Below, piece by piece: positions 1-64,000 of a stretch of 64,000 nucleotides of DNA (within the stretch, counting starts at the first letter, position 1; each line of letters starts with the position of its first letter). The notes under the pieces were generated by a model that worked only from the letters and a program-made list of their open reading frames with translations, searched no databases and was not told the origin of the DNA. The stretch is taken from the NCBI GenBank assembly GCA_038206135.1, contig JBBRBD010000002.1:2896-66895 (forward strand), written 5' to 3'. The DNA comes from Patescibacteria group bacterium. Lineage in GTDB: Bacteria; Patescibacteriota; Microgenomatia; UBA8517. The translations under genes were made by a program, and so were the position numbers.

Positions 1-1633
1 CAGAAGATTTTTGTGAGGCAGGATCTGAAGCAACGTTAGCCGTAACTGTTAAATTGTCCATAACAAGAGAGTCTTGAAAAGCCACAGAATAATTTTGAGT
101 ATATTTGAATGTGAATGGAGCTGCGGTAGTAATACTACCATCTGTCGGAGCTGTTGGTATAGCAGGAGCGACTGGTGGACAGGTGCCACCACCATCTTTC
201 AAAACTTGGCAGTCATATTTAAACGTCACATTTGTTAGCGTTTCTTTCTTTGCAGTAATGGTGATTGTATATTCAACAGAAAATGGCAAGTCACTGTTTT
301 TAAATGGTCCAGGAGGATTTGCCGTTTTTGTAACCTTAATATATGGATTATCTTGTGCAGAAGCTCCTGTTGAACCTGGTTGAGTACCTGTCGTTGTTAA
401 TGCAGATCCTGGTGGAACTACATAACCGCTTGCATTAATAATAAACATAATAAACGCAATAATAGGAACTAGTATTATTGAAATTGCGGCTGTCGCAGTA
501 GCTCCAACTACTAATCCTGGACCGATTGCAGATCCTACTATAACTGCTAATCCGCCAAGGGCAGCTCCCGCAGTTTTAAGTGTATCTTTAGTTTTTTTGA
601 AACTTCCCAATATAGCTTTTTGAATAAGCGGTCCGACAACTCTACTTATTAATTCCTCGGCAAGCATTCCAACTCCAGGTGCAACTGTATTCAATCCAAC
701 AGCCAGTGCTGCTTTAACAGCCCATTTACTAGCTTGTTTTGCCGCTAACTTTGTAATTGCACCACCAGCTTTTGAAGCTAGGTATCCACTCGGGTCTCTG
801 AAAAACTGCGCACCGTTGGTTCCTCTCATAAGAACTCCGAGAGCTGGCACTTTTTCACTTAGTTCACCGAGTTTCCCAGTGAGTTTAGATTGTACCTCGG
901 CACCAATAGTGCTTCCTTTCGCGAGAGATGCCGCAGAGATGAGTGTACTCTCTAGGCTATATAATTCTCCCTGACTGTTACTTGTTCGAGTTGCCCAACT
1001 ATTATCTTGTAACTGATTCTCAAAATAAGTTATAGTGGCTTCTCTTCGTGCATCTCGAAGTTCTTTCTCTGATGGCCCTAAAGCTGCAATTTTTGCAGCA
1101 TCCATGTTGTACTGCATTTCCAAAGCCTTTTTGTCTTTGATTTTTTTTTCAAGTTCGATACGTCTTTCAGCTTGCTTTTGTGCGATTGTTTTTTCCTTTA
1201 TTTCCTCAGTTGAGAGTTCGTCTATTGTCCCTGTTGAAAACCAGGCTGCTTCCAAGATATCGTCTTCATTTTTTCCATCAAGTAGTCCGTACTTATCTTT
1301 GTTTTTAAGTAATTCGATTGTTGAAGTCGCAACAGCACCTTGTGTATGGGCAGTATTCTTTTGTGTTGATGAACTGGCTCTTCGAGCAGACATTTTCTCA
1401 AGTCCTTGCATTGCAATTGAATATCGGTAGCTACTGCCTGGGTTTCTTAGTTCTTGAATATCTCCAGCACTGAATACTTGTTGCGCATGATTGTAAATAT
1501 CGTCATACGCCTTTTCTATATATTCCTTTGTGCCACCAGTCTGATTTTCTGGATGAAGTCGAGCTTCTGTTCCTGCTGCTGCAACAGCTTCTCTGAGATG
1601 TCGACCTAAAACTGATTCCTGTGAATCTGCCAT
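1..1633 (-). CDS. Large membrane-associated protein, partial. Only the N-terminal ~544 aa are in the window. It has a coiled-coil/charged N-terminal half (MADSQESVLGRHLREAVAAAG...), then Gly/Ala-rich TM segments, then an extracytoplasmic region. It lies directly downstream of VirB4, so it is probably part of the T4SS-like locus.
   Basis: Manual minus-strand translation from the ATG at 1631-1633 stays open to the window edge. The supplied ORF track does not list it because it has no stop inside the window. The start lies 3 nt after the virB4 stop (1637-1639). Confidence 0.5.
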   Translation of the reverse strand, partial: MADSQESVLGRHLREAVAAAGTEARLHPENQTGGTKEYIEKAYDDIYNHAQQVFSAGDIQELRNPGSSYRYSIAMQGLEKMSARRASSSTQKNTAHTQGAVATSTIELLKNKDKYGLLDGKNEDDILEAAWFSTGTIDELSTEEIKEKTIAQKQAERRIELEKKIKDKKALEMQYNMDAAKIAALGPSEKELRDARREATITYFENQLQDNSWATRTSNSQGELYSLESTLISAASLAKGSTIGAEVQSKLTGKLGELSEKVPALGVLMRGTNGAQFFRDPSGYLASKAGGAITKLAAKQASKWAVKAALAVGLNTVAPGVGMLAEELISRVVGPLIQKAILGSFKKTKDTLKTAGAALGGLAVIVGSAIGPGLVVGATATAAISIILVPIIAFIMFIINASGYVVPPGSALTTTGTQPGSTGASAQDNPYIKVTKTANPPGPFKNSDLPFSVEYTITITAKKETLTNVTFKYDCQVLKDGGGTCPPVAPAIPTAPTDGSITTAAPFTFKYTQNYSVAFQDSLVMDNLTVTANVASDPASQKSS

Positions 1634-1636
1634 ATG

Positions 1637-3589
1637 TTATTTCATTTGCCCCGCAATAGCTGCAACTGCCGCAGGTGCTGTTGACTGATCAGCTGTAAGA
1701 ATTGTTTTGTTTTTGGTATCCATCAAGTCTTGTGGTTTTGTGGTTACAAATTCATATTCTTCAGGCGAGGCAACAACTCTAATTGGTGCGTGATGAGGGC
1801 CTGCAAACAATATTCCTTCTCCCACTCCTGCTGCAAGAAGGAGCTGCTTTTCCCCTTGAGACAAATAAAATGTTTCCGTAATGCGATCGATTGCGGCAGG
1901 GGATTGCTTAAGTAAAAGCCGCATTGCGGAGTTTGTCACAACAGCTTTTCCAATATCTTGTGAAAGGAAGTCTTCTACGTCTTGAGTTATTGTCGTTAAA
2001 CCTAAATAATATTTACGTGCGCGTTTTACAATCGACCACAAGAATGCTGCAGTATCTTCATACCTCATCATGTGCCACGCCTCATCAACAACGAGAAGTC
2101 TTTTTTTAATATCACGGCGTACTTTTGTCCAAATAAAATCAAGAATAATAAACATAGCAATAGGGCGCAATGTATCTTGAATGTCTCGCACTGAAAAAGT
2201 TGTAAACGGGTTTTCTATATTGATGTTTGTCTGTTGATCAAAAATTCCAACATAGCTACCTTTTACATATTTCTCAATTCTTGAAGCCAAATCAATTGCT
2301 TCTGTTGTTTCCATACCGATTAATGCTTTATATAAGTCTTCTATTAACGGTGGCTCTTTATCTTGAGTTTCAGGGTCCATCGTAATTCCTTTTGCTTTGT
2401 ATGCATTAATAAGTGCACGATCGAGGAGTGCTTCCTGGCTCGCATTTAATTCTCCCATTATGACTTTAAAAAGTGAGTGAAGGGTTAGAATTTTTAATCC
2501 AAGTTGGTTTTCACCTTTTTCGTAAATTTGAGACAAATCAAACGGGTTGATTTTCGATGGAGAGCTAAAACTAAATGCAATATATTCACCACCAACTGCT
2601 TCTGTTATTGCTCGATATTCGTTTTCAGGGTCGATAACAATAATTTCTGCACCCATCATAAGAGAGCGGAGAGATTCCAGTTTTACAAAGAAAGATTTCC
2701 CTGCACCGGAAGTTGCAAAAACGGTGAGGTTTGAATTCTCCAAGCTAAAGCGGTCAAAAATAATAAAGGAATCATTTTGTGCATTAATTCCGTACAAAAT
2801 TCCAGTGTCGCTCGAAAGTTCGGCAGTGGTAAATGGAAAAGTAGTCGCAAGAGATGTTGTATCCATGTTTCTTGTTATGGTCAGCACATCTCTCCCAAAT
2901 GGGGCTGATGATAGAAATCCTTTTTGATGATCGAGTGTTGCATGTTTTGAAACAATAAGTACCGAGCCCAATGTTGATTCAACACGCTTCGTAATGCTAT
3001 TTAGCTCTTCTTCGTTTGCAGCTGGAATTGTTATGTAAAAACTGTACTGATAAAAACGCTCAATTCCTTTTATGAGCTGCTCTTGTAAAACCTTTGCATC
3101 CTCAAGTTTTGCTTCTGTTCCAGGATTTACAATTTTTCCACGCTGGATATCAGTCGACATTTCGGCTTCCATTTCAGTAATTTTGCGACGCAATTCATCA
3201 AGAACAGTGCGTCCTTCGACCGGGTATATATAAAACGATATATCGAGACTATGGTCAAAATTAATAACTGGCTCTAGCCAACCAGGCACTACAAACCGTG
3301 GATAACCAGCCACAAACAGAGTTCTAAAATAAACTTGTCCAATTCGAATGCTATCAAAATTTACTTCAATGTCCTGTGGAGCTACAACGTCAGCAATAGT
3401 TAGTGTTTTGTCTTTTTTTAATGCCTCTACCGGGTCACCAAATTTCGGTCGATCGACCTGTTGTTCCATCGTTTTTGTTTGTATGTCAGAAGTATCGACA
3501 ATCGCAGGAGTACTTACTGGATTAACAGTCTGTTTAATTTGATCTGAGGCTACTGGTGTTGGCGCTTGGTTTGGTTGTGTTGGATTCAT
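1637..3589 (-). CDS. virB4: VirB4/TrbE/CagE-family type IV secretion ATPase
   Basis: 650 aa. Walker A motif ATSGAGKSFFVK. Walker B motif RLLVVDEAWHMM. Overall length and layout fit VirB4-like ATPases. Confidence 0.85.
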   Translation of the reverse strand: MNPTQPNQAPTPVASDQIKQTVNPVSTPAIVDTSDIQTKTMEQQVDRPKFGDPVEALKKDKTLTIADVVAPQDIEVNFDSIRIGQVYFRTLFVAGYPRFVVPGWLEPVINFDHSLDISFYIYPVEGRTVLDELRRKITEMEAEMSTDIQRGKIVNPGTEAKLEDAKVLQEQLIKGIERFYQYSFYITIPAANEEELNSITKRVESTLGSVLIVSKHATLDHQKGFLSSAPFGRDVLTITRNMDTTSLATTFPFTTAELSSDTGILYGINAQNDSFIIFDRFSLENSNLTVFATSGAGKSFFVKLESLRSLMMGAEIIVIDPENEYRAITEAVGGEYIAFSFSSPSKINPFDLSQIYEKGENQLGLKILTLHSLFKVIMGELNASQEALLDRALINAYKAKGITMDPETQDKEPPLIEDLYKALIGMETTEAIDLASRIEKYVKGSYVGIFDQQTNINIENPFTTFSVRDIQDTLRPIAMFIILDFIWTKVRRDIKKRLLVVDEAWHMMRYEDTAAFLWSIVKRARKYYLGLTTITQDVEDFLSQDIGKAVVTNSAMRLLLKQSPAAIDRITETFYLSQGEKQLLLAAGVGEGILFAGPHHAPIRVVASPEEYEFVTTKPQDLMDTKNKTILTADQSTAPAAVAAIAGQMK

Positions 3590-3590
3590 A

Positions 3591-4283
3591 TTATTCTTCT
3601 TTTGTTTCTGGTAATTCTTTTACAGAGTCTACGCTTGGGTTATAAATATCGTAGAACAAGTGTATCAATTCTTCGCGATTTAATTGTGTGGCTCTTAAAC
3701 CAAGGCGTGCACATTGCTTAATTAAATGGTCACGTTTTGGATACAAAACTGTTTTTACTTTTTTCAAAATGTAATCTTCGGTATAGGGTAGTGGTCCACC
3801 CTTTTTCATACCTGGAATAAGACCTTTGCTAAAGCCGAGTTCAAGCGGAGAGAAGGGAATAATCAAAAAGAACCGTTTTCCTAAAACATTTCGTTTTCGA
3901 ATAGTCTCGGAAATAAATGTTTTGTAATTTAACATGAGTTCTTTTAACTTGGGATTCTTCATCGCATTTATTTTCTCGTCCAAATACGATAAATAACTCC
4001 CAATATCTTTTCGTTGAGTGCGTACACTAATTTCAGTGGCAAACGATAAACTGTTAATCATCGCAGCGAATGCCGCAATTACTGCTTCTTGTTCACGTTC
4101 TGACAATAGTCCAAAGTTAAGCGACGAAGTTTCCAATACAATTGCAGCCCCTCCATCTTTGTACATGACGATGTCATCTAAAACATCTGCTATAGGAACA
4201 GCTTCTTGTGTTGCTTTTACAATAGGAGTATCAGGTGTGTTTAAAAGAGGTACTTTTGCAAACAGAGTATCAATTATTGCCAT
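3591..4283 (-). CDS. Hypothetical soluble protein (230 aa) immediately upstream of VirB4 with a 2-nt gap. It may correspond to the separately encoded N-terminal domain of VirB4.
   Basis: Tight operon coupling to the VirB4 gene. VirB4 here is about 150-200 aa shorter than typical ~800-aa VirB4 proteins. No recognisable motifs. Confidence 0.4.
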   Translation of the reverse strand: MAIIDTLFAKVPLLNTPDTPIVKATQEAVPIADVLDDIVMYKDGGAAIVLETSSLNFGLLSEREQEAVIAAFAAMINSLSFATEISVRTQRKDIGSYLSYLDEKINAMKNPKLKELMLNYKTFISETIRKRNVLGKRFFLIIPFSPLELGFSKGLIPGMKKGGPLPYTEDYILKKVKTVLYPKRDHLIKQCARLGLRATQLNREELIHLFYDIYNPSVDSVKELPETKEE

Positions 4284-4285
4284 AT

Positions 4286-5383
4286 TTATGCATTAGCCTT
4301 AACTGCCATTGGTGAAATTATCGCCCCGTGTATTTCAAAAGAAAGGGGTGAAAAAGTGAGACCTTCTTTTTCCACATTCATTTGATATGATCCATTTGGA
4401 AGGGGAGTTACTATCATGAAATGGCCCGCTTTGTTTGTTTTGAGAGCTCGAACAGGGCGACCTTGAAAGTCTTTAATTTCCAAAATAGCTCCTTCTACAA
4501 TTTTATTTTGAGCTGTCATTACCTGTCCCACAATTACATTTGGAATTGTAGCAGGTGAAGGGGGAGCTGCATCTGGTGAAAATTGTACGGCAACTGCAGA
4601 TTCTTCAGTTTGAGGATGAAGCGTCTGTTCTATTGGTGCAAGTGTTCCGGTTGCAGACCCTGACTGTTTTACCTCTGTTTGAGCAAATCCTGAGTGTTGT
4701 TGCATTGTAATTGCTGGAGTTGCAGGTGTAGCAACAAAAAGAGTCCCTGCTATTGGTGTAGGAGGTGTATATGCAACAACTGCTGCTGGCTTTGAAGCGT
4801 TTTGAAGTATTTCAGACTGAATAGTAGTAGACACATTCAGTGGTAATGATGTTTCTGGAACTAAAACATTGTTCCCTGGGATTTGGACAACAGGAACTGC
4901 TGTATTTGGTTGTGTAACTGAGGTTGTAGTTTTTTGATGCAAACTAAACATATCAGATATGTTTGCGAGAAAATTATTTTCTTTCGTTTCCATTTTTGTA
5001 ACTGATGCATCTGTTATTTTTGTTTGTCCTGGAATGGTGCTGGGAATCGCGGTTGTTGGAGCGATATTTGCACTCGCAAAATATGAGACATTACTGTCTT
5101 TTTTCCATCGATATTGTGTCGGGCCATAGACTGCTCTGAAAAACGCAGAAATCCATTCCTCTAGTGGACGTTCTTGAAGTGGTAAAAATGCAAAAGCAGC
5201 TCCTGCTACTACAAACAATACAATGAGTGGCCACTTAAAAATCGAAGGAAGGGGAGTGGCATACATAATAAGACCTAATACGGCACCCGCCGCAAGTTGA
5301 AAAAATTGCTTTAAAGTCATGTCACCTACCAATCGAAACTGGTATGAGCTTATTTGTTGAGGAACCGGATGTTGTTCAAACAT
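4286..5383 (-). CDS. Membrane protein with two N-terminal TM helices (VirB3/PrgI-like position), a Thr/Pro/Ala-rich linker, and a C-terminal carboxypeptidase-regulatory-like beta-sandwich domain
   Basis: N-terminal hydrophobic helices (LAAGAVLGLIMYATPLP ; WPLIVLFVVAGAAFAFLPL). C-terminal block VVGQVMTAQNKIVEGAILEIKDFQGRPVRALKTNKAGHFMIVTPLPNGSYQMNVEKEGLTF matches the CarboxypepD_reg/Cna-B-like G-V-D-G-P-GA-V pattern. Position immediately upstream of the virB4 genes. Confidence 0.5.
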   Translation of the reverse strand: MFEQHPVPQQISSYQFRLVGDMTLKQFFQLAAGAVLGLIMYATPLPSIFKWPLIVLFVVAGAAFAFLPLQERPLEEWISAFFRAVYGPTQYRWKKDSNVSYFASANIAPTTAIPSTIPGQTKITDASVTKMETKENNFLANISDMFSLHQKTTTSVTQPNTAVPVVQIPGNNVLVPETSLPLNVSTTIQSEILQNASKPAAVVAYTPPTPIAGTLFVATPATPAITMQQHSGFAQTEVKQSGSATGTLAPIEQTLHPQTEESAVAVQFSPDAAPPSPATIPNVIVGQVMTAQNKIVEGAILEIKDFQGRPVRALKTNKAGHFMIVTPLPNGSYQMNVEKEGLTFSPLSFEIHGAIISPMAVKANA

Positions 5384-5680
5384 TTTTAAAAATCTAATAG
5401 TCTACCACCTTCATCATCTCTTGTGTGAAGCCAATATTCAAGGAGCATACCTTTTCACGGTATAATATTAAATTGAAACATTTTGTCGCTTATAATTAAG
5501 AGTTACAAAAACTTGAAAAAGGTTTGTGGAAAGTATCTAAAGATTTCCTAAACTGCAGGAATCTTATTGAGGTTTAATATAATGAGAAAATAGTACTTGT
5601 TCTACGACACAAATACAAGATTTTTTCTTTATAAAATAAATCACCTCGGCAAGATGCCGAGGTGTTCTTGTAATTACCCT
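5384..5680 (-). promoter_or_regulatory. AT-rich ~300 bp intergenic region, a likely promoter for the VirB3-like/VirB4 operon (minus strand)
   Basis: Long non-coding AT-rich gap between co-directional genes. Contains TATAAT-like and TTGAAA-like hexamers. Not mapped precisely. Confidence 0.25.
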
Positions 5681-6625
5681 TTATGAGCAATTATATTCAG
5701 TTGTTTGTCCACTTTGGACGGTATGGATGGATTCCAATTTGACAACCTTTGTCGAGCTAAAGTCTTTCGACATTCCAGGGTCAATTCTCACACTTCTACC
5801 ATCAACATTCCACCAAACAATTACATTAAAGTCGGCGTTGCTTACCCAATTTTCTACATTGTCGAGCCAAACTTTGTTTTCCGACTTGTGCATGATTCCC
5901 ATCACTGTTGTACACAAATCCGTCTCGTTCACACTCTTACTTGTGGGTATCACTGTCAACGATATCTCAGGCGCATCATTAGTGACATCAAGTGCCTTTT
6001 GAATCGTGAGTACGTTTCCTGCGCTACTGTTGATGCTATTGATTATGTCTTGAGGTCCTTTAATTACAGGTGCAAATACCGCTTGTAATACAAGAATGAT
6101 TGCAACAACAATGGCGATGATAATCCCTGCAATTGCGGTAGTTCGCTTTTTGTTCTGTCCGTTTCTAAGGAAATACACCAACCAGACTATTGCAATTGGG
6201 ATGAAAGCAAACAGAAGTGTAGTACCAAGTGATCCGCCGAATCCAAATAGGATAGAGGCAATACAGTATATTGGCCCAAGTACTAAAAGAATTAGGCATG
6301 TAACCCATTTCTTCGCAAACTCTAAAATTCTGCCATTTGACGGGGTTTGTGTTTCTTCTGTTGCCGATACTTGAACTTCATCAGTTTGATCATTTGTCAC
6401 AATCTGTTCTGCTTCATCAAAAATTGAATTATCTTCACTGTCAGATGGAGCAGTCCATTCGTTATATGCTTTTCTCATCGTGTCAGAGGAAAGCACTCTG
6501 TACGCTTCTTGTACCTCATCATTTTTATCTGTCGCGGCGTTGTAAAGCGCCTCAATTTGAATTTTCGTGGCATTTCTATCTGCCCCTAGAACCTGATAAT
6601 AATCTTTGCTTGGATCAAAGTTCAC
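5681..6625 (-). CDS. Membrane protein with a degenerate J-domain-like N-terminus (no HPD), about three TM helices and a C-terminal extracytoplasmic domain
   Basis: N-terminus KDYYQVLGADRNATKIQIEALYNAATDKND-EVQEAYRVLSSDTMRKAYNEW aligns to J-domain helices I-III (DYYEILGV...EAYEVLSD..KR..YD). The HPD loop is replaced by a shortened TDKN loop. Hydrophobic segments at about residues 108-175. Confidence 0.45.
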   Translation of the reverse strand: MNFDPSKDYYQVLGADRNATKIQIEALYNAATDKNDEVQEAYRVLSSDTMRKAYNEWTAPSDSEDNSIFDEAEQIVTNDQTDEVQVSATEETQTPSNGRILEFAKKWVTCLILLVLGPIYCIASILFGFGGSLGTTLLFAFIPIAIVWLVYFLRNGQNKKRTTAIAGIIIAIVVAIILVLQAVFAPVIKGPQDIINSINSSAGNVLTIQKALDVTNDAPEISLTVIPTSKSVNETDLCTTVMGIMHKSENKVWLDNVENWVSNADFNVIVWWNVDGRSVRIDPGMSKDFSSTKVVKLESIHTVQSGQTTEYNCS

Positions 6626-6757
6626 GCTCAGTCTCCTCTTCGAGATATATAATGTACTTGAGAATTATAACACTATAAGTCTATTTCTGCAATTCCTGAC
6701 ACTAATTAAACAGGCACAAAAAAAGTCGATTCTTTTGGATATGAATCGACTTTTGTT

Positions 6758-7312
6758 TTAGTAGGAACAAATTGGTCTACTTAAGAGACTTGTTGAAATC
6801 CACTCATTTTGTCCAATTGATGCCCAGTCACCCGTTGTGTCAGTACCGAAATAGATGAGATTCGTCTGGTTTTGAACGTTACCTACAACGTCGGAATTGG
6901 ATGCAGGTCCGTTTCTAATCCGAGCAGTTTTATTATCAGATACAGTGACCACGACAGTGCAAACTTTTGGTGGAGAAGGTGTATCTGTTTCAAAAACAGG
7001 GATTGGTGTCAGTGTAATTGTCGCTGGAATTTCAGTTTTCGGAATATTGGTCGGTGAAATTGGATTTTTTGTAATTGTTGCCGTTGGAGTAATTATTTGA
7101 TGGATAGTTACCTCGTTTGACCTTAAAAATGCATATGTTGTACCAATTACAAGACCAATTGTTAGTAAAAAGCTGCCTACGATCAAAATTGTTGATCCAA
7201 TACAACCTAGTTGTCGACTTTCTACTTCCTTTTGAATGACATGGTGCCCTGTCTCATCCACATTCTCAAATATGTCATTTTCAGATATTTCAATTAAGCT
7301 TTCCTTTTCCAT
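6758..7312 (-). CDS. Single-pass membrane protein with a C-terminal bacterial SH3 (SH3b)-like domain
   Basis: One TM helix (ILIVGSFLLTIGLVIGTTYAFL). C-terminal TARIRNGPASNSDVVGNVQNQTNLIYFGTDTTGDWASIGQNEWISTSLL resembles the SH3_3 pattern (vRsGPs..s.vig.l..g..v........gdWaki...GWi.s.yL). Confidence 0.45.
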   Translation of the reverse strand: MEKESLIEISENDIFENVDETGHHVIQKEVESRQLGCIGSTILIVGSFLLTIGLVIGTTYAFLRSNEVTIHQIITPTATITKNPISPTNIPKTEIPATITLTPIPVFETDTPSPPKVCTVVVTVSDNKTARIRNGPASNSDVVGNVQNQTNLIYFGTDTTGDWASIGQNEWISTSLLSRPICSY

Positions 7313-7541
7313 TCAAAATTCTCCCCAGAAATAGGAAACAGCCAATTCTACCATAGTCCGATAGTCGGTTAGTGAAAAATCATAAATATTGTAGATAACG
7401 CTGCATTGATTGAACTCAATATCAATTTGTGATACTATTGTCGGAGTTTACTTTCTAATCGACTGATGGGCACATTAACAATCCAATAATAATTACTATA
7501 CGGATTCTTATCGTGTCTTTCTAAAGTGAAAGAAGTCTTCA

Positions 7542-8372
7542 ATGAAATATCTACTGTTATGGTTTGTAAGCGGATTTCTTATTTACATCATAGTACCTCC
7601 GCTTATTGCGGCGGTACCACAATTTCAACAGGAGTTATTCTCTGTTTTTTCTGGTGTAATTCCTTTGTATACAGATCAAATGAAGGTGTTCTCAGTCGTC
7701 TTGTCTGGCCTTTTTGTTGTATTTCTATCAATGCTTGATAGTTTTTTGAGACCCCGTCCAGTTCTTCAGCCACAACAAAATGCCCGTCCCGCAGCTTTCG
7801 TTCCTGTGAATTCTCAAGTTTTAACATCACAAGGAGACCCAGCAGCGTCTAATCCAAGAACAATCACAAGACGTGTACCTCGAACAAATAGCATGGGAAC
7901 TCCGCATCTAGAGCTTAGATCATTCAAGTTAATAGCACACAATGGTATTAATTTTAGACTATCAAAAGGGGATGATCTTACTTCGAAAGAAAAGTTTCGA
8001 CCAGTTATTGAAATTCGGGTAAATAATCCTGAACTTGTTGGGAAAGTATTGCCACTGCAATTTGATTTGATAAATCCAGACGGCAAGATGATTAACAGTT
8101 TAAGATTAATGCCGATATTAAAGCGAGGCCGGAATATAATTGTTCCTGATGACTCAGAATTTGAGGTTTCTAGCAAAGAAGCTGGTGTGTGGGCAATGAA
8201 ACTACTGTATGGTCAGCACTTGTGGGGAAGGCTCATTTTTACAATGTTAGGGCAAAGCATCTCTAACTTATCGAGCCATATTGGGGCAGATATGGAGATG
8301 GATGGTGAAGCTTTACTTGCGGCAAATGAAGTTACTCGAAATTTCACGTTAGAAGATCTGTTAAGACTTTAA
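7542..8372 (+). CDS. Hypothetical membrane protein (2 N-terminal TM helices plus a ~190-aa soluble domain). First gene of the E2/JAB/E1 operon.
   Basis: 276-aa ORF ending 18 nt before the E2 gene start (same strand). Hydrophobic N-terminus (LLLWFVSGFLIYIIVPPLIAAV ; VFSVVLSGLFVVFLSML). Confidence 0.5.
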   Translation: MKYLLLWFVSGFLIYIIVPPLIAAVPQFQQELFSVFSGVIPLYTDQMKVFSVVLSGLFVVFLSMLDSFLRPRPVLQPQQNARPAAFVPVNSQVLTSQGDPAASNPRTITRRVPRTNSMGTPHLELRSFKLIAHNGINFRLSKGDDLTSKEKFRPVIEIRVNNPELVGKVLPLQFDLINPDGKMINSLRLMPILKRGRNIIVPDDSEFEVSSKEAGVWAMKLLYGQHLWGRLIFTMLGQSISNLSSHIGADMEMDGEALLAANEVTRNFTLEDLLRL

Positions 8373-8389
8373 AACAAGGAGAAGATTCA

Positions 8390-8899
8390 ATGTCAAATTG
8401 GTGGATTGATACGGGAAATAGACCTTCCACACGACTTGCGGTGGAGGTTATTGCGATGAAAAAGGCGTTTGTCGAAAAGGAATTAACTGATTTTAAATAC
8501 GGTGCTAGTTGGGACAGGCCTTTTCAAATAAAAACGCTGCGAAAAAAACTTCATATAGAAGGTTCCGCAGCTCCGTATTGGCAACTTGAGTTTGTTATGC
8601 AGCCTATGCCTGGAGTTGCCCCGCTGTTAAATTCATCTGACGTTTTTAAACTTCAGATTCTGTACACTTCTGACTTTCCTGGTAAAGAACCGCAGGCAAA
8701 TTATCTTTCACCAGATGTCAGCGGTTCACTTCATCTATTTGTTAGTGGAAATAAACTGTGTTTGCACAATCACAGCTCAGCAAATAGTGGGTGGGATCCA
8801 GCTCGTTCAACAGCAGCAACTATAGCTGTCTGGTCCATCCAATGGGCCCGAGCATGGCTAAGCTGGAAACTAACTGGTTCTTGGCCAGAAGTACAATAA
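8390..8899 (+). CDS. Ubiquitin-conjugating enzyme (E2/UBC)-like protein, the prokaryotic E2 of an E2/JAB/E1 operon
   Basis: 169 aa. SDFPGKEPQANYLSPDVSGSLHLFVSGNKLCLHNHSSANSGWDPARSTAATIAVWSIQW parallels the eukaryotic E2 core (YPFKPPKV.F....HPNI...G.ICLdiL...WsPa.ti..vL.si). Candidate catalytic Cys is in NKLCL. Strong RBS AAGGAG upstream of the ATG. Confidence 0.65.
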   Translation: MSNWWIDTGNRPSTRLAVEVIAMKKAFVEKELTDFKYGASWDRPFQIKTLRKKLHIEGSAAPYWQLEFVMQPMPGVAPLLNSSDVFKLQILYTSDFPGKEPQANYLSPDVSGSLHLFVSGNKLCLHNHSSANSGWDPARSTAATIAVWSIQWARAWLSWKLTGSWPEVQ

Positions 8900-8906
8900 A
8901 AAGGAC

Positions 8907-9989
8907 GTGAAAAGAATGAATCAAAAAAGAGATTCAGATCGTACGCCGGGGCTATTAGTTCCCCGGCATATCTTTACCAAAATTGCAGCAGAAGCTGCTT
9001 TACATCCTAAGACAGAAACTGGAGCATCTTTTGTAGGCATTGAAACTCATGATCTTATGGTTATCTTAGGGGTTATTCCTGATGAGGTAAACATCGAACG
9101 TTCTCCTGGATTATTTGTGAATGGGGGTGAGTATCAAGTTGAGCTTTTTCGCTGGTACAAAAAACACTGGGATATGATGAGAAAGGAATCTCGGTTGCTA
9201 GAGAACCAGATAAGCTGGTCTGCAACCGTGAAATTACCCTCGAATTATGTCCCACCAGAACTTGATTTCGATTTGAAATATCTAGGTGATTGGCATAAGC
9301 ATCCAGGATCAATGACGTATTTGAGTTCTCGTGACATACGCACAATTGGGAGTATTTTGTCGGATGTTGAGCAAAACCGTCATCAACTGCTGTCTCCAAT
9401 TGTAACAAAGCTTTCAGTACAGAATGACAGTCCTTTGCAGTCACATGAAGTGTCATTCGATAAGTTTCGTATGACTTGGTATTACTCAGCACGTAACATG
9501 ACAAAACCAGTAGGAATTAAATCATTTCCTATTAGTAACTCAAATCTACCTAGTTTGCCTCCAGTTCCGTGGCATCTCAAAGATCTGAGGAGATTTGATG
9601 ACGAGATCATGTACCTTGGGCTAAAAGGCTACCGTGTATTATCACGAATTCGTGATGTGGACAATGATTCTATTTGCGAGGTTGTTTTTTCGATAGAATC
9701 ACCGTGGCAGCCTAAGAAATATTTGGTAGTCACGAAATGGGATTACCCTGAAAGTGCGCCTCAAATCTACCAATATTCGACGATAGCTGAAGGTGATGAA
9801 GGGACACATATTGATGTCCAATCTTCAACAAAGAATGATTATATTGTAGATCTAATATCTACAGAGGAAGGATATCTTTATGAACCAACGCAACAACCAC
9901 TGGACGAGAATAGAAGACCTAGTTGGCTCGGGTTTCTCAAGATTGCGCCAAGTAAAATTAGGCGTTATTGGCCTCGGTTCACTCGGTAG
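8907..9989 (+). CDS. JAB/MPN (JAMM) metalloprotease, a deubiquitinase-like peptidase of the Ubl-conjugation operon
   Basis: GDWHKHPGSMTYLSSRD is an exact HxHx7Sx2D JAMM zinc motif. Upstream acidic residue is in IAAEAALHP. 360 aa. Confidence 0.7.
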   Translation: MKRMNQKRDSDRTPGLLVPRHIFTKIAAEAALHPKTETGASFVGIETHDLMVILGVIPDEVNIERSPGLFVNGGEYQVELFRWYKKHWDMMRKESRLLENQISWSATVKLPSNYVPPELDFDLKYLGDWHKHPGSMTYLSSRDIRTIGSILSDVEQNRHQLLSPIVTKLSVQNDSPLQSHEVSFDKFRMTWYYSARNMTKPVGIKSFPISNSNLPSLPPVPWHLKDLRRFDDEIMYLGLKGYRVLSRIRDVDNDSICEVVFSIESPWQPKKYLVVTKWDYPESAPQIYQYSTIAEGDEGTHIDVQSSTKNDYIVDLISTEEGYLYEPTQQPLDENRRPSWLGFLKIAPSKIRRYWPRFTR

Positions 9990-10743
9990 TTTAACAACAG
10001 TTCAACTCGCGATGTCTGGGGTTCAAAATTTTGTTTTGATTGACCCAGATATTCTTGAAGATAATAACATCGTTAGACACGCAGCAGATTTACGGTATGT
10101 CGGTATGTCTAAAGTTTTGGCAGTTAAGGACTTAATCCTAAATCGAAACTCTGAAGCAACCGTGAATGCAATTTCTGCAAATGTTATGGATTGCACAGAT
10201 GCTCTACATGATGTCGATTTTGTTCTTGTTGCAGGCTTGGGATCAGAGATTGTTACAACAAATGTAGCATTGAAGATTAGAGAACTGAACAAGATAGCAT
10301 TGTTCAGTGGCATCTATGAAAAAGCCGTTGCAGGAGAGGTCTTTATTGTTCATCCAACAATAGGGCCTTGCTACTCATGTTTTGCTAGTCGTTTGAGATC
10401 ATCAGAACCTCAAATACAGAAGGATGTTGATTACGGACTTCCAATTGACGAACTTAAGGCACAACCTGGACTTGGGTCTCATATTGTGAGAGTATCTTCA
10501 GTTTTTGCAGACTGGACATTACGCCTTGCAATCCATGATTCAAATATTTTGCCTTATTTCCCTGGTAATCTTGTAATATTGAGTAATGAGGCGTATAATT
10601 TTGGCAATGACAAGGAAGGTAATGCTCTCAGATTGCCACCTTCGTCTGCAAAGTGGCTTACAATAAAGAAATTACATAAGTGTAATATTTGTAGCCCACC
10701 AGATTTTCTGTTCGAATCGTTCGAAGAACTTGAAGGAGATTAA
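9880..10743 (+). CDS. E1-like ThiF/MoeB/HesA-family adenylyltransferase (minimal E1)
   Basis: Rossmann motif KLGVIGLGSLGSLTTVQLAMSGVQNFVLIDPDILEDNNIVRH (GxGxxG, then D.D.ve.sNl.Rq). Two CxxC pairs (CYSC ; CNIC). Strong RBS GAGGAAGG 8 nt upstream of the ATG at 9880, which lies inside the 3' end of the JAB ORF (110-nt overlap in a different frame). Confidence 0.7.
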   Translation: MNQRNNHWTRIEDLVGSGFSRLRQVKLGVIGLGSLGSLTTVQLAMSGVQNFVLIDPDILEDNNIVRHAADLRYVGMSKVLAVKDLILNRNSEATVNAISANVMDCTDALHDVDFVLVAGLGSEIVTTNVALKIRELNKIALFSGIYEKAVAGEVFIVHPTIGPCYSCFASRLRSSEPQIQKDVDYGLPIDELKAQPGLGSHIVRVSSVFADWTLRLAIHDSNILPYFPGNLVILSNEAYNFGNDKEGNALRLPPSSAKWLTIKKLHKCNICSPPDFLFESFEELEGD

Positions 10744-10744
10744 A

Positions 10745-10948
10745 ATGGCCACAGTTCCGACTCGTCGTGAAGGTCAATCCGATCCTAATCAGGAAGGTCG
10801 AGATGCTGAAGTTCGTGTGGGTACTACCGTTCCCGACGATCAATTGAGGCAAATGATGGGAAGTTTTGGTGATCTTGATGAAGAAGATGGCAATCCGGAT
10901 AGTCGTCCGGATGAAGTCGCCTTAAATAAAACCCGTACTTGGGGTTAA
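10745..10948 (+). CDS. Small (67 aa) acidic, low-complexity protein ending in Gly (…NKTRTWG). Candidate ubiquitin-like/Pup-like modifier, or a substrate, of the adjacent E1/E2/JAB enzymes.
   Basis: ATG sits 1 nt after the E1 stop codon and has RBS GAAGGAG. Sequence MATVPTRREGQSDPNQEGRDAEVRVGTTVPDDQLRQMMGSFGDLDEEDGNPDSRPDEVALNKTRTWG is predicted disordered and acidic with a C-terminal Gly. A rho-independent terminator follows immediately. Confidence 0.4.
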   Translation: MATVPTRREGQSDPNQEGRDAEVRVGTTVPDDQLRQMMGSFGDLDEEDGNPDSRPDEVALNKTRTWG

Positions 10949-10960
10949 GACATTTTCGTA

Positions 10961-10992
10961 GGGGTGAGGATAATTCCTCACCCTTTTTTGTT
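10961..10992 (+). terminator. Rho-independent terminator closing the E2-JAB-E1-small-protein operon
   Basis: GGGGTGAGGA taat TCCTCACCC followed by TTTTTTGTT. Confidence 0.6.
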
Positions 10993-11053
10993 GCAAACAA
11001 CCCATAATTATGTTAAAATGCTGAACTCCTGGAAAATAGTAGCATAAAGTTAT

Positions 11054-13348
11054 ATGCTGACTGTACATATGCCAGAAGACACCCCAGAAAATATGAAAGA
11101 ATTAGGATTAGAACACGGAGTAGACACTTCAATTCATAGTGATTTCGGTGATTTTGCGCCACCAACATATGAGCATGGTCAAGGTAATAGTCATAACGTA
11201 AATAACGATAATTTAGGCGAAGATAAGCGGTTTGTGTCTGAAGGAGATATGGATATTCTTGCGAAAGCATTACTTCTTTCATCTCGAGAACAAGATGAAT
11301 TATCAGATAATGATAAGGCTTGGATAAATGATCACAAAGGTGCAATTACAAACGCGGTGAGGAACGGAAATTTTGACAGTCATTTTGCCAACCAATTAGG
11401 AATAAGGGGTGAACAGGAAAACACTCCAAATGCTCCTCAAACCACCGTAGATGATGATAGATGGAGTGCTTTTGGTGGAGTTGATTGGGATGCTGCTGCG
11501 AATTCAGGTGAAGCTACTGTACCTCCTGTCAATATTCCTGAAGATCAAAAAAACAACTGGTATCGAGAGTTAGCGGAAGATTGGAGATCTAAACCTCAAA
11601 CGCGAGAATATTGGATTGGAAATCAAGAAAAGGGTGTACAAGACAAACGCTCTATTTTGCAAAACGCTGGAATGACAGATCAAGAAATTAGTGAACTGGT
11701 TAATGACCATACATTTCAAAATAACAGTCGTGCTGGGAAGCCTGTACGTCCAGAAGATATCTCTGAGATAAATGTTTCTAAGCCGGTGAGAGTTGATTCT
11801 CATAATCCAGTTGTAGCAATTGGAACTGAAAGGGTAATACCGACTCCTTTGACTGAGTCCGACCATTCTGGGAACCGTGACTACTTAAAAGGTATCGAAA
11901 GCATGGAATTAAAAGAGCAAATTAAACAGATACGTTTGTTGTGTCAAGACATTCAAGCAACGTATCCAGATCTTCCATTGAGGGAAATCTCTCGGCAAGA
12001 TCCTGAAATATCAGCACAAATTGGAAGACTTGAGCGTGAGATGCGAAAATCAGAATCTCGAACTCCACATTTGGAAATCTTCAAAGAAGCCCTAATGGAG
12101 GCAAAAGTTTTTATTGGATTGCATGATACTGTTGCAAATCTAAATCAAGTAAATTTTAAGGCAGATGAGGTCGAACGTGACATTAAAGCAAAGTATAAAA
12201 CGTTAGAAGACCAGAAACGCGCTCTTTCAGGTGTTGATTTGGCAGCGCTTCTTAAGAATGAAGTTATTTCATTTAGAGGTAGTAACAGAGAAACAGCCAC
12301 CAAGTATCACGAAGGATTGCCCGTAGGGAAAGCACATATGTTATTGCAGGAAGTTTCGACAAAGGGTTTGCCTTTAAATCCTGAAATTCGTTTGGGAGAT
12401 CCTCGTCTAACAGCCGACCAAAAAGCTCTTATTAAAGACTATTTGTACACTGAAATTAAGAAGGTACCAGATATCGAAGATCCCGATTGGACACTTGAGC
12501 TAGCAGAACTTTATGACAAATTTAGTTATGGAACAAGTTTAAGAAATTTAAAAGGATCAGACCCTGTATCAAAAGCAATGTATTTACAACAATTTAGAGA
12601 ATCTACCTTGGAGAAAAAACAGGCAGGAACAACAGGGGATGACCTTGGTCCATACTATACAATAGATGCTGTTCCTTCCGTTGGCTTAACTTCACTAGAT
12701 AGACATATCAGTATCAAAGATAGTGCTGGAAATTCCCACAAACTTGCAAATGCAAGACTTTGGGAAACAGATCCTAGTATTTCAGGCTTAATTCTACCGT
12801 ATGATTTACAACGATATGATCCATATAACCCTGTTCGAAGTGCCTCTACCATTGTTGACCCTACAACACTTAGATGGGAAGATGTTACTTCAACTGACAT
12901 AAAAGATTATTTTACTAAAGCAGTTCCTGCTGGTGTACAGGCAACAGATTGGTTCCTTCGATCCGATTGGTCACTGTCAGAACTTAGAAAAGACAATTTA
13001 GAGAAGTTGCGTTCAAGTTTTAATGTGTTAGACCCAGATGATAATTTGAAATTAGCACCACTGTTAGTCATTGGAATTCTCACTGAATATCAAGCGACAG
13101 TTAACCCAAGTACAGAAAAAGTAGAAGGAACCTTCGGGGATCCGTTTGCAGTGAGAAGATTCCTTGACTTATTGAAGCGTCAACCGAATCCATTTTTAAA
13201 ACCCGAACAAGTGACATACATTGAGTCAGGATTGATGATTGAAGATGAATCGGGAAGAGAACGCAAACTTGACCCAGTAGGATTCGCACACAACATTAGA
13301 CTTCGAAGAACATATACTCGACCACTCCAACCTGTAATCCGTTCATAA
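11054..13348 (+). CDS. Large hypothetical soluble protein (about 750 aa) with no recognisable domain. Possible effector or target linked to the Ubl-conjugation operon or the T4SS.
   Basis: Long uninterrupted ORF with its own promoter-like region after the terminator. No signal peptide or TM segment. Confidence 0.55.
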   Translation: MLTVHMPEDTPENMKELGLEHGVDTSIHSDFGDFAPPTYEHGQGNSHNVNNDNLGEDKRFVSEGDMDILAKALLLSSREQDELSDNDKAWINDHKGAITNAVRNGNFDSHFANQLGIRGEQENTPNAPQTTVDDDRWSAFGGVDWDAAANSGEATVPPVNIPEDQKNNWYRELAEDWRSKPQTREYWIGNQEKGVQDKRSILQNAGMTDQEISELVNDHTFQNNSRAGKPVRPEDISEINVSKPVRVDSHNPVVAIGTERVIPTPLTESDHSGNRDYLKGIESMELKEQIKQIRLLCQDIQATYPDLPLREISRQDPEISAQIGRLEREMRKSESRTPHLEIFKEALMEAKVFIGLHDTVANLNQVNFKADEVERDIKAKYKTLEDQKRALSGVDLAALLKNEVISFRGSNRETATKYHEGLPVGKAHMLLQEVSTKGLPLNPEIRLGDPRLTADQKALIKDYLYTEIKKVPDIEDPDWTLELAELYDKFSYGTSLRNLKGSDPVSKAMYLQQFRESTLEKKQAGTTGDDLGPYYTIDAVPSVGLTSLDRHISIKDSAGNSHKLANARLWETDPSISGLILPYDLQRYDPYNPVRSASTIVDPTTLRWEDVTSTDIKDYFTKAVPAGVQATDWFLRSDWSLSELRKDNLEKLRSSFNVLDPDDNLKLAPLLVIGILTEYQATVNPSTEKVEGTFGDPFAVRRFLDLLKRQPNPFLKPEQVTYIESGLMIEDESGRERKLDPVGFAHNIRLRRTYTRPLQPVIRS

Positions 13349-13406
13349 TTTAATCTGTAGTAAGTATCAAGAATATTTACGACTTCTCAATTTATTGAAG
13401 TAAAAT

Positions 13407-15074
13407 TTATAAACCTTGCTTTTTAGATTGTCCAGATGGCTTGATTTGTTGATTTAGAGCACCTGTTGTATTCTGAGCCTGTCTCAATGTGTCTTCTGTT
13501 CGCTTAGCAGCTTTAGCTTGTTGCCACTCTTCTTGTCTTCTTGATCCAAAAGTTTGGACCCTTCCAAGAACATTGTTAGTTAATTCTTTTCGCACATCTT
13601 TAATTTGTCCTCCTATTGCACCTCCCACAATGCCAGCGCCGAGCATTGTTCCGAATGTGTCAGCTCCATAGCTTCCTCTACCTGAAGCAATTTGATCTCT
13701 CACTCCAGAGGCGATTTTGGGTGCTGAAAAGATGATTCCGAAACCAATAAAGAAGGCAAGAATTTGAATAGGGAAACCTCCAAAACCTGGAAGTAAAATT
13801 GCACTTCCGTTTACTTGGTTTGTTGCAAAGTTGAAGTAGTTTGCACCTCCTGTTAGGATATCTCCGAGCCATCCATTTAAATCAATTGTCATTGTCCAAA
13901 ACACCATGTGTGCTAAGAGCATTGTTAAACAAATAGCTACAAATACAGATAATTGTGCAACCATTTGTCGAATCCAACCACCGATCCCTGGCCCAATTGA
14001 AACCACACCCAGAAGGCCAATAATTGGGGCTCCAATCACCAAAAAGACAATCATAGTGAAAGCTTTAAGCATAGTTACAAATATTCTAAAAATTGCTACT
14101 AGCCCGAGTCCTAGTAGAATTACACCGATAAGTCCGGCTACTGCTCCAACAATTGTTGCGAGTCCACCAGTTGCAATTGTTCCAATTACAGCAGTAGCTC
14201 CTGCTCCAAAGATAAATCCACCTAAAATTATGGTCCAGCCAGTAAATGCTGCAATTGGGTTGTTTAGTTTATTAAAGATGTCAATAACATTTGGAGCACC
14301 ACCTTTAAATAGCCCGCTTTGTGCGACTATTGCAGAGGAAAGTCCCATTACGACATATGCCAAATCTATAATAAGTCCTGCTATTGCATATGAAAAAGTA
14401 ATAAAGATAAGGGCAATTGCAACTTTGGGAAGTGCAGACTGTACACTTACGACTACTTGAGGAGCTATCTTTTGCCTTAACATAATCATAAATGCAAGAA
14501 TAATGATCACAAATGACATGAGTCCAAAAGCAACATTCCTAAATGCTACCCACAATCTTTGGAGTGGTTGAAGTGCTCCGAAACCAGTTCCTTCTTGAGC
14601 ATAAGCATCCTGTACTGGAGAATATTGCCTTATTTTCTGAGCAACATAGTCAATACCAGACGCTGGCTTATGAGATAAAAACGAGTCGGCAGCTCCCGCT
14701 AAAAACAAAACTGGACTACTCAATGGTGCTTCTGCCTGAATGTTTGAAACACATTGTGAAGTATTTGCCCCTGCACTAAAACACTGAGACATTGATCCAG
14801 CCTGAAGTAGCGCAAGGGAATTGACTATCCAATTGACTTGAGCGAACGTATATCTCTCACCAAAAATATCTGTATCATTTGCGCTTCCTGGAGGGAATAC
14901 TTTTGAATTGAATGTGTTTAAATCTGGGTTCCACCATTGGGTAGCATTTCCTGCTGGGGCAGTTTGTGCATGAACATTTGAGATGGGATAGGCCACTGAA
15001 ACAATCACCAATAGAAGTGTTGTAATAGCCAATAATTTATTTTTCATATTTGTAAAAACTTCTATCTTAAACAT
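13407..15074 (-). CDS. VirB6/TrbL-like polytopic membrane protein with N-terminal signal peptide and hydrophilic C-terminal tail
   Basis: 555 aa. Signal-like N-terminus (KNKLLAITTLLLVIVSVAYPISNVHAQ). At least 6 Gly/Ala/Ile-rich TM helices. Charged C-terminus. Sits next to the pilin gene. Confidence 0.5.
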   Translation of the reverse strand: MFKIEVFTNMKNKLLAITTLLLVIVSVAYPISNVHAQTAPAGNATQWWNPDLNTFNSKVFPPGSANDTDIFGERYTFAQVNWIVNSLALLQAGSMSQCFSAGANTSQCVSNIQAEAPLSSPVLFLAGAADSFLSHKPASGIDYVAQKIRQYSPVQDAYAQEGTGFGALQPLQRLWVAFRNVAFGLMSFVIIILAFMIMLRQKIAPQVVVSVQSALPKVAIALIFITFSYAIAGLIIDLAYVVMGLSSAIVAQSGLFKGGAPNVIDIFNKLNNPIAAFTGWTIILGGFIFGAGATAVIGTIATGGLATIVGAVAGLIGVILLGLGLVAIFRIFVTMLKAFTMIVFLVIGAPIIGLLGVVSIGPGIGGWIRQMVAQLSVFVAICLTMLLAHMVFWTMTIDLNGWLGDILTGGANYFNFATNQVNGSAILLPGFGGFPIQILAFFIGFGIIFSAPKIASGVRDQIASGRGSYGADTFGTMLGAGIVGGAIGGQIKDVRKELTNNVLGRVQTFGSRRQEEWQQAKAAKRTEDTLRQAQNTTGALNQQIKPSGQSKKQGL

Positions 15075-15112
15075 ACATGAACTGAACTAAATCACGCAAG
15101 GACGAAACAGAA

Positions 15113-15427
15113 TTATTTTTGATATATCGTAAAGGTTAAAATCGAGTTTATTCCAATAAATCTAGCAATAATAACAAGCAGTAAGAATGACAATGCTAGA
15201 ACAACAATTCCAATTACTGCATATGTTGCCATGTTTCGTGCGGCTTCCGCTCTTTTAGGGTCACTTCCTGCCATAATAAGGTTAACGCCAGCCAAAAGCA
15301 AAATAATAAAGGCTACAATTCCCGCAAGCGGAATAGCTGCGCGCAAAACATTTGCAAATATATCTTCAAATTCTGAAAGAGTGTTTGGGGTACTAGTTAC
15401 AAGTTGTGCAAAAACTAAAGAGAACAT
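15113..15427 (-). CDS. TrbC/VirB2-family T4SS pilin-like protein
   Basis: 104 aa. Leader then two hydrophobic helices separated by AGSDPKRAEAARNMATY. Same architecture as the tandem pilin paralogs at 20.3-22.6 kb. Confidence 0.6.
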   Translation of the reverse strand: MFSLVFAQLVTSTPNTLSEFEDIFANVLRAAIPLAGIVAFIILLLAGVNLIMAGSDPKRAEAARNMATYAVIGIVVLALSFLLLVIIARFIGINSILTFTIYQK

Positions 15428-15436
15428 AATTATATG

Positions 15437-16912
15437 TTAACTGTTTTTGCAAGAGTTTGGTAGAGGGCGCTCATATAAAACAGAAGCTTCGTCCTCATAC
15501 ACTATTTTCCACACTTTTTTATCAAGTTCCTCTGTCAAATTTATGGGTGATATCTCATTTATCAACTGAGAAGGAGAATTTTCTCTAGTCCATAAAAACC
15601 TGGTGATACAAAATTCTTCAAGTATTGGTTTAATAGGTTCATTTTTAAGACTGAGTGAAATATACGATTGAAGAGCATTTTGTAATTCATTGGGTTTAGT
15701 ATCTTGTCTCCATGGAATCATACGACCGTCAATAAAGACTTTATTTTTTGGAGACTTCCACAAAAGGTATGTATTCCAGTGCAATATTGAAAAAATGTTT
15801 CCTTCATGAGGGTTTTTCGAAATGTAAATGACGGCATTCTCAGGATAAGCTAATTGACTCACAATTATTTTGCTTCGTACGTTTAATATTGTTTCAATAA
15901 TAAGTAAAATAACCCCAAATATAATCGTAATACGAAGAATTTGTAGTAAACGTTTTTTGTCTATCATTTTATTCGCTAAAAATTTATTGCTTGCTTTAAC
16001 GATCACAAAGCTAGCGCTTAAAGCAAAGAGAGGGAGTACTCTTGTTGAAAGCAAACCATTGAGAAGCAGCAGTATCGTAAATATCTCAAGCCATCTGACT
16101 TTCTTTGTCAACCATAGAGTAGTGAAAAACAGTGAGATTAAAGCCAACAAGCTAAAACTAGTAACACGTGTTGCCGGTTGCCATTCAAGTACATATCTAT
16201 TTAAGGGATTTATTATAGTACTGAGTGTCTCTCTCCAAGTACCCAAAAAGTATGGGGTTATTGCTGTGACTAAAGTTGCGGTTAAAACAATGAAAAACAA
16301 ATGCATCTTTAACTTCGAATCAACTGTCTCTGATGAAAAAAGTAAGATGTCTATAATCCAATATCCCCACAGGTATATAACTCCCAGTATAAAACCACCA
16401 TGTAAATTTACCCATAGAAATAGAATTAGCGGAATTGAAATCGCGAGCATTCGAATGTTTTTTTTTGACCGTGACATTAGTGCTATTATTGTCGCTGTCA
16501 ACAGAAAACTAGTTGCTTGAGCACGTGTTCCAAAATTATCCAAACAGCTTGCAGCAAGAAGTGGCATAATCCAAATAGCATTGCCACTCGCTATATAAAT
16601 GCCAATCGTTGCAATTAAAGAGCAAAGAGCAGCGACTCCTACATATCCCAAGTGAAATTTTGAATACACGAGTGCGAAGATAACACTCATACCCCAGGAG
16701 TGGTCAATGTATTTGTATGAGGGCATTGTATAGCTATATGGATCATTAAAATAAAAATTTCCGGAAAGGATGTCCGTCCCGTGCCTCATATGCCAAGGAA
16801 AGTCTGGATCAAGAAATGAATATGCAGCTGCAAATAAGCATATAAATACGATTATCAGAATAAGATTTCTTGCTTTGAAGTATCTTGAAGGCCACTTATT
16901 GATAGTGGTCAT
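15437..16912 (-). CDS. GT-C-fold glycosyltransferase-like polytopic membrane protein (paralog of 18139..19605)
   Basis: 491 aa. About 11 TM helices plus a ~120-aa soluble C-terminal domain. Acidic DPD motif in the first extracytoplasmic loop (FLDPDFPWHMRHGTDIL). Shares YSYTMPSYKYIDHSWG with its paralog. Confidence 0.5.
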   Translation of the reverse strand: MTTINKWPSRYFKARNLILIIVFICLFAAAYSFLDPDFPWHMRHGTDILSGNFYFNDPYSYTMPSYKYIDHSWGMSVIFALVYSKFHLGYVGVAALCSLIATIGIYIASGNAIWIMPLLAASCLDNFGTRAQATSFLLTATIIALMSRSKKNIRMLAISIPLILFLWVNLHGGFILGVIYLWGYWIIDILLFSSETVDSKLKMHLFFIVLTATLVTAITPYFLGTWRETLSTIINPLNRYVLEWQPATRVTSFSLLALISLFFTTLWLTKKVRWLEIFTILLLLNGLLSTRVLPLFALSASFVIVKASNKFLANKMIDKKRLLQILRITIIFGVILLIIETILNVRSKIIVSQLAYPENAVIYISKNPHEGNIFSILHWNTYLLWKSPKNKVFIDGRMIPWRQDTKPNELQNALQSYISLSLKNEPIKPILEEFCITRFLWTRENSPSQLINEISPINLTEELDKKVWKIVYEDEASVLYERPLPNSCKNS

Positions 16913-16951
16913 TTTTGTGATTTCTATTAAATGTAATCATTCATTATTGTA

Positions 16952-18136
16952 TTGAACTCTGTCATAATTCACAATATTTCAGATATGAAAATGTTTTTTA
17001 GAATCCACAAACAAAAAATTAAATATATACTAATTTTGTTTTTATTATCTCGAGTATTTCTAGAAGGAGCAGGTCTGATTGGTGATAGGTGGCTCAAAAA
17101 TGTCAGTACGAACCCTTCAGAGTGGCAAGAAACTAACACTAATATTCCATCCCTTGATATTTGGGCTGTGTGGGATTCTGGATGGTATTTAAATATTGCA
17201 AAATATGGCTATTCAAATGTCACACCAGAAAACCATCCATCAGTAGTTACACCGCAAATGCACAACATTGGGTTTTTTCCGTTGTACCCTGTTTTTATTC
17301 AAGGTATTTCATATATTACTCAAAATAATTATGTTGCCGCGTTAATTGTTTCGAACCTGGCCCTGCTAATTAGTTGTTTTTTACTCTACGAAATTGTTAT
17401 GGAGAAGTATGATGAAATGACAGCAAAACAGACTATAAAGTATTTACTAATTTTTCCCACGTCCTTTATCTTATCTGGTGTTTTTTCTGAGTCTCTTTTC
17501 CTCTTGTTTTTGTTAATATGTTTTTATTTTGCGCAAAAAGGAAAATGGGGAGTAGTTGGTGTCTCTGGTTATTTCCTTTCACTGACTCGGCCTACGGGGT
17601 TTCTACTGGTAATCCCGCTTCTGTTTCTGTATCTAAAAAATTGCAGGTTTGAATTTAAAAAAATAAAACCTAATATCTTATATCTTTCATTATTTGGTAT
17701 GGGAGTTTTTACTTTCATGATTTACACACACCTGTTAAATGGTGATTTTTTAGCCTATTTTCACGCGCAAGAAACAGGCTGGCTCGTCACACATTCTAAT
17801 CCACTAAACATGCTTCAAATGCTCTATTTATATAGTCCAAGCACAAGAATTGTTTTCTGGTTTATACTTGCAGAACTTTTTTTGATTTTTATACATATAA
17901 AGAAAGTTTCACTGGATTATTTGTTAGTCGCTGCAATTTTACTTGGCATACCTCTAATAGAGGGTTTTGGGCCAACTTTCAGTTTACCTAGAATGTCCGT
18001 CGTTGTTTTTCCTTTATTTATAATAATTGCAAAAATGGCAAAAGATAAATATGTTGATAGTGCATTAACATTCGGATTATTATTTCTTCAATTTATATTA
18101 ATGATTTTGTGGAGTAATGGAATTCTGATTATTTAA
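16952..18136 (+). CDS. PIG-V/GT-C-like mannosyltransferase-family membrane protein
   Basis: 394 aa, multi-TM. WDSGWYLNIAKYGY....FFPLYP resembles the conserved motif of PIG-V-type (GT76) and DUF2029-like lipid-linked glycosyltransferases. Confidence 0.45.
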   Translation: MNSVIIHNISDMKMFFRIHKQKIKYILILFLLSRVFLEGAGLIGDRWLKNVSTNPSEWQETNTNIPSLDIWAVWDSGWYLNIAKYGYSNVTPENHPSVVTPQMHNIGFFPLYPVFIQGISYITQNNYVAALIVSNLALLISCFLLYEIVMEKYDEMTAKQTIKYLLIFPTSFILSGVFSESLFLLFLLICFYFAQKGKWGVVGVSGYFLSLTRPTGFLLVIPLLFLYLKNCRFEFKKIKPNILYLSLFGMGVFTFMIYTHLLNGDFLAYFHAQETGWLVTHSNPLNMLQMLYLYSPSTRIVFWFILAELFLIFIHIKKVSLDYLLVAAILLGIPLIEGFGPTFSLPRMSVVVFPLFIIIAKMAKDKYVDSALTFGLLFLQFILMILWSNGILII

Positions 18137-18138
18137 TT

Positions 18139-19605
18139 TTAATAGCAATTCTTTAGAAGATTTTTATGGTACACAACAGATACGGAATCTTCAAATATTA
18201 CAGTCCATCCGTTATCTTTCAACGTTCCGATGAATTTGTAAAAGTCTGCAGGGTTGTACCATCCTGATTTTGTATTTGGGGTGTGCCAAAGGATTGTGTC
18301 AACACAAAATTTCTCGAATATTTCATTATAAGGGATATTACCACTTATTATGTTTTCATACGTATCAAATGCATTATTCAATTCATTTACCTTTGGTTCT
18401 TGTATCCAAACATACATCCTACCATCTATAAATGATTTTTCTGTGGGTATTTTCCAATTCAAGTAACTTCCCCAACTTGCCATAGTAAACACATGTTTAT
18501 GATTTACTTCTTCTATATACGCTATTGAATTATCAGAAGGGAAGAAATCTGACATTATAATGGTGCGGAATCTCAACTGTAAAAGGCACTCAACTACGAA
18601 AACTACTACTGTTATGACGGTTAGTGTATTCAAAAAGAAGTTTAGTCGATGCTTATCTATTTTGTGATCATTCTTCTGTAAATATTTCTCCTGAGCATAA
18701 ATTATTGTTGGTACTGCGCTTATTACAAATATTGGTACAAACCTTACTGACAGTATCCCTTGAATCAAAAGATACACAGTAAAAATATCTCTGAATCTCA
18801 TTTTCTTCAGAAAGTATAATGAGAAAAAAAACAAAAGAATAATAATAACAAACCCAAAACTAGGTAGATTTTTTATTGGCTGCCATTCAATAATATATTT
18901 TCGAAGATCGTTACTTAAGATTGTTCGAGCTGCTTCTCTCCAAGTTCCCAATCCATATGGTGTAAAGAGCGTTGCGAGTGTCGAAATTTGAATTGAAAGG
19001 GTTTTTTGTAACTTGTCTTCAAACGAAAATCTTTTTCTCTCAAGAATATAAATATCTATTAGTAAATACCCCCACAAATAAATTATTCCTAAAGAGAACC
19101 CCCCGTGCAAGTTTGACCACAAAAACATAAAGAGTGGGAGCAGTAAAAACATATTTCTTTTTCTTGAGAAAAAAAAATCAGTAAATTTAAACAAACAGAT
19201 GGTTAAAAAGAATGAAAAGACATGTGCGCGAACACCAAACCCACTAAGATATGAAGATGCAATTATTGGTATAAGCCATATTAACTCGAAGGACAAAAGT
19301 GTTGCTCCGAGAGTTGCAACTCCTGCAATAAAAATTGAAACAAGGCCATATCCTCCTATCTTATAAATGAATTTAAAGATAATGCTAGATAGCAACGAGT
19401 GATCCACATATTGAAAGGAAGGCATTGTGTAGCTGTATTGATCAAATTTAGGAATACCACTGGTTAATATATCTGTGGAATATTTTAAATGCCATGGAAA
19501 ATCTACATCAAAGAAGGTTGTCGCTGCTAAAAACAAGCCAACAAAGCAAACAAAAACAACAGCTTTCCTCGCAGTCAAAAAGTTTTTTATCGTACCGATT
19601 ACCAT
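18139..19605 (-). CDS. GT-C-fold glycosyltransferase-like polytopic membrane protein (paralog of 15437..16912)
   Basis: 488 aa. FFDVDFPWHLKYSTDIL and YSYTMPSFQYVDHS motifs shared with its paralog. Same TM topology pattern. Confidence 0.5.
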   Translation of the reverse strand: MVIGTIKNFLTARKAVVFVCFVGLFLAATTFFDVDFPWHLKYSTDILTSGIPKFDQYSYTMPSFQYVDHSLLSSIIFKFIYKIGGYGLVSIFIAGVATLGATLLSFELIWLIPIIASSYLSGFGVRAHVFSFFLTICLFKFTDFFFSRKRNMFLLLPLFMFLWSNLHGGFSLGIIYLWGYLLIDIYILERKRFSFEDKLQKTLSIQISTLATLFTPYGLGTWREAARTILSNDLRKYIIEWQPIKNLPSFGFVIIILLFFFSLYFLKKMRFRDIFTVYLLIQGILSVRFVPIFVISAVPTIIYAQEKYLQKNDHKIDKHRLNFFLNTLTVITVVVFVVECLLQLRFRTIIMSDFFPSDNSIAYIEEVNHKHVFTMASWGSYLNWKIPTEKSFIDGRMYVWIQEPKVNELNNAFDTYENIISGNIPYNEIFEKFCVDTILWHTPNTKSGWYNPADFYKFIGTLKDNGWTVIFEDSVSVVYHKNLLKNCY

Positions 19606-20237
19606 AACTTGGGTATAAGCCGGAACTTTACGAGAGTAGCGTATCCTTTGTATTTTTTTGAGTTAAATAGCAGTTTTTCCTCGTCAATAATACGCTTATA
19701 AACACAAAACACCCAGAAAGCAAACAAGAGTATTCTCAAAGTTTGAATTGGTGTAAGAATTAAAAACATTGTATTCACCCATAGATATGATAAATACATA
19801 GGATGTCGTATGTATTTATAAGGACCTGCAGTCACAATACCCCTATTTGAAGCAAAAATATCAATGGACTTCCCAAGGCTGTATATTGAATACGCTGTAA
19901 TTAAAGAACCAACAATAACGAGAATATCTACACCTGCTGCGTATCTGAAGTGTCCGAAGCCAAAAAATAGAGGGAGATATGTTCCGAGAATAGCCCAGAG
20001 ATATGAGGTTTTTCTACCTTTAGTGCTATTTGACGGTCGTCGAATCAGAAAAAATAGAGAAAACAAGACATTTGTTACAAGTGCAACTATCGCGAGTGTT
20101 AAATCTCTGTAAAGTAAATATCCAGGAGGAGAAGATATTACTGCATTTCTTAATGAAACAAGAGAACTTAAAAACCCACAAAAATATAAAGCAGAAATAA
20201 GCCCTGAGACGACATAATCTTGAGTAGTATTTCTCAT
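19599..20237 (-). CDS. Isoprenylcysteine carboxyl methyltransferase (ICMT)/phospholipid methyltransferase-family membrane methyltransferase
   Basis: 212 aa. IVTAGPYKYIRHPMYLSYLW matches the RHP.Y signature of the ICMT/PEMT family. Overlaps the GT-C gene by 7 nt, so the two are in an operon. Confidence 0.6.
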   Translation of the reverse strand: MRNTTQDYVVSGLISALYFCGFLSSLVSLRNAVISSPPGYLLYRDLTLAIVALVTNVLFSLFFLIRRPSNSTKGRKTSYLWAILGTYLPLFFGFGHFRYAAGVDILVIVGSLITAYSIYSLGKSIDIFASNRGIVTAGPYKYIRHPMYLSYLWVNTMFLILTPIQTLRILLFAFWVFCVYKRIIDEEKLLFNSKKYKGYATLVKFRLIPKLW

Positions 20238-20303
20238 TTAAGTATCTTATCAAAAAACAAACACTCCATCGAGGAGTGTTTGTAAAAAAACTAATGATAT
20301 TTT

Positions 20304-20645
20304 TTATGTGCCGGTTACGCTTGCAATTGAGAAATTCAAGATCGATACACCAAACACTGTTTGTACTAACTGTGCAATAGCCCATGCTGAGAATATAATT
20401 ACAAGACCAATAAGAGCTGCTGTAATTTGTCCTCGAGCGGCTTCTGTTTGAGCTTTATCTCCACCGGAGAGTACCCAACGGAGACCTCCGACGATAAGCA
20501 TAAAGAAGAAAATAAGTCCTGCAACGGCAACTATTAGTGTAATTGCCCAACTAACTAGATCACCCAATTGAAAACCAGTCGGATTTCCAACTCCACTAGG
20601 ACTTAAGTTGAATGATTGTGCGAACACTGTAGATAATAAATTCAT
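20304..20645 (-). CDS. TrbC/VirB2-family pilin-like protein (paralog 1)
   Basis: 113 aa. Leader, helix, SGGDKAQTEAARGQITAALIG, helix. Same two-helix pilin topology as the other paralogs. Confidence 0.6.
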   Translation of the reverse strand: MNLLSTVFAQSFNLSPSGVGNPTGFQLGDLVSWAITLIVAVAGLIFFFMLIVGGLRWVLSGGDKAQTEAARGQITAALIGLVIIFSAWAIAQLVQTVFGVSILNFSIASVTGT

Positions 20646-20788
20646 GTCATTTCGTCACCTCCTTAAAAGATTTTGTAAAAATCGTATATAATAACACGAT
20701 TCTTTTTTTAATGTCAAACTATACACACATGCTGATAGTTCATATATATTTATCGCGTATTTGGCAGGTAAAAGTCAAGAGGATAGTA

Positions 20789-21130
20789 TTAAGTGGCAGG
20801 TTGCATAAGCGGCGCTAGATTTATATTCAAAAGACTGATTCCAAAGACTGCCTCAACTAGTTTTGCAATTGCCCAAACACTAACCATAACTACCAGCCCT
20901 GTAATTGCTTGTGTTATTTGTGCTCGTGCATTTTCTATTTGAGCTTTATCTCCACCAGATGTAATCCATCTGATACCACCAATTAAAAGCATAAAAAAGA
21001 AGGCAAGGCCTCCAATCATAAACAAGAGCGTAATCATTTTTGGAATGAAGTCTCCAAAAAATGTGGCACCGTCTCCAGTCAGTTTAGGTGTTGCGAGGTT
21101 TGTAATCTGTGCGAAAACTGTTGAGTACAT
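20789..21130 (-). CDS. TrbC/VirB2-family pilin-like protein (paralog 2)
   Basis: 113 aa. TSGGDKAQIENARAQITQAITG loop between two hydrophobic helices. Confidence 0.6.
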   Translation of the reverse strand: MYSTVFAQITNLATPKLTGDGATFFGDFIPKMITLLFMIGGLAFFFMLLIGGIRWITSGGDKAQIENARAQITQAITGLVVMVSVWAIAKLVEAVFGISLLNINLAPLMQPAT

Positions 21131-21135
21131 GATAT

Positions 21136-21504
21136 TTATGGTGTCAGAGTTTTTATTGCTGCAGCAAGATTCAAAATATCAAAACCAAGTATCTGGCCGA
21201 CCAAACTCACGATAAAGACGCTAATCACAACAATTACAAGTCCAATTAGTCCGTTAGAGATGCGTTTTTTAGCCGTTTCTACAGCTCCTTTATCTCCACC
21301 CGCAGTAATCCATCCAATTGCGCCTATGAAAAGCGTAAAAATAAACCAGATTCCAGCAACAACAGTCATTACAGCAATGATTGTTGAGATAAGCTTTTCA
21401 AAATTTGCTGCGGGATCTCCACCAGTTGCAAAAATTCCAGTTCCAGGTCCGGAGAAGCCACCCGTAGTTGGTGCAAAATCTAATGTGCCTGCAAGTCTAT
21501 TCAT
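21136..21504 (-). CDS. TrbC/VirB2-family pilin-like protein (paralog 3)
   Basis: 122 aa. TAGGDKGAVETAKKRISNGLIG loop. 5-nt gap to neighbours. Confidence 0.6.
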   Translation of the reverse strand: MNRLAGTLDFAPTTGGFSGPGTGIFATGGDPAANFEKLISTIIAVMTVVAGIWFIFTLFIGAIGWITAGGDKGAVETAKKRISNGLIGLVIVVISVFIVSLVGQILGFDILNLAAAIKTLTP

Positions 21505-21505
21505 A

Positions 21506-21838
21506 TTAAAATGTTAAAGTAGGGTGTAAAAGCGCATCTGCTTTTCCATAAACAAGTAACCCAATTACACCGGCGATCAGGAATGCTCCAACTAAAAATA
21601 CAAGGCCTATGATTGTTTGATATATTTTTGCCCACGCCGATTCCATCCCTTTAGGATTATCACCAGCTGCTAAGAATGCGTAACCTGCCAAGATAAAATT
21701 AAGAAGTGCCCAGATCCCTCCAGCAACAATAAGAACATTAAAAATAAGTTGCAATATGTTTCCAAGCGCAGTTGCTGGGTTACTTCCCCAAACTGCAGTA
21801 GCAGGGGGTTGGTGAATTGTTCCAAAAGGATCAGTCAT
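21506..21838 (-). CDS. TrbC/VirB2-family pilin-like protein (paralog 4)
   Basis: 110 aa. AAGDNPKGMESAWAKIYQTIIG loop between hydrophobic helices. Confidence 0.55.
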   Translation of the reverse strand: MTDPFGTIHQPPATAVWGSNPATALGNILQLIFNVLIVAGGIWALLNFILAGYAFLAAGDNPKGMESAWAKIYQTIIGLVFLVGAFLIAGVIGLLVYGKADALLHPTLTF

Positions 21839-21880
21839 ATAAGTTAAATAATAATAGCAAATAAAAGCTTCAATTGAAAA

Positions 21881-22237
21881 CTACGGACAAGGATTGGTAG
21901 GTGTTCCACAAGAACTTACATTTGGTCCTGTAATAAAATTGACACCAGTAATAGACTCCACAATTCTTATTATAAAAAATGAAGCTAGAACAACAATGAA
22001 CCCAATAACCGCCCAAGTTATCGCTTGGTGACCTTGTGCTGAAGCTTTTGGGTCATTGTTCCCAGCACCCATTATTACTTGTAAACCTCCACCTACAAGA
22101 AGGAATACTACAATGACACCAGCAACAACTAATGATCCGCTCAAAATAATCGAAACTAGATCGCCGATGCTTTTTGTCTGTCCAAACGGTGTATTTAGTT
22201 CTTTTCCAATATCTACGGCTGCAAAAATATTAGTCAT
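21881..22237 (-). CDS. TrbC/VirB2-family pilin-like protein (paralog 5)
   Basis: 118 aa. MGAGNNDPKASAQGHQAITWAVIG loop. C-terminus contains Cys (…SSCGTPTNPCP). Confidence 0.55.
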   Translation of the reverse strand: MTNIFAAVDIGKELNTPFGQTKSIGDLVSIILSGSLVVAGVIVVFLLVGGGLQVIMGAGNNDPKASAQGHQAITWAVIGFIVVLASFFIIRIVESITGVNFITGPNVSSCGTPTNPCP

Positions 22238-22243
22238 AAATGT

Positions 22244-22624
22244 TTATACAAATGTGCTTGTGATCCCCGGCAAGTTAAATATAGCGCCAATAATTTGAAT
22301 TATGATATAAGCCGTGAGCATGAGCAACAAACCAAGAAAGCCATTCTTAATTCTTTCTTGTCCTGCCTTAACTTTAGCAGGATCACCAGCCGCCGTCATA
22401 AGACTGATCCCTGCAAGCACCAAGTTGATAATGAGTGCAATACCTCCTAAATAAAACAAAAGCCCGACTATTCCATATGGGTAATTGTTGATCAAATTTG
22501 AGAGGTTTGCGTTTCTTAGCAAATAACTGTTGCCTGGTGTCTGATTAATTGACTTTTCAAGATCATCCAAACAACCTGCATTAAAAGTACCAGCAGGGCA
22601 TGCTGCTAAAATTATTGAATACAT
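22244..22624 (-). CDS. TrbC/VirB2-family pilin-like protein (paralog 6)
   Basis: 126 aa. TAAGDPAKVKAGQERIKNGFLG loop. N-terminal region has two Cys residues. Confidence 0.55.
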   Translation of the reverse strand: MYSIILAACPAGTFNAGCLDDLEKSINQTPGNSYLLRNANLSNLINNYPYGIVGLLFYLGGIALIINLVLAGISLMTAAGDPAKVKAGQERIKNGFLGLLLMLTAYIIIQIIGAIFNLPGITSTFV

Positions 22625-22639
22625 AAATTATTGTAACAT

Positions 22640-24157
22640 CTAAAAAAGCCCGAGTACATTAACTCCAATTATTCGTAAAATAAAGACAGCAAATGCAAGC
22701 ATTACAAGGCCAGAGAATGCAGAGATTAAAAGTTCTTTTCCCATTTGGAGTTTCGAGACATCTCCACTGCTTGTAATAATTTGGAATGCTGCGGCAATAA
22801 GAACAAGAATTACGAGTCCACCACCAATGCCCAAACCCCATGTTATGAAAAAAGCTTCAAAATTGGTAATAGTCTCAATTGGCACACAACCGATTGCGGT
22901 ATCCACACCTATGATTCCTGCCTTGTTACAATATCCAGCGAAAGCGGCGATGGCAGAGGGTGGTGCAACTTGATTGCATGCCGTTAGGGTAGGACAGCAA
23001 TAGTCAATACTTGTTCCCGTATTAGGAACTGATCGAGAGCAATATACACCACTTGCTTTTGCACAATCAGCGCGACTAATTCCTCCGGGGATACAGGTAT
23101 TCAGAGGCACGCTGCAAATTGAGCCTCTACAACTCCCAGACATACATTCTGAATCAGTTGTACAAGTCCCGGCGAGGGGAATTCTGTTTTCTTTACATTT
23201 ACAAACACCACTACTTGCTTCTATATCAATATCACCCTGTAAACAACTAAATGAGTTGTTTTGTGAGCTATAACAACAATAGCCTCCAATTGAGCCACAA
23301 CCATTGTTATTGGGGATTACACAACTGCCTATCATTGATTGATTAAAGTTTGAACCTGAAGCGTCTACTGGATTAATCCAACAACCATTACATTGACTTT
23401 TGGTGGTACTTCCTTGGCAAGTGATACTCACCACTCCTGCACATTGTCCTCCTCGATTTCCACAATTAAAGTTTCCTGTTTGAACTTGCTTTGTACAAAC
23501 TCCAGGAGCTACAGCTCCGCTTGCGGGAGATGTTGTACACCAATAATTGTCACCACCTACGCATGTAAACCCATTCAGGGCATCACATTGGTCGTTTGTA
23601 ACACATGAAGTTCCATCTCCTCCTTGGCCAGGTATTGCCCCCGGGAGACACTTGCTTCCGATACAAGTAAGACCTTGTTTGCAAGGGTTTGTCCCGGAAC
23701 ATGCCTCGCAAGTATCTGGAAGAGCCGGAGGTTGTGATGAAACAGTTACAGATCCGCTGCAAAGATCTGTTTGTGAGCCCAACAATCCTGCTTGTCTAAA
23801 AACAAGCGTGTTAGCACCATCTACAAAAAGGGGATTACCATCGTTATCGTTCAAAACGGTAAAAGTCCCTCCTGTGTCTGAAATTTGATTCCCAACATCA
23901 ATCCATTTTCCCGTTGAAGGAGAATATATATTGAATGTCGAGTTGGATTTTGATATCCCGCCAAATCCACCCGAGATTTGCATTTCAATATTGTTTCCTG
24001 GTTGAACAGTTGCTGTTAAAACAATCAAATCACAGCTTGCAGCACTGACAGTATTAGGCTTAATACCTGATAAGCATAAGAATAGTGCGCTTATGAGGAA
24101 CAGCAATAAGAATCTCTTCGAATTTTGTAATAACAATTTTCCTTGGTGGAAATTCAT
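22640..24157 (-). CDS. Secreted Cys-rich protein (about 400-aa extracellular domain with more than 40 Cys in CxxC/EGF-like spacing) fused to a C-terminal TrbC/VirB2 pilin domain
   Basis: 505 aa. Signal peptide (KRFLLLFLISALFLCLSGIKPNTVSA). Long Cys/Gly/Thr-rich region. C-terminus FFITWGLGIGGGLVILVLIAAAFQIITSSGDVSKLQMGKELLISAFSGLVMLAFAVFILRIIG is the pilin two-helix module. Confidence 0.6.
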   Translation of the reverse strand: MNFHQGKLLLQNSKRFLLLFLISALFLCLSGIKPNTVSAASCDLIVLTATVQPGNNIEMQISGGFGGISKSNSTFNIYSPSTGKWIDVGNQISDTGGTFTVLNDNDGNPLFVDGANTLVFRQAGLLGSQTDLCSGSVTVSSQPPALPDTCEACSGTNPCKQGLTCIGSKCLPGAIPGQGGDGTSCVTNDQCDALNGFTCVGGDNYWCTTSPASGAVAPGVCTKQVQTGNFNCGNRGGQCAGVVSITCQGSTTKSQCNGCWINPVDASGSNFNQSMIGSCVIPNNNGCGSIGGYCCYSSQNNSFSCLQGDIDIEASSGVCKCKENRIPLAGTCTTDSECMSGSCRGSICSVPLNTCIPGGISRADCAKASGVYCSRSVPNTGTSIDYCCPTLTACNQVAPPSAIAAFAGYCNKAGIIGVDTAIGCVPIETITNFEAFFITWGLGIGGGLVILVLIAAAFQIITSSGDVSKLQMGKELLISAFSGLVMLAFAVFILRIIGVNVLGLF

Positions 24158-24163
24158 ATGTGT

Positions 24164-25087
24164 TTAAAATAACCCAAGAATAGTTATCCCTAGTATTCTA
24201 AAAATGAAGACTGAAAGTGCTAGTAGAATAATTCCAGAAACGGCAGACATCAAAAGCTCTTTTCCTACTTGTAATCTTTTTGGATCTCCTTGTGATGTCA
24301 TTACCATAAACGAAGCATACACTAAGAATAGTGTACCAATTCCTCCCGCGATACCTAAGCCCCATTTAAGGAAAAAAGCGGCAAATGTGTTAGTATCGCC
24401 AATCGGTATGCATCCAATTGCAGTATCAATATTGTTGGTACTGCAATTTCCTTGAATATTAACACTCGTAACTGGCTGGGTTCCAGTCCCCGGATTTCCA
24501 ATTTGTCCGTTTGGGAGACAGCAGGACGAAACATTGCTGGGACAGCTACCGGTTATTGATGTTTCTGTTCCACTACAAGCTGTTTTGCATGTTGCTTTTG
24601 GATTCACTGAAGTACACGCACCTGGATTAACAGCAGTTGTACAAGCAGAGGCACAGGTTGCTGAGTCTGTGTATGGAGCAGGTGGGCCACTTGTGCAATC
24701 AGGGATTGATGTCTGTGGATCATAATCACATTGAGAGCAAGATTTAGCGCCAGTAGCCGAGGTATCACACTTATAACCTCCATTGGGAACTGTTTGTGTA
24801 GTACAAGGGATAAATAAAGGCTGATTAATACAAGAACTCACTGGTTGGCTCCGACAAAATGAAAAAAGATCTGAGCTCGGAGGGGTAGCTCCCGTAGCAC
24901 AACTATTGGCAGCTGGATTGCCTCCTGGAGCTGGACCCGTTTCACAAAATTGTGTTGCATCTTGATATACACAAACAACACAACCTTTACTGGGGTCAGG
25001 ACAAGACGATGCTTGAGCTAATACTTCTTTTTTTGAAACATTGAACAACAAAAAGACTAGGACTATGAATGATATTGCTTTTTTCAT
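24164..25087 (-). CDS. Secreted Cys-rich protein fused to a C-terminal TrbC/VirB2 pilin domain (smaller paralog of 22640..24157)
   Basis: 307 aa. Signal peptide. Cys-rich extracellular domain. C-terminus FFLKWGLGIAGGIGTLFLVYASFMVMTSQGDPKRLQVGKELLMSAVSGIILLALSVFIFRILG. Confidence 0.6.
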   Translation of the reverse strand: MKKAISFIVLVFLLFNVSKKEVLAQASSCPDPSKGCVVCVYQDATQFCETGPAPGGNPAANSCATGATPPSSDLFSFCRSQPVSSCINQPLFIPCTTQTVPNGGYKCDTSATGAKSCSQCDYDPQTSIPDCTSGPPAPYTDSATCASACTTAVNPGACTSVNPKATCKTACSGTETSITGSCPSNVSSCCLPNGQIGNPGTGTQPVTSVNIQGNCSTNNIDTAIGCIPIGDTNTFAAFFLKWGLGIAGGIGTLFLVYASFMVMTSQGDPKRLQVGKELLMSAVSGIILLALSVFIFRILGITILGLF

Positions 25088-25167
25088 ATAACTTGTTTTA
25101 AGTGTATCAAATTTTTAGCAACTGAAAATCCCAAATTACATAGAATCCAGACTGGTATAATCAATCA

Positions 25168-26865
25168 ATGAAAAGAATTAGACTCCTTTTTTTGCTCGCT
25201 GTTTTTACTTCCACTTTGTTTCTTTTTCCAAAAGCTTTTTCTTTCGCTGATATCAATTGTGATAGCGGCAGTTTAAGTGGATCTGATATTGATGTGTGCT
25301 TGGCTAAACTTCAACACGATGCTGATGCCTTGGCACCTGCAAACGAGAATAATAAAAAAGAACTTGCTGCATTGCAGGCTCAAGTTATTAAGCTAAAAGC
25401 AAGTATTGCAAGCTTAACCAAACAAGTTAGCTCACTGAGTACTAAAATTACGACAAGAACAAGTGATCTTTCGTATGCTCAAAAGGTTTTTAATGAAAAG
25501 GCTAACAACCAATACAAGGTCCTGAGGCTATATGATCCGCTTTCAGCTTTTCTTGAAAACCAAAGTGCAAAAGATGTTTTTCTCCAGCTTGAGATGAGGC
25601 AGCGAGCAGTTGACGGTGATCGCATAACGATGGAGACCTATTCAAAAGATTTGGCAGCACTTGCTTCTGACAAAGCTACTCTTGAAAAAAACAAAACAAG
25701 TTTAGCTAATTTGCAAGTCTCAGTGGACAAACGCGCAACTTTTTTGAGTGGAGAAGTTGCAAAAGTTGAAGACTATTTAGCTAAACTTTCTAGTAGGCAA
25801 GAAGAGCTCTTAGCGTTAAAAGCTGGAGGATTTGAAACATCAGTCGGAGATACACCTCCAACTCTAGACCCTTGTAGTGGTGCCCCTGGAACAAGTAGTT
25901 TTTGTGATCCAGGCTTTAGACCAGCATTTGCAGGGTTTAGCTTTGGAGCACCTCACAGAACAGGTATGAGCCAATATGGGGCACTGGGAAGAAGTAAGCA
26001 AGGCCAAAATGCAGAAACAATTCTTGCAGCATACTATCAAGGTTCATCGTTAAATAAAGGGTATCCAGATACCACTATTGGAGTGAGTGGTTTTGGGAGA
26101 AAACCAATTGAAGAATATCTTTTGGGCCTCTATGAAGTTCCCGAAAGTTGGGGCGATCAAGGTGGTTTTGAGGCATTAAAAGCTCAAGCAGTTGCAGCAC
26201 GTAGTTATGCACTCTCTGTAACTAACAATGGTGCAGGAACTATTTGTACTACAGAGGCGTGCCAAGTATATAAACCTCAGCTTAAAACAGGAAAATGGGC
26301 AGAAGCAGTGAGAGCTACTAAAGGCTGGGTGCTTATAAAAGATGGGGGACCAGCGAAAGCATATTTTGCGGCATCAAGTGGTGGATATACAATCAGCCAA
26401 TGGGGATGGAGCGGCATTAAAGATGCTGCTGGTGATTGGCCAGCAACTGCATATGAGAAGGTTGGTGGTTCGCCTTGGTTTTACAAAGGTTGGTTTAGGT
26501 CGAGAAGCGGGGCAACTTGTGGGCTTTCGAACCCTTGGCTTACGAGTACTCAAATGGCTGATATTCTAAATGCATGGCAGGTACTTTTTAACGGAGGTGG
26601 CGATCAGGGCAGAATTAGTCCACACGACAAGTGTTTTGGTGGAAACCCATATTCTATATCTGATTTAGCTTCAATTGGGGGATATTCAAGTGTAAGTAAT
26701 GTAAATGTAGTTTATGGAAACGATGGATCTACAAAGCAGCTTACTTTTCAAACAAATAAAGGCTCTGTTACGATAAACGGTTCTGATCTTCAAAAAGCCT
26801 TTAATCTAAGAGCGCCTGGAAATATTGGTATTAAAAGTTCGCTCTACAATATAGAGAAACTCTAA
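25168..26865 (+). CDS. SpoIID/LytB-domain peptidoglycan hydrolase with an N-terminal signal peptide and coiled-coil region. Candidate cell-wall remodelling (VirB1-analogous) enzyme of the T4SS locus.
   Basis: 565 aa. Coiled-coil-like N-terminal third (KKELAALQAQVIKLKASIASLTKQVSSL…). C-terminal block HRTGMSQYGALGRSKQGQNAETILAAYYQG…ALKAQAVAARSYAL…AYFAASSGGYT is typical of the SpoIID/LytB family. Confidence 0.7.
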   Translation: MKRIRLLFLLAVFTSTLFLFPKAFSFADINCDSGSLSGSDIDVCLAKLQHDADALAPANENNKKELAALQAQVIKLKASIASLTKQVSSLSTKITTRTSDLSYAQKVFNEKANNQYKVLRLYDPLSAFLENQSAKDVFLQLEMRQRAVDGDRITMETYSKDLAALASDKATLEKNKTSLANLQVSVDKRATFLSGEVAKVEDYLAKLSSRQEELLALKAGGFETSVGDTPPTLDPCSGAPGTSSFCDPGFRPAFAGFSFGAPHRTGMSQYGALGRSKQGQNAETILAAYYQGSSLNKGYPDTTIGVSGFGRKPIEEYLLGLYEVPESWGDQGGFEALKAQAVAARSYALSVTNNGAGTICTTEACQVYKPQLKTGKWAEAVRATKGWVLIKDGGPAKAYFAASSGGYTISQWGWSGIKDAAGDWPATAYEKVGGSPWFYKGWFRSRSGATCGLSNPWLTSTQMADILNAWQVLFNGGGDQGRISPHDKCFGGNPYSISDLASIGGYSSVSNVNVVYGNDGSTKQLTFQTNKGSVTINGSDLQKAFNLRAPGNIGIKSSLYNIEKL

Positions 26866-26893
26866 ATAACTAGATTTTGATATACTGAAGAGC

Positions 26894-27529
26894 ATGCCAG
26901 ACATTTTTACAAAAAAGGAAGACACATCAAACGAACCAATTGTAGCTGTCTCTCAGACGCCCGAACAAAGCTACAACCCAGTTTCTGCATACTGTAAATA
27001 TCCTGCAAATGTTCATTTTGATGGGACTGATGCGGATGAGAAGATAGTTCTCCTTCTTCGGAAGCATTGGCTCACAAATCTACGCTGGATTTTAACAGCC
27101 TCAGTTCTTATATTCGTTCCACTCCCATTCGTATATTTCCCAATTTTGAATTTTTTACCTGAGCGTTTTTTGGTGGTGACAATTCTTTTTTGGTATCTGG
27201 TAACAAGCGCATATATTTTGGAGAAGTTCTTAAGCTGGTTTTTTAACGTATACATAATAACAGACGAGCGAGTGTTTGATGTTGATTTTTATAATCTTGT
27301 TGATCGAGATATCAGTGACGCAAACATTGCAGATATTCAAGATGTAACAAGTTCAATTAGAGGGGCGATTAGAACTAGTTTTGATTATGGAGACATTCTA
27401 ATACAAACTTCGGCAGAAATTCCAGAACTCGATTTTGAGGCAGTTCCACATCCTGATGAAGTAGCTAAAATTCTGCGAAGTCTGCGTGTTGAAGAAGAAC
27501 AAGAGCAGCTGGAAGGGAGGGTTCGCTAA
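26894..27529 (+). CDS. Bacterial PH-domain (bPH_2, YdbS/YdbT-like) membrane protein
   Basis: 211 aa. EKIVLLLRKHWL followed by two TM helices and a C-terminal acidic tail. Architecture matches the DUF304/bPH_2 family. Confidence 0.5.
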   Translation: MPDIFTKKEDTSNEPIVAVSQTPEQSYNPVSAYCKYPANVHFDGTDADEKIVLLLRKHWLTNLRWILTASVLIFVPLPFVYFPILNFLPERFLVVTILFWYLVTSAYILEKFLSWFFNVYIITDERVFDVDFYNLVDRDISDANIADIQDVTSSIRGAIRTSFDYGDILIQTSAEIPELDFEAVPHPDEVAKILRSLRVEEEQEQLEGRVR

Positions 27530-27745
27530 ATGAATATTCTCGGTGTAGACCTCTGGATTGTTGTGAAGATTATGTTTATTGTTGGAATGCTTGTGTATGT
27601 TACATTTGCCTTCGTTGTTATTCGGCAAGTAGGACACATGACTAAAACCTTAAAGGTTGGTTTTGAAACACCAGTAAGACTGTTGGCGCTAATGCATTTC
27701 ATTGTTGCCATTGGTCTTTTGATCTTGTCAGTCCTTTATTTGTAG
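27530..27745 (+). CDS. Small two-TM membrane protein (71 aa)
   Basis: ATG overlaps the stop of the upstream gene (TAAATG). Two hydrophobic helices. Confidence 0.4.
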   Translation: MNILGVDLWIVVKIMFIVGMLVYVTFAFVVIRQVGHMTKTLKVGFETPVRLLALMHFIVAIGLLILSVLYL

Positions 27746-27779
27746 GGGAATCTCTTTCAATCATAGGTTACAATGAAAT

Positions 27780-29633
27780 ATGGACTATGTGAAAATTTTA
27801 GGGGCACCTTCAGCCACTGCAACAACACAAACGCACGAACTTGAACTTCCAGATGGAGGAACACTCTTCCTTCTGATAACACTTCATTCACCAGAAGCGT
27901 CACTGACTCGTATCGAAGCAATTCGAGGTGCCGTTAATTTTTTGCATCACGAAGTAACTAAAGCTGGTTTTAATTTTGAATCATTTGGAGTTTCACTTGA
28001 AAAAACTCTTATTTACCCGCAATTTGAGGCAGTTTGTGCGTATGTTTCAAGTGATGTTGTGTATCTTTTTGCACTTGGAAATATGCAGGCAATGCTTATG
28101 CGAAATAACAATCTTGTGTCTCTCATCTCTGGTTCAAAAACACTCCAATCTGCATCTGGATATCTAAAAAGAGGAGACTCTGTACTTTTAGTTTCGAATG
28201 CATTTTTGGAAATTGCAAAAACTGAGGAACTCATTCCTTATATAGTAGGGAATAAACTGAATGCACTTGAGTCAGATACTGCAACTCGAGTACAAGCAAG
28301 CGAACAACGCGGAGAGTGTGGAATTTTGTGTCTTTCAGATCAAATTTCAGGTTCTCCTTCAATTTCCGTTCCTGAAGCAGAAGATGAGGGTCCGACACTT
28401 GAAGAGGCGACAGAAATTGAGGCAGCTGAAGAAGAACTTCAACTGGAATCCAAACCGCTCGAAGAACCTGAAGAAGTAGAAGTAACTCCACAGATGGAAG
28501 AACGACCGGTTTTTGCAAAAACAGACTCTCCATACGAAGCTCGCAGTAAAAGTAAGCGAATGGCATATGCTGGTGTAGGGCTTCTGATACTTTTAGGTAT
28601 AAGTATCTTCTTTGGTAATAAGGCACGGCTTAAGAAGCAAGAGGCGGCCTCTGTTACAAAAGTAGTAGCCGATGCACAGCAATCACTAGACGAAGCAAAA
28701 TCTATTTCTTCTATAAATAAGTCTCGTGCCAGGGATCTTATTACTAACGCACGAGATCAAGTACTTGGAGTTCACACTGAGACAAAATACCCAGAACTCA
28801 TTTCTATTAAAGATGCGCTTACTCAAAGTCTTGGAGATGTGGCTGGTGTTTACGAAATTCAACCGACAATTTTTTCAGATCTGACACTAATTTCTCAATC
28901 TACAACGGCCGATGGTCTTTCAATTTCAGACAATTTAGTCCGAGTGTTGTCAAAAAACGATAAAAGAGTAGTAACTATTGAGCTTCCTGGAAAAAGAACT
29001 TCTTCTCTGAGTGGTCTTACTCAAGTAAATGGTGCTGCTGAAATTGCAGCCTATACAAAGCGAACATTTGTAATGGGGAGTGATGGTGTTTATGATATCT
29101 CAAATTCTGCACAAAAGCAGATAGATTTGCCCGCAAATCAAGACCAACTATTGTTCTCTTCATTTGCAGGGAACTTATATGTTGTTGATAAATCACAAAA
29201 CCAAATCTGGAGATATTCGGGTGATGGAACAAGTTTTGCGGACAAGAAGGAATGGCTATCTCCTGGAGTAACAGTTGATTTTTCAAAAGCAACAGCAATG
29301 GGTATTGATAGTTCAATATGGGTGTTTAGTGGGACTGGAAAGCTTACTAAGTTTACTATTGGAAATCCTCAAACAATCCCACTTTCTGGGATCACTGATA
29401 CTTTGTCAGACCAAACCCTATTTTTTACAGATAGTGATAGTGAGAGCTTATACTTTTTAAATCCTCAATCGAAAGCAATATACGTTTTTGATAAGAGTGG
29501 TGAACTGATTGCGACATACAGTGATGTTTCTCTTAAAGAGGCACAACATTTTATCGTTTCTGAAAGTGACAAAATTATGATCTACTCAGTTGGCTCAAAG
29601 CTATACTCAATTCCTATCAAGCATATTAAGTAA
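27780..29633 (+). CDS. Hypothetical bitopic membrane protein. N-terminal ~190 aa are faintly PP2C-phosphatase-like, followed by an acidic linker, one TM helix and a large extracytoplasmic C-terminal domain.
   Basis: 617 aa. Segments VYLFALGNMQAMLMRNNNLVSL and LKRGDSVLLVSNAF resemble PP2C strand motifs (GDSRa.l.r ; GD.lllcSDGl). TM helix MAYAGVGLLILLGISIFFG in the middle. Confidence 0.45.
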   Translation: MDYVKILGAPSATATTQTHELELPDGGTLFLLITLHSPEASLTRIEAIRGAVNFLHHEVTKAGFNFESFGVSLEKTLIYPQFEAVCAYVSSDVVYLFALGNMQAMLMRNNNLVSLISGSKTLQSASGYLKRGDSVLLVSNAFLEIAKTEELIPYIVGNKLNALESDTATRVQASEQRGECGILCLSDQISGSPSISVPEAEDEGPTLEEATEIEAAEEELQLESKPLEEPEEVEVTPQMEERPVFAKTDSPYEARSKSKRMAYAGVGLLILLGISIFFGNKARLKKQEAASVTKVVADAQQSLDEAKSISSINKSRARDLITNARDQVLGVHTETKYPELISIKDALTQSLGDVAGVYEIQPTIFSDLTLISQSTTADGLSISDNLVRVLSKNDKRVVTIELPGKRTSSLSGLTQVNGAAEIAAYTKRTFVMGSDGVYDISNSAQKQIDLPANQDQLLFSSFAGNLYVVDKSQNQIWRYSGDGTSFADKKEWLSPGVTVDFSKATAMGIDSSIWVFSGTGKLTKFTIGNPQTIPLSGITDTLSDQTLFFTDSDSESLYFLNPQSKAIYVFDKSGELIATYSDVSLKEAQHFIVSESDKIMIYSVGSKLYSIPIKHIK

Positions 29634-29637
29634 CTGT

Positions 29638-30195
29638 ATGAAGGATGCGCGACTTACCGAGCTTGCAAATAAAATATATACTTCAGAATTATTCACAAGT
29701 TCTACGGAGAACTGCACCTTAAATGAAAAGCAAAATATCTTTTTGATTGCTGGAGGAGTAAAGCCTGTTGGTTTTGTTAGTTCATGTCACAAAAAAGACT
29801 TAGGAGAAGGGGCTTATGAATACGAAGCTGATGATGCAGACTTTGTCGTGAAGTTCCTATCAAGCTTAGGATTGTTTAGCAGAGCATTTGGTGACAAACA
29901 CACAACTGACGCAATCATTTCCTTAAAAGAGGAATACTTACTACAACTCGATTCGAAAGCAGATGACCATCGACTAGCGGGAAAACTTTATGGATACCCA
30001 GACACCGCAGTTGAAGCCTTTTTGATTCCTAATAAAGCCGACATTTTAGAAGATGACGAACAGGACCAAGTGCTTTTAACTGCAGGAATACCAATTTGTT
30101 TCCCTGCATTCAAGATGTCTATTAGTCATTGGCACGAAGAACTTCCTATTGTTCAAAAATGGTATAACTTCTGCAAATTGTATGGACTGGTCTAA
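29638..30195 (+). CDS. Hypothetical protein (185 aa)
   Basis: ORF with the internal ATG at 29638 chosen so it does not overlap the upstream gene. No recognised motif. Confidence 0.4.
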   Translation: MKDARLTELANKIYTSELFTSSTENCTLNEKQNIFLIAGGVKPVGFVSSCHKKDLGEGAYEYEADDADFVVKFLSSLGLFSRAFGDKHTTDAIISLKEEYLLQLDSKADDHRLAGKLYGYPDTAVEAFLIPNKADILEDDEQDQVLLTAGIPICFPAFKMSISHWHEELPIVQKWYNFCKLYGLV

Positions 30196-30241
30196 ATAAT
30201 CCTCAAACTTTTTTTTGAAACAAAAGGACTTCAAGATGTTA

Positions 30242-30614
30242 GGTGGAGACGGAGGGAGTCGAACCCTCTTCTGGAGTGAATCTGACAAAATTTCTACAAG
30301 CTTAGAGTATTTTTTTATGTCCATTCATTTTTATCTAATACTCAAGACAAATAAATGTAAGACTTATTTATCTTTCGATTATATTCGCAAAGTCATCGAA
30401 TACATCGGCATCACGACGGGTTTATACCTAAGCTACTTCGCGTGAGGAAAGTAGTAAGGCAGCTTTTAGGCAAACATCGGTACGAAACCGTGGTTGTCAA
30501 AAGCGACAGAATCGTTAGATTTGTCGTTTGTTTTTTGGCCTCTTTTAACTAGAGTTGGCCAATCTAGGCTTGCTGTTTTGTTAAAGTACATTCCATCGAT
30601 ACCAGGTCGTCCCC
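30242..30614 (-). ncRNA. ssrA: tmRNA (SsrA)
   Basis: 5' end GGGGACGACCUGGUAUCGAUGGAAUG. 3' end ...GAGGGUUCGACUCCCUCCGUCUCCACC. These form a 7-bp acceptor stem with the G3:U wobble AlaRS identity pair, a T-arm GGGUUCGACUCCC and discriminator A, with CCA not encoded. The smpB gene is immediately adjacent. The tag reading frame was not resolved by eye. Confidence 0.8.
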
Positions 30615-30615
30615 A

Positions 30616-31050
30616 TTAATTTAATTTCGAGCGATAATCTCTCTCTGTTTCGCGCTCAATATCTCTTTTTTTGTTTTTTTCCTTCTTATTAAACTCTTGT
30701 TTTGATTTTGCGAGGCCAATTTTTAGTTTAATGAAACGACCTGTAGTATACATTGAGATTGGAACTATCGTCAATTTTTTTTCTTTAATTTTGCTGCCCC
30801 AACCTAATATCTCTTTCTTGTGAACTAACAATTTACAGCTGCGTTTTGTTAAATCGGATTTCACTAAAGGAGATGTGAATTGTGCATTAACCAAATAAAG
30901 TTCTCCACCCAAGATTCGTACGAATGAGCTGTTTAATGTAACGCGATTGTCAAAAAAAGATTTTGTTTCAGCACCTGTCAGCACAACGCCTGCATCAATT
31001 GTGTCTAATATCTCATACTCAAAGTGAGCCTTTTTATTTTCTATAACCAT
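30616..31050 (-). CDS. smpB: SsrA-binding protein SmpB
   Basis: 144 aa. ENKKAHFEYEILDTIDAGVVLTGAETKS…LLVHKKEI…LTIVPISMY matches the conserved SmpB core. Charged C-terminal tail. Confidence 0.85.
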   Translation of the reverse strand: MVIENKKAHFEYEILDTIDAGVVLTGAETKSFFDNRVTLNSSFVRILGGELYLVNAQFTSPLVKSDLTKRSCKLLVHKKEILGWGSKIKEKKLTIVPISMYTTGRFIKLKIGLAKSKQEFNKKEKNKKRDIERETERDYRSKLN

Positions 31051-31079
31051 AGTGGTATTATACCTAAACCTCGAGGCTT

Positions 31080-31658
31080 ATGAGTATAGAGGAGGAAAGA
31101 GTGAAAGTTTTAACTGTATTAGTCGATATGGATGATGTTATTGCCGATTGGAGTGGTCATTTTTTTGAATTAGCAGGACAAATCCCCGAACTTCGGGGGA
31201 GACTAATTCATTCAGAAAGAAAAAGCTTTTCAGTTCTCGATGATTATCCAAAGGAACTTGAAGATGCTGCACGAGAAATCTATGAATCAGAAGGATTCTT
31301 TAGAGATCTAAAGCCAGTAGATGGGGCGATTGAAGCTATTCATGAACTCTCTCGTTTGGGGCACAATGTACTTATATGTACTGCTCCGCTTCACTTTCAC
31401 ACATATTGTGTGACTGAGAAGTTTGATTGGGTTCAAACGCATTTAGGTGCAGAGTTCAAACGACAAATGATTCTTGCAAAGTACAAGAAATTTGTACATG
31501 GTGATTATCTAATTGACGATAACCCTAATATAAGAAGTCTTAGGCATGAAGTTCCTAGTTGGCAGCACATTTTGTATACTCAGCCATACAATATGTCTGT
31601 TACAGACAGACCTCGAATAACCTGGACAGGAGACTGGAAATCAGTTTTGAGACTTTAA
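31080..31658 (+). CDS. HAD-superfamily 5'(3')-deoxyribonucleotidase-like protein (NT5C family)
   Basis: 192 aa. N-terminal LVDMDDVIADWSG matches the NT5C DxDGVLaDf motif I. Confidence 0.6.
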   Translation: MSIEEERVKVLTVLVDMDDVIADWSGHFFELAGQIPELRGRLIHSERKSFSVLDDYPKELEDAAREIYESEGFFRDLKPVDGAIEAIHELSRLGHNVLICTAPLHFHTYCVTEKFDWVQTHLGAEFKRQMILAKYKKFVHGDYLIDDNPNIRSLRHEVPSWQHILYTQPYNMSVTDRPRITWTGDWKSVLRL

Positions 31659-31663
31659 TAAAG

Positions 31664-31693
31664 AGGCGATGCTATTAGCATCGCCTTTATTTT
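31664..31693 (+). terminator. Rho-independent terminator
   Basis: AGGCGATGC tatta GCATCGCCT followed by TTATTTT. Confidence 0.6.
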
Positions 31694-32003
31694 GCACATG
31701 CAAAGTATGTATAATATTGACATCCCTTTTTTTTAATGTTTTTTAGAGGTTAGAAAAGAACCGTAAGTTAAGCGTCAATTGTGTAGGAATGGGTCGAGTT
31801 TTCGGAAAATTGCAACCGCATGTAATTACAATTTTAAGCTAAGAAATCAAACTTCTAAAAAACAAAACAAGTGTCAATATTTCAGATATAATTATTAAAG
31901 TTTAAAAGAATATATCGTCAATTTTAATAACGACAGTAAAGTTGTTGCGGAATAAGCGCGTTAAAAATGCGGTGAATAAGGCATAATTTAATACAATTGT
32001 CTA

Positions 32004-32450
32004 TTATTCTATATCATCTATCTTGACAGCTAGAATGAAGTCATTTGTAGATAGACCTCCAATCGCATGTGTGAAAAGCTCAACACTAACGCTTTTGTAA
32101 TCATGCAGACAGAGGTTCGGGTGATGTCCTTCAGATTCAGCAATATCAGCAATTGTGTTTATAAATGCAACCGCTTCTTTAAAATTATTAAATTTATATT
32201 CACGAATGAGCTTGTGCATTCCATCCTTCTGAATATTCCAAAGTGGGGTAGCGTCGTGATAGTTATTTTCTTCAATTTCAGTTAATGGATTGACACCTCC
32301 CTCACAAGGGACGCAATGCCCTTTTTTTAGGGAATCTTTGTTTGAATTTATATCTCTTTGCATTTTAGTTAATCTTTCTGAATGATAATCTTCTGTTACA
32401 TTAAAGCAGTTCTTTGCTTTGAAATCGCATAATTGCAGCTTTGTATACAA
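32004..32450 (-). CDS. phhB: Pterin-4a-carbinolamine dehydratase (PCD/DCoH) with a Cys-containing N-terminal extension
   Basis: C-terminal EGHHPNLCLHDYKSVSVELFTHAIGGLSTNDFILAVKID matches the PCD signature ([EH]GHHP…THd.gGLt..D). The N-terminal ~50 aa carry CDFKAKNC…HCVPCEGG. Confidence 0.75.
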   Translation of the reverse strand: MYTKLQLCDFKAKNCFNVTEDYHSERLTKMQRDINSNKDSLKKGHCVPCEGGVNPLTEIEENNYHDATPLWNIQKDGMHKLIREYKFNNFKEAVAFINTIADIAESEGHHPNLCLHDYKSVSVELFTHAIGGLSTNDFILAVKIDDIE

Positions 32451-32518
32451 AATGACTCAATTTCAATACATCTTGATAGAAAATAATCGAAACTGTTTAT
32501 ACTCGTTACTTCACAATG

Positions 32519-32603
32519 CGGAGGCGGTGAGATTCGAACTCACGAGACTCTTACGAGTCGTGGATTAGCAATCCACTGTACTGGGCCACTATACGACGCC
32601 TCC
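32519..32603 (-). tRNA. tRNA-Ser (anticodon GCT)
   Basis: Manual fold. Acceptor GGAGGCG/CGCCTCC. Anticodon stem GTGGA/TCCAC with loop TTGCTAA. Long variable arm. T-loop TTCGAAT. Confidence 0.75.
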
Positions 32604-32667
32604 AAAACTTGAACTCATCGAATTTTAGCACAACGTTTCGCTCAAGTCTGATATAATCAGGTCTCAC

Positions 32668-32751
32668 GGAGGCGTGTCCGAGCGGTTTATGGAGCTGGTC
32701 TTGAAAACCAGTGGGCGCAAGCCCTCACAGGTTCGAATCCTGTCGCCTCCG
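32668..32751 (+). tRNA. tRNA-Ser (anticodon TGA)
   Basis: Acceptor GGAGGCG/CGCCTCC. Anticodon stem CTGGT/ACCAG with loop CTTGAAA. Long variable arm. T-loop TTCGAAT. Confidence 0.75.
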
Positions 32752-32797
32752 CTAATTGTGTCCTCTTCAAAGTTTGGTATATACTAAATTCATAGAT

Positions 32798-33301
32798 ATG
32801 GCTCCCAAACCTCCCATCCAGCCAGAAATAGAAAAGGTATTATTGTCTTGGACTGCAGCCTCACGTCCATTTAAAAGACGATCTCGCGAGTTTTATATCA
32901 CACTTATTTCTGTTGTAGGTCTTATTGGCGCAATTCTATTTTTAATTGAGGGGGCGATGCCTGCTATATTATTAGGAACTCTCGTGTTTTTGTTTTATGT
33001 ATTAAGTACCGTTGCTCCAGACCAAGTAGAATATAAAATTACGACCTTTGGTATTCGTTTTGCTGAACGATTAACGGAATGGGAAAAGATTGGAAGATTT
33101 TGGTTTGTAAATCGATTGGGAAGTGATTTATTAGTACTTGAGGTTCATGTCCTTCCAGGAAGACTAGAGCTTGTAGCACCAAAAGAAGAACATTCAAAGA
33201 TTGAAGAAACTCTAATGAAATACTTGATCAAAGAAGAAGTTCCACCTGGAGTTTTCGACAAAGCAGCACAATGGGCTAGCAAAAAGCTTCCACAGAGCTA
33301 A
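32798..33301 (+). CDS. Hypothetical membrane protein (about 167 aa, two TM helices)
   Basis: ORF with the internal ATG at 32798 chosen, because the 32756 start would overlap tRNA-Ser. Confidence 0.45.
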   Translation: MAPKPPIQPEIEKVLLSWTAASRPFKRRSREFYITLISVVGLIGAILFLIEGAMPAILLGTLVFLFYVLSTVAPDQVEYKITTFGIRFAERLTEWEKIGRFWFVNRLGSDLLVLEVHVLPGRLELVAPKEEHSKIEETLMKYLIKEEVPPGVFDKAAQWASKKLPQS

Positions 33302-33354
33302 TATTGTATAATACTTCAGCTCGAAAGTTCCTTGTATTAATCTTTTATTTTCCT

Positions 33355-33426
33355 GTACTCATAGCTCAATGGATAGAGTAGCGGCTTGCGGAGCCGTCGA
33401 TCCCAGTTCGAATCTGGGTGGGTACA
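33355..33426 (+). tRNA. tRNA-Arg-like with apparent anticodon GCG (G34 rather than the usual A34 of tRNA-Arg ACG)
   Basis: Manual fold. Acceptor GTACTCA/TGGGTAC. D stem GCTC/GAGT. Anticodon stem GCGGC/GCCGT with loop TTGCGGA. T-arm CCCAG TTCGAAT CTGGG. Body resembles the tRNA-Arg(CCG) at 37913. Confidence 0.55.
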
Positions 33427-33433
33427 CAAGTAG

Positions 33434-33516
33434 GGTGGGTTCGCATAGCGGCCAATTGCACCGGTTTCGAAAACCGGAGGGGTAACCCTTCACAGGTTCA
33501 AATCCTGTACCCACCG
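33434..33516 (+). tRNA. tRNA-Ser (anticodon CGA)
   Basis: Acceptor GGTGGGT/ACCCACC. Anticodon stem CCGGT/ACCGG with loop TTCGAAA. Long variable arm. T-loop TTCAAAT. Confidence 0.75.
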
Positions 33517-33548
33517 CAAGGCGCGTGAAACCTGAAGTTAAAGTATAA

Positions 33549-33636
33549 GGAGAGGTCGCATAGTGGCCTAGTGCAGCGGTTTACTAAACCGCCATATCGC
33601 AAGATATCGAGGGTTCGAATCCCTCCCTCTCCGCCA
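33549..33636 (+). tRNA. Class II (long variable arm) tRNA with apparent anticodon ACT (A34) and encoded CCA. A Ser-type body with an unusual anticodon.
   Basis: Acceptor GGAGAGG/CCTCTCC plus G plus CCA. D stem GCA/TGC (3 bp, Ser-like). Anticodon stem GCGGT/ACCGC with loop TTACTAA. 17-nt variable arm. T-arm GAGGG TTCGAAT CCCTC. Confidence 0.5.
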
Positions 33637-33658
33637 AATATAAAACTTTAAGATAGAT

Positions 33659-33847
33659 ATGAACAAATTTACCAAAGAAGAATTCATAGAGGCACTCGGA
33701 GCGGTAACTTCTGTAATTCAGAAATGTGAAAAAGCACAGGAAAAGTTCCCAGAAGGAAATTCGCACCACACACTTCTTAGAAACAGGCTGAAAGCAATGT
33801 ATATATCAAAAGATTTGATAAAAGAAGCGTTAAAGAATTCCAAGTAA
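33659..33847 (+). CDS. Small hypothetical protein (62 aa)
   Basis: ORF immediately after the tRNA cluster. No motif. Confidence 0.3.
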   Translation: MNKFTKEEFIEALGAVTSVIQKCEKAQEKFPEGNSHHTLLRNRLKAMYISKDLIKEALKNSK

Positions 33848-33901
33848 CTAAATATTCGTTATAAGTCTGAAAGGTTACAGAAACACCTGCTTCTCGCACA
33901 A

Positions 33902-34372
33902 TTATGATGTCTGTATCTTCTCAATTTGTCTTCCTTCAAGATTCGGGTCTCCTGCCCCAGTTTCTATTAACTGTTTCAAACTGTGGTTTATATATGCAGT
34001 CCATGCAGGGTTACATGCTTTATAACATTCGACATCTGGCGTAAGCCCCTCGTGAGTAAATACAAGTTTTGTTGTGTCACCCAGTTTTTTTATATCAAAG
34101 ACAACTTTTGTTCCGGTCCATTCATCTGCATTTTTTATGAATGTCATGTTGCTTTCTGTAACAAGCCAGACGATTCGTTCATTTGGAACAACTTCTATAA
34201 GTTTTTGCTTTGAATAATGCACTTCTTTAACTTCGAATTCAAATTCGTCGTTTAGTTTTTTGCTGTCACCTTTAATATCATTTGACCACCAACCTCGAAC
34301 GTTTGTAATAGAGTCAAATACCACTTGTGGACTTTGATTTACAATTATTGAAGTAGTGAAATCTGTACCCAT
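33902..34372 (-). CDS. SRPBCC-superfamily protein (AHSA1/polyketide-cyclase-like)
   Basis: 156 aa. N-terminal SIIVNQSPQVVFDSITNVRGWW, and a beta-rich region followed by a C-terminal helix, are typical of the Activator-of-Hsp90-ATPase/YndB-like family. Confidence 0.55.
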   Translation of the reverse strand: MGTDFTTSIIVNQSPQVVFDSITNVRGWWSNDIKGDSKKLNDEFEFEVKEVHYSKQKLIEVVPNERIVWLVTESNMTFIKNADEWTGTKVVFDIKKLGDTTKLVFTHEGLTPDVECYKACNPAWTAYINHSLKQLIETGAGDPNLEGRQIEKIQTS

Positions 34373-34380
34373 AAATTATT

Positions 34381-35178
34381 TTATTTTCTACCCAAACCAG
34401 CTACTACGCTAAATACTAAAAGTGAAAGCAGCACGATAGCTCCTCCTGCTGGGAGATTGAAATAATATGCGATGAAAAGTCCTAAAAATACTTCCGATAA
34501 AGCAAGAACAATTGATAGGTACATGCTTTGTATAAAGCTCTTAGCAACTTGCATCGCCGTAACTACTGGAATTACCATTAATGCTCCAATGAGAAGCACT
34601 CCAACGACACGCATTGCGAGTGAAACGGTAATTGCAGTAAGTACAATAAGTGACACATTTACAAATGAAACAGGAATGCCACTGACTCGTGCGCTCTCCT
34701 CATCAAATGATGAGTATAAAAGCTTTTTATAAAGTAACACCACTGCGGCGAGAGTAATTAAACCAAGACCTAGAATTAAATAGACTTCGTCCTGTCGTAC
34801 TGTCGTAATGCTACCAAATAAATAGCTAAATAGATTTGCATTAAATCCATGTGCCAAACTAATAAGAACGATTGAGAGTGCAAGACCACCCGGTAAAAAC
34901 ATTGCGAGAACCGCTTCAGAGGGGATTCTGTTCTGACTTCTCAACCACTCGATAAGTAAGCTTGCAATTACAGTCACTACAATAGTGGTTGGTACGGGAG
35001 ATGTACCTAAAATGAGCCCAATTGCTACCCCTGATAACGCAACATGCGACAACGTGTCTGCAATTAAGGAATATCTGCGCACTACCAAAAAGTTCCCTAT
35101 GAGTGGTGCAATAAGGGCAATAACAAGCCCCGCTTCAAAAGCTCTCCACATAAATTGGTATTGAAAAATTTCTAGCAT
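34381..35178 (-). CDS. znuB: Zinc/manganese ABC transporter permease (ABC-3 family)
   Basis: 265 aa, about 8 TM helices. Fits the ABC-3 permease family. Operon with znuC and znuA. Confidence 0.8.
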   Translation of the reverse strand: MLEIFQYQFMWRAFEAGLVIALIAPLIGNFLVVRRYSLIADTLSHVALSGVAIGLILGTSPVPTTIVVTVIASLLIEWLRSQNRIPSEAVLAMFLPGGLALSIVLISLAHGFNANLFSYLFGSITTVRQDEVYLILGLGLITLAAVVLLYKKLLYSSFDEESARVSGIPVSFVNVSLIVLTAITVSLAMRVVGVLLIGALMVIPVVTAMQVAKSFIQSMYLSIVLALSEVFLGLFIAYYFNLPAGGAIVLLSLLVFSVVAGLGRK

Positions 35179-35180
35179 AT

Positions 35181-35930
35181 TTAATGTCCATGAACTACCA
35201 TTCGTAAGTTCTCACCGTACATTTTCTTCATGAAATCACCTTTTAAAACATCCTTAGGTTTTCCATGAGAAACGATGGTTCTATTAATACAGGCAATTGT
35301 TGTGACTTCATGTGCAACAACATCAATATCGTGGCTCACCAAAATAAGGGTGAGTTCCATGTCTCGATTGAGTTTCTTTAAGAGCTCGTAAAATTTGGCT
35401 TGTGACTCTGAGTCAACTCCAACTGTGGGTTCATCAAGAAGGAGTAGTTCTGGGTGAGAGGCGAGAGCTTTTGCAATAAAAACGCGTTGTTGTTGACCAC
35501 CAGACAGTTCTCCTAATAGGCGTTTTTTATGAGGGAACATTCCGACTGCTTCGAGTGCATCAGAAATTGCACGTTCATCCTTTGGTGTTTCAAAGTCTAG
35601 CCAACGTTTACTGTTTAGTCGACCTAAAGAAACTGTCTCCCACACAGTAATGGGGAAGCGTACCAAATTTGAGCCTGCCTTCTGCGGCACATACCCAACT
35701 TTTTGCCAGTCTGAAAAGTCTGAAATGTTTTTCCCAAACAGAGAAACTGTGCCAGATGTTGGACTAAGAAGTCCGAGTATGGTTTTTAAAAGTGTGGTTT
35801 TACCGCTTCCATTTGGCCCGATGATACCTAGAAAATCACCTTTATCTATTTTTAGGTTAATATTTTCCAAAATTGGCTCACCACCATATGCTGTGTTTAC
35901 ATTTTGTAGTTCTACTTGAATTTGGGACAT
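35181..35930 (-). CDS. znuC: Zinc ABC transporter ATP-binding protein
   Basis: Walker A GPNGSGKTTLLK. ABC signature LSGGQQQRVFIAKAL. Walker B LLLLDEP. Confidence 0.9.
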   Translation of the reverse strand: MSQIQVELQNVNTAYGGEPILENINLKIDKGDFLGIIGPNGSGKTTLLKTILGLLSPTSGTVSLFGKNISDFSDWQKVGYVPQKAGSNLVRFPITVWETVSLGRLNSKRWLDFETPKDERAISDALEAVGMFPHKKRLLGELSGGQQQRVFIAKALASHPELLLLDEPTVGVDSESQAKFYELLKKLNRDMELTLILVSHDIDVVAHEVTTIACINRTIVSHGKPKDVLKGDFMKKMYGENLRMVVHGH

Positions 35931-35939
35931 ATCGTATTA

Positions 35940-36863
35940 TTACATGCAGTACAACGCAGTGCTTAAGTTTTTTAGATTTTTACGCTGAACACTAAAATAA
36001 TCTGCTCCATTTTGGAGTGCCTCATCACTTAATCCTTCGAGGGGATCGAATACCAAAGTTTGGGCTCCAGTCTCTTTCGCTATTGTTTCAGCAAGACGAG
36101 GACTTACTAACGTCTCAAAGAAAATATATTTTATATGACTATTAGTAACAAGTTTCGTAACTTCTGAAAGTTTTTGTGGAGTTGGCTCCTCATCTGGAGT
36201 AAGACCAGAAATTGAAACTTGGTTGAAATTGTATTGTGTCGCTAAATAGCCAAATGCAGCATGAGATGTAACAACATCATGATTCGAACAGGTGTTTAGC
36301 GTCTTTTCAAATTCTGTGTTCAATAAAATCAGTTTGTCACTTAAATTTTGTGCGTTTTGTTTAAAATATAGTGCATTTTCGGGTGAAAGTGCTTCATACG
36401 AATTCTCTATTTTTTGCACAATTTGTTGTGCGAGTACCGGGTCAAGCCAGACATGCGGGTCTACTTCTTTCTTATTATCTTCAAAAACTGTATTTCTTGC
36501 AATTCCATCTGACACTGTAAGTTCATTCTTACCTTCAATTTTTCCAGACCAACTTTCAAGGCCAGCCCCATTTAAAATCAAGAGATCACTTTTTTGAATT
36601 TCTTCAACGTCTTTAGTCGTAGGTTCATAGTCGTGTGGCTCTGCTCCTGCTGGTGTAATATTGATTACATTAACTCGGTCTCCACCAATTTGTGTAGCGA
36701 AAAAGTAGAGCGGATAAAATGAGGCAACTACTTGAATTTTATTATTGCTGTTAAGTGTTTTGTTCGAGTTATTACGTGTTTTTAAAAATATGGCACCAAA
36801 GCAAATGCAGGTAGTTATTGCTAAAACAATAAAAACATTTTTCATAATTGGCATTTTTTGCAA
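35940..36863 (-). CDS. znuA: Metal (zinc) ABC transporter substrate-binding protein, TroA/ZnuA-like
   Basis: 307 aa. Signal peptide. VVASFYPLYFFATQIGGDRVNV…PHDYEPT motifs of cluster A-I solute-binding proteins. Confidence 0.8.
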   Translation of the reverse strand: MQKMPIMKNVFIVLAITTCICFGAIFLKTRNNSNKTLNSNNKIQVVASFYPLYFFATQIGGDRVNVINITPAGAEPHDYEPTTKDVEEIQKSDLLILNGAGLESWSGKIEGKNELTVSDGIARNTVFEDNKKEVDPHVWLDPVLAQQIVQKIENSYEALSPENALYFKQNAQNLSDKLILLNTEFEKTLNTCSNHDVVTSHAAFGYLATQYNFNQVSISGLTPDEEPTPQKLSEVTKLVTNSHIKYIFFETLVSPRLAETIAKETGAQTLVFDPLEGLSDEALQNGADYFSVQRKNLKNLSTALYCM

Positions 36864-37246
36864 AGTCCGAAAAATTCAAGAGAATGGCGTTTAATCTGAA
36901 ATGTAGTTTGACTTATTGCACTCGCAAGTAATGTATCTTCATTCAGGGGAATGTCTTCAACTTTTCCACAGATGTCACAAATTATATGGTGATGGTGTCC
37001 CATATCTGCGCGTTCGTATCTTGTAACGTTGTCATCAAATTTAACTTTTGAAACGAGGAGTAGTCTTACCAATAGTTCTAAATTTCTATATATAGTTGCC
37101 AAATCATGAGGAATATCATTCTGTTTTAGATGTTGTGATATCTCGGAGGCCGAGAGCGGAGAGTTTGTAATGGCTGCAAAAACTGCCTTTCTGGGACCCG
37201 TCATTCGAAACCCAGCATTACGAATCGGGTTTGTTGACTCATTCAT
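36842..37246 (-). CDS. zur: Fur-family transcriptional regulator (likely Zur)
   Basis: 134 aa. Winged-helix N-terminus. HHHH plus CDICG…CKKC metal-binding motifs. Leads the znuACB operon. Confidence 0.8.
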   Translation of the reverse strand: MNESTNPIRNAGFRMTGPRKAVFAAITNSPLSASEISQHLKQNDIPHDLATIYRNLELLVRLLLVSKVKFDDNVTRYERADMGHHHHIICDICGKVEDIPLNEDTLLASAISQTTFQIKRHSLEFFGLCKKCQL

Positions 37247-37255
37247 GAGCTATTG

Positions 37256-37272
37256 TTGCAAATCATTTGCAA
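37256..37272. promoter_or_regulatory. Perfect palindrome TTGCAAAT-C-ATTTGCAA in the zur upstream/divergent promoter region. Candidate Zur/Fur operator.
   Basis: 8-1-8 inverted repeat located 10-26 nt upstream of the zur start, between divergent genes. Confidence 0.45.
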
Positions 37273-37329
37273 TAAGTCAATTGTCCTTTCTCGCAATTAT
37301 TACTAAAATCTGATAGAATACGGTCACTT

Positions 37330-37812
37330 ATGAAAAACGATGCAGTGATGATTGGGGCCGCAGTGGTATATAAAAGAGTAAAAGGGAAAGAACCACAGTG
37401 GTTTATTGTAAAGTCTACTGACGACGGAGAATGGGAACTTCCTAAAACAGTCGTCCGACGTGGAGAATCTTCAGTTCGTTCAGTTATTCGACTAACTCAA
37501 GAACAGGCAAGTATGCGAACAAAAGTGTTAGAAGAAGTAGGAAGAGCCTCTGGAGCTGGACGAGTAAACGGAAAAGCCGTAAATCAAAAATATTTGTATT
37601 ATTTACTACATTGTAAAGATACCGGAGAAATTATCGCATTTTCTGATTTCAAATGGACCGATTACAAAGCAGCATTTAAACTCTTGCCTCTGAAGCGCGA
37701 TCAAAACATGATTGAAACAGCGAAAGAAATATTAAAAACTGTTGACGTGAAGCGCGAAAAACTTCAAGACGAAATCGACGCCGAGGCTCTCGAGGCACAG
37801 GCATCTAAATAA
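37330..37812 (+). CDS. Hypothetical protein, possibly Nudix-fold
   Basis: 160 aa. GAAVVYKRV…WELPKTVVRRGESSVRSVIRLTQEQASMRTKVLEEVG loosely resembles a Nudix box (Gx5Ex7REux). Confidence 0.35.
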   Translation: MKNDAVMIGAAVVYKRVKGKEPQWFIVKSTDDGEWELPKTVVRRGESSVRSVIRLTQEQASMRTKVLEEVGRASGAGRVNGKAVNQKYLYYLLHCKDTGEIIAFSDFKWTDYKAAFKLLPLKRDQNMIETAKEILKTVDVKREKLQDEIDAEALEAQASK

Positions 37813-37824
37813 CTCTTCCAATTT

Positions 37825-37906
37825 GGAGGTGTCGCCTAGTGGCTATGGCACACGCTTGGAAAGCGTGCAGGGCAACCTGTCGTGGGTTCGAGTCCCACCA
37901 CCTCCG
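37825..37906 (+). tRNA. tRNA-Ser (anticodon GGA)
   Basis: Acceptor GGAGGTG/CACCTCC. Anticodon stem CACGC/GCGTG with loop TTGGAAA. Long variable arm. T-loop TTCGAGT. Confidence 0.75.
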
Positions 37907-37912
37907 CAACGA

Positions 37913-37986
37913 GTATCCGTAGCTCAATTGGATAGAGCATCGGCCTCCGAAGCTGAAGGTTAGCAGTTCAAATCTGCTCGGGTACA
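37913..37986 (+). tRNA. tRNA-Arg (anticodon CCG)
   Basis: Acceptor GTATCCG/CGGGTAC. Anticodon stem TCGGC/GCTGA with loop CTCCGAA. T-loop TTCAAAT. Confidence 0.75.
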
Positions 37987-37999
37987 CAATCAAAGATCT

Positions 38000-38908
38000 T
38001 CAATTGAGAGCTGACGGACTTATTAAAAGAATCAGTAAAGTAAGAATGAAGCTCAAATAAAGTGAATATTCCCCAACTATTTTTTGAACAATTCGATTGG
38101 TACGTATTTTTGGTTGGAAAAGAAAAACACAGACGGATGCTCTTACGAGAATGTCTATAAAAAAATTTACTTTAGTGTGAAAAAAGGGGAGACTTCCCAT
38201 TAATATAAATATGCAGGAAAAAAGCGTTACTCTTTCTCCAAGTACATTTGCGGATGTTGTAATTCCTTGAACTCTATCCGCTGATATATCAAAAGTTGCA
38301 AGCACAAGATGATAAACAGCGGTAATTACTAAAATAAAGATAAGGTTAATAGGTAGTTGATGTATAAGTTGCGAAATATTTCCCTGAAACGTTACATAGC
38401 CCAAAAGATACATGAGTCCTCCATACAACGACCCTCCGGCTATAAAATCAAGAATGGGAATTGCTTTGAAGCGAACTGGTGGTGCTGAATACCAAAACAG
38501 GTCGGCACTTAGTATTAAATAAACAATTAAAGCTTTTATTCCAAAGAAACTAAATCCGATTCCACATAATAAAAAACTTAAATATGAACGTCTCAATAAT
38601 TTTACACGTTCACTTTTAGAGTGAATTACACCAAAAACACCACCTTTTCGAGAATTTGCATGATCTGAATCATCGTCGTAATAATCGTTTACTGCATAAA
38701 TAAAATATGAATATGGAAGTGTTAATAAAAGAAGTGGAAAAATAAAGTGAATATCAGTGAGCGAAGTAAAATTTCCAGAAGCCAAAACTCCAAAGACAAA
38801 AAATAAAAAGTGAACGCACCAATAAAGTGGTCTGCTTGTATTAATAATTCCTTTAATTTCTTTTTTCATTAATGGGTAGTATACGCTACCTGAATAATTT
38901 GACTCCAA
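38000..38908 (-). CDS. UbiA-family polyprenyl/prenyl-phosphate transferase (membrane)
   Basis: 302 aa, multi-TM. AVNDYYDDDSDHAN matches the UbiA NDxxDxxxD motif. Confidence 0.7.
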   Translation of the reverse strand: MESNYSGSVYYPLMKKEIKGIINTSRPLYWCVHFLFFVFGVLASGNFTSLTDIHFIFPLLLLTLPYSYFIYAVNDYYDDDSDHANSRKGGVFGVIHSKSERVKLLRRSYLSFLLCGIGFSFFGIKALIVYLILSADLFWYSAPPVRFKAIPILDFIAGGSLYGGLMYLLGYVTFQGNISQLIHQLPINLIFILVITAVYHLVLATFDISADRVQGITTSANVLGERVTLFSCIFILMGSLPFFHTKVNFFIDILVRASVCVFLFQPKIRTNRIVQKIVGEYSLYLSFILTLLILLISPSALN

Positions 38909-38970
38909 ACTGCAAACATATTAAACTTCAAGTTCGTTTTTAAGTCTACCAATGTAAGGAGAGAGTTCCG

Positions 38971-39465
38971 TTGAAGATTCATATACATCTTGTATTAAAT
39001 ACATTCACATTCAATATGTTCCGTCCTAATGATCAAGGATTTCATATTGATTTCAGACTCAAAGTTGCCAAACCCTCGTCAGTCGAAAGAACTATCTTCT
39101 CTACTGAGAATATTTGGGCAGGATCAATAATTCCGTCGTTATTGAGTTTCGGATATAGTCCTGTTGTCGCAATGACACGCAGATGGTTAAACGACAATGA
39201 TGCCTGGAGTTTGATATTGCATTTTGACGATAATCAACTGAATGCCCCAGATGATTTGTCGAAAGCGACAGCCTGTACATCTCAATTGTTGTCAGAATAC
39301 ACATTTCAGGCACAGAAATTTAAGCACCCTGATGAAGATAGTTTTGGATTGTACCTAACTAAACCAAAGTTCATATTCCCAATGCAAGTTCAGCAGCTAC
39401 CTGCGAATTTGAAATTAGTTGTTATGCGCCATAGTATTTTTAAGTTAGGCGCGATACACGGGTGA
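38971..39465 (+). CDS. Hypothetical protein (164 aa)
   Basis: ORF only. Confidence 0.35.
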   Translation: MKIHIHLVLNTFTFNMFRPNDQGFHIDFRLKVAKPSSVERTIFSTENIWAGSIIPSLLSFGYSPVVAMTRRWLNDNDAWSLILHFDDNQLNAPDDLSKATACTSQLLSEYTFQAQKFKHPDEDSFGLYLTKPKFIFPMQVQQLPANLKLVVMRHSIFKLGAIHG

Positions 39466-39477
39466 TAGGAAATTCTT

Positions 39478-39795
39478 ATGTATTTTTCTATTGTCATTCG
39501 GGTAAATACACAAACGGGAATGCGTTATTTCCCTTTTGTTCTTAATGGGAAAGATCTATATTTCTCACCGGGGGTGTTTAATTTCAGGAAAATTCGAGAA
39601 TTAGTTAAGAAGTTGTCTGTCGTTGAAGAATGGGTTTTCATAAATCCAGCCGACGCTTCGTCAGCTTCTTCTCTTATGTTGAATCAAAAAAGAATAGCTG
39701 GGTTTGATTGTTCCAAAGATAATCCAGTGAGGCTAGCACTGACAGAGACGTCAGTGTTACCACTCTCAAAAACTTGGCAAATTAAGAAAGACTAG
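39478..39795 (+). CDS. Hypothetical protein (105 aa)
   Basis: ORF only. Confidence 0.35.
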   Translation: MYFSIVIRVNTQTGMRYFPFVLNGKDLYFSPGVFNFRKIRELVKKLSVVEEWVFINPADASSASSLMLNQKRIAGFDCSKDNPVRLALTETSVLPLSKTWQIKKD

Positions 39796-39836
39796 CAAAT
39801 TGCTAGTCTTTTTCTTTTTCAAGGTATAATCGGCTT

Positions 39837-41603
39837 ATGCAAGATCAAGTAAAAGAAGTAAAAGAAAAAACAGATATTGTTGCTTTAATTGGCGAGCATG
39901 TGAGCCTAAAAAAAGCTGGGAGACATTGGAAAGGTTTGTGTCCATTTCACAATGAAAAATCCCCCAGTTTTACCGTTTCACCAGAGTTGCAACTTTATAA
40001 ATGCTTTGGCTGTGGAAAATCAGGTGATGTATTTACCTTCTTAGAAGAATATGAAGGTTTAGACTTTCCAGATGCATTAAAAATTTTGGCTACAAAAGCT
40101 GGGGTAGAGCTTATTCCTCAAAAAGGAATTGAAAGTGGAAAAAAGGAAGGAATTTATGAAGCAAATGACTTAGCAGCTAAGTTTTATCACTACATTTTAT
40201 TAAATGATGTGCATGGGACTAGTTCCTTGGAATATTTTACTGAAAGAAGAGGATTAACCCGAGAAACAATTGAAGCGTTTTCTTTGGGCGGGGCTCCAGA
40301 GTCTCCCCGAATTTTATTTGATTTTTTAACTAAGAAAAAGAATATTAACGCTGATGTGTTGGTGGAGTCTGGACTTGTATATAAAACTGACAATGGCCAA
40401 TATTTCGATAGATTTCGAGGTCGTGCTATTTTCCCAATTCAAAATGCAAGAGGAGCAACTATTGCCCTTGCAGGAAGGATTTTACCAGGGCCAATGGAGA
40501 AAAAATTAGCAAAATACATTAATTCTCCAGAAACACCGATTTATCACAAAAGTGAATCATTGTTTGGACTTCCTCAAAGTAGAGTAGAAATAAAAAAGAC
40601 CGGCGTTGTTGTTGTTGTTGAAGGTGAAGTAGATATGATTTCTTCATGGCAAAATGGTGTAAAAAACGTGGTTGCAATTAAAGGGTCAGCATTAACAGAT
40701 GCACATGCACGGGTATTAAGTCGACTCTCACATACCGTGGTTTTAGCACTTGATGGTGATTTCGCGGGTGGAAATGCAGCAATGAAAGGTATTTCTGAAG
40801 CGCAAAAATTTGGAATGGAAGTTAAAGTAGCAAATCTTGGTAAATACAAAGACCCTGATGAGTTTGCCAGAGCAGATGCCACGGGATATCAAACAGCACT
40901 TTCACAAGCCGTGAACATTTGGGATTTTTTAGTAGAACTTATGTTTAGTCGTCACTCGATTGACACAGCGCAAGGTAAACTTGAACTCTCAAGAGCCCTT
41001 GTGCCATACCTCTCGCATATTCAAGACCCGATTCTCCAAGCTCACTATATACGTCTTGTTGCAGGGAGACTCTCAGTTCCAGAAGAAGCAGTGCGCCGTT
41101 CCCTTCTGAGTTTGCATGAAGAAGTTCCACAGATCGAAACAATAACTGAACAGCCAATTGCTAGAGAAGTGGAAGACCATTCACGTCAAGCAAAAGTTGA
41201 AGAGCGATTACTGCTGCTTATCGCTTCCGAAGGTGGAGAACGGCTAACTGATATATCACGCGATTTACTGGTTACGCGTAAGGCTGGGCGGATTTTTGAA
41301 GAGCTTACCAAGTTCAAAAAAGAATTTCCTACATTTGAGGTTAAAGACTTTGTTTTAAATTTGTCACCAGAGCTGTCGAGCGGATTTATTGACACATTCC
41401 TTGAAGAGGAATATTCTGCGAGTGGAAATTCAAAAGAAATTGATGCACTCATTAAGCAACTGATACAAATGTCGGTGAAACAGGAAATGATTTCTCTATC
41501 TGAAAAGATTCGATCACTTGACACTACCCACAATGAGTCCGAAATTTCGGCATTACAAGTAAAAATTGGGGAATTGACAAAACTCCTTGCACAAAATCAA
41601 TAA
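39837..41603 (+). CDS. dnaG: DNA primase DnaG
   Basis: CHC2 zinc finger CPFHNEKSPSFTV…YKCFGCGKSGDVFTF. Toprim motifs VVVVEGEVD and LALDGDFAGGNAAMKG. Confidence 0.9.
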   Translation: MQDQVKEVKEKTDIVALIGEHVSLKKAGRHWKGLCPFHNEKSPSFTVSPELQLYKCFGCGKSGDVFTFLEEYEGLDFPDALKILATKAGVELIPQKGIESGKKEGIYEANDLAAKFYHYILLNDVHGTSSLEYFTERRGLTRETIEAFSLGGAPESPRILFDFLTKKKNINADVLVESGLVYKTDNGQYFDRFRGRAIFPIQNARGATIALAGRILPGPMEKKLAKYINSPETPIYHKSESLFGLPQSRVEIKKTGVVVVVEGEVDMISSWQNGVKNVVAIKGSALTDAHARVLSRLSHTVVLALDGDFAGGNAAMKGISEAQKFGMEVKVANLGKYKDPDEFARADATGYQTALSQAVNIWDFLVELMFSRHSIDTAQGKLELSRALVPYLSHIQDPILQAHYIRLVAGRLSVPEEAVRRSLLSLHEEVPQIETITEQPIAREVEDHSRQAKVEERLLLLIASEGGERLTDISRDLLVTRKAGRIFEELTKFKKEFPTFEVKDFVLNLSPELSSGFIDTFLEEEYSASGNSKEIDALIKQLIQMSVKQEMISLSEKIRSLDTTHNESEISALQVKIGELTKLLAQNQ

Positions 41604-41649
41604 GAGTATTATACTTGGCCCTAGGCGATAACTCGCTCTTTTCTTCCAT

Positions 41650-42741
41650 ATGAAAAAACCCACCCTTCGAAAACCTGTTGAAGATCTTCACAAAAAAGGA
41701 AAATCTCAAGGTTTCATTACCCAAGATGATATATTGGAAGCATTTCCTGATGCTGAAAAACGACTTGATGAACTCGATGAATTTTACGGACTTCTTTTAG
41801 TCGACGGAATAGATGTGTTCGAAAGTGTTTCCACAGATGATGAATTTAGTGGTAAACAACAAATGACCCTCGACCAAGAAATTGAAATCCTTACTAAACT
41901 TGAAGGTGGTACAGAATCAACAGATCCAGTTCGTCAATATCTTCGAGAAATTGGAAAATATCCTTTGCTTCAGGCAGAAGAAGAAGTCGAATTTGCAAAA
42001 CAATATGAAAAGGGTAGTAAAAAAGCCAAAGATAAATTAATTGAAAGTAATCTTCGTTTAGTTGTTTCTATTGCCAAAAAATATATTGGTAGAGGACTTT
42101 CTCTTCTTGACCTTATACAAGAAGGAAACCAGGGATTAATACGTGCCGTTGAAAAATATGATTGGCGCCGGGGATATAAGTTTAGTACATATGCAACATG
42201 GTGGATTCGACAAGCAATTACTCGTGCCATTGCAGACCAAGCACGTACAATTCGTATCCCAGTCCACATGGTTGAAACAATTAATAAACTGTATCGCACT
42301 TCACAGCGTTTGATGCAAGAATTGGGCCGTGAGCCAACACCAGAAGAAATTGGAAAAGAACTTGAATTGTCAGGAGATCGCGTACGAGAAATTTTCAAGA
42401 TCTCACAAGAGACAACATCACTAGACACAAAAGTAGGAGAAGACGAGGATTCAACACTCGGCGATTTTATTGCCGATGAAAGCCAACTTTCCCCAGTTGA
42501 TCAAGCAAGCAAGCAACTTTTGAAGGACCACTTGGAAGAAGTCCTTTCAACACTTACCGAACGAGAAGCAAAAGTATTGTCGCTTCGTTTTGGATTGGAC
42601 GGCGGACAAGCAAGAACCCTTGAAGAGGTTGGAAAAGTATTCGGAGTTACTCGTGAGCGTATTCGTCAAATTGAAGCAAAAGCCTTGCGAAAATTAAGGC
42701 ATCCTTCACGACGTAAAAAACTCCAGGATTATTTGGACTAA
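41650..42741 (+). CDS. rpoD: RNA polymerase sigma-70 factor RpoD
   Basis: Region 2 [15 protein letters not shown]…[18 protein letters not shown]…[29 protein letters not shown]. Region 4 [15 protein letters not shown]…[28 protein letters not shown]. Confidence 0.9.
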
Positions 42742-42883
42742 ATTTGTTGTTGTAGAACTAATTTTTCTATGGTAAATTAAATGCAGGTGTATCTGCGTTG
42801 AATCTAAGGCCTCTTTGAAATAAGGGATGTTATAAAAGGCTTCGGTCACCTAAGAGGAGCGGATGCACCACCAGTATTATTTA

Positions 42884-42912
42884 AGCCCAGTTTTTACTGG
42901 GCTTTTTTTTAT
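42884..42912 (+). terminator. Rho-independent terminator after rpoD
   Basis: AAGCCCAG tttttac TGGGCTT followed by TTTTTTT. Confidence 0.6.
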
Positions 42913-43352
42913 GAAGTAGCCTCTAAAAACATTTTTGCAGTTTTTGTTTTTAGGAAGCTTTTCTTTATTTTTCTCGATTTCTTCAAAATTTTGTCATAAG
43001 TAAAGTTTTCAATATCGAGTACTGTTCCACTGCAACTACCCACGGTATAAGCCAAAAAGCCTGGAATATTATTGGTTACATCTTTGGCTAATTGCCAAAT
43101 AATGAAGAAGGCAATGAAGTTTTCTATAAATACAACGCCTGCGGCAGCCTTATTTTTGCGTTTAGCAATTAAAGCCGTTCTTTGAGTAATGAGAAACATT
43201 TCGATGAATCCCACCGATAGATAACTGGCAAATTGAACAATTGTGTGCATTTTTGTATTGGTTCTACAGGCTCCAAATGTGGAGGCTCTTCGTCTGGTTG
43301 GTTTAAAAGTATGGTATTCATGGTAAAAATATGAGTATTTTCGCTTGAGCAC
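42909..43352 (-). CDS. GtrA-like small membrane protein (polysaccharide synthesis/flippase-associated family). Start is probably the internal Met MHTIVQF.
   Basis: 4 predicted TM helices of about 110 aa. Lies next to galE. Confidence 0.4.
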   Translation of the reverse strand: MLKRKYSYFYHEYHTFKPTRRRASTFGACRTNTKMHTIVQFASYLSVGFIEMFLITQRTALIAKRKNKAAAGVVFIENFIAFFIIWQLAKDVTNNIPGFLAYTVGSCSGTVLDIENFTYDKILKKSRKIKKSFLKTKTAKMFLEATS

Positions 43353-43426
43353 GAAGTTGAGCTCAGAAACAAATAACTATGAGGTTATTGTAGCCCAAAA
43401 AGAGGGTTTTAGCAACCCGTGAAGAG

Positions 43427-44437
43427 TTATTTTTCGTATCCGTCAGGGTTTTTTGATTGCCAATTCCACGCATCAGCGCACATTTGGTCAAGCGTTTTAA
43501 TGGCTTTCCAACCGAGTTCCCTCTCTGCTTTTTCTGCATTCGAGTAGCATTCCGGAATATCCCCATCTCTGCGAGAAACAATTTTATAGGGAATATCCTT
43601 TCCAGACGATTTTTCAAATGCATCAATCAGTTCTAAGACACTGACTCCATGTCCTGTTCCTAGGTTAAAAATATGAATACCTCTTTGAGTCATTTTTTCT
43701 AAAGCTGCAACATGCCCTTGTGCAAGATCAACAACATGTAAGTAATCTCGTACTCCTGTGCCATCTTTTGTTGGCCAGTCGTTACCAAATACTGAAAGTT
43801 CTGAAAGTTTTCCAACAGCTACCTGTGCAATATATGGCATTAAATTGTTTGGTGTACCTTTTGGATCCTCTCCAATTTTTCCACTTTCATGAGCACCAAC
43901 GGGATTGAAATATCTAAGAAGCGTAATATTCCAGTCAGAATCAGAGACAAAAAGATCGGATAGAATTTCTTCAAGCATAAGTTTTGTTCTGCCGTATGGA
44001 TTTGTTGCGTGAAGGGGGAAGTCCTCGGTGATTGGCACAGTTTTTGGTTCACCATAAACCGTTGCTGAAGAGCTAAAAATAAGTTGCTTTATGTTTTGTT
44101 CATTCATTACTTCACACAATGTGAGTGTCGCGTCAATATTATTTCTATAATAGTGGAGTGGTTCTCTGACAGACTCTCCAACAGCTTTTAGTCCTGCAAA
44201 GTGAATGACAGCTTGAGGCTTTTCAATAGAAAATACTTTCTGGACTTCGGATTTATTTAATAAATCTGTTTTGTAAAAGGAGATCTTTTTTCTTGTAATT
44301 TCTTCGACCCGGCGAAGAGACTCTTCACTGCTATTTATTAAATTATCTATCACAACAACTTCATGGTCATTATTCAAAAGCTCAATACAGGTGTGAGATC
44401 CAATGTAACCTGCACCTCCTGTTACCAAAACTTTCAT
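43427..44437 (-). CDS. galE: UDP-glucose 4-epimerase
   Basis: MKVLVTGGAGYIGSH (Rossmann fold). YGRTK (YxxxK). Conserved GalE blocks throughout 336 aa. Confidence 0.9.
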   Translation of the reverse strand: MKVLVTGGAGYIGSHTCIELLNNDHEVVVIDNLINSSEESLRRVEEITRKKISFYKTDLLNKSEVQKVFSIEKPQAVIHFAGLKAVGESVREPLHYYRNNIDATLTLCEVMNEQNIKQLIFSSSATVYGEPKTVPITEDFPLHATNPYGRTKLMLEEILSDLFVSDSDWNITLLRYFNPVGAHESGKIGEDPKGTPNNLMPYIAQVAVGKLSELSVFGNDWPTKDGTGVRDYLHVVDLAQGHVAALEKMTQRGIHIFNLGTGHGVSVLELIDAFEKSSGKDIPYKIVSRRDGDIPECYSNAEKAERELGWKAIKTLDQMCADAWNWQSKNPDGYEK

Positions 44438-44515
44438 AAATCTATTGTATCAAATTGTGTTTTTGAGCCTAAAAGCCTATAATTACATGTTGCTCTAGTT
44501 TGAAAGGACATTTAC

Positions 44516-45280
44516 ATGGGTAGGTTAGAGTTAAATAAAGATCGGTCTGAGATGAACGTCTTTTCTCGTACAGTATTCGACTGTGTGAGCTGGTTTCTTC
44601 GTAATACCAATTCCTCGAAAGATCTTGTAGTGACCGGTGGCCTTGCATATATCCTGCGATTACAGGAAATTGGTATTGAGTCAGATCATGAGTTACAAAA
44701 CTTAGACTTTGTTGTCAGAAATATCAATAAAGTGCAGACCTCTGTACTTGAAAAAGTGTGGCTCGGGTATAAAACCCGTGATTATCTTGCCTTTTTGTGG
44801 TGTGTGTCTCAGCCTGAGTCTCGGCTTAAAATACATGTGTTCACCGATGCATTCCCATTCGTTGGAGAGTCAACTGAGATGATGTTTGATGGTAGCAAAA
44901 TACAGGTTATGACAATTGAGCGCCTATTGGCTCATATCATTTTTGATTGCACTCAAGTAAGTCATTATCCTGTTGATCCAAAGCAGTTTGTGATGGCTCG
45001 CGTATTACTAACTATTGCAGATACGGTAAAACTTGATTCATCTTGGGATCGTTGGTTTCGTGCTGAGTTACATGATTGCTCATGGCAAGTTGCCTGGCAA
45101 AACGCGCTATCTGCTGCAGATAGTAATCCTAATAATGTGGTTATCGACCCATTTGTTAAAGGAAGAGGAATTTTAAAGTCACTGTATTTGATTGCTAAAT
45201 ATGGAACGTTTACCATTCTTGGTGTGATCTATCACACCACAAGTTGGGATGACTTTGGAACAATTTTTCAGGAAAAGTAA
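44516..45280 (+). CDS. Hypothetical protein (254 aa)
   Basis: ORF only. Confidence 0.45.
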   Translation: MGRLELNKDRSEMNVFSRTVFDCVSWFLRNTNSSKDLVVTGGLAYILRLQEIGIESDHELQNLDFVVRNINKVQTSVLEKVWLGYKTRDYLAFLWCVSQPESRLKIHVFTDAFPFVGESTEMMFDGSKIQVMTIERLLAHIIFDCTQVSHYPVDPKQFVMARVLLTIADTVKLDSSWDRWFRAELHDCSWQVAWQNALSAADSNPNNVVIDPFVKGRGILKSLYLIAKYGTFTILGVIYHTTSWDDFGTIFQEK

Positions 45281-45297
45281 TAGAAAGAAATTCAAAC

Positions 45298-45326
45298 AAA
45301 GCGCGCAACATGGCGCGCTTTTTTAA
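45298..45326. terminator. Bidirectional rho-independent terminator between convergent genes
   Basis: AAAGCGCGC aacatg GCGCGCTTT followed by TTTT. Confidence 0.55.
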
Positions 45327-45775
45327 TGCATCAAAAACCACGAATGAAACAAATATACAGAAGTGATAATAGTTATAACCGTAATACATTGATTGCAAAT
45401 TTGGAATATAAACCAAATAGAATCGTTATGAAAGATAGTATGAAAGGGGAGTTTTCTTGGATCATTTCTCACTACTGTTGAGAATTGTTCATTAAACCAA
45501 TATATGGTTTCTCCAACACTTCGTACCAGCCAAAAGACAGAAACTATTATTAAAAATAATGTCCAGTCTGAAAGAACAATAGATGCTACAGAAGCTGCAA
45601 ACCAAAAAAATCCAAATATAACTGCATCTCCCCAAACATAAATACCAAGAGGCCATAAAAAAGGAGTTAATCCAAAAGCATTTTTACGGTGCTTACATTG
45701 GTTGAAGGCGACAAACGAAACAACTAGGTTAAAAAGAGCAATCAGTCCGACAAATATGATCTCAAACGTGGTCAT
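45323..45775 (-). CDS. Hypothetical membrane protein (150 aa, 4 TM helices)
   Basis: ORF plus hydrophobic helices. Confidence 0.45.
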   Translation of the reverse strand: MTTFEIIFVGLIALFNLVVSFVAFNQCKHRKNAFGLTPFLWPLGIYVWGDAVIFGFFWFAASVASIVLSDWTLFLIIVSVFWLVRSVGETIYWFNEQFSTVVRNDPRKLPFHTIFHNDSIWFIFQICNQCITVITIITSVYLFHSWFLMH

Positions 45776-45848
45776 TATTGATTCTATCAGAGTTAACCTT
45801 GAGCCGACAGTGCTTTGAGGGTATAATTCGTGTGCACGTTACTGAATA

Positions 45849-45920
45849 TTCCCCTGTAGCTCAATGGCAGAGCAATTCGCTGTTAACGAAAAGGTTGTAG
45901 GTTCGAGTCCTACCGGGGGA
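45849..45920 (+). tRNA. tRNA-Asn (anticodon GTT)
   Basis: Acceptor TCCCCTG/CGGGGGA (U1-A72, as in many tRNA-Asn). D stem GCTC/GAGC. Anticodon loop CTGTTAA. T-arm GTAGG TTCGAGT CCTAC. Confidence 0.75.
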
Positions 45921-46374
45921 GCTAAAGACCTATAGCGTTGACTTCTCGCTTATCTTGAACTAAAATCACCGAAATCGTATTAGAGACCTACGCAAAAAGA
46001 AGGCTTTAAAGTAATAGCAGAAATGCAAGGTAATGGTTTTACGATATTGAATAATCGAGTAAATGGTTATTACACAATATTGAGCCACAACCACTCATCA
46101 GCGTCATCCGGAACCGAAACTCTTTATCAAATGAGTAAAGGTACTTTTGGGGTGGAGCAATTCGAATACTTGGATGTGTTTACTAAATGGTATAGACAGT
46201 ATTGATGCTTCCTTCCTTGAGAGTAGTCCCGTAAAAGGTGGTATTCTAAAAGAGATAATGTTGAATTTCTTCTTATGAGCAAAGTACAACAGAGGGTTGG
46301 TACCTTCCTAGAACAGTAAAGTGAGGGGTTAATCCTGTTTACATATTGAATTACCCAAAGCGTAATAACATATA

Positions 46375-47013
46375 TTAATTATGCAAAAAATTCTTGAAAC
46401 TAGGGAATGTCTGTTCTATTGAAGATATCTCTTCCAAAGATAATAAAATTTTAATAGCCTCTATACTTTCTTCTGTTTTGTCTGGAGTGTGTATGACATT
46501 AGAAATGATCATTTTAATTTGTTCTGGCGTAGGATTTTCCATAGATATTTTAGGTACTGGAAGTCTGAGTATTCCACGGATGCCTTTACCTTCTCTATAA
46601 ATCTTTTGAGAACTGAAATCATTGATTTGTTCCCACCCTTTGATCTCTTTAATTGTTTCTAACAATTCTTCTTGTTCAAGATCAGATTTTATTAGAAAAA
46701 AACAAGCTAAGTCTTTACAATATTCCTTTTTCATCGCGGAATAATACTTGGTTCCAATATCTTCTTTATAAAAAACCTCAAATATTTGTTGATAGTCCTT
46801 TATCTCGAGCGGTCTGTAAAATGTTTTTACTATTTGCACTCTTTTTAGATTATCAATATCTCGCTTGTTCAAATGCATATACCTCATATACCTATCTGTT
46901 TTTTCACATAAAATACGCTCTATGGTTATTTCCAAGCTCTCTTTTACAGCATGCGGCTTTACCATCACTAGGCAGAAAGAGTTTTTTTTAATTATTTTTG
47001 AGGTACTTAACAT
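46375..47013 (-). CDS. Divergent nucleoside-diphosphate-kinase-like protein
   Basis: 212 aa. N-terminal FCLVMVKPHAV resembles the NDK (t)fimIKPDgv motif. ISNVIHTPDKTEESIEAIKILL resembles the NDK N(I/V)IHGSD active-site region. Diverges elsewhere. Confidence 0.4.
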   Translation of the reverse strand: MLSTSKIIKKNSFCLVMVKPHAVKESLEITIERILCEKTDRYMRYMHLNKRDIDNLKRVQIVKTFYRPLEIKDYQQIFEVFYKEDIGTKYYSAMKKEYCKDLACFFLIKSDLEQEELLETIKEIKGWEQINDFSSQKIYREGKGIRGILRLPVPKISMENPTPEQIKMIISNVIHTPDKTEESIEAIKILLSLEEISSIEQTFPSFKNFLHN

Positions 47014-47057
47014 AATGTTGTTCGTAACTTGTCTTCCAGATGGTATAATCTGAACTC

Positions 47058-48281
47058 ATGAACATATATTTTACCAAGAAGTCTATAGAAGACCAGGACT
47101 ACGAATTTGTAGAGCGAAAAGGGATAGGACATCCAGATACTCTTTCTGACGCCTTGGCTGAAAAATTGTCTGTTAGATATTCGAACTATACTTTAGAAAA
47201 ATACGGAGCAGTACTACATCATAATTTCGATAAAGTCGGGCTCTTAGGAGGTGCTTCATACGTTACCTTTGGGGAAGGGCATTTAATTAAACCAATTAGA
47301 GTTCTTATCAATGGTCGTGCTTCAACCAGATTTGGTGACGAAGAAATTCCTGTTAAAGACATGTTAATTTCATGGACTAAAGATTTTTTGAAATTAAAGT
47401 TTCCGATGATAGACACAAATAAAGATTTGGAGTTTCATTATAACTTAAGCAATCAGAGCAGCCCCGGTAAGACTGAGGAATTTGAATCGACAAATGCACC
47501 AAGAAAACATTGGTTTGAACCTCGCAAGTTGGAGGATTTGCCCGAATTAAAAAAGCTAGTCTCAAATGATACATCCTTGGGAGTCGGTTATGCCCCATAT
47601 AGCATATTAGAGCAACTTATCTTAGATATTGAAAACACGCTTAATTCAGAGAATTTCAAAAAAGATAATCCTTGGATTGGATCAGATATTAAGATAATGG
47701 GCTTTAGAAATCTTGATAGTTTTGGAATTACGATGTGTATTCCTCAAATAGCGAATCATGTAAAGTCTGCGGAAGAATATAAAAAGAACATGACAAAAGC
47801 GCATGAAACTATTATGCAAATTGCTGAAAAATTAGGAGTAAATAAATTAGAGCTTAACTTTAACACCAGAGACAATTTCTTAACAATGGAATTATATTTA
47901 ACTGCAATTGGTTCATCTATAGAAAGTGGTGACGAAGGCCTCGTTGGACGAGGAAATAGAATAAATGGTGTGATATCTCCAACACGACCAATGAGTATGG
48001 AGGGGGCATGTGGGAAAAACCCTGTTTACCATATCGGGAAGGTATATTATGTCGCGGCGAATGAAATAAGTAAAAAAATTTATCAGAAGTTTAATGTTCC
48101 TTGTGAAGTAGCGTTGATAAGCCAAAGTGGTAGGGATTTGCTTGATCCGTGGGCAATTTTTATTACATTGCCAGAGAATGTAAAAGATACAGAAGAGATT
48201 AAGGAATTAGTAGAAAAAGAAGTTAGTTCAATCCCTAATATTACGAATCTTTTGTTAAAAGAGAAAATTCAATTATTTTAA
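47058..48281 (+). CDS. S-adenosylmethionine synthetase, archaeal-type (MAT)
   Basis: 407 aa. VERKGIGHPDTLSDALAE, VLHHNFDKVGLLGG and LINGRAS closely parallel the Methanocaldococcus-type MAT blocks (VERKGLGHPDSICDGIAE / ILHHNTDQVELVGG / LLSGRAT). Not the bacterial MetK GHPDK pattern. Confidence 0.8.
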   Translation: MNIYFTKKSIEDQDYEFVERKGIGHPDTLSDALAEKLSVRYSNYTLEKYGAVLHHNFDKVGLLGGASYVTFGEGHLIKPIRVLINGRASTRFGDEEIPVKDMLISWTKDFLKLKFPMIDTNKDLEFHYNLSNQSSPGKTEEFESTNAPRKHWFEPRKLEDLPELKKLVSNDTSLGVGYAPYSILEQLILDIENTLNSENFKKDNPWIGSDIKIMGFRNLDSFGITMCIPQIANHVKSAEEYKKNMTKAHETIMQIAEKLGVNKLELNFNTRDNFLTMELYLTAIGSSIESGDEGLVGRGNRINGVISPTRPMSMEGACGKNPVYHIGKVYYVAANEISKKIYQKFNVPCEVALISQSGRDLLDPWAIFITLPENVKDTEEIKELVEKEVSSIPNITNLLLKEKIQLF

Positions 48282-48286
48282 TAAAT

Positions 48287-49453
48287 ATGAATATGGAAAG
48301 GGCTGAAAAAAGAAAAACAGAGCCCACTGAACTGAATGGTGATGTTATTGTTCAAGGTTTGGGCTTGGTTTTGGATAAAAACGATAACAACTTTTTTCAG
48401 TTTAAACCTTCGTTTGTCGATCGACCTGCATCCAAAGATGTTTTAAACACAGAGTCACTAGGTAAGCCCGAAGAGTTACAAAAGTACTTTCCAGGAATCA
48501 AATTAGTAGATCCAGACTCTGTTTGCCGACCCACGGGGGATACCACTTTTTTTACTTCTGCAGGCTTCCAACACTTAGAAACATTGATGAGAGAAAACAC
48601 AGAGGTGGATGGGCAGTCCTTTCTTATATCTCAACCTGTAATCAGGAGTCAATTCATGGACAAAGTTAAAGAAGGAACCTCTTCTTCTTTTATAAACTTC
48701 TCTATAGAGTCCGTTGGTGCTAATCCCAGTGAATTTATAACATTAAGTAATCAATTTATTGAACTGTTGGAAGGATTGAATATTAACAAAGAAGATGTGC
48801 GATTCCAAATAGAAAGCAAGCAGGATAAATGGGGTGGTAAAAAATTTACAAAGACAGTATGGACTACTTACATAGATGGCGTTGAAGTGGGAGAAGGCGT
48901 TTACATACATGATTATCCTATTACTCAAGAAGTCAAAGTTCCGATTGCTGATATTGGATTTGGAATTGAAAGAGTGAATTGGGTAATAGGTGCTGAGAAG
49001 CATTATTTTTCAGAGTTCAGTGATTATTATGATAAAGCAGACGAAGATACTGTGGCCTCTGTAATTGACCCCATCAGGACTATGGTCTTAATTGCAGGAG
49101 AAGGGATCAAACCATCTTCGCACGATCAAGGATATCGCTTAAGACAACTATCAAAGAGATTTGTGCAACGAAATCTAGTAACCAATTTTCACTTGGATGA
49201 GTTAGTCATAAGGTCATCTAAATTTTGGGAACAATGGGGATATCGTCCAACTCTTGATGGTGAAGAATTACTTGACGTCATACGCGTAGAGAATGAAAGA
49301 AATTACAATGGATTGTTCCTAGAAACCCTTCAACGGGAAGAGGGCTCTCAGATTTATGTTGACATAAATCAGCCAACTTCTAAGTTCTTTAATCAGTTAG
49401 AATTCTCATTACCAAAACAGATGATCGATACAGTCACTAAGAAATTAAAATGA
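48287..49453 (+). CDS. Hypothetical protein with a class-II aminoacyl-tRNA-synthetase-like motif-3 (GFGIERV). Possible aaRS-paralog/amino-acid ligase.
   Basis: 388 aa. VPIADIGFGIERVNWVIG resembles class II aaRS motif 3 (GfGlERl). Otherwise unrecognised. Confidence 0.35.
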   Translation: MNMERAEKRKTEPTELNGDVIVQGLGLVLDKNDNNFFQFKPSFVDRPASKDVLNTESLGKPEELQKYFPGIKLVDPDSVCRPTGDTTFFTSAGFQHLETLMRENTEVDGQSFLISQPVIRSQFMDKVKEGTSSSFINFSIESVGANPSEFITLSNQFIELLEGLNINKEDVRFQIESKQDKWGGKKFTKTVWTTYIDGVEVGEGVYIHDYPITQEVKVPIADIGFGIERVNWVIGAEKHYFSEFSDYYDKADEDTVASVIDPIRTMVLIAGEGIKPSSHDQGYRLRQLSKRFVQRNLVTNFHLDELVIRSSKFWEQWGYRPTLDGEELLDVIRVENERNYNGLFLETLQREEGSQIYVDINQPTSKFFNQLEFSLPKQMIDTVTKKLK

Positions 49454-50106
49454 AAAAAGGAAAAATAATAATAAGTGGAGGAGGGGATCTTGATGTTAGT
49501 TCAGTAATAGATAAAAGGTTTTTCTCATTACTTGGGCAAAATTCCAAGATACTATATATTCCCATTGCATTGAATAGAAGCACGCTGGGATATGAGTCTT
49601 GTTATGATTGGTTCTCGACAGTCATATCTAAGCACGTAGGCAGAAAAGAGATTGATTATACAATGTTGTTGGAAGGGGATGTCGTTCCAGATTTGCAATT
49701 ATTTAATTCAATTTATATTGGTGGTGGAAATACCTTTAAGTTATTAGATTATGTAATAAGAAGTGGTCTAGACAATAAGCTTCTTACTTATTTAAAAAAA
49801 GGAGGAATTGTTTACGGGGGAAGCGCCGGAGCAATTATCCTTGGAAAAGACATTAGAACTGTTAAAGAAGAAAACAATAATAACTATTCTCATCATAAAG
49901 GTCTGGATTTGTTGGGAGGCAGATCTCTCATTTGTCACTATAACAAAGGACTCGATGTTGATATCTCTGAGTCATCAAAGAATTTAAAAACAGAAATTTT
50001 GGCACTGTCTGAGGAATCCGGTATTGTACTTAATTTAGATGGAAACATAAATGAAAAGGTAGGGACTGTGACTGTTTTTAATGGTGAAAATAAATATCTC
50101 CTATGA
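49450..50106 (+). CDS. Peptidase S51 (dipeptidase E/cyanophycinase-like)
   Basis: YIGGGNTFKLLDY…GGIVYGGSAGAIILG matches the S51 GGGNT…G.SAGA catalytic-Ser region. Confidence 0.65.
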   Translation: MKKGKIIISGGGDLDVSSVIDKRFFSLLGQNSKILYIPIALNRSTLGYESCYDWFSTVISKHVGRKEIDYTMLLEGDVVPDLQLFNSIYIGGGNTFKLLDYVIRSGLDNKLLTYLKKGGIVYGGSAGAIILGKDIRTVKEENNNNYSHHKGLDLLGGRSLICHYNKGLDVDISESSKNLKTEILALSEESGIVLNLDGNINEKVGTVTVFNGENKYLL

Positions 50107-51290
50107 GATTGATGTTTCTTACTTTATCTCCACTTTCTTCAAATGCAGGGCATTTATCTAGACTTAAAGGCGAACTTGAATATCTAATGAATTCAAACGA
50201 GATCTCCATTCTGTGTCTCTATAAAAAGCCAGATGATGATGCCACGAAGAAAAAATATAAAGGAATTTCATTTTTTCATTTCCCAATTGAATTTGAGGGA
50301 TGGAATGTCAAAGATCAGGGGAAAGTATCAGAAAATATCCAAATATTCATTGATAAAGTAGAACCAGATCTTGTTGTACTACAGATGGAAGTATGGGATT
50401 TAATGAGAGAATTAGGAAAAAAATTAAAGGGATCGACTACATTTGCAGCTGTTGTACACGCGATGCCCTTTTTGGTTGCGCCTACCGAACCAACAGGGGA
50501 ATTTAAGGAAGACGTCATAGAATACGCCAATTCGGGAATACAAGAATACCGAAAAGACTATGTATTAAGGCACTTTGAAGAGGCAGAGCGTGTTTTTAGG
50601 GATGTGAGCATAATTGCAAACAACAATACTGTGGCTTTTTACTTCAACAAGTATTTCAAATCGGTGCCAATTTCAGTTTTAGCTCCTTCTGCCATTGTAA
50701 AGTCTGATCCACAGCTAATAAGCAACAAGTTGAAATACGATTTTGCTTATATGGCAAGAGTCGAAAAAGGCAAAGGGGTAGAATATTTATCAGAAATTTT
50801 GGAAAAAACATCAATTCTGCTTAAAAGGAAGGTTCGTCTGGCTATTCTCGGTAGAACTGACGATTCATTTAGTGAAGTAGAATTACAAAAACTATTATCC
50901 AGTAAGAATGTCTTCTTTGATGTTGAGTTCTTTGGATGGGCAGATGATTCAACAAAAGTATCTGTATTACCTCACTCTGGAGTGTTTTTATATCCCTCAA
51001 GCTATGACAACTATCCTACGGTTGTAAACGAAGCTTTGTCTTTTGGGTTGCCCGTTGTGACTTGGAATGTGCCCTTTTATAGTCAAAACTATAGAAACAC
51101 TAACGCGGTAGAAGTTGCTGAACCTTTTAATACTACTAAGTTTGCAGATTTGGCGGTGCATTCGCTAGAAAATAGATATAATCTTTCTCCTCAGGCAATT
51201 GCCTTTATAAACTCATTTCCTTCACTGAGTGAAGTCGCAAAATTAGATACTATTTTATTTCAAAACTTAAAAGTAAATAAAAATGAATAG
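50103..51290 (+). CDS. GT-B glycosyltransferase (GT4-like)
   Basis: C-terminal FLYPSSYDNYPTVVNEALSFGLPVVT matches the GT4 E.fg.v.lEAma.G.PVv motif. Confidence 0.65.
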   Translation: MRLMFLTLSPLSSNAGHLSRLKGELEYLMNSNEISILCLYKKPDDDATKKKYKGISFFHFPIEFEGWNVKDQGKVSENIQIFIDKVEPDLVVLQMEVWDLMRELGKKLKGSTTFAAVVHAMPFLVAPTEPTGEFKEDVIEYANSGIQEYRKDYVLRHFEEAERVFRDVSIIANNNTVAFYFNKYFKSVPISVLAPSAIVKSDPQLISNKLKYDFAYMARVEKGKGVEYLSEILEKTSILLKRKVRLAILGRTDDSFSEVELQKLLSSKNVFFDVEFFGWADDSTKVSVLPHSGVFLYPSSYDNYPTVVNEALSFGLPVVTWNVPFYSQNYRNTNAVEVAEPFNTTKFADLAVHSLENRYNLSPQAIAFINSFPSLSEVAKLDTILFQNLKVNKNE

Positions 51291-52032
51291 TACTTCTCTC
51301 AAACAATTGTTCATTCCAGATAGACCAGTAGTCTTTCTACATGCACATTGTGATGATGAGTCTTTCCTTTCCGCCGGTTTGTTAAATAAATTGTGCGATT
51401 TAGGGAGGCAGTGCATCGTCATATATGGAGCTGCAGCTACGGTACCTGGGGAAGAGAAAACAGTGATAAGACAGCAACAAACAATAGAGGCATGCTCAAT
51501 TCTAGGAATAGACGCTGTAATATTTCTTAAATACTGTGAGCCACGTTATTCGGGAGTTCCTCTGATAAATCAAAAGACAAGTGAAATAAGTAGAGAAGTT
51601 TTAGAAGTCCTCAAATTGAGGAATGTTTCAATGCCTATCAATTTAATTTCATACGATAAAAATGGAGGATACGGAAATAAAGATCACAAAGTTATACATA
51701 AAGTCGGTCGAGAAATTAGAGATAATTATTCAGATGTCTCACTCTTTGAGGTAACCTTAAATAGAGATAAAATTAAAGATTGGATAGCGGATGCAAAAAC
51801 AAGATTAAGTCCTGAATCGCTACCTCAACTAGAATATTGGTCTGAAAACTTTGGGCTATTGAGTAACAAGATTCAGTTTGGGTACGAACTGACTAATAAA
51901 GAATTAGAGCTTAAACGCAAAGCTCTTTCTTTGCACACGTTTTACAATAAACCTGACATTTTCCCTTTATCCTTGAATACATTCGATTTTAAGAATGTAC
52001 TTGGAACTGAATATATTCATATTCCTAGCTAG
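51283..52032 (+). CDS. PIG-L/LmbE-family N-acetylglucosaminyl deacetylase
   Basis: VVFLHAHCDDESFLSAG matches the LmbE HPDDE zinc-binding motif. Confidence 0.7.
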   Translation: MNSTSLKQLFIPDRPVVFLHAHCDDESFLSAGLLNKLCDLGRQCIVIYGAAATVPGEEKTVIRQQQTIEACSILGIDAVIFLKYCEPRYSGVPLINQKTSEISREVLEVLKLRNVSMPINLISYDKNGGYGNKDHKVIHKVGREIRDNYSDVSLFEVTLNRDKIKDWIADAKTRLSPESLPQLEYWSENFGLLSNKIQFGYELTNKELELKRKALSLHTFYNKPDIFPLSLNTFDFKNVLGTEYIHIPS

Positions 52033-52169
52033 AGATTTGTACAATGAGTTAAGTGCTTAACTATAATTCTTCAAATTTTGTGATGTAGACCAACTACCCT
52101 TTTAAAGTTTGTATACCAAAGGATTTATATATACTTCTCATTTGTATAAGTTCAATATTTATTTCAACT

Positions 52170-52202
52170 TCTCTGTTCCTGAACATGTTTACTAGGGGGA
52201 GC
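52170..52202 (+). repeat. tRNA-3'-half-like repeat copy A (TCTCTGTTCCTGAACATGTTTACTAGGGGGAGC). Candidate att-site remnant.
   Basis: 33/33 identical to copy B at 55501. Ends in GGGGGAGC, like the 3' end of tRNA-Asn at 45913-45921. Confidence 0.6.
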
Positions 52203-52270
52203 AACGTAATTTTAGCCTTGAATTTTTTTTACCCCAAGCTGGATGTTCGAACCTTTGGTATAATACTTCT

Positions 52271-52759
52271 ATGTCAGAAAGAATTAATTCCTTACTAGCA
52301 GAGGGACTAGCTAAAGGCTATGTAGGAACAATAAAACCAGAAGCCATTCAAAGATCTGGTTTTTCCGGAAAAGCAAATGATTTTCTCAGCACTAATGGTG
52401 GACATTATCACGATGAGTGGTTTGCAGATGACAACGGCGGAGGACAGGAGCTCGTAGAAACTTCGGAAGAAAAGGGCACGAGACTTTATGCAGGGGGAGT
52501 AATTCCAACTGAAGAGCTTCAATCTCTTGGCTTCACAACAAAAGATGTAATATCTCGTTTGATAACTAGTGTTAGAGAGCTAAAAGACAAAACAAGACTC
52601 CATGAGCCATGCTCTCTAGAGCTTCCTGATGGATGGAAATATAAATACGAAATACTCAAAAGAAGCGAAGAAGTTCCACTAACCATCGGTTATGAGTCAA
52701 TTGAATTTAATGGCAGGGAAGTATTTGCTCACGGTCATATGATCTCTCCTATAAAATAG
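52271..52759 (+). CDS. Hypothetical protein (162 aa)
   Basis: ORF only. Confidence 0.4.
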   Translation: MSERINSLLAEGLAKGYVGTIKPEAIQRSGFSGKANDFLSTNGGHYHDEWFADDNGGGQELVETSEEKGTRLYAGGVIPTEELQSLGFTTKDVISRLITSVRELKDKTRLHEPCSLELPDGWKYKYEILKRSEEVPLTIGYESIEFNGREVFAHGHMISPIK

Positions 52760-52879
52760 GTTCTGAACAAGTCTATGAGGTGGAGCTTTAGCTATTAAGA
52801 CAATCGACTTTGCATACCTCGAGAAAGCATGCATGTACCTTTGAAAAAAAATGGGTGCCTTAATTGTAATCTAGTTTAA

Positions 52880-53140
52880 TGTAGTATATATTTTCGGAAC
52901 TATTATCTTCATAAATATAAACTGCAAAATATCGAATTTGTTTACTTAGCTGATGCAACTAATAAAATCTCAGATAGTGATGAGGAGGTTAGTATGCTTG
53001 AGTGGTATTCTTTAGATAATTTGCCCTCAAAAGAGGAAATGGCATTTGACCACGGAGATGACTTAGAAATTTATAGCAACTTTTTAAAAGAAAAGCTTAC
53101 TTTACCAGTAATAGGTAAATTTAGTGATTCAGGTAAGTAG
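52880..53140 (+). pseudogene. Start-less remnant of a Nudix-like hydrolase C-terminus
   Basis: Open frame from a stop at 52877 to TAG at 53138, translating …VYLADATNKISDSDEEVSMLEWYSLDNLPSKEEMAFDHGDDLEIYSNFLKEK…, a typical Nudix C-terminal region. No upstream start or N-terminal Nudix box. Confidence 0.3.
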
Positions 53141-53291
53141 AGGTCTTGTTTGCAACTTCTTTATTTCATTCCATCTGTGTCTTAGCTCTCCAATGTAGCG
53201 AATATCCTGAAAAGCATGTATTATAGCCTCGAAATCTATGGTTATATTAGTCCAAGGCTCAGGGAGCTGTTTGCTACAATAGCGGTATTAC

Positions 53292-53471
53292 ATGAGAAAA
53301 ATAATCGTTCATGAATTTATAAGTCTTGATGGAGTGATCCAGGCGCCAGGTGTAGTTGTTGGTCAGCCGACCCAAACGCAACCTGCGAATGAAGCACTTG
53401 CCTTCAATAACTTTACCAAAGACCCCGGTTGGGGGGATTGGTACAAGAGTGATACTTGGGGCAAAAAGTAG
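53292..53471 (+). pseudogene. Truncated N-terminal fragment (59 aa) of a RibD_C/dihydrofolate-reductase-like (YwjB/YyaP family) gene
   Basis: MRKIIVHEFISLDGVIQAPG is the characteristic N-terminus of about 180-aa RibD_C proteins. The ORF stops after 59 codons. Confidence 0.4.
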
Positions 53472-53519
53472 ACTGAACTGGTCTTCTGGGTCAGACATTT
53501 ATTTGTCTGGCCCTTCTTT

Positions 53520-54239
53520 TTATTTAAGAAGTTTATTTAAGGCAGGTTCTTGTCTATATCCATGGGAGAAACCGTAAACTACAAAAACACTTTTTCCCAA
53601 GTTCCATTCTTCAACTGTTTTTTCAACAATATGAACATCCCTGTAATCGCTTGAGGCTCTTGCGACAGCATTAACGACAGTATCTTTTCTTGAAGGGTTG
53701 ATTATCGTATAAAAAAAGCCTTTTTCGTTAATGTTAAACTCATCACCAAATAATTTAATGTGAGTCTTTTTCATGTTTTCCAAGCTAAAGTCAAAGTCTG
53801 TCCATCCAGATTCCTTTTTATCAGTGTCCAAGAATCTTTGAACATACTTTTCAAAATCTTCGCTTGTGTTTTTGTTTAAAAATTGGTTTACAACCCTTGC
53901 GAAGTAATAATATTGAACTTCTTCCTTAGAAAAGTCATTTAATAAAACATTATCTACATTTTCTCTTGACGGCTCAGGTGAAATAATTTCTATATTATCT
54001 TTTTTGGATAAGTAGGTGAGTAAGCCACCTTCGCCATCTCTTTTTACCATTGCATCTTTGTTTCCATTTGGATTTCGAAGCCCCCCTTCATTCATGGCAA
54101 CTGCTTTTGATTTATCAGTAACCCTAGACATAAACTCATCCCAGTACGCTTCAATATCAGGAAGCATGGGGTGTTTGGGATCGTTTACATGGCTTGCTCC
54201 ATAGTAGTAAAGATACTGTTTACCGTTAGTTATACTCAC
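53520..54239 (-). CDS. Hypothetical protein (239 aa)
   Basis: ORF only. Confidence 0.4.
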   Translation of the reverse strand: MSITNGKQYLYYYGASHVNDPKHPMLPDIEAYWDEFMSRVTDKSKAVAMNEGGLRNPNGNKDAMVKRDGEGGLLTYLSKKDNIEIISPEPSRENVDNVLLNDFSKEEVQYYYFARVVNQFLNKNTSEDFEKYVQRFLDTDKKESGWTDFDFSLENMKKTHIKLFGDEFNINEKGFFYTIINPSRKDTVVNAVARASSDYRDVHIVEKTVEEWNLGKSVFVVYGFSHGYRQEPALNKLLK

Positions 54240-54273
54240 TTGCTAAAACAATTTAGTAAGTGATATATTTTAA

Positions 54274-54699
54274 GTGATGTATCATTTGTATTTGATGGGA
54301 GGAGAAGAAGAGGAGTTTAAGGAGCGGTTGAGAAGTGAGCGAGACGTGAAGAAATGGAGGAGGTTGCAAGCGGTGTATTTAAGAGGTCAAAGAAAATCTA
54401 CACAGATGATTGCGGAGAATTTAGGAGTAAACAGAGACACAATCACGTTGTGGGTAAAATTGTACCGATCAGGAGGGCTGGAAGGATTAACGAATTTAAA
54501 GTATGAGCATCAAGGTCGAAGTTCAAAGTTGGGAGTCTATCAACGAGAGATTGATCTACTAACAGACAAGGAACGTATATCAACGATGAGCTGTTTGGCC
54601 AAGCGGATCAAAGAGTTGTATGGGGTGGAGGTTGAGGAGAGTTGGTTATCCCGGTGGTGTAAAAAAAACTCAATTTGTCTTTCAAGAAGACCAGATTAG
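54274..54699 (+). CDS. IS630-family transposase OrfA (HTH DNA-binding part)
   Basis: Winged-helix/HTH-like LRGQRKSTQMIAENLGVNRDTITLWVKLYRSGG. Confidence 0.6.
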   Translation: MMYHLYLMGGEEEEFKERLRSERDVKKWRRLQAVYLRGQRKSTQMIAENLGVNRDTITLWVKLYRSGGLEGLTNLKYEHQGRSSKLGVYQREIDLLTDKERISTMSCLAKRIKELYGVEVEESWLSRWCKKNSICLSRRPD

Positions 54700-55328
54700 T
54701 GCCTGGGAAGTTACCTGAGGTTGATGTTCAGGAAAATTTTCGGAACAAGATTGATGTGTATTTAAAGCGAGCTGGGAAGGGAGAGATCGAGTTGTATTTT
54801 TTTGATCCCTGTCACTGTATGCACAACAATGTGAATGGATATGAGTGGCAGAAGAAAGGTAAGGGAGGAACCAAGTACATAAAGGCCAATAGTGGTAGGC
54901 AAAGGTTAAATGTGGTTGGAGCACTTAATGCCATAACGAAGAAGCCGTATGTATTTTTAACTGAGGCCAACTGTGATCAAAGACTAATATGTATGTATTT
55001 GAAGAGTTTACGTAAACAACATCCGGATCGAGTAAAACAAATTGTGTTGATTTTAGACAATGCGCCTTACAACCATAGTTTCTCAGTAAGCAAGATAGCC
55101 AAGCGATTGAATATCGAGCTTGAATTTCTGCCTGCGTATTGTCCCAATCTCAACTTAATTGAACGGTTGTGGAAGTTTTTGAAGAAGAAGACAAAGACCA
55201 ATAACTATTGTGAGAAGTTTGCAGACTTTCAAAATACCATCCTACAATTTTTCGAAAACATAGAAACTTTTCGTGATGAACTGGATTCTTTACTCACTAC
55301 CAATTTCGAGATTATTCAAACAAGGTAG
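54675..55328 (+). CDS. IS630-family transposase OrfB (DDE catalytic part)
   Basis: DDE-like residues in conserved IS630/Tc1 blocks. Frameshifted relative to OrfA. Confidence 0.65.
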   Translation: MSFKKTRLVPGKLPEVDVQENFRNKIDVYLKRAGKGEIELYFFDPCHCMHNNVNGYEWQKKGKGGTKYIKANSGRQRLNVVGALNAITKKPYVFLTEANCDQRLICMYLKSLRKQHPDRVKQIVLILDNAPYNHSFSVSKIAKRLNIELEFLPAYCPNLNLIERLWKFLKKKTKTNNYCEKFADFQNTILQFFENIETFRDELDSLLTTNFEIIQTR

Positions 55329-55421
55329 TATATCTCAAATTTTTTAGGAGATGAGACTTTCTCAAGTTTGGAGTAATCATCGTAATCCATTATTAAATTT
55401 TTAATATCGTTCATGGGGGAA

Positions 55422-56262
55422 TTATATCAGAGGAAACAGACTCAAGTTAAAGCTTTCGTTTAATGTTTGAATGTTTCGTAGACTAACACCAAATTCTATT
55501 TCTCTGTTCCTGAACATGTTTACTAGGGGGAGCATAGCGTTTCTTATTATAACCTGATGGTTCTCTATTAAGGACGCAAAGATTGGTGTTGGTTCGGTCT
55601 TCAAAATCACCTTATTTTCGATTACGATTTTCTCGTAAAAAAATCTTAGGTAGTGTCGCTTCATAAACATTGGTGCTTCTAGGTAAGTCTTGTGGATATT
55701 TCTAGTAAAGGCAAGGACTTCTTCAATCAAATCCATATCTATTCGTGATTTGTTATCTACATCTTGTGCTTGTGCATCGAGGTTTCGAATGGCTTCCTCA
55801 AGCTCTACATGTTTACGTTTATATGTGTCTCGGTCAATCGTACCATCAAGCAATCTGTCTTCAAGCTGATTTCTTTTAGCCTCAAAGCCTGTTTTTTGGT
55901 TTAGTTGAAGGTCTTCTTCCAGAGAACTCTTGGTATTCGGGCTCTTCTTGTATCTCTGCAAAGTAGTCGTCAAAAGCGGAGAATAGTTCTAAATGATAGT
56001 ATCCATCGTCAATTTGCTCATAGGGGTCAAGTTCAACATATATAATGCTTTGTATTCTGTTTCCTACCTTAAGAATTTTGAAAACTTTCTCGTCATATTG
56101 AAGCTTCTTAAATATGTTATCTAATTCGAGCCCGTTGTAATTGTTATTAAGGTCATGCGTTGCGTGTATTTTTACAGGCTCACCTGTGGGCGTGATAGTC
56201 CTCGCATCATCAATACGATTTAACAGAAAGTATATTTTTTCTTTGCCGCTCATCATTGTCAT
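55422..56262 (-). pseudogene. Frameshifted gene (two overlapping ORFs, 55882..56262 and 55422..55973). The C-terminal part resembles the coiled-coil/C-terminal region of large serine recombinases. Its 3' end runs through repeat copy B.
   Basis: About 90-nt overlap of two same-strand ORFs in different frames. RNQLEDRLLDGTIDRDTYKRKHVELEEAIRNLDAQ…KRHYLRFFYEKIVIENKVILKT resembles serine-recombinase C-terminal segments. No catalytic Ser-domain seen. Confidence 0.3.
55501..55533 (+). repeat. tRNA-3'-half-like repeat copy B. Candidate att-site remnant.
   Basis: Identical 33-mer to copy A. Followed by CATAGCGTTTC, which matches the tRNA-Asn downstream flank (TATAGCGTTGAC) with a 9-nt deletion. Confidence 0.6.
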
Positions 56263-56309
56263 TACATTTTTAACTTTAGTTATCGTATTTTAACAAATAA
56301 CTTCATGCT

Positions 56310-57617
56310 TTGAGTTTGACATTTAAAACTTGTATCGCTATTATTGGCTTTATTGAAAAAGTAATGAAAACTAAATTGTTAATTGACATAGGCTCTTCTA
56401 CTGTAAAGGTCTACAAACAGACCCCTGCCTCTCTCTCTCTCCTTTTGGCCCGCTCAATCCCTTTTAAGACAGATTTTGACCCAATAAAAGGTATCGCTGA
56501 GTCTGCAAAGAAAGAACTGTATGAATTGATTACTGAGGTGAAAGAGAAGAACCCTAATACATCTATCAAAATTTTTGCTACTGCTTTATACAGAAAACTT
56601 GAACCAGAAACCAGAAAGTCATTTGTTGACGAGTTCTTTATGAGAACAGGACTACACTTCAATATCATTTCTCAGGAATTGGAAAGCTTTTATTTGCAGA
56701 TAGCCCTTGTCGGTAAATACAACGCAGACAAACCCATTCTCCTAATAAACATTGGAGGTGGTTCTACTGAGCTTGTTGTAATATATGGCAAAGAAGCAAT
56801 AGAAACAAAGAATGTGGATTTAGGTGTAGGAACAGTATTAACCGAATTTTCAAATATAAATGACCCCAAATCTGGCGTTTCACTTGATAACGTGAAGAAA
56901 TTTGTGTCAGAGAAACTTCCTTCTTTAGAAAACAAGGTTGAAACAGCACTCTACTCGGGAGGTGAGCTGGATTATATGCAACTTGCGAAATATAAACTTA
57001 ATACAAATAAGCTATTTAAAGATGCTGACCACCCCTCATTGATTTCTTTAAAAGATTTTTCATCTAAAAACGAAGAAGTGTTTGATAAAATTACACTGAA
57101 AGAATTGGAGGAGCTAATGCCTGACAATCCTTCTTGGATGCATGGAGCAAGAGCTTGCAGTGCCCTAGCGCAAGCTATTTGCGAAAAATATGGAATTGAA
57201 ACAATCGTCCCTTCAAACTCAAATCTGGTAAACGGTGCGGCAAGACAGGAATTTAGACACGTTACTTTAAGCGGAAGCTTCAGAAAGCACTTGGACTATA
57301 TCCTTAAAGTTAGAAAAACTCTTGTGGATAATGGAGTTGAAGTTTTGAGTCCAAGATTTACTGAACCTAAGAATCCAGGCGAAGAATTTGTTGTGTTCTC
57401 TGGAGAAGAAGGAATGAAGCCACTTGAATTGGAAAGACACCATCTTGATTCAATTGATAAAAGTGATGCTCTAATTATTTGCGACCCAGAAGGATATGTA
57501 GGAGCATCTGCTTTAATTGAGATTGGGTATGCTCAGGCTTTATGTAAAAAAATTGTGTTTGCAGAAAAGCCTGAAGAGTTCATGCTTAATACGCTACCTG
57601 CTGAATTTGGCATTTGA
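56310..57617 (+). CDS. Two-domain protein: N-terminal Ppx/GppA-like (ASKHA) phosphatase domain plus C-terminal nucleoside-2-deoxyribosyltransferase-like Rossmann domain
   Basis: LLIDIGSSTVKVY resembles the Ppx/GppA N-terminal DlGSNs motif. C-terminal IICDPEGYVGASALIEIGYAQALCKKIVF resembles NDT/LOG-like folds. Confidence 0.45.
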   Translation: MSLTFKTCIAIIGFIEKVMKTKLLIDIGSSTVKVYKQTPASLSLLLARSIPFKTDFDPIKGIAESAKKELYELITEVKEKNPNTSIKIFATALYRKLEPETRKSFVDEFFMRTGLHFNIISQELESFYLQIALVGKYNADKPILLINIGGGSTELVVIYGKEAIETKNVDLGVGTVLTEFSNINDPKSGVSLDNVKKFVSEKLPSLENKVETALYSGGELDYMQLAKYKLNTNKLFKDADHPSLISLKDFSSKNEEVFDKITLKELEELMPDNPSWMHGARACSALAQAICEKYGIETIVPSNSNLVNGAARQEFRHVTLSGSFRKHLDYILKVRKTLVDNGVEVLSPRFTEPKNPGEEFVVFSGEEGMKPLELERHHLDSIDKSDALIICDPEGYVGASALIEIGYAQALCKKIVFAEKPEEFMLNTLPAEFGI

Positions 57618-58267
57618 TAACAATGCCAGAGCGAGAGAAAATGCCCGAACATCTTCAATTACTTTCTGAAAGATTTTATCTTCAAGACTCATTGACAGTT
57701 GCTCCTGCGCTTGTCGGTTGTATTATTGAAACTAATAAAGACGGGGTGTCTGTTTTAGGGAGAATAACAGAAACTGAAGCATACCCCTCGTATGATGCCG
57801 CGTCTCACGCATTTCAAAGCAAACGGACTCCAAGAACTGAAATTCAATTTGGTAAAGGCGGTAGTTTATATGTCTATCAAATAATGGGTTTGCACCTAAT
57901 GACATCAATCGTTGTCGGACAAGAAGAAGTTGCAGATGTGGTATTTATCCGTTCAATAGAGCCGCTTTCAGGCATTGAAGCAATGAAGAGAAGGCGAGGC
58001 TATTTAGGCGAGAATATCAGGCGAATAGCTTCAGGTCCAGGGATGCTTTCTGTTGCTTTGGGTATAACTAAAGATGACAATGCCGTTGCAATTTATGGTG
58101 AAGTCTCTCCTGTAAGAGTTTACAAAGATATTTCTTATGCAGGCAAGGTAGGAAGTGGTATGAGAATTAATCTTGGAGTGCATGGGGTTACTGACGAGGA
58201 AGCCAAACAGGCGATAGAACAGCCTTGGAGGTTTTTTGATGAGACATCTGAGTTTCTGAGCAAATAA
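57614..58267 (+). CDS. 3-methyladenine DNA glycosylase (AAG/MPG family)
   Basis: APALVGCII…GRITETEAYPSYDAASHAFQSKRTPRTEIQFGKGGSLYVYQIMGLH…IRSIEPLSGIE…GPGMLSVALGI matches Pur_DNA_glyco conserved blocks. Confidence 0.8.
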   Translation: MITMPEREKMPEHLQLLSERFYLQDSLTVAPALVGCIIETNKDGVSVLGRITETEAYPSYDAASHAFQSKRTPRTEIQFGKGGSLYVYQIMGLHLMTSIVVGQEEVADVVFIRSIEPLSGIEAMKRRRGYLGENIRRIASGPGMLSVALGITKDDNAVAIYGEVSPVRVYKDISYAGKVGSGMRINLGVHGVTDEEAKQAIEQPWRFFDETSEFLSK

Positions 58268-58348
58268 TTATTTTATGTTATACCTAGGGGATGCTGTGGA
58301 AATTCTGAGGATAGTATTTTCAATTCTTGTAAACCAAAGCTGAGTTCT

Positions 58349-58409
58349 ATCTCTTGGTTGCAGAACAAGTCCTTTAGGGGGAGCTAAAGTCCCATAGCTT
58401 TGACAAATT
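58349..58409 (+). repeat. tRNA-Asn-3'-end-like repeat copy D (…TTAGGGGGAGCTAAAGTCCCATAGCTTTGAC)
   Basis: Matches the tRNA-Asn 3' end plus 21 nt of its downstream flank (CGGGGGAGCTAAAGACCTATAGCGTTGAC at 45913-45941) with few mismatches. Confidence 0.6.
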
Positions 58410-58473
58410 GCTTCTTTTAGGCTAGAATACTAGTCAGAAATTGTCATTATCCGTTTTAGTTTGGAGGTAGAAA

Positions 58474-58776
58474 ATGACTGCACAACAAAAGCCTATTGAA
58501 GGTCTGAAGTTGATTTGCCACAACGCTCGTGGAGTGAATGAGCCGGACGATACGTCGTTTCCCTACAAGTTGGAAGTGAGTCTGCGTCCGCCTGAGTTCA
58601 TGATAATCGCATTTTTCGGCCTGTACGGCGGCAGTGAAGAGCTTGTTGTTCGAGGGATGACCAAGGAAGGATTGGAGCAATGCATTGAAGAGAACGGCTT
58701 CAAGACTCATCCTCGTCTTCGGACACTGAGGGTAACTGGCCCAGAAGGAGAAGTCATCCTTTCTATTACAAAATAG
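58474..58776 (+). CDS. Hypothetical protein (100 aa)
   Basis: ORF flanked by repeat copies D and C. Confidence 0.4.
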   Translation: MTAQQKPIEGLKLICHNARGVNEPDDTSFPYKLEVSLRPPEFMIIAFFGLYGGSEELVVRGMTKEGLEQCIEENGFKTHPRLRTLRVTGPEGEVILSITK

Positions 58777-58925
58777 CGGCTGCACCCAATCTGCGAAACC
58801 TCTCCGATTCATTTGATTCAGGGGAGGTTTTTATTGGTCAAAAAAAGTAATTCACTTCAAGATATTGACATCTCAAATGTTTCAAATAGTGTTTTTATCT
58901 GTGGAAGTTGAATACCAATCTCTAT

Positions 58926-58975
58926 TTGTCTGTTCCTGAACATGTTTACCAAGGGGAGCTAAAGACCCATAGCTT
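58926..58975 (+). repeat. Repeat copy C (TGTCTGTTCCTGAACATGTTTACCAAGGGGAGCTAAAGACCCATAGCTTG). Chimeric form that joins the A/B core to the tRNA-Asn flank.
   Basis: 5' part matches copies A/B. 3' part matches the tRNA-Asn 3' end plus flank. Confidence 0.6.
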
Positions 58976-59034
58976 GATTTTTGCCGTAAGCCATGTTATT
59001 GTTTTTAAGCGAATTTCTTCATAAGGAGGTTAGG

Positions 59035-59289
59035 ATGTCCGACACTATGAGTGATGCTGATAAGAAATATCAGCAATTAGTCGAAAAGTCTTTTGAAGCC
59101 GCGGGTTTACCAGAGGTTGATGTGAAGGACTTGGAGACAGGTACGTACACAAATGCCCAGATTGGCGAGAAGCTACGTAGCAATCCGTTGAAGCTGGTTC
59201 AGCTTCTAATGCGTCTATCAGTTATTGGAGGCGATGTTGCTTCAAAGCGAAGCATTCTCTCATTTGCTGTTGATATGCCAGAAGACTAA
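59035..59289 (+). CDS. Hypothetical small protein (84 aa)
   Basis: Strong RBS AAGGAGG before the ATG at 59035. Confidence 0.4.
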   Translation: MSDTMSDADKKYQQLVEKSFEAAGLPEVDVKDLETGTYTNAQIGEKLRSNPLKLVQLLMRLSVIGGDVASKRSILSFAVDMPED

Positions 59290-59307
59290 TTTGCTGTGTA
59301 TTAGTTA

Positions 59308-59337
59308 AAAAGGCCTTTCTCTTGGGAAAGGCTTTTA
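59308..59337 (+). terminator. Rho-independent terminator
   Basis: AAAGGCCTTTC tcttgg GAAAGGCTTTT followed by ATT. Confidence 0.5.
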
Positions 59338-59379
59338 TTATGATAATAAATCTCCAATATAACTTTCTTGACTTTTTAT

Positions 59380-59420
59380 AAAATGAGTTCGAAATGTATG
59401 AACTTTGGAAAGCAAGCACC
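59380..59420 (+). repeat. T-arm-like repeat copy F (AAATGAGTTCGAAATGTATGAACTTTGGAAAGC)
   Basis: Paralogous to copy G. Contains a TTCGAA T-loop-like hairpin. Confidence 0.5.
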
Positions 59421-59530
59421 CTGTAGTGTTGATTGTTGCTCTATTTTTTGTCTATGTGAAATAGATCCGTATAGAATTGCAGTTTGTTGCATATTATGAG
59501 ATAATATCACGCATTTTGGTATAGAAAGGG

Positions 59531-59848
59531 ATGATCGTGAAGTCAAGAACAATTCTGTTAGTTTTAATTTCTCTGTTTCTGGGGTTCGGACCTATGACGC
59601 AAAATGTCGTTCCACCTGTGGCGGGGCAGGACTTAGTTCAGACTGCAAACTGTACTCAAACAGTAAAAACAGTACCTGTACAGTTTTCGCCTTATGGCAA
59701 TGAAGGCATGAACGCGTACTTACTTGTATCACCAGCCACATGTAATTTGCCACATTTGTATTGTATTTACATGTTCCAAAATACTGGTGGTGGCCTATCA
59801 TGTGAGATTGTATCTCAATTAGTGGTAGATCAATTCATTACCCAGTGA
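59531..59848 (+). CDS. Small secreted protein (105 aa, signal peptide, 4 Cys)
   Basis: N-terminal hydrophobic leader TILLVLISLFLGFGPMTQN. Confidence 0.4.
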   Translation: MIVKSRTILLVLISLFLGFGPMTQNVVPPVAGQDLVQTANCTQTVKTVPVQFSPYGNEGMNAYLLVSPATCNLPHLYCIYMFQNTGGGLSCEIVSQLVVDQFITQ

Positions 59849-59951
59849 AAATGGTAATCATGTAACAGTGAACGACCTTAAGTGTGAGCAATCCAAAACG
59901 GGATGCTCACACTTTTTTATTGCCCCAATATATAATTTTCTTCAGCTTCCA

Positions 59952-59993
59952 TGAAATGAGTTCGAAGCGCATGAACTTGGGGGAGCTATGCAA
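59952..59993 (+). repeat. T-arm-like repeat copy G (GAAATGAGTTCGAAGCGCATGAACTTGGGGGAGCTATGCAAG)
   Basis: Shares the GAGTTCGAA…GAACTTGG(G)GAGC core with copy F and the GGGGGAGC end with the tRNA-Asn 3' end. Sits immediately upstream of the fic gene. Confidence 0.5.
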
Positions 59994-60068
59994 GTTTGTT
60001 TACATTACTTGACAAGATGTATACAAACAACTATACTTTGTTTACATCTTAAGGGAAGTGTATACAAT

Positions 60069-61220
60069 ATGAAAAACTACACAATAGGCACAAACATCAA
60101 TCAAAAAGAAGGATTTAAAGCGTTTGTGCCAGAAGTTTTTCCTCCAAGAGAGGGTTTTGACTTTAATCCTTTTTTGCTTAAAAAAAATGACGAAGCGACT
60201 CGTCTTTTGGGGAAGTTGGATGGAATTACCAAGCTCCTTCCGGATATGGATTATTTTTTACTTATGTACTTGAGAAAGGACGCCGCATCTTCAAGTCAAA
60301 TTGAAGGAACAATGGCAACAATGGTTGATGCTATAGAAGCAGAGGTCAATGTAAATGAAAATACCCCAGAAGATGTTGATGATATCCTACATTATATTAA
60401 AGCCCTCAATTATGGAATAAAGCGAGTCACTGAAAGTGATTTTCCTATGTCCTTAAGATTTGTCCGCGAACTTCATAATGAATTGATGTTTAAAGCGAGA
60501 GCCACACATTTTTCTGATCCTGGCGAGTTTAGAAGGACCCAGAATTGGATAGGGGGAACAAGACCCGATAATGCTCGGTTTGTACCTCCACCTGTTAATG
60601 AGATGAATAGAGCTTTAGGAGAGCTTGAAGCCTTTATCCAGACCGAGGATACAACTCCGATATCCATTAAGGCAGGATTAATACATGCACAATTTGAGAC
60701 GATCCATCCGTTTTTAGATGGTAATGGGAGAACAGGGAGAATGTTGATAACTTTTTATTTATGGAAGGAAGGTTACTTAGAAAAACCAGTTTTATTTTTG
60801 TCATCTTTTTTCAAAAAACACCAAAAGCTCTACTATGAAAAACTAGCAAACTATCATGAAGGACAAATAGAGGAATGGATGGATTTTTTTCTTGATGGTG
60901 TTATTGAAATTTCAAAGGAGGCCATCGACACCGTTGCAAGGATAACAGATTTAAGAGAAAGAGATATTGTGAAGGTCCAAACCCTTGGTAAACGTGCATC
61001 TGAAAGTGCAACCAAAGTATTGCCGAATTTATACGCACAGCCAGTTGTAAATGTGGCCACTATTCGATCGTGGACGAAGTTTACTCGTGCAGGAGCTCAA
61101 CAAGTGATAGATCGTTTTATAAAGATTGGTATATTATCACCAAAAGATAAAGATAAAAAATATGGACAGTTATATATTTATAGAGAATATTTAGATATTT
61201 TTACAAAAAATGAAAATTAA
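60069..61220 (+). CDS. Fic/Doc-family protein (AMPylator-type Fic domain)
   Basis: HPFLDGNGRTGRMLI is the canonical Fic motif HPFx(D/E)GNGR. Start chosen at the internal ATG to avoid repeat G. Confidence 0.85.
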   Translation: MKNYTIGTNINQKEGFKAFVPEVFPPREGFDFNPFLLKKNDEATRLLGKLDGITKLLPDMDYFLLMYLRKDAASSSQIEGTMATMVDAIEAEVNVNENTPEDVDDILHYIKALNYGIKRVTESDFPMSLRFVRELHNELMFKARATHFSDPGEFRRTQNWIGGTRPDNARFVPPPVNEMNRALGELEAFIQTEDTTPISIKAGLIHAQFETIHPFLDGNGRTGRMLITFYLWKEGYLEKPVLFLSSFFKKHQKLYYEKLANYHEGQIEEWMDFFLDGVIEISKEAIDTVARITDLRERDIVKVQTLGKRASESATKVLPNLYAQPVVNVATIRSWTKFTRAGAQQVIDRFIKIGILSPKDKDKKYGQLYIYREYLDIFTKNEN

Positions 61221-61495
61221 TAAAATTGATTTTCATTTGTGCCCATTATATGGAGCAGAAAGACTAAATACTTAGCAGTTGCTGTGGCTGCTCAAGGTCT
61301 AATTCAGATTGAAATGCCATCTTTGTTGTCTGTTAGAAGTTAAACTAATTTCTTAATTACTTCGTCAACTGCGGGGAGTAATGGGATCGCGGGTGATTCT
61401 TCTTTGTTTTTGATTATAGAGCTGGAAACTAGAACGACTTTTATATATTGTCATTCTCATAGTCGTGAGTATCACCAAAAACTGCTTTCTTTTCT

Positions 61496-63028
61496 TCAGT
61501 GGCATTTAACGGTTTTATCAGTTTCATACCCTTGCAGTACAATTTGTCCCCGATTGTCTTTTACATCGAAAAAACTTTTTAGATTGTGTTCCTGTATCTG
61601 ATCAGGGGAGAGAGCCAAAGCATCCCCAACGAGCACTTCATTTTTACATAAGTCCTGTTTCCAGTTGATGGGTCGCACTTCAACATTTCCAAAACGAACC
61701 TGACCGCTTAAATTGGTATCGCTGTAATAGTTTCCGATAAAAGGGTTTTCTTTTTGATATAACATTGGAGAGTACTGAGACCAAAACAAAATTAAAATAT
61801 CTGGAATACCTCGAGTGTTATCAATAACAAATTGTTTTGATGGGTTCTCCAAAATCACTTTCGTAAGCTGCTGATATCCAGAGTTCCAAGCGGTCGCTCT
61901 TTCTACGGGGAAAAGAATAAAATATGAACGCCAAAGCAACACTGCGGAAAAGATGGCAAGGCTCCCCAATAACATAATTCGCACGCTGGTTCGTAAGTGT
62001 AATAGTATTTTGTCAGTTCCAACTGCTATTACTATTGAATACGGAAGAAGAAGGGGCAGTGCCCGCTGTGTTGAATAACTAACATTAGATAGAGCTGCGG
62101 GAAGAGGCATCACAATCATCAATAGAATTAAATACTGAAAAAATGGCTTTTTCTTGTTTGTGTAAATCGTATATAGACCTGCAAGCCAGGGAATAAACAT
62201 CCATGAATAAAATACTGCAATTTGAGGCACTGATCGTTGAAGATCATAATCTTGGCTATAAAATAAATTGAATGGGGAGAAATATGAAAAGTAATGTTCT
62301 AAAAACTGACTTGGTGGGGTAAAACTATTTTTTACCCAGAATGCTGGAGTAAATATGAAAATAATATTTGGAATTTGAATAATAAGCGCGATAATGATTG
62401 CCTTCGAAAGTTTTTTTAACGGGTGTTTTTTGAAATAGAAAATACTATAAATTATAAGAATTATCAAAGGAGCCAAATACCGTTCTGTAAAACCTGCATA
62501 TGTTGAAAGTGAAAGCAATGTTAACGAAAGTATCGGTTTTTTATAAAACAGAATTCCCAAAGAGAGCAGTGCAAACGCAAATGTTGTTTCATATCCAAGT
62601 CTGGCGTTGAATAGAGTCCAGGGTGACATAAGGAAAAACACTACTGAGATAATCCCCATGTATTTTATTGATAGGATCTGTTCTCTTTTTAAAAACCAGT
62701 AAAGCGCCGTTCCTACAGAAAGCATTGAAAATACAGATGGAAGTCTGATTGCAAATGCGTTCAATCCAAAGATTTTTACAAACAACACTTCTACATATAC
62801 AAATAACCCCGGAGTGTATGAGTTAAAAAACTTGAAATAGATTGGAAGCACTTGTCCATAATGATCTCTAACGGTATTCAACAGTGAATAGGCATCATAA
62901 CCAACCACTGCCTCATCTACATATATCCCAGATGGTACTGAACTTAGATGATATATATACAAGAGAAACCCGGAAATAAGTACAAGTATTATTAAGAGAT
63001 TATTTTTTAAGTATCGATAGAATGCCAT
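61496..63028 (-). CDS. GT-C glycosyltransferase of the GT39/GT83 (PMT/ArnT-like) family
   Basis: 510 aa, about 12 TM helices. First-loop motif GIYVDEAVVGYDAYSLL (DE motif) is typical of PMT/ArnT-type enzymes. Confidence 0.65.
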   Translation of the reverse strand: MAFYRYLKNNLLIILVLISGFLLYIYHLSSVPSGIYVDEAVVGYDAYSLLNTVRDHYGQVLPIYFKFFNSYTPGLFVYVEVLFVKIFGLNAFAIRLPSVFSMLSVGTALYWFLKREQILSIKYMGIISVVFFLMSPWTLFNARLGYETTFAFALLSLGILFYKKPILSLTLLSLSTYAGFTERYLAPLIILIIYSIFYFKKHPLKKLSKAIIIALIIQIPNIIFIFTPAFWVKNSFTPPSQFLEHYFSYFSPFNLFYSQDYDLQRSVPQIAVFYSWMFIPWLAGLYTIYTNKKKPFFQYLILLMIVMPLPAALSNVSYSTQRALPLLLPYSIVIAVGTDKILLHLRTSVRIMLLGSLAIFSAVLLWRSYFILFPVERATAWNSGYQQLTKVILENPSKQFVIDNTRGIPDILILFWSQYSPMLYQKENPFIGNYYSDTNLSGQVRFGNVEVRPINWKQDLCKNEVLVGDALALSPDQIQEHNLKSFFDVKDNRGQIVLQGYETDKTVKCH

Positions 63029-63470
63029 AGATTATAGAAATAATGAGAAATGGATATAGACAATAAAACCCTGAAGGTTGATTTGGTCCAATATACGTTA
63101 AAACAAGAACTGAAATGAAAAGTCCGGTGAAAAGATAGTAATACGAGTTGCGCTTTACCAAAGTGAAGAATCCGATAAATACAAAAGGAATGGTAATTGG
63201 AGGAAGCAACTTGAGATTAAAGATATTAAAAAAATTACTTTCTAATTTGAAGTATAGTCTGCTCTCGGGTCTGTTCTCAATAATGTTTGCAACGTGATAA
63301 TACTGTGGGGGATAGTCATGCATTCGCTGTACTTGTTCAATTCTTTCAATTTCATTTTGAAACAACAGCGAAGGACCTTTATATGAAACAAGTTGTACAA
63401 CGGAGAGAAAGATTGCTAAAAGAGAAAACAAAATTAATATTGGCTTCTTCTCAAGAAACTTAAACTGCAT
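63000..63470 (-). CDS. Hypothetical membrane protein (156 aa) overlapping the start of the GT39-like gene by 29 nt
   Basis: ORF with 3 hydrophobic helices. Confidence 0.35.
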   Translation of the reverse strand: MQFKFLEKKPILILFSLLAIFLSVVQLVSYKGPSLLFQNEIERIEQVQRMHDYPPQYYHVANIIENRPESRLYFKLESNFFNIFNLKLLPPITIPFVFIGFFTLVKRNSYYYLFTGLFISVLVLTYIGPNQPSGFYCLYPFLIISIIYGILSILKK

Positions 63471-64000
63471 TTGTAAAGTATACCCAAAAAAAGGTGTGGA
63501 TATCCCTGATTTGATCTGTCTACTTAATAGTAGATTGAGCTATCCAAATAGGAACCAATGAACTAAAAAAAACGTATTTTCACGGACCAATTTTAAGCGC
63601 CACAGTATGACGAGCGTATGTCATATAAAAAGCACCCTTTTTGAGGCTAAGAGGTCGAAATTTTTAATCTCTATACCTTCTAAAGAAGAGGGGAATAAAC
63701 ATAACACCCCGAGCAGGGGTGTCTAAATAAAACAAACAGAACAACTAACAACAACTTTTAAACAAAATAAATAACTATTGCTCTATCTCTAAATCTAACG
63801 CTTTCTCATTACATACAAAATATAAAAATTCTTAAAATATCAAAAAGTAATACTCTCATAAATCTCTGGATCACTTATCTTTCAAAGAAAAAAAATACAA
63901 ATGATTAATAGAAAAAATCTTGGAGAATACTTACTAAGTGGAACATACTAATAAAAATTGCATTGGGGATAAGTAATTATTTTTGTCTTCGTAACGCTAG

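What the first reader, a model, noticed from the sequence alone, without database searches (positions are those of the whole stretch)
1..7312. Type IV secretion-like core with VirB4, VirB3-like fusion and possible split VirB4, but no coupling protein or relaxase in view
A VirB4 ATPase (Walker A/B present) is preceded by a 230-aa soluble protein with a 2-nt gap. That protein may be a separately encoded VirB4 N-terminal domain. Before it sits a 2-TM protein fused to a Thr/Pro-rich linker and a carboxypeptidase-regulatory-like beta-sandwich. Together with the VirB6-like protein, the pilins and the SpoIID hydrolase downstream, this forms a minimal T4SS. No VirD4, relaxase or oriT appears in 64 kb. 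Such a system is more likely to mediate DNA uptake, effector delivery or cell-cell attachment than conjugation.
Basis: partly seen in the sequence, partly recalled or inferred. Interest (0 to 1): 0.6.

Follow-up and report, generated by a model that had tools for sequence, protein, structure and literature searches.

The report
Patescibacterial type IV secretion cluster, split VirB4
This is the chromosomal type IV secretion gene cluster typical of ultra-small Patescibacteria (here a Woesebacteria relative), whose motor ATPase VirB4 really is encoded in two pieces, but this layout and its lack of conjugation genes were already published in 2023-2025.

Summary
On the minus strand, four tightly packed genes form an operon:
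- a PrgI/VirB3-like 2-TM protein with a C-terminal beta-sandwich (4286-5383);
- a 230-aa protein (3591-4283);
- a VirB4 ATPase (1637-3589);
- a membrane protein cut by the window edge (1-1633).

The 230-aa protein is a separately encoded N-terminal sub-domain of VirB4 (TrsD / "TraC-like" family). The evidence:
- It matches the N-terminal part of full-length VirB4 profiles.
- A natural 787-aa fusion exists and covers the whole CD1110 VirB4 model.
- Its predicted fold hits only R388 TrwK/VirB4 at the top.
- The window's VirB4 lacks exactly that part of the model.

No coupling protein or relaxase occurs in the 64 kb. In relatives the cluster ends at dnaN-dnaA.

All of this matches the Patescibacteria T4SS already described (Wang 2023; Quiñonero-Coronel 2025): TrsD next to virB4, PrgI, VirB2-like pilin arrays, origin proximity, no relaxase.

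Small lineage-specific additions:
- the enlarged VirB3;
- a swappable cell-wall hydrolase slot after virB4;
- a weak VirB6 candidate (13407-15074).

Function is inferred as pilus and host interaction rather than conjugation. It has not been shown.

The parts
1..1633 (-). 5' part (544 of 751 codons) of the gene immediately after virB4. It encodes a cytoplasmic N-terminal region, a TM cluster at residues ~352-399, and an extracellular C-terminal region. This is the probable cell-wall-hydrolase (VirB1-analogue) slot.
   Evidence: The frame is open to the window edge. The full-length protein is P0271, 751 aa, 100% identical, with an HESGH motif at residue 656 beyond the window. Genes in the same position in relatives carry Peptidase_M23 (L004, L010, L016, L023), Amidase_2 (L005) or an N-terminal J domain (L015, P0284). 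This protein itself has no Pfam or NCBIfam hit.
1637..3589 (-). VirB4-type ATPase, 650 aa, lacking the first N-terminal sub-domain. Walker A lies at 2693-2716 and Walker B at 2075-2098.
   Evidence: NCBIfam conju_CD1110 gives E 7e-114 and 381.6 bits (cutoff 325), covering model positions 178-751 of 752. Pfam P-loop_TraG gives 6e-31. PDB 4ag5 VirB4 C-terminal domain gives 4e-47 and TrwK gives 9e-6. Motifs were located.
3591..4283 (-). TrsD/'TraC-like' protein, 230 aa: a separately encoded N-terminal sub-domain of VirB4.
   Evidence: It hits NCBIfam VirB4_plasma model positions 107-215 and the TrsD family. All 35 aligned homologues hit both of those, and 13 hit CD1110. The precomputed Pfam assignment is PF26593 TraC-like. 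Natural fusion P0152 matches it at 45% identity and the window VirB4 at 64% identity. P0152 covers CD1110 model positions 3-735. The AF2 model has its top 14 Foldseek PDB hits all on TrwK/VirB4.
4286..5383 (-). Enlarged VirB3 homologue, 365 aa. It has a PrgI domain with two TM helices (5132-5368), a variable T/A/P/S-rich linker (about 4574-5086) and a conserved C-terminal beta-sandwich (about 4358-4534).
   Evidence: Pfam PrgI scores 29.7 bits (threshold 27). CarboxypepD_reg scores 24 bits (threshold 32.3). Both ends are conserved and the linker is variable across 17 related loci. The same architecture occurs in L003.
5642..5664 (-). Terminator-like hairpin (10-bp stem, 7 G-C pairs, T-rich tail) after the J-like gene. 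It separates that gene from the PrgI-TrsD-VirB4 operon.
   Evidence: This is a pattern match only.
5681..6625 (-). Membrane protein, 314 aa, with a degenerate J-like N-terminal domain lacking the HPD motif and about 4 TM helices. It is a lineage-restricted accessory gene.
   Evidence: Pfam DnaJ scores 26.3 bits, below the threshold of 27.8. The sequence lacks HPD. Homologues occur only in the closest relatives L002 and L003.
6758..7312 (-). Single-TM protein, 184 aa, with a T/P-rich linker and a C-terminal SH3_3-like domain. Its membership of the system is uncertain.
   Evidence: Pfam SH3_3 scores 26.5 bits, just below the threshold of 27. No homologue was found in related loci at 1e-5.
13407..15074 (-). 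Polytopic membrane protein, 555 aa: a candidate VirB6 analogue.
   Evidence: It has 7 or more hydrophobic helices. It is conserved next to a pilin gene and upstream of PrgI-TrsD-VirB4 in about 18 loci. The AF2 model has pLDDT 74. Its top Foldseek PDB hits are R388 stalk (VirB5/VirB6) chains at prob 0.95-1.0, but with weak E-values of 0.015-0.09 and TM 0.40-0.43. It has no Pfam, NCBIfam or PDB sequence hit.
15113..15427 (-). VirB2-like T4SS pilin (PF18895), 104 aa.
   Evidence: One search gives E 1e-8 and 35.4 bits (threshold 26.6). It is conserved beside the 555-aa protein in relatives.
20304..25087 (-). Array of six short VirB2-like pilins plus two Cys-rich secreted proteins (505 and 307 aa) that end in a pilin domain.
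   Evidence: The two large proteins score below threshold, at 22-23 bits. Pairwise identity is about 20-54%, matching the published description of such arrays (PMC12102498).
25168..26865 (+). SpoIID-domain protein, 565 aa, a putative peptidoglycan-remodelling enzyme, divergent from the pilin array.
   Evidence: Pfam SpoIID gives 4e-16. Association with the T4SS rests on position only.

Best explanation
This is the chromosomal, origin-proximal type IV secretion system characteristic of Patescibacteria, in a Woesebacteria (Microgenomatia) genome. It descends from the monoderm MPF-FATA conjugation machinery.

The motor ATPase VirB4 is encoded as two polypeptides:
- a 230-aa TrsD-like protein, which is the first N-terminal sub-domain;
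- a 650-aa protein carrying the rest of the N-terminal domain plus the RecA-like motor.

Shown here:
- gene order;
- homology;
- the natural fusion;
- fold similarity;
- tight coupling of the ORFs.

Inferred from the R388 structure, where the VirB4 N-terminal domain contacts VirB3 and the membrane:
- The two-TM PrgI/VirB3 protein binds the TrsD piece.
- The TrsD piece docks the VirB4 hexamer at the membrane beside a VirB6-like polytopic protein.
- The ATPase then drives extraction and polymerisation of the VirB2-like pilins, and possibly protein transfer.
- The membrane-anchored protein encoded after virB4 opens the cell wall.

No coupling ATPase or relaxase accompanies the cluster. It therefore most likely serves pilus-dependent interaction with a host cell (protein or other substrate exchange) rather than plasmid conjugation. 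This is the published proposal for Saccharibacteria, where the system is essential for epibiotic growth.
For: Identity of the system:
- VirB4 exceeds the CD1110 equivalog cutoff.
- The PrgI domain is above its gathering score.
- Nine PF18895 pilin domains are present.
- The closest homologues are all Patescibacteria/Woesebacteria.
- Synteny pilin / 555-aa membrane protein / PrgI / TrsD / VirB4 / hydrolase-slot gene is conserved in about 18 loci.
- dnaN-dnaA lies 2-8 kb downstream of virB4 in 14 loci.

Split VirB4:
- The window VirB4 covers CD1110 model positions 178-751 only.
- The 230-aa protein and all 35 aligned homologues hit the N-terminal part of the VirB4_plasma model and the TrsD family.
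- Fusion protein P0152 (787 aa) has 6 cluster members from NCBI, ENA and JGI. It aligns to both window proteins and covers CD1110 positions 3-735 in one stretch.
- Foldseek's top 14 PDB hits are all TrwK/VirB4, best E 2.9e-4, prob 1.0.
- The family is large and mostly stand-alone: 1593 hits and 2727 representatives.
- Gaps between the genes are 1-3 nt.

Absence of conjugation genes:
- No VirD4 or relaxase family was found.
- Only VirB4 and an ABC ATPase carry Walker A motifs.
- No extra plausible ATPase lies within 10 kb of virB4 in relatives.

Literature:
- TrsD is the commonest component next to virB4, relaxases are rare, pilin arrays occur, and the cluster sits near the origin (PMC12102498).
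- The system is essential, and coupling protein and relaxase are absent, in S. epibionticum (PMC10633639).
- The VirB4 N-terminal domain contacts VirB3 (PMC12857230).
Against: - Only 64 kb of the genome is visible. T4CP homologues in Patescibacteria usually lie far from virB4 (5,713 in 2,918 genomes, PMC12102498), so a coupling protein elsewhere cannot be excluded.
- The fold match of the 230-aa protein is moderate: model pLDDT 73, TM 0.44, and the aligned target coordinates were not reported.
- VirB6 identification is weak (E 0.015-0.09).
- The window's hydrolase-slot protein has no recognised catalytic domain.
- No experiment exists for any Woesebacteria.
- The proposed assembly order and the pilus or secretion role are extrapolated from R388 and from Saccharibacteria Tn-seq.
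Confidence: 0.85

Rival explanations
1. This is a working conjugation (DNA-transfer) system whose coupling protein and relaxase are encoded elsewhere in the genome, as happens in some conjugative elements.
For: - T4CP homologues are common in Patescibacteria genomes but usually far from virB4 (PMC12102498).
- Only 64 kb was examined here.
- The VirB4 belongs to a conjugation-derived family.
Against: - Relaxases were found in only 103 Patescibacteria genomes, and were near virB4 in only 15 cases (PMC12102498).
- The T4CP homologue was not essential in S. epibionticum, whereas the T4SS genes were (PMC12102498, citing PMC10633639).
- The cluster is a fixed chromosomal feature next to dnaA-dnaN across Woesebacteria. 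It is not on a mobile element.
Confidence: 0.07
2. This is a decaying remnant of an integrated conjugative element. The 230-aa/650-aa pair would then be a VirB4 gene broken by a frameshift.
For: - The two ORFs lie in different frames, separated by one nucleotide.
- No relaxase or T4CP is nearby.
Against: - The same split occurs in more than 1,500 homologues of 217-267 aa and in every related locus examined.
- Conservation is strong: 88% and 93% identity to the L002 orthologues.
- Both proteins are intact, with complete motifs.
- The TrsD homologue is essential in S. epibionticum (PMC12102498).
Confidence: 0.02
3. This is a DNA-uptake machine, analogous to the archaeal Ced or Helicobacter ComB systems, importing host DNA as a nucleotide source.
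For: - Weak VirB4-level similarity to CedB (53 bits against a cutoff of 700).
- The organism presumably scavenges nucleotides; NT5C, NDK-like and nucleoside-related genes occur in the window.
- In the ABY1 class the cluster neighbours comF, recG and radA (PMC12102498).
Against: - In S. epibionticum, competence depends on ComEC and type IV pili. A comEC deletion abolished transformation without loss of viability, while the T4SS stayed essential (PMC12857230, summarising PMC10633639).
- The CedB similarity is only generic VirB4 homology.
Confidence: 0.06

Closest known systems
Patescibacteria-clade T4SS (Quiñonero-Coronel et al. 2025, PMC12102498; S. epibionticum SEML1_0006-0019, Wang et al. 2023, PMC10633639)
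   Same: - MPF-FATA-type VirB4 with a TrsD homologue immediately upstream.
- PrgI/VirB3 adjacent.
- Array of divergent VirB2-like pilins, at most about 54% identical.
- Chromosomal position next to dnaA/dnaN.
- No relaxase or T4CP nearby.
- Peptidoglycan-hydrolase-type gene right after virB4.
   Different: - The Woesebacteria PrgI is three times the usual VirB3 size and carries a conserved C-terminal beta-sandwich, which those papers do not mention.
- The post-virB4 gene swaps catalytic modules between relatives: M23, Amidase_2, an HExxH-motif domain, with or without a J domain.
- A ubiquitin-like E2/JAB/E1 island is inserted inside the cluster in this genome only.
- VirB6 was reported as scarce in Microgenomatia, and a weak candidate is proposed here.
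pGO1/pSK41-type staphylococcal conjugation system (TrsC-TrsD-TrsE; MPF-FATA subclass)
   Same: A VirB3-like gene, a stand-alone TrsD-family protein of about 200 aa, and a VirB4 (TrsE) missing that N-terminal part. The 230-aa protein and all 35 relatives hit NCBIfam TrsD/TraD.
   Different: - pGO1 is a plasmid with a relaxase and coupling protein, it has no VirB2 pilins, and it conjugates.
- The TrsD scores here (24 bits; best E-value among the relatives 6e-10) are far below the family cutoff of 200, so this is a distant relative and not a member of that subfamily.
Full-length VirB4 of the CD1110 family and R388 TrwK (PDB 7O41, 8RTB)
   Same: - The two window proteins together correspond to a full-length CD1110-type VirB4; fused relative P0152 covers model positions 3-735 of 752.
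- The predicted fold of the 230-aa piece matches TrwK.
- The C-terminal motor domain matches 4ag5.
   Different: Here the polypeptide is divided after about 200 residues. Sequence identity to TrwK is only about 11-16%.

Membership tests
Patescibacteria-clade T4SS (MPF-FATA-derived) | VirB4 ATPase of MPF-FATA type | tested here: met
   conju_CD1110 scores 381.6 bits against a cutoff of 325. Walker A and B are intact. Placement in the Patescibacteria clade by phylogeny was not done; the nearest relatives are all Patescibacteria.
Patescibacteria-clade T4SS (MPF-FATA-derived) | TrsD homologue encoded next to virB4 | tested here: met
   The 230-aa ORF lies 1 nt upstream of virB4. It has TrsD and VirB4 N-terminal profile hits and the Pfam TraC-like assignment.
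Patescibacteria-clade T4SS (MPF-FATA-derived) | VirB3/PrgI homologue | tested here: met
   PF12666 scores 29.7 bits against a threshold of 27, with two TM helices.
Patescibacteria-clade T4SS (MPF-FATA-derived) | VirB2-like pilin genes, often in arrays | tested here: met
   Seven PF18895 hits above threshold and two below, at 15113-25087. Identities are 20-54%.
Patescibacteria-clade T4SS (MPF-FATA-derived) | Chromosomal location near dnaA/dnaN (Microgenomatia, Paceibacteria) | tested here: inconclusive
   The window ends inside the gene after virB4. In 14 related loci dnaN-dnaA follow within 2-8 kb. The window holds housekeeping genes (dnaG, rpoD, smpB, tmRNA) and its GC skew rises away from the left edge.
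Patescibacteria-clade T4SS (MPF-FATA-derived) | No relaxase or coupling protein near virB4 | tested here: met
   No such Pfam family was found in about 60 ORFs. Only VirB4 and an ABC ATPase carry Walker A motifs.
VirB4 N-terminal domain (split form, TrsD/TraC-like) | Sequence correspondence to the N-terminal segment of full-length VirB4, with that segment missing from the adjacent VirB4 | tested here: met
   The 230-aa protein matches VirB4_plasma model positions 107-215, while the window VirB4 matches positions 292-875 of that model and 178-751 of CD1110. Fused P0152 covers CD1110 positions 3-735.
VirB4 N-terminal domain (split form, TrsD/TraC-like) | Existence of natural fused orthologues | tested here: met
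   P0152 residues 6-201 match the 230-aa protein (9e-55) and residues 213-768 match VirB4 residues 69-623 at 64% identity. The cluster has 6 members from independent assemblies.
VirB4 N-terminal domain (split form, TrsD/TraC-like) | Fold similarity to a solved VirB4 | tested here: met
   The top 14 Foldseek hits are all TrwK/VirB4, E 2.9e-4 to 2.5e-2, prob 0.94-1.0, TM 0.36-0.44. Model pLDDT is 73. The aligned target residues were not reported.
VirB4 N-terminal domain (split form, TrsD/TraC-like) | Physical binding to VirB3 and to the rest of VirB4 | not testable with these tools
   This needs a complex prediction or biochemistry.
Conjugative T4SS (self-transmissible element) | Relaxase (MOB) and oriT | tested here: not met
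   No relaxase family occurs in the window. oriT was not searched, because no model was available. The rest of the genome was not visible.
Conjugative T4SS (self-transmissible element) | Type IV coupling protein (VirD4/TcpA) | tested here: not met
   There is no second T4SS-type P-loop ATPase in the 64 kb, nor within 10 kb of virB4 in relatives. A distant copy cannot be excluded.
VirB6 | Polytopic membrane protein (at least 4-6 TM) encoded in the cluster with a VirB6 profile or fold | tested here: inconclusive
   The 555-aa protein has 7 or more TM segments and conserved synteny. It has no profile hit. Its Foldseek top hits are R388 stalk chains, but with E only 0.015-0.09.
VirB1-type cell-wall hydrolase | Recognisable peptidoglycan hydrolase domain | tested here: inconclusive
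   P0271, the full-length form of ORF 1-1633, has no Pfam or NCBIfam hit and only an HESGH motif. Positional equivalents in relatives carry M23 or Amidase_2.

The most novel reading that the evidence does not exclude
In Woesebacteria the membrane-docking module of the T4SS has been rebuilt.
- VirB3 carries a conserved extra beta-sandwich. By homology to VirB3 topology this would sit in the cytoplasm.
- The VirB4 N-terminal sub-domain is a free subunit.
- J-domain modules recur on the gene after virB4: a true HPD motif in L015 and P0284, with a weaker J-domain hit in L014.

Together these could form a coupling-protein-independent substrate-recruitment or regulated-assembly platform. Examples would be Hsp70-assisted feeding of unfolded proteins, or reversible docking of the ATPase. 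That would be a new way of loading a T4SS.
Probability: 0.1. Interest if true: 0.6.

Novelty: already known. Interest (0 to 1): 0.22.

Why it matters
Patescibacteria make up a large share of bacterial diversity and live attached to host cells. Their T4SS is essential in the one tractable species, and its substrate is unknown.

This window adds nothing fundamental to that picture, but it is a clean Woesebacteria example. It offers:
- direct evidence (natural fusion, profile coverage, fold) for the previously 'remote' TrsD = VirB4 N-terminus link;
- a candidate for the VirB6 reported as missing in Microgenomatia;
- evidence that the gene after virB4 is a cassette-like cell-wall-hydrolase slot.

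These points are useful for annotation and for designing structural work. They are not a discovery in themselves.

Tried and rejected
- **PDB sequence searches.** Searches with the 230-aa protein and with its 35-sequence profile found nothing meaningful. The same was true for the 555-aa profile.
- **Local Pfam copy.** It gave no domain for the 230-aa protein. The TraC-like assignment came only from precomputed annotations.
- **Sequence beyond the window edge.** The only contig read for the 230-aa protein ends inside virB4. Exact look-ups of VirB4 and of P0271 were not on record. The left flank was therefore inferred from relatives.
- **Frameshift pseudogene.** Rejected, because the split is conserved in more than 1,500 homologues.
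- **Functional J domain.** I considered that the upstream 'DnaJ' protein is a functional J-domain partner. Its HPD motif is absent, so it is only J-like.
- **SH3 and J-like genes as core components.** Not supported, because they occur only in the closest relatives.
- **Promoter scan.** Not above the shuffled expectation.

Full report
**What is in the region**

Six minus-strand ORFs, five of them complete, fill 1-7312:

| Coordinates | Size | Description |
|---|---|---|
| 6758-7312 | 184 aa | single-TM protein with an SH3_3-like end |
| 5681-6625 | 314 aa | membrane protein with a J-like start |
| 4286-5383 | 365 aa | PrgI-family protein |
| 3591-4283 | 230 aa | protein with no convincing TM segment (one marginal hydrophobic stretch) |
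| 1637-3589 | 650 aa | VirB4 |
| 1-1633 | >544 aa | open frame running off the window |

- The last four genes are separated by 2, 1 and 3 nucleotides.
- A strong terminator-like hairpin at 5642-5664 precedes them.
- PrgI / 230-aa / VirB4 / downstream gene therefore look like one operon.
The 230-aa / VirB4 junction is TAA-T-ATG.

**Identity of the genes**

VirB4:
- It passes the NCBIfam equivalog cutoff for the CD1110 family (381.6 bits against 325), but matches only model positions 178-751 of 752.
- Pfam gives P-loop_TraG.
- The PDB VirB4 C-terminal domain 4ag5 aligns to residues 282-616 at 4e-47.
- Walker A (ATSGAGKS, 292-299) and Walker B (LLVVDEAW, 498-505) are intact.

The 365-aa protein:
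- It has a PrgI domain above threshold and two TM helices.
- It has a T/A/P/S-rich linker.
- It has a sub-threshold CarboxypepD_reg-like beta-sandwich. Across 17 related loci this region is as conserved as the PrgI part, while the linker is not.
- VirB3 proteins are normally 10-15 kDa with short cytoplasmic ends (PMC12857230), so this is an enlarged VirB3.
- By homology its C-terminus, and therefore the beta-sandwich, should be cytoplasmic. This is an inference, not a test.

**Is the 230-aa protein a detached VirB4 N-terminal domain?**

Yes, on five independent lines:
1. It hits positions 107-215 of the 894-position VirB4_plasma model and the TrsD/TraD family. All 35 aligned homologues do the same, and 13 also hit CD1110.
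2. The public precomputed annotation is Pfam PF26593 'TraC-like'.
3. A profile search of 1.84 billion representatives returned a 787-aa protein, P0152.
   - Its residues 6-201 match the 230-aa protein (45% identity, 9e-55).
   - Its residues 213-768 match window VirB4 residues 69-623 (64% identity).
   - It covers CD1110 positions 3-735 in one stretch.
   - Its cluster has six members from NCBI, ENA and JGI assemblies, so the fusion is not an assembly error.
4. The AlphaFold2 model (pLDDT 73) has TrwK/VirB4 chains of the R388 T4SS as its top 14 Foldseek PDB hits, best E 2.9e-4, prob 1.0, TM 0.44.
5. The split is conserved.
   - There are 1593 homologues, with the 120 listed being 217-267 aa.
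   - There are 2727 representatives.
   - Every related locus has the same pair.

One nuance: the 650-aa protein still has about 230 residues of N-terminal domain before the motor. The split removes only the first sub-domain.

**Wider cluster**

- The window is chromosomal: dnaG, rpoD, smpB, tmRNA, tRNAs and an archaeal-type SAM synthetase are present.
- The nearest relatives are Candidatus Woesebacteria MAGs.
- A second block at 13407-25087 holds a 555-aa polytopic protein, nine PF18895 pilin domains and other membrane proteins. A SpoIID-domain gene follows at 25168-26865.
- In about 18 related loci the order pilin(s) / 555-aa protein / one opposite-strand gene / PrgI / TrsD / VirB4 / downstream gene is conserved. 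The two blocks are therefore one system.
- In this genome the system is interrupted by an extra E2/JAB/E1 island at 7542-10948.
- The 555-aa protein has no profile hit. Its model (pLDDT 74) hits R388 stalk (VirB5/VirB6) chains first, though weakly (E 0.015-0.09). The chain lengths of 261-272 residues fit VirB6 rather than VirB5, which is my inference. I treat it as a VirB6 candidate only.

**The gene at 1-1633**

- Its full-length form is P0271, 751 aa: a cytoplasmic N-terminal region, a TM cluster, and an extracellular C-terminal region carrying an HESGH motif.
- The gene in the same position in relatives ends in Peptidase_M23 (L004, L010, L016, L023) or Amidase_2 (L005).
- L015 and P0284 carry an N-terminal J domain with a true HPD motif; the L014 protein also hits the J-domain profile (E 2e-9), but its motif was not inspected.
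- This is the cell-wall-hydrolase (VirB1-analogue) slot with interchangeable catalytic modules.
- For the window's own protein no catalytic domain was recognised.

**Coupling protein and relaxase**

- No VirD4, TcpA or relaxase family appeared among about 60 ORFs.
- The only Walker A ORFs in the 64 kb are VirB4 and an ABC ATPase.
- I could not obtain this genome's sequence beyond the window edge.
- In the 87%-identical relative L003, virB4 is followed by three cluster genes and then dnaN, dnaA and rnpA.
- dnaN-dnaA follow virB4 within 2-8 kb in 14 loci, with no other plausible ATPase nearby.

**Comparison with the literature**

- Wang et al. 2023 (PMC10633639) showed that the S. epibionticum T4SS, including its pilin array, is essential for epibiotic growth. 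They found no recognisable coupling protein or relaxase and suggested protein export or another role.
- Quiñonero-Coronel et al. 2025 (PMC12102498) surveyed 2,474 patescibacterial virB4 genes and reported:
  - a distinct clade related to MPF-FATA;
  - PrgI;
  - VirB2 arrays of 2-11 genes, at most 54% identical, abundant in Microgenomatia;
  - proximity to dnaA/dnaN;
  - rare relaxases;
  - T4CP homologues mostly far from virB4.
- A 2025 review repeats these points (PMC12857230).
- Every element of the finding is therefore already published. The window is one more instance.

**Mechanism**

Shown:
- composition;
- order;
- homology;
- the split.

Inferred from R388, where VirB4 N-terminal domains contact VirB3 and the membrane (PMC12857230):
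- PrgI binds the TrsD piece.
- The TrsD piece docks the VirB4 hexamer beside the VirB6-like protein.
- ATP hydrolysis drives pilin extraction and polymerisation, and possibly substrate transfer.
- The downstream enzyme breaches the wall.

A non-conjugative, host-interaction role is likely but unproven. A distant T4CP cannot be excluded from 64 kb.

**Verdict**

Interest is low. The residual value lies in:
- the direct fusion and fold evidence for TrsD = VirB4 N-terminus;
- the enlarged VirB3;
- the modular hydrolase slot;
- the weak VirB6 candidate in Microgenomatia.

Noticed in passing
window 7542-13348 (+): An operon-like block sits inside the T4SS cluster. It encodes a 276-aa 2-TM protein, an E2-CBASS-like protein (169 aa), a JAB protein (360 aa), a ThiF/E1 protein (287 aa, with partial hits to the anti-phage 6A-MBL cap2_3 model), and a 72-aa acidic ORF (10730-10948) ending in ...TRTWG. 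A 764-aa protein of unknown function follows. The E2/JAB/E1 genes are absent from the closest relatives (L002, L003). This suggests a ubiquitin-like conjugation or defence island.
   Followed up: partly
L023 7604-11116 and L022 7424-11110: The VirB4 genes of two Woesebacteria relatives carry an insertion of about 525-600 aa (the exact boundaries were read only in L023). In L023 it lies exactly after the Walker A GAGK, ends in ...FIHN followed by Ser, and contains LAGLIDADG-like motifs. It is a probable intein with a homing endonuclease in the P-loop.
   Followed up: partly
proteins P0159, P0194, P0195, P0237, P0238 (not in window): Many TrsD-like representatives from other Patescibacteria carry 300-500-aa tails rich in Q/N/P/S/T. 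These end in a conserved LPPIAEIT/PPLPEI-type motif whose meaning is unknown.
   Followed up: no
L015 11907-14777, L014 6959-9292, P0284; window 5681-6625: A J domain is fused to the cytoplasmic N-terminus of the protein encoded after virB4 in some Woesebacteria, with a true HPD motif in L015 and P0284 and a profile hit in L014. The window instead has a separate upstream membrane protein whose J-like domain lacks HPD. This is a recurrent but unexplained J-domain link to the T4SS.
   Followed up: partly
window 33549-33636 (+): ARAGORN calls a tRNA-Ser with anticodon ACT, one of five tRNA-Ser genes clustered at 32518-37907. An unmodified A34 Ser tRNA is unusual in bacteria.
   Followed up: no
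window 54274-55328 (+): An insertion-sequence transposase is split into an HTH_23 ORF and an overlapping DDE_3 ORF, probably read through by programmed frameshift. A Fic-domain protein lies nearby at 59988-61220.
   Followed up: no
window 22640-25087 (-): Two secreted, very Cys-rich proteins (505 and 307 aa) end in a VirB2-like pilin domain and are 51% identical to each other there. They could be pilus-displayed adhesin or tip subunits.
   Followed up: no
window 15437-19605: Two polytopic proteins of about 490 aa (no family hit), a PMT_2-type glycosyltransferase (16952-18136) and an ICMT-family methyltransferase (19599-20237) are interleaved with the pilin genes. The 491-aa protein is conserved beside the pilin in L002 and L004. 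This may indicate pilin or envelope modification.
   Followed up: no

Follow-up and report, generated by a model that had tools for sequence, protein, structure and literature searches.

An apparently undescribed five-gene operon with E2, JAB and E1 homologues and a small, predicted disordered candidate modifier in a type IV secretion-like locus

To our knowledge, a beta-grasp modifier is used by all characterized E1/E2 cascades, those of eukaryotes and archaea as well as Bil and Bub. The sole exception that we know of is CBASS, in which the "modifier" is an enzyme. BilABCD reportedly corresponds to Type I/II Bil, types 6d/6c of Iyer 2006. Pupylation uses a glutamine-synthetase-like ligase and the side-chain carboxylate of a C-terminal Glu. 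For a Bil system, both the beta-grasp protein BilA and an E1 of multi-domain IAD-AAD-CYS architecture are required; Bub systems require a DUF6527 protease and a Ser-type E2 (10.1101/2024.11.21.623953). BilA Ubls are processed by a DUB and have up to nine variable residues beyond a conserved one (PMC10557695). The substrate of Cap2-type E1/E2 enzymes is not a Ubl; they conjugate the CD-NTase through its C-terminal tail (10.1101/2024.11.21.623966).

An apparently undescribed operon of five genes (7542-10948), which includes E2, JAB and E1 homologues, was found in the window, the 64,000-nucleotide stretch of DNA analyzed here. From 5' to 3' and all on the + strand, the genes encode a protein with two transmembrane helices (2-TM protein), the E2, the JAB, the E1 and a 67-aa acidic protein (Table 1). 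The operon was defined by translational coupling and a terminator. All ORFs are intact and their starts are coupled; an AAGGAG Shine-Dalgarno sequence lies 6 nt upstream of the small ORF, the ATG of which is 2 nt past the E1 stop. A strong terminator-like hairpin, which begins 12 nt past the small ORF stop, probably marks the operon end. The preliminary description had placed an operon of E2, JAB and E1 genes inside a T4SS-like locus. The positions and strand of these three ORFs were confirmed, as was the setting, with VirB4/TraG P-loop, PrgI and T4SS pilin genes around the operon. The three-gene extent was too narrow, as the 2-TM gene, which had been described as flanking, belongs to the conserved unit and the 67-aa ORF had been overlooked. 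The interval reported at that time ended at 10948, which is the stop of the 67-aa ORF that was left undescribed.

Table 1. Features of the operon and its surroundings in the window.
Feature	Position	Strand	Details
VirB4/TraG P-loop	1637-3589	-	T4SS-like locus
PrgI	4286-5383	-	T4SS-like locus
TM + SH3_3 protein	6758..7312	-	184 aa, divergent; Pfam SH3_3 7.4e-6
2-TM protein gene	7542..8372	+	276 aa, first operon gene
E2 gene	8390..8899	+	169 aa
JAB/JAMM gene	8907..9989	+	360 aa
Minimal E1 gene	9880..10743	+	287 aa
Small acidic ORF	10745..10948	+	67 aa, last operon gene
Intrinsic-terminator-like hairpin	10960..10985	+	11-bp stem, 6 GC, then TTTTTTGTTG
Promoter-like site, extended -10	10991-11019		precedes 764-aa gene
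T4SS pilin	15113-15427	-	T4SS-like locus

The identity of the E2 was supported by PADLOC E2 models (2.7e-8) and by the motifs SDFPGKEP and HLFVSGNKLCL, and the protein carries a precomputed Pfam PF26395 (E2-CBASS) assignment. The predicted catalytic Cys124 lies in the context GNKLCLHN and is invariant in 120 aligned E2 sequences. His115, the upstream HPN-equivalent residue, is invariant in 40. A family profile of 40 sequences matched human UBE2L3 (E=1.2e-6, residues 8-118), and the invariant Cys aligned with the catalytic Cys of UBE2L3 (GQVCL). With a UBC-fold core, a G-x-x-C-L Cys and an upstream His, the protein can be assigned by homology to the E2/UBC superfamily. Only 82 relatives of this E2 were found among 1.84 billion representatives.

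The JAB contains, as had been reported, an exact JAMM motif HxHx7Sx2D (HKHPGSMTYLSSRD). Its JAMM domain spans residues ~15-170, with a complete predicted zinc site of the form E...H-x-H-x7-S-x2-D (E37, H130-K-H132, S140 and D143). PADLOC JAB models matched at 6.7e-10, and the Pfam Prok-JAB match (6.5e-4, 20 bits) was below the gathering score of 25. In 135 sequences, the active-site columns are invariant apart from that of the second His, where 118 have Q and 17 have H. The JAMM part is followed by a conserved C-terminal domain of ~190 aa (LPxLPPxPWHL..., T.WDYP...P), the fold of which was left uninterpreted given a pLDDT of 37 for the predicted structure. The database version of the protein starts at ATG 8916 and has 357 aa.

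The third protein is a ThiF-type E1 homologue, as first suggested (Pfam ThiF, 2.8e-21; PADLOC Cap2-type E1-E2 models, down to 1.2e-22), and has both the GxGxxG motif (GLGSLG) and the two CxxC pairs (CYSC 164-167 and CNIC 268-271). It is a minimal single adenylation domain (ThiF/MoeB/UBA5-like) with one ThiF domain and a length of 266-287 aa from two start choices. One gene caller placed the start at 9943; ATG 9880 is favored because R10 and G16 are family-invariant. The family profile matched UBA5, ThiF, MccB and MoeB at 1e-19 to 1e-21, compared to 1e-10 for Cap2. GLGSLG, D55, N63, R66, K78, both Zn-type CxxC pairs and Tyr185-Gly186 in the crossover loop are invariant. No crossover-loop Cys was found in the family alignment, in which the sole conserved cysteines are the four CxxC residues, and the position aligned to MoeB C187 and UBA5 C250 is Leu. 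The protein would therefore not be a canonical, thioester-forming E1, which has a catalytic Cys in this loop.

The Mg2+-binding Asp of the E1 fold is essential in MoeB and ThiF. This residue is Asp in 104 of 106 family sequences and Gly in the window and in L001, a related locus of the same lineage (GVDGE to GLGSE). Because the Asp is absent, adenylation may be impaired in these two E1s, or it may rely on the invariant Glu123. One possible explanation is that the operon here is a decaying or noncatalytic remnant that has lost E1 adenylation and conjugates nothing, which would also be consistent with the unusual 110-nt overlap between the JAB 3' end and the E1 start (4 nt in most relatives) and with the dispensability of the operon in close relatives. 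We find this highly improbable. The substitution is common to two E1s that are just 57% identical, and the other catalytic residues of the E1, E2 and JAB were kept together with the tail motif of the small protein, indicating purifying selection. The intact ORFs, coupled starts and terminator also argue against decay. In addition, the Asp-to-Gly change covaries with the end residue of the small-protein tail (G versus Y), which suggests adaptation.

The 67-aa protein is acidic and of low complexity (15 D/E versus 8 K/R). Its C-terminal tail is basic and reads ...EVALNKTRTWG-stop. An independent assembly also has this ORF called as a 67-aa gene. The closest relative, the L001 orthologue, was detected by phmmer (2.2e-5) and has the tail ...SLQKQRTWGTDL. 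There, TDL extends past the conserved G (...SLQKQRTWG-TDL), and the window tail stops exactly at this G. Of 1036 ORFs in the window, no other carries the C-terminal L.K.R.W motif, with 0.028 expected by chance. A small ORF directly follows the E1 in 99-111 loci (about 100). In related loci these ORFs have the invariant end SL[RK]KRRAWY and then 0-9 variable residues, with an exact stop at the Y in two of the proteins; across the family, the C-terminus is invariant and the N-terminus is variable. At least 1619 clusters make up the family; every one is labeled "hypothetical" and none has a Pfam assignment. Alignment of the window-type tail with the Chloroflexota small-protein family by hhalign gave E=8.4e-4 over 13 columns. 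A Chloroflexota-only HMM did not retrieve the window ORF and found L001 at just E=0.06. What links the window ORF to the Chloroflexota family as a putative homologue is its position, its size and the 13-residue tail. The tail ends in Gly in the window type and in Tyr in the main family, and a terminal Tyr is an unusual residue for E1 adenylation.

It had been noted that the locus has no recognizable beta-grasp Ubl, and the system was taken to be without a modifier. The first claim held. None of the operon proteins had a Ubl family match in the profile libraries, including Pfam, and the AF2 model of the small protein (84-sequence alignment, pLDDT 68.5) consists of two helices, a hairpin and a tail helix. 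A PDB fold search with this model gave nothing at E<0.7. The small protein is predicted to be mostly disordered and not beta-grasp. The second claim was revised, since the conserved small ORF after the E1 is the best candidate. From its position and tail, we propose that the small protein is the modifier (tag) or a peptide substrate of the E1.

On balance, we lean toward the view that the five-gene operon is a ubiquitination-like conjugation system, the modifier of which is the largely disordered acidic protein and not a beta-grasp Ubl. We infer each chemical step, as well as the targets and the substrate role of the small protein, as follows. The tail ...L-x-K-x-R-x-W-G would bind the adenylation site of a homodimeric minimal E1, which would adenylate its terminal carboxylate. 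Because the E1 is without a crossover-loop cysteine, the acyl group would be passed to E2 Cys124 either directly or via a Tyr185 oxyester, as described for the Bub E1. A target's lysine or amine would then aminolyze the E2~tag thioester, and the JAMM peptidase would take the tag off again. In relatives with 1-9 extra residues past the conserved end, this peptidase would first trim the precursor. The 2-TM protein could place or present the reaction at the cytoplasmic membrane face. Since the likely tag is a mostly disordered 67-residue protein with a conserved tail, ubiquitin-type chemistry may occur without the ubiquitin fold.

The operon was initially considered Bil/Bub-like. This was not upheld, as the E1 consists of just one adenylation domain (~280 aa) that lacks a crossover-loop Cys, the E2 is of the Cys type and neither a Ubl nor DUF6527 is present. 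BilABCD is alike in its separate E2, JAB and E1 genes in one operon, its E2 that uses Cys and its precursor, in which the residues after the conserved C-terminal one (up to nine, variable) are trimmed by the JAB (PMC10557695). It was rejected because the operon contains no beta-grasp Ubl and its E1 is not IAD-AAD-CYS. BilA is a beta-grasp Ubl of 1-3 domains, whereas the window small protein is predicted to be non-beta-grasp, and BilD is a large E1 with a catalytic Cys domain in contrast to the lone adenylation domain here. No Bil structures were among the listed PDB profile matches of the E2 and E1. Bub shares a minimal UBA5/ThiF-like E1 without a crossover-loop Cys and with an invariant crossover-loop Tyr (Y370 in Bub, Y185 in the window), and the JAB-E1 fusions of the relatives L068 and L071 resemble BubCD. 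However, the Bub E2 uses Ser (oxyester), while the Cys of the operon-family E2 is invariant. Bub also carries a DUF6527 serine protease (BubE) and beta-grasp Ubls that are often fused to the E2, and the operon has none of these. Bub (6E/DUF6527) was rejected on the Cys and on the lack of a DUF6527 match in the operon or its flanks.

In the profile libraries, all three enzymes came closest to type II CBASS, with its Cap2 (E2-E1 fusion) and Cap3 (JAB), through the PADLOC E2, E1-E2 and JAB models and PF26395. In CBASS, the conjugated moiety is likewise not beta-grasp, being the flexible C-terminus of another protein, and a JAB reverses the reaction. CBASS differs in its CD-NTase, effector, nucleotide signaling and Cap2 E2-E1 fusion, none of which is found in the window operon. 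The window E1, unlike Cap2, is without a crossover-loop catalytic Cys, and the moiety proposed here is a dedicated 67-100-aa protein. Type II CBASS was rejected because PADLOC gave no cyclase or effector in the neighbors and the E2 and E1 are separate genes; the sole PADLOC "Cyclase" match was weak (0.028) and was on the E2 itself. Pupylation is similar as a functional analogy only, in that the covalent tag would be small, acidic and intrinsically disordered and would have a conserved tail at its C-terminus; its enzymology is entirely different. It was rejected since the tail ends in ...RTWG, not GGQ/GGE, and Pfam gave no PafA/Dop family match in the operon genes and 18 other large window ORFs. 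No PafA, Dop or proteasome genes were seen among these ORFs.

In a single-sequence search of the PDB, the E1 matched MccB (4e-11, top) and PaaA best. As in MccB/MccA and PaaA, an E1-fold enzyme would act on a short, ribosomally made peptide at its C-terminus. Another possible explanation is thus RiPP-like peptide maturation, in which an MccB/PaaA-like E1 would adenylate the precursor C-terminus, which is then modified or cyclized, with the JAB as a leader or follower peptidase. A short ribosomal substrate with a trimmed end would suit this, as would the gene that follows the small gene in Chloroflexota, a PCMT-type methyltransferase whose closest models are RiPP-associated (TIGR04364 FxLD system, 2e-72; TIGR04188 ATP-grasp peptide maturase). 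We nevertheless regard it as quite improbable. Unlike MccB and PaaA, the operon has an E2 and a JAB, and every locus has kept an E2 whose catalytic Cys and His are invariant, for which RiPP chemistry offers no role. An MccB-type peptide adenylase was rejected because the ThiF match starts at residue 17 and MccB aligns from its residue ~112, leaving no peptide-clamp N-domain. The conservation is reversed from that of a RiPP precursor, with an invariant C-terminal "core" and a variable N-terminus, and there are no genes for export or immunity. The window and L001 do not have the methyltransferase and NUDIX genes of the Chloroflexota loci.

The E2, JAB and E1 genes are collinear in 140 of 140 nonredundant loci, nearly all in Chloroflexota, with the JAB and E1 fused in two (L068 and L071). 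The operon family occurs in at least 255 Chloroflexota species representatives. In its own lineage it is patchy, found in the window and L001 and missing from the same slot in the closer relatives L169 and L170. The operon proteins of the window and L001 are 44-57% identical, compared to 86% for VirB4, and appear to diverge faster than neighboring genes. Patchiness and divergence would fit an anti-phage or anti-MGE defense module of the Bil/CBASS kind, in which a host factor is conjugated to an invader protein or an effector is primed, with the small protein as no more than the moiety that is conjugated. The characterized bacterial E1/E2/JAB operons are all defense systems, and the sole library families matched are CBASS-derived (PADLOC E2/JAB/E1-E2, NCBIfam 6A-MBL cap2_3). 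Even so, we judge a defense role unlikely. No CD-NTase, effector, MBL or DUF6527 gene is in the operon. Unlike CBASS and other sporadic defense islands, the Chloroflexota operon is chromosomal and in conserved synteny with ABC transporter, PfkB and HSP20 genes over hundreds of species. No viral relatives were found in 2.9 million viral contigs, the operon proteins had no PHROG matches beyond generic ThiF and neither flanking repeats nor mobility genes were found around the operon.

Conjugation of the small protein as a tag, our preferred reading, would have several implications. If true, a dedicated disordered tag for E1/E2/JAMM enzymes would make the ubiquitin fold dispensable for ubiquitin-type chemistry and would provide a minimal, engineerable tagging system. 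The Cys-less E1 with an invariant crossover Tyr and the Cys-type E2 would be intermediate between Bub (oxyester) and canonical (thioester) cascades. Within Chloroflexota, a major phylum, the system is conserved by vertical descent and is not scattered in defense islands, which makes a physiological, non-immune role of bacterial ubiquitination-like pathways directly testable. We suggest more tentatively, and with some doubt, that beta-grasp Ubls and Pup could here be joined by a third kind of tag for proteins in prokaryotes. This tag would be short, largely disordered and not beta-grasp, recognized only by its invariant C-terminal tail, activated and transferred by E1/E2 and removed by JAMM, with a housekeeping function in Chloroflexota and a divergent offshoot that has entered the variable slot of the T4SS-like locus in a bacterium with a small genome.

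The 2-TM protein has its two TM helices at the N-terminus (about residues 1-28 and 46-70, from hydropathy analysis and a 23-sequence alignment). Next come a linker rich in Pro and Arg, a beta-rich domain and, at the C-terminus, a conserved helix with ...TLEDLLRL. The protein matched no family in Pfam, NCBIfam or PADLOC. Homologues lie directly upstream of the E2 in 16 of the 140 nonredundant loci, often as a tandem pair; L001, L007 and 13 loci from Chloroflexota are among them. L089, which was added by hand to the 2-TM set, also carries one. No conserved Lys was seen in the 23 aligned sequences. The protein is a candidate membrane anchor, adaptor or target. Its ...SLE[DE]LL tail could instead be the E1/E2 substrate, as in CBASS, with the small protein a regulator or irrelevant. 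The gene is immediately upstream of the E2, where a CD-NTase would sit, and the conserved C-terminal motif is followed by variable extensions. Some of these extensions, however, reach about 40 residues, the gene is found in far fewer loci than the small ORF (16 versus about 100) and the small-protein tail is conserved far more strongly, making this very unlikely.

A TM + SH3_3 protein is encoded beside the operon, and a 32% identical homologue has the equivalent position in L001. It was not found in L169 or L170, and the gene appears to travel with the operon. The preliminary description had suggested that components of the secretion apparatus are tagged. This does not agree with the two closest relatives, L169 and L170 (VirB4 90-93% identical), which have the same T4SS locus without the operon, or with the annotated recurrent neighbor families of ~250 Chloroflexota relatives, among which there is no T4SS gene. 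The 764-aa "orphan" was likewise dismissed as an operon partner, because its gene sits behind the strong terminator. A homologue of the 764-aa protein holds the equivalent T4SS position in an operon-free relative, and the gene is part of the T4SS locus.

The preliminary description placed an E2-JAB-E1 ubiquitin-like conjugation operon of the Bil/Bub type inside a type IV secretion-like locus. Its observation was confirmed, while its interpretation was supported in part. The three ORFs are present and co-directional, all of the motifs quoted for them were found (Table), and profile searches with Pfam and PADLOC bore out the E2, JAB and E1 family placements. E1 matched Pfam ThiF (2.8e-21) and the PADLOC Cap2-type "E1-E2" models (down to 1.2e-22). 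E2 matched 11 PADLOC models, 10 of which are E2 or E1-E2 models (best 2.7e-8), and its precomputed Pfam family is PF26395, "E2-CBASS". The JAB protein matched PADLOC JAB models at 6.7e-10 and Pfam Prok-JAB at 6.5e-4, the latter under the gathering score.

Table. Features of the window and of related loci (locus handle before the positions)
Feature	Positions	Strand	Details
VirB4/TraG P-loop ATPase	1637-3589	-	
PrgI	4286-5383	-	
SH3-TM gene	6758-7312	-	184 aa; TM and SH3_3
TM protein gene	7542-8372	+	276 aa; ends 17 nt short of E2
E2	8390-8899	+	169 aa; SDFPGKEP and HLFVSGNKLCL motifs
JAB	8907-9989	+	360 aa; motif HKHPGSMTYLSSRD
E1	9880-10743	+	287 aa; GLGSLG, CYSC and CNIC motifs
Small ORF	10745-10948	+	67 aa; ATG at 10745, 2 bases past the E1 stop
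Hairpin and T-run	10960-10985		11-bp GC-rich stem; 12 bases past the small ORF stop
764-aa protein gene	11054-13348		
T4SS pilin	15113-15427	-	
tmRNA	30241-30614		
tRNA cluster	32519-33633		
AdoMet synthetase, archaeal type	47058-48281		PF01941, 2.4e-110
E1 of L001	L001:7935-8786		GLGSE
Extra E2 paralogue	L089:1481-1987		
Inserted gene	L003:11053-11577		174 aa; hydrophobic segment
PCMT-type methyltransferase	L003:12857-14071		404 aa
NUDIX hydrolase	L062:5582-6223		
JAB-E1 fusion	L068:7872-10097		
JAB-E1 fusion	L071:788-2860		

The most interesting element of the operon is a conserved small protein encoded directly after E1, which the preliminary description overlooked in its account of the unit. 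The small ORF has an AAGGAG Shine-Dalgarno sequence within the 3' end of E1, and its 67-aa product was also called by the gene caller in an independent assembly. At the other end of the operon, a 276-aa protein is encoded upstream of E2; it has two TM helices and a beta-rich domain, and it finishes in a conserved ...TLEDLLRL. The upstream 276-aa gene, the coupled 67-aa ORF and the downstream hairpin indicate that the TM protein, E2, JAB, E1 and the small protein form one transcription unit (7542-10948). A promoter-like site lies upstream of the 764-aa gene that follows. The JAB ORF overlaps the E1 ORF by 110 nt in another frame (9880-9989), and the JAB tail inside this overlap is not conserved among relatives, in which the usual JAB-stop/E1-start overlap is 4 nt, of the ATGA type.

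In 99-111 loci, E1 is followed on its own strand by an ORF of about 85-125 aa. In Chloroflexota, the last ~55 residues of its product are almost invariant (RLERLGGEPAPxITPEEFARLQKAGQVHIDxRGRVRTxRRSDAEAGVSL[RK]KRRAWY), and RRAWY is followed by 0-9 non-conserved residues, with two proteins ending exactly at Y. The small protein of the window ends in ...PDEVALNKTRTWG-stop and that of L001, the closest operon relative with long context (JGI Ga0163150_10001600), in ...AEVSLQKQRTWG-TDL-stop. The tail residues L, K, R and W are invariant in all three groups. Among the 1036 ORFs of the window, L.K.R.W within 5 residues of the stop occurs only in this small ORF (expected 0.028). The window and L001 proteins match each other by phmmer at 2.2e-5, and the pair aligns to the Chloroflexota alignment over 13 columns (hhalign E=8.4e-4). 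Since an HMM built from the Chloroflexota proteins alone missed the window ORF and found L001 at only E=0.06, we do not claim full-length homology of the small proteins, and the link of the window ORF to the Chloroflexota family is positional and motif-level only. Clustering at 90% identity divides the family into at least 1619 groups, every one annotated "hypothetical protein" and having no Pfam domains. In the AF2 model of one Chloroflexota member (84-sequence alignment, mean pLDDT 68.5), the N-terminus is disordered and the tail helical, and the model also shows two short helices and one hairpin. A Foldseek search with this model gave no PDB match at E<0.7, and the best 50 matches shown included no ubiquitin-like chain. 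The 67-aa window protein contains 15 acidic residues and 8 basic ones and is missing the hairpin segment.

Cys124 of E2 is invariant in 120 sequences and His115 in 40, and a 40-sequence E2 profile matched human UBE2L3 across the UBC core (E=1.2e-6), with ...DGQLCL... falling on ...KGQVCL.... This profile scored better with UBE2L3/UbcH7 (~1e-6) than with 8hsb_B (2.4e-3), the sole bacterial CBASS-type E2 chain among the PDB matches listed. In L089, a short contig with a window-type relative, the genes for the TM protein and the active E2 are separated by a further E2 paralogue, which is UEV-like and is missing the catalytic Cys (TRIDLIT replaces NKLCLHN). E1 has invariant GxGxxG, D55, N63, R66 and K78, as well as two invariant CxxC pairs, and its profile reached 1e-19 to 1e-21 with UBA5, ThiF, MccB and MoeB and 1e-10 with Cap2. 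The crossover loop has no conserved Cys, the position matching MoeB C187 and UBA5 C250 being Leu, and its Tyr-Gly (Y185-G186) is invariant. The Bub E1 also has no crossover Cys and forms an oxyester through an invariant crossover-loop Tyr (10.1101/2024.11.21.623953); Y185 is reminiscent of this residue. One caveat on the window-type E1 is its missing canonical Mg-binding Asp: 104 of 106 sequences have GVDGE, and Gly at this position (GLGSE, residue 121) occurs only in the window and L001. The terminal residue of the small protein (G in the window type, Y in Chloroflexota) covaries with E1 position 121 (G vs D). This is weak evidence of contact, since it reflects a single evolutionary event.

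In the JAB protein, E37, H130, S140 and D143 are invariant (135 sequences). At column 132, the second zinc-ligand His in the HxH of JAMM, the window and 16 others have His (H132) and 118 of the 135 have Gln (DWHKQPG). The C-terminal domain (residues ~170-300) carries conserved LPxLPPxPWHL and T.WDYP...P motifs. An AF2 model of the JAB protein from 5 sequences only reached pLDDT 37, and no fold assignment for this domain could be obtained from it. An E2/RWD-like identity of the domain was not accepted: the hhalign match of the JAB and E2 families covers 25 columns (probability 3.8%, E=0.011) and sets the JAB "DYP..P" stretch against the E2 "YP..YP..P" strand.

Bacterial operon families with E1, E2 and JAB have been sorted into 6a (MBL), 6b (CBASS), 6c/6d (Bil) and 6e (Bub) (PMC1779556; 10.1101/2024.11.21.623966). 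All of them have these enzymes in common with the present family, and the CBASS Cap2/Cap3 modules are nearest to it in sequence. The CD-NTase and effector of CBASS, the beta-grasp Ubl and IAD-AAD-CYS E1 of Bil, and the DUF6527 and Ser-type E2 of Bub are all absent here. The Bil/Bub-like membership first proposed was therefore not upheld, as the defining features of each family are lacking. We classify the operon as a ubiquitination-like cascade with a putative modifier that is non-beta-grasp and defined by its tail. BilA Ubls are reported to have a conserved terminal residue followed by as many as nine variable ones, which the JAB of their operon trims (PMC10557695), and the small protein follows the same pattern. 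Neither the operon family nor the small protein was found described in full-text searches of the literature outside subscription journals, so an earlier description is possible.

We infer that the small protein may be the modifier of this conjugation system, and all of the chemistry that follows is predicted. The small protein would be adenylated by E1 at its C-terminal carboxylate, and the acyl group would pass to E2 Cys124, either directly or via E1 Tyr185. E2 would then transfer it to a target amine. JAB would undo the conjugation and, in relatives with C-terminal extensions, mature the precursor. The TM protein, found with the operon in 16 of 140 loci and often duplicated, probably localises the reaction or serves as a substrate.

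The T4SS-like neighbours reported earlier were borne out as VirB4/TraG, PrgI and a T4SS pilin. In L001, a 262-aa TM protein, E2, JAB, ThiF and a 69-aa ORF are followed by PrgI, a TraC-like gene and VirB4. The operon occupies the same slot in the window and L001, with PrgI on one side and a large variable protein and a 555-aa TM protein on the other; the segment comprising the operon and the divergent SH3-TM gene has opposite orientations in these loci. L169 and L170, the nearest relatives found, have the same cluster (pilin, a TM555 homologue, a 754- or 883-aa protein, PrgI, a TraC-like gene and VirB4) and lack E2, JAB, E1, the small ORF, the 276-aa TM protein and the SH3-TM gene. Their VirB4 proteins are 90% (L169) and 93% (L170) identical to that of the window, compared to 86% for the operon-bearing L001. 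This makes the operon an accessory insert, placed in a variable slot of the T4SS-like cluster. We looked for flanking direct repeats as mobile-element borders and found none. The suggestion that the system tags the secretion apparatus is possible but was not supported, because the L169/L170 cluster lacks the operon and the Chloroflexota relatives lie in other synteny.

The 764-aa protein, described previously as flanking the operon, was rejected as a partner of it. Its gene lies after the terminator, it shares no similarity with the 804-aa L001 protein, and a homologue is present at the T4SS locus of L170, where the operon is absent (883 aa, E=5e-21, 29% identity over 224 aa). This homologue assigns the protein to the T4SS locus. 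The 754-aa protein of L169 and the 804-aa protein of L001 are its positional equivalents with undetectable similarity, and no family was found for it in Pfam, NCBIfam or PHROGs. It is a fast-evolving member of the T4SS-like locus. The window is chromosomal; it carries tmRNA, eight tRNAs, DnaG, RpoD and an archaeal-type AdoMet synthetase. The synthetase, tmRNA, tRNAs, many TM and glycosyltransferase genes and Gram-positive/CPR-type T4SS genes fit a small-genome (CPR-like) bacterium.

L001, with a JAB 48-49% identical, is the sole close JAB relative with long context; L007 and L089 are short contigs with the same operon start. When each GTDB species was represented by a single genome, the scan gave 255 more distant relatives (26-31% identity), nearly all from Chloroflexota (Anaerolineae, Aggregatilineales, Phototrophicaceae) and a few from Pleurocapsa. 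A metagenome scan added 80 loci and no further close relatives. Phage origin was rejected, as 2.9 million viral contigs contained no relatives and there were no PHROG matches apart from generic ThiF.

E2, JAB and E1 are collinear in all 140 non-redundant loci. Two Chloroflexota loci, L068 and L071, have JAB and E1 fused as a single ORF, in the same domain order as BubCD of Bub. Around the Chloroflexota operons, synteny is conserved and includes an ABC transporter, a PfkB kinase, HSP20 and a histidine kinase; these operons are extended by a PCMT-type methyltransferase (65 of 140 loci) and a NUDIX hydrolase (58 of 140), neither of which occurs in the window or L001. The models closest to the methyltransferase are RiPP-associated: TIGR04364 (FxLD system, 2e-72, below cut-off) and TIGR04188. 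The conserved Asp of the small protein (RSDAEAG) could be a methylation site of this enzyme. Some Chloroflexota operons (L003, L014, L018, L030 and L036) have an extra gene between JAB and E1.

Follow-up and report, generated by a model that had tools for sequence, protein, structure and literature searches.

Within a stretch of 64,000 nucleotides from a Patescibacteria group bacterium (the window, by which we mean this stretch of DNA at its full length), the genes for an E2-like protein, a JAB peptidase and an E1-like enzyme are followed by a small open reading frame (ORF), and the locus raises the question of whether the 67-aa protein encoded by this ORF is the modifier that the three enzymes conjugate. 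To our knowledge, E1/E2 protein-conjugation systems are thought to use β-grasp modifiers, the sole known exception being type II CBASS with its signalling-enzyme tail, and the only known disordered tags, Pup and UBact, rely on unrelated ligases. If the small protein were such a modifier, the β-grasp fold would be dispensable for E1/E2 conjugation chemistry, the tail mechanism of CBASS would be linked to a general tagging system, and an unstudied modification pathway would be present, apparently widespread in Chloroflexota (mostly Anaerolineae) genomes.

The small ORF and its expression signals

The operon is encoded on the + strand in the order 276-aa membrane protein, E2, JAB, E1, small ORF and terminator. 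The small ORF occupies positions 10745..10948 (+ strand; ATG 10745-10747, stop TAA 10946-10948), and the encoded protein has the sequence MATVPTRREGQSDPNQEGRDAEVRVGTTVPDDQLRQMMGSFGDLDEEDGNPDSRPDEVALNKTRTWG with the C-terminal end ALNKTRTWG. Its ATG follows the E1 stop codon (TAA 10741-10743) with a gap of exactly 1 nt. A ribosome-binding site read from the sequence, AAGGAG at 10733..10738 (+ strand), is positioned 6 nt upstream of the ATG inside the 3' end of the E1 gene, an arrangement of translational coupling. The operon is closed by an intrinsic terminator at 10960..10991 (+ strand), in which a GC-rich stem-loop at 10960-10985 with 11 pairs (6 GC) and a 4-nt loop is followed by TTTTTT. When we calculated the folding energy of this hairpin, it was -21.5 kcal/mol (z = -3.5; 1/200 shuffles equally stable), and it was the best terminator-like site within positions 7000-13500 (6.5 kb scanned).

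The 67-aa protein is acidic, with a pI of 4.29, a net charge of -7, 15 D+E against 8 K+R and a GRAVY of -1.26. In the charge-hydropathy plot, its mean hydropathy of 0.36 is below the Uversky boundary value of 0.45, which places it in the disordered region. A preliminary description of this DNA had reported an acidic protein ending in TRTWG, an ATG 1 nt past the E1 stop with a strong ribosome-binding site, and a GC-rich hairpin terminator behind it, and all of these features were recovered in our analysis.

The neighbouring genes of the operon

The E2-like protein (169 aa; 8390..8899, + strand) is of the UBC-fold CBASS type, matching the PADLOC E2 models at 2.7e-8, and its homologs carry PF26395 (E2-CBASS). 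His115 and the Leu-Cys124-Leu segment are invariant, and Cys124 is the putative catalytic cysteine. The JAB/JAMM metallopeptidase (360 aa; 8907..9989, + strand) was matched by PADLOC JAB (6.7e-10) and Pfam Prok-JAB (6.5e-4), and contains Glu37 together with an intact H130-K-H-x7-S140-x2-D143 JAMM motif (HKHPGSMTYLSSRD). Glu37, His130, Ser140 and Asp143 are invariant across 8 loci, and the second His is replaced by Gln in two loci (L007 and L024). The final 110 nt of the JAB ORF overlap the E1 ORF. The C-terminal domain of the JAB protein (P..P.W ... T.WDYP) is conserved. We considered this domain as a possible inactive E2/RWD domain and did not retain the idea: its hhalign comparison with the E2 alignment covered 13 columns at 4.5% probability, and the Pfam search with JAB homologs gave one faint RWD match in one homolog (E = 0.16).

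The E1-like adenylating enzyme of the ThiF family (287 aa; 9880..10743, + strand) was matched by Pfam ThiF at 2.8e-21 and by the PADLOC E1-E2 models at 1.2e-22, with E2 and E1 being separate genes here. The identification of the three neighbours as E1, E2 and JAB in the preliminary description was supported by these matches. The E1 is formed by one domain of the ThiF/MoeB type, which contains a GxGxxG loop, the conserved nucleotide-binding set N63/R66/D70/K78 and two CxxC pairs (C164/C167 and C268/C271) compatible with a zinc site. The solved structures nearest to it are MoeB, UBA5, MccB and ThiF, with Cap2 being a weaker match. The E1 alignment contains no fifth conserved Cys, only the four zinc-site Cys residues being conserved. 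At the position of the usual Mg-binding Asp, 14/14 sequences of the window's own branch (branch A) contain GLGSE, versus VD(G/S/N)E in the second branch described below (branch B). Because the Mg-binding Asp is replaced, the adenylation competence of the branch-A E1 is not certain. The alignment also contains an invariant Glu two residues beyond the Asp position, which might stand in for Mg binding in branch A. As judged from their sequences, the catalytic motifs of E2 and JAB look intact and the enzymes look competent, with two oddities of E1, the lack of a fifth Cys and the replaced Mg-binding Asp.

The first gene of the operon (7542..8372, + strand) encodes a 276-aa membrane-anchored protein of unknown family, a candidate target, adaptor or effector. 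Two hydrophobic (membrane) segments at its N-terminus are connected by a linker rich in Pro and Gln to a β-rich C-terminal domain, and the protein ends in TLEDLLRL; searches against Pfam, NCBIfam and PDB sequences gave no match. Homologs are found at the same position in L001, L003, L005, L104 and L105, and they have a C-terminal [ST][IL][DE][DE]LL motif in common with the C-terminus of the E1s. The gene was not found upstream of E2 in L006, L007 and L024, and is present only in the window's branch. We considered this protein as a universal modifier containing a hidden ubiquitin-like (Ubl) domain, and rejected it on the basis of its missing Pfam and PDB sequence matches and its absence from the large branch B, a judgement made by sequence rather than by fold. 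No β-grasp Ubl was detected in the operon, in which the first gene is the sole extra gene and was compared with Pfam and PDB by sequence only, with no match.

Conservation of the small ORF in two divergent branches

When the small protein was used as the query of a word-indexed search, a single relative (P0002, 67% identity) was obtained, and an exhaustive profile search of 1.84 billion representatives, started from the two closest small-protein sequences, gave nothing real beyond itself. Since these searches were nearly empty, synteny was needed to find the family. The window E1 has 24 close relatives, and every branch-A contig that is long enough encodes an approximately 260-aa membrane protein, E2-CBASS, JAB, E1 and a small ORF in the same order. 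The small ORF is located directly 3' of E1 in 9/9 complete branch-A loci with gaps of -8 to 54 nt, and encodes 59-103 aa in these nine. A GGAG-type site precedes it in all but one of the 8 branch-A loci compared at the DNA level and in 8/10 of all loci compared, L104 and L007 being the exceptions.

A genome-contig scan using the single E1 as the query gave no match. When species-representative genomes were scanned with the E1 alignment, 19 Chloroflexota loci, mostly of Anaerolineae, were found with E1s that are 34-40% identical (branch B), and a small ORF of 84-130 aa directly follows E1 in 17 of them. Two Phototrophicaceae loci containing E2-JAB-E1 had no small ORF within 5 kb. Two E1 contig look-ups plus a metagenome scan added seven more branch-B loci, so that the small ORF follows E1 in 24/26 branch-B loci overall and is complete in 21. 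The metagenome scan gave no new complete close relative of the window, and three further contigs did (L104-L106). Every branch-B locus with an organism name belongs to a Chloroflexota metagenome-assembled genome, mostly of Anaerolineae. A scan of viral contigs gave one partial ThiF match only, and blastn of the operon against a plasmid collection gave no match. A search for homologous small ORFs beside E1/E2/JAB triads had been set beforehand as a check on the preliminary description, and such ORFs were found in both branches.

A profile built from both branches gathered 1,616 proteins at E <= 0.01, all of which are hypothetical and none of which has a Pfam domain; the family comprises at least 1,616 protein clusters. 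Neither form of the small protein was matched by Pfam, NCBIfam or PADLOC models. The lack of any database annotation or family, together with the empty exhaustive profile search from the two closest sequences, would fit an open frame that arose by chance between E1 and the terminator. We regard this explanation as already refuted by the comparative data: the position, the ribosome-binding site, the length class and two motifs are kept even though the E1s of the loci keeping the ORF are merely 35-57% identical, and the profile of these ORFs gathers the 1,616 members. This conservation indicates that the small ORF is a real gene, far beyond chance. The small ORF is also the sole partner of E2-JAB-E1 common to both divergent branches, since branch B lacks the membrane protein, and the small protein is therefore the best candidate for the substrate of E1.

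Shared motifs and variable tails

All members of the family have three parts, namely an N-terminus that is acidic, rich in Pro and variable, a short helix motif and the C-terminal motif [ST]-L-x-K-x-R-x-[WF]-[G/Y]. In branch A, the helix motif in the middle of the protein is [VI]-P-x-[DE]-[DE]-x-[LF]-x-x-[LM], with L104-L106 included, and the C-terminal motif is [ST]-L-x-K-x-R-x-[WF]-G. In the window protein, these correspond to VPDDQLRQMM at residues 29-38 (10829..10858, + strand) and VALNKTRTWG at residues 58-67 (10916..10945, + strand), in the latter of which L60, K62, R64 and W66 show little or no variation and Gly67 is the proposed activated residue. In branch B, the 20 complete members from genomes and contigs also show a variable, acidic and Pro-rich N-terminus, followed by a highly conserved core, LGPRLERLGGEPAPDITPEEFARLQQAGQIHIDPRGRVRT...DAG[IV]SLRKRRAWY, and then a variable tail. 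In an alignment of the two branches both motifs coincide, with VPDDQLRQMM opposite ITPEEFARLQ and VALNKTRTWG opposite VSLRKRRAWY. When we compared the same 15 genomes, the 59-aa core was 87% identical on average versus 71% for E1, and by this measure the core is under stronger constraint than E1.

A Gly follows the aromatic residue in 9/9 branch-A members. It is the terminal residue in four of them (the window, P0002, L002 and L104), and the others continue with G, D, TDL, EEASE or the 17-mer PGEASEPPAEPEAGSTG. Among the best 120 of the 1,616 profile matches, which belong to branch B, 117 contain the exact sequence SLRKRRAWY with Tyr at the Gly position. The preliminary description had emphasized the C-terminal Gly as the residue that such enzymes adenylate; this holds for the close relatives of the window, and does not extend to the much larger Chloroflexota branch. 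The residues after SLRKRRAWY are hypervariable, amounting to 0-7 aa in the best 120 of the 1,616, with no tail in 4 members, one residue in 29, two in 40 and three in 38, and the tails span 0-17 residues over the family. Such a near-invariant motif with an unconstrained short tail looks like the ubiquitin-like precursors that are trimmed by their peptidase. In the Bil paper, the JAB peptidase BilC removes the residues after the reactive Gly from BilA precursors, and the cleavage site of Cap3 is located exactly after the last residue of the CD-NTase.

The C-terminal motif also contains Lys62, which does not vary within or between the branches and is the sole Lys of the window protein. These properties would fit a small protein that is the target rather than the tag, with another protein attached through its C-terminus to Lys62 or to a different residue. 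However, the branch-B operon has no other protein with a conserved, processable C-terminus, and the C-terminal location of the motif with its trimmed-looking tails would be left unexplained, and we give this possibility very little credence.

Predicted structure of the small protein

When the window protein was predicted by AlphaFold with an alignment of 61 sequences, the model had a pLDDT of 57.6 and a pTM of 0.18 and showed a single helix at residues 31-38, inside the conserved helix motif, as the sole secondary structure. The model of a branch-B member contains two short helices and one hairpin, with pLDDT values of about 88 at residues 41-60 and an unstructured stretch of 20 residues at the C-terminus. 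A Foldseek comparison with the PDB gave 0 matches at E <= 0.001, and no Ubl appeared in the list. According to these models, the small protein is predicted not to be a β-grasp protein, and disorder is predicted for all of the window protein except one helix, in agreement with the preliminary description, which had favoured a disordered tag over a β-grasp Ubl. A small element of the protein probably folds on binding.

Proposed role and mechanism

We lean slightly towards the reading that the 67-aa protein is a free-standing, disordered, non-β-grasp modifier and the cognate substrate of the adjacent E2-JAB-E1 set, with JAB trimming it, E1 activating it and the Cys residue of E2 transferring it. 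In such a pathway, JAB would recognize the ...L-x-K-x-R-x-W-G motif and trim the residues beyond it; there would be nothing to trim in the window protein, since its Gly67 is already terminal. The homodimeric ThiF-type E1 would then bind the tag, probably via the helix motif plus the C-terminal motif, and adenylate the terminal carboxylate. Cys124 of E2 would probably attack the acyl-adenylate directly, forming an E2~tag thioester; this is the simplest route for an E1 that lacks a conserved catalytic Cys, a condition for which BubCD is a precedent. The tag would finally be passed to an amine on a target, and JAB may also reverse the modification. Our best guess for an adaptor or target bringing the reaction to the membrane is the membrane protein of branch A, which carries the same [ST][IL][DE][DE]LL C-terminal peptide as E1.

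Points against the modifier reading are the replaced Mg-binding Asp of the branch-A E1 and the two Phototrophicaceae loci in which the enzyme genes stand without a small ORF. The main doubt comes from the Tyr of branch B at the reactive position, which is unprecedented for an E1-activated residue; we know of no E1 that activates a C-terminal Tyr. This difference between Gly and Tyr would be easier to accommodate in a binding motif than in an activated residue, and it would suit a small protein that acts as a non-covalent regulator, inhibitor or adaptor, binding E1, E2 or JAB via its helix and basic-aromatic C-terminal motifs, with the real substrate being something else (e.g. the C-terminal end of the membrane protein or of a protein encoded at another site). 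A disordered protein with short conserved motifs is a typical binder, and the missing Mg-binding Asp of the branch-A E1 is consistent with such a role as well. On the contrary, a binding motif need not be C-terminal, yet the motif ends 0-7 residues from the end in 120/120 of the best 120 of the 1,616 members and 0-17 residues from it in branch A. Moreover, the enzymes keep their catalytic residues and need a substrate, for which the branch-B operon offers no other conserved candidate. Weighing these points, we consider a purely non-covalent partner rather unlikely.

The relationship of E1 to MccB raises another explanation, in which the small protein would be a natural-product-type precursor peptide, with E1 acting like MccB or PaaA, JAB serving as the maturation protease and the modified peptide being the product. 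A single-sequence search of the PDB with the window E1 gave MccB as the best match (4e-11), and both MccB and PaaA rank high in the profile search. The variable N-terminus and conserved C-terminal core of the small protein resemble a leader-core layout, and in part of branch B, a gene for a PCMT-like methyltransferase is located after the small ORF or overlaps its end. Enzymes of the PCMT-like family tailor some ribosomally made natural-product peptides. However, branch A has no such methyltransferase, and we saw neither an exporter nor an immunity gene in the operons. Every locus also keeps an E2 of the UBC fold whose Cys and His are invariant; we know of no natural-product precursor pathway that uses such an enzyme. 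Furthermore, the alignments of E1 with MccB begin at MccB residues 111-115 and E1 residues 18-21, and E1 lacks the approximately 100-residue N-terminal peptide-binding domain of MccB. A precursor peptide is thus distinctly improbable in our estimation.

The modifier reading is directly testable, and the operon consists of five small genes. If the reading is true, lysines modified by the tag should carry a diagnostic Thr-Trp-Gly remnant after digestion with trypsin, with a mass shift of +344.148 Da calculated from standard residue masses.

Genomic surroundings

The operon of the window lies among type IV secretion genes. These include a VirB4-like gene (1637-3589), a PrgI-like gene (4286-5383) and a pilin-like gene (22640-25087), and a 230-aa ORF at 3591-4283 is 66% identical to a gene of L001 labelled 'TraC-like (weak)'. 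A tmRNA gene (30242-30614) adjoins the secretion-gene block. The locus L001 contains the same secretion genes beside the operon, and its VirB4 is 86% identical to that of the window, while its E1 is merely 57% identical. We regard a link of the branch-A operon to the secretion or conjugation apparatus as a lead, not a finding.

The branch-B loci are found in ordinary-looking chromosomal neighbourhoods with NUDIX and/or PCMT-like genes downstream. The context of branch B looks chromosomal and housekeeping-like.

Comparison with known systems

In the searchable literature, which excluded subscription-only papers, we found no description of this operon type or motif. The described bacterial systems comprise families 6a-6e of Iyer et al. 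2006, type II CBASS, Bil I/II and Bub I/II. The small-protein system matches none of 6a-6e, type II CBASS, Bil or Bub, and none of these has a free-standing disordered modifier according to the openly searchable literature.

The Bub systems (6e/DUF6527) use β-grasp Ubls, E2/E1 or JAB/E1 fusions, the DUF6527 serine protease BubE and oxyester intermediates, and BubCD contains a homodimeric E1 without a catalytic Cys. The present system resembles them in its E1 without a catalytic cysteine, its sparse distribution and its function in bacteria. It differs in that no operon protein has a DUF6527 Pfam match and there are neither a β-grasp Ubl nor fusions, and its E2 keeps the Cys residue. The Bil system (BilABCD, family 6d, ISG15-like) has separate genes in the same order E2, JAB, E1, and in many of its BilA precursors the reactive Gly is followed by additional residues, which the JAB peptidase removes. 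However, BilA is a β-grasp Ubl encoded first, whereas the candidate modifier here is disordered and encoded last. BilD is an E1 with an inactive and an active adenylation domain and a mobile Cys domain, while the E1 here is a 287-aa protein with a single adenylation domain and no conserved catalytic Cys.

Similar to MccB/MccA and PaaA/PaaP, a gene for a ThiF-type enzyme stands beside that of a short unstructured peptide, with chemistry at the C-terminal residues of the peptide. In contrast to the present operon, those systems have neither E2 nor JAB and make antibiotics. The E1 here also differs from MccB in having no N-terminal peptide-clamp domain, and an E2 with a conserved Cys always accompanies it.

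Pup is a small (approximately 60-70 aa), acidic and disordered tag in which a segment that can form a helix and the residues at the C-terminus are conserved. The small protein shares with Pup and UBact its small size, acidity, predicted disorder and conserved helix segment and C-terminus, and this analogy is one of form only. The sequences are not similar, the Pfam search at E <= 0.1 having given no match; the C-terminus reads TRTWG instead of GG[QE], and no PafA/Dop-type (glutamine-synthetase-like) ligase was found in the operon or among the neighbours scanned. The proposed chemistry would be E1/E2 activation of the α-carboxylate, as opposed to PafA/Dop ligation of a Glu side chain. The tag interpretation of the preliminary description is accordingly retained as a candidate disordered modifier, while homology to Pup and a universal C-terminal Gly are given up. 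Compared with the β-grasp modifiers (Ub, ThiS/MoaD, BilA and BubA), the small ORF is adjacent to E1 in nearly all loci, and the residue after the aromatic one is Gly in 9/9 of branch A (terminal in four) and Tyr in 117/120 (best 120) of branch B; unlike for those modifiers, a β-grasp fold is not predicted.

In mechanism, the closest known system is type II CBASS, if the proposed chemistry is taken as the basis of comparison. Cap2 and Cap3 of type II CBASS (family 6b of Iyer et al. 2006) conjugate a non-β-grasp, flexible C-terminal tail of the CD-NTase that ends in Gly or Ala. The E1, E2 and JAB proteins here are most similar to CBASS-type models (PADLOC, and PF26395 E2-CBASS in homologs). In CBASS, too, a flexible tail ending in Gly/Ala is activated rather than a β-grasp domain, and the JAB peptidase Cap3 cuts exactly after that residue. 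However, the two systems differ in several respects. First, genes for the CD-NTase, the effector and cyclic-nucleotide signalling are absent from the operon and related loci; the E2 has a weak PADLOC 'Cyclase' match (0.028), which covers positions 456-535 at the C-terminal end of the 542-position cyclase model. Second, E2 and E1 are separate proteins here and are fused in CBASS. Third, the E1 here has no equivalent of Cap2 C513, which is located 17 residues after CxxC. Finally, the candidate modifier is a free-standing disordered protein of 60-120 aa with its own conserved motifs, not an enzyme-attached tail.

We tentatively suggest, as a proposal slightly more doubtful than probable, that the system represents a fifth kind of bacterial ubiquitination-like pathway, in which a dedicated disordered peptide tag, neither a folded Ubl nor an enzyme tail, would be trimmed by JAB and conjugated by E1/E2, being 'Pup-like in form, ubiquitin-like in chemistry'. 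With a confidence just below even, we further propose that in this pathway the C-terminal Tyr would be reactive in the large Chloroflexota branch, and that the rarer form ending in Gly would be found in genomes of low GC content, that of the window among them, next to type IV secretion genes.

Genomic surroundings of the operon

The E1/E2/JAB operon is flanked in the window by type IV secretion or conjugation genes (1637-5383 and 22640-25087). This set comprises a VirB4/TraG P-loop protein, an ORF with 66% identity to the gene annotated as 'TraC-like (weak)' in the related locus L001, a PrgI-like protein and two pilin-like proteins. The same secretion genes adjoin the operon of L001 (7227-12715 of that locus). 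When the window is compared with L001, the VirB4 proteins share 86% identity, whereas the E1 proteins share only 57%. A SpoIID-like gene is located at 25168-26865, and a tmRNA gene with an unusual predicted tag, DKSNDSVAFDNHGFVPMFA, lies on the minus strand at 30242-30614, near a cluster of four tRNA-Ser genes and one tRNA-Arg gene (32518-33636), in which one of the tRNA-Ser genes was called with the anticodon ACT. Since tmRNA genes are common targets of integration, the block of secretion genes may be an integrated element. The GC content is approximately 38% all along, and a clear boundary of the block was not found. Close to the 3' side of the operon, the window also contains three large ORFs, of 764 aa (11054-13348, plus strand; neither a Pfam nor an NCBIfam match), 555 aa (13407-15074, minus strand) and 491 aa (15437-16912, minus strand), the latter two having no Pfam match.

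Loci of the Chloroflexota branch have, after the small ORF, genes for a PCMT-like methyltransferase of approximately 390 aa and/or a NUDIX hydrolase of approximately 210 aa, and the stop and start codons of the small ORF and its 3' neighbour often overlap. These genes are found at L007 (6485-7675), L013 (6288-7451) and L033 (1724-2926), as well as at loci L008-L011, L015-L020, L022, L023 and L026. In two complete Phototrophicaceae genomes (L024, 3291-5930, and L025), the small ORF was not found within 5 kb of E2-JAB-E1. At L003 (9157-9891), a locus of the window's own branch, an HSDR_N_2 gene and a gene of the Tad4 family (anti-Thoeris) lie approximately 1-3 kb downstream of the operon, a hint that the surroundings may be linked to defence or counter-defence.

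Features of the JAB peptidase and E1

JAB carries a conserved C-terminal domain (window 9519-9806, plus strand; residues ~205-300), in which Pro215, Pro219, Trp222, Glu233, Thr276, Tyr280 and Pro281 are invariant, with a 'T.WDYP' motif, and which contains no Cys. This domain could be an inactive E2/RWD-like domain, an identity not established by hhalign (4.5% probability) or by Pfam RWD (E = 0.16, one homolog). Gln takes the place of the second JAMM-motif His in JAB of both Phototrophicaceae loci (GDWHKQPG), and likewise in that of L007. No homolog aligns with the window JAB over its final ~27 residues, and the JAB ORF overlaps that of E1 by 110 nt (9880-9989), compared with 4-17 nt in relatives. 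The database record of the window E1 has 266 aa, and a start giving 287 aa aligns better with homologs. Residues 119-123 of E1 (10234-10248) are GLGSE, invariant in the window's branch; the Mg-binding Asp sits at this position in ThiF/MoeB-type enzymes and in the Chloroflexota-branch E1s (VD(G/S/N)E).

A C-terminal peptide shared by the membrane protein and E1

The membrane protein encoded by the first gene and E1 have a C-terminal peptide, [ST]-[ILV]-[DE]-[DEQ]-L-L, in common. Examples from the window, L001, L003-L005, L104-L106 and the Chloroflexota locus L007 are TLEDLLRL, TIDDLLRA and SIDDLLSS in membrane proteins, and SIDDLLQ, SIDELLEV and SLDDLLGG in E1s. In the window, the peptide occupies 8346-8369 of the membrane protein gene and 10711-10740 of the E1 gene, both on the plus strand, and the E1 version is degenerate (SFEELEGD). 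Because both proteins end in the same short peptide, their sequences suggest a single docking site for the two. The docking role proposed here for the peptide would resemble that of the C-terminal peptide with which UBA5 recruits its E2.
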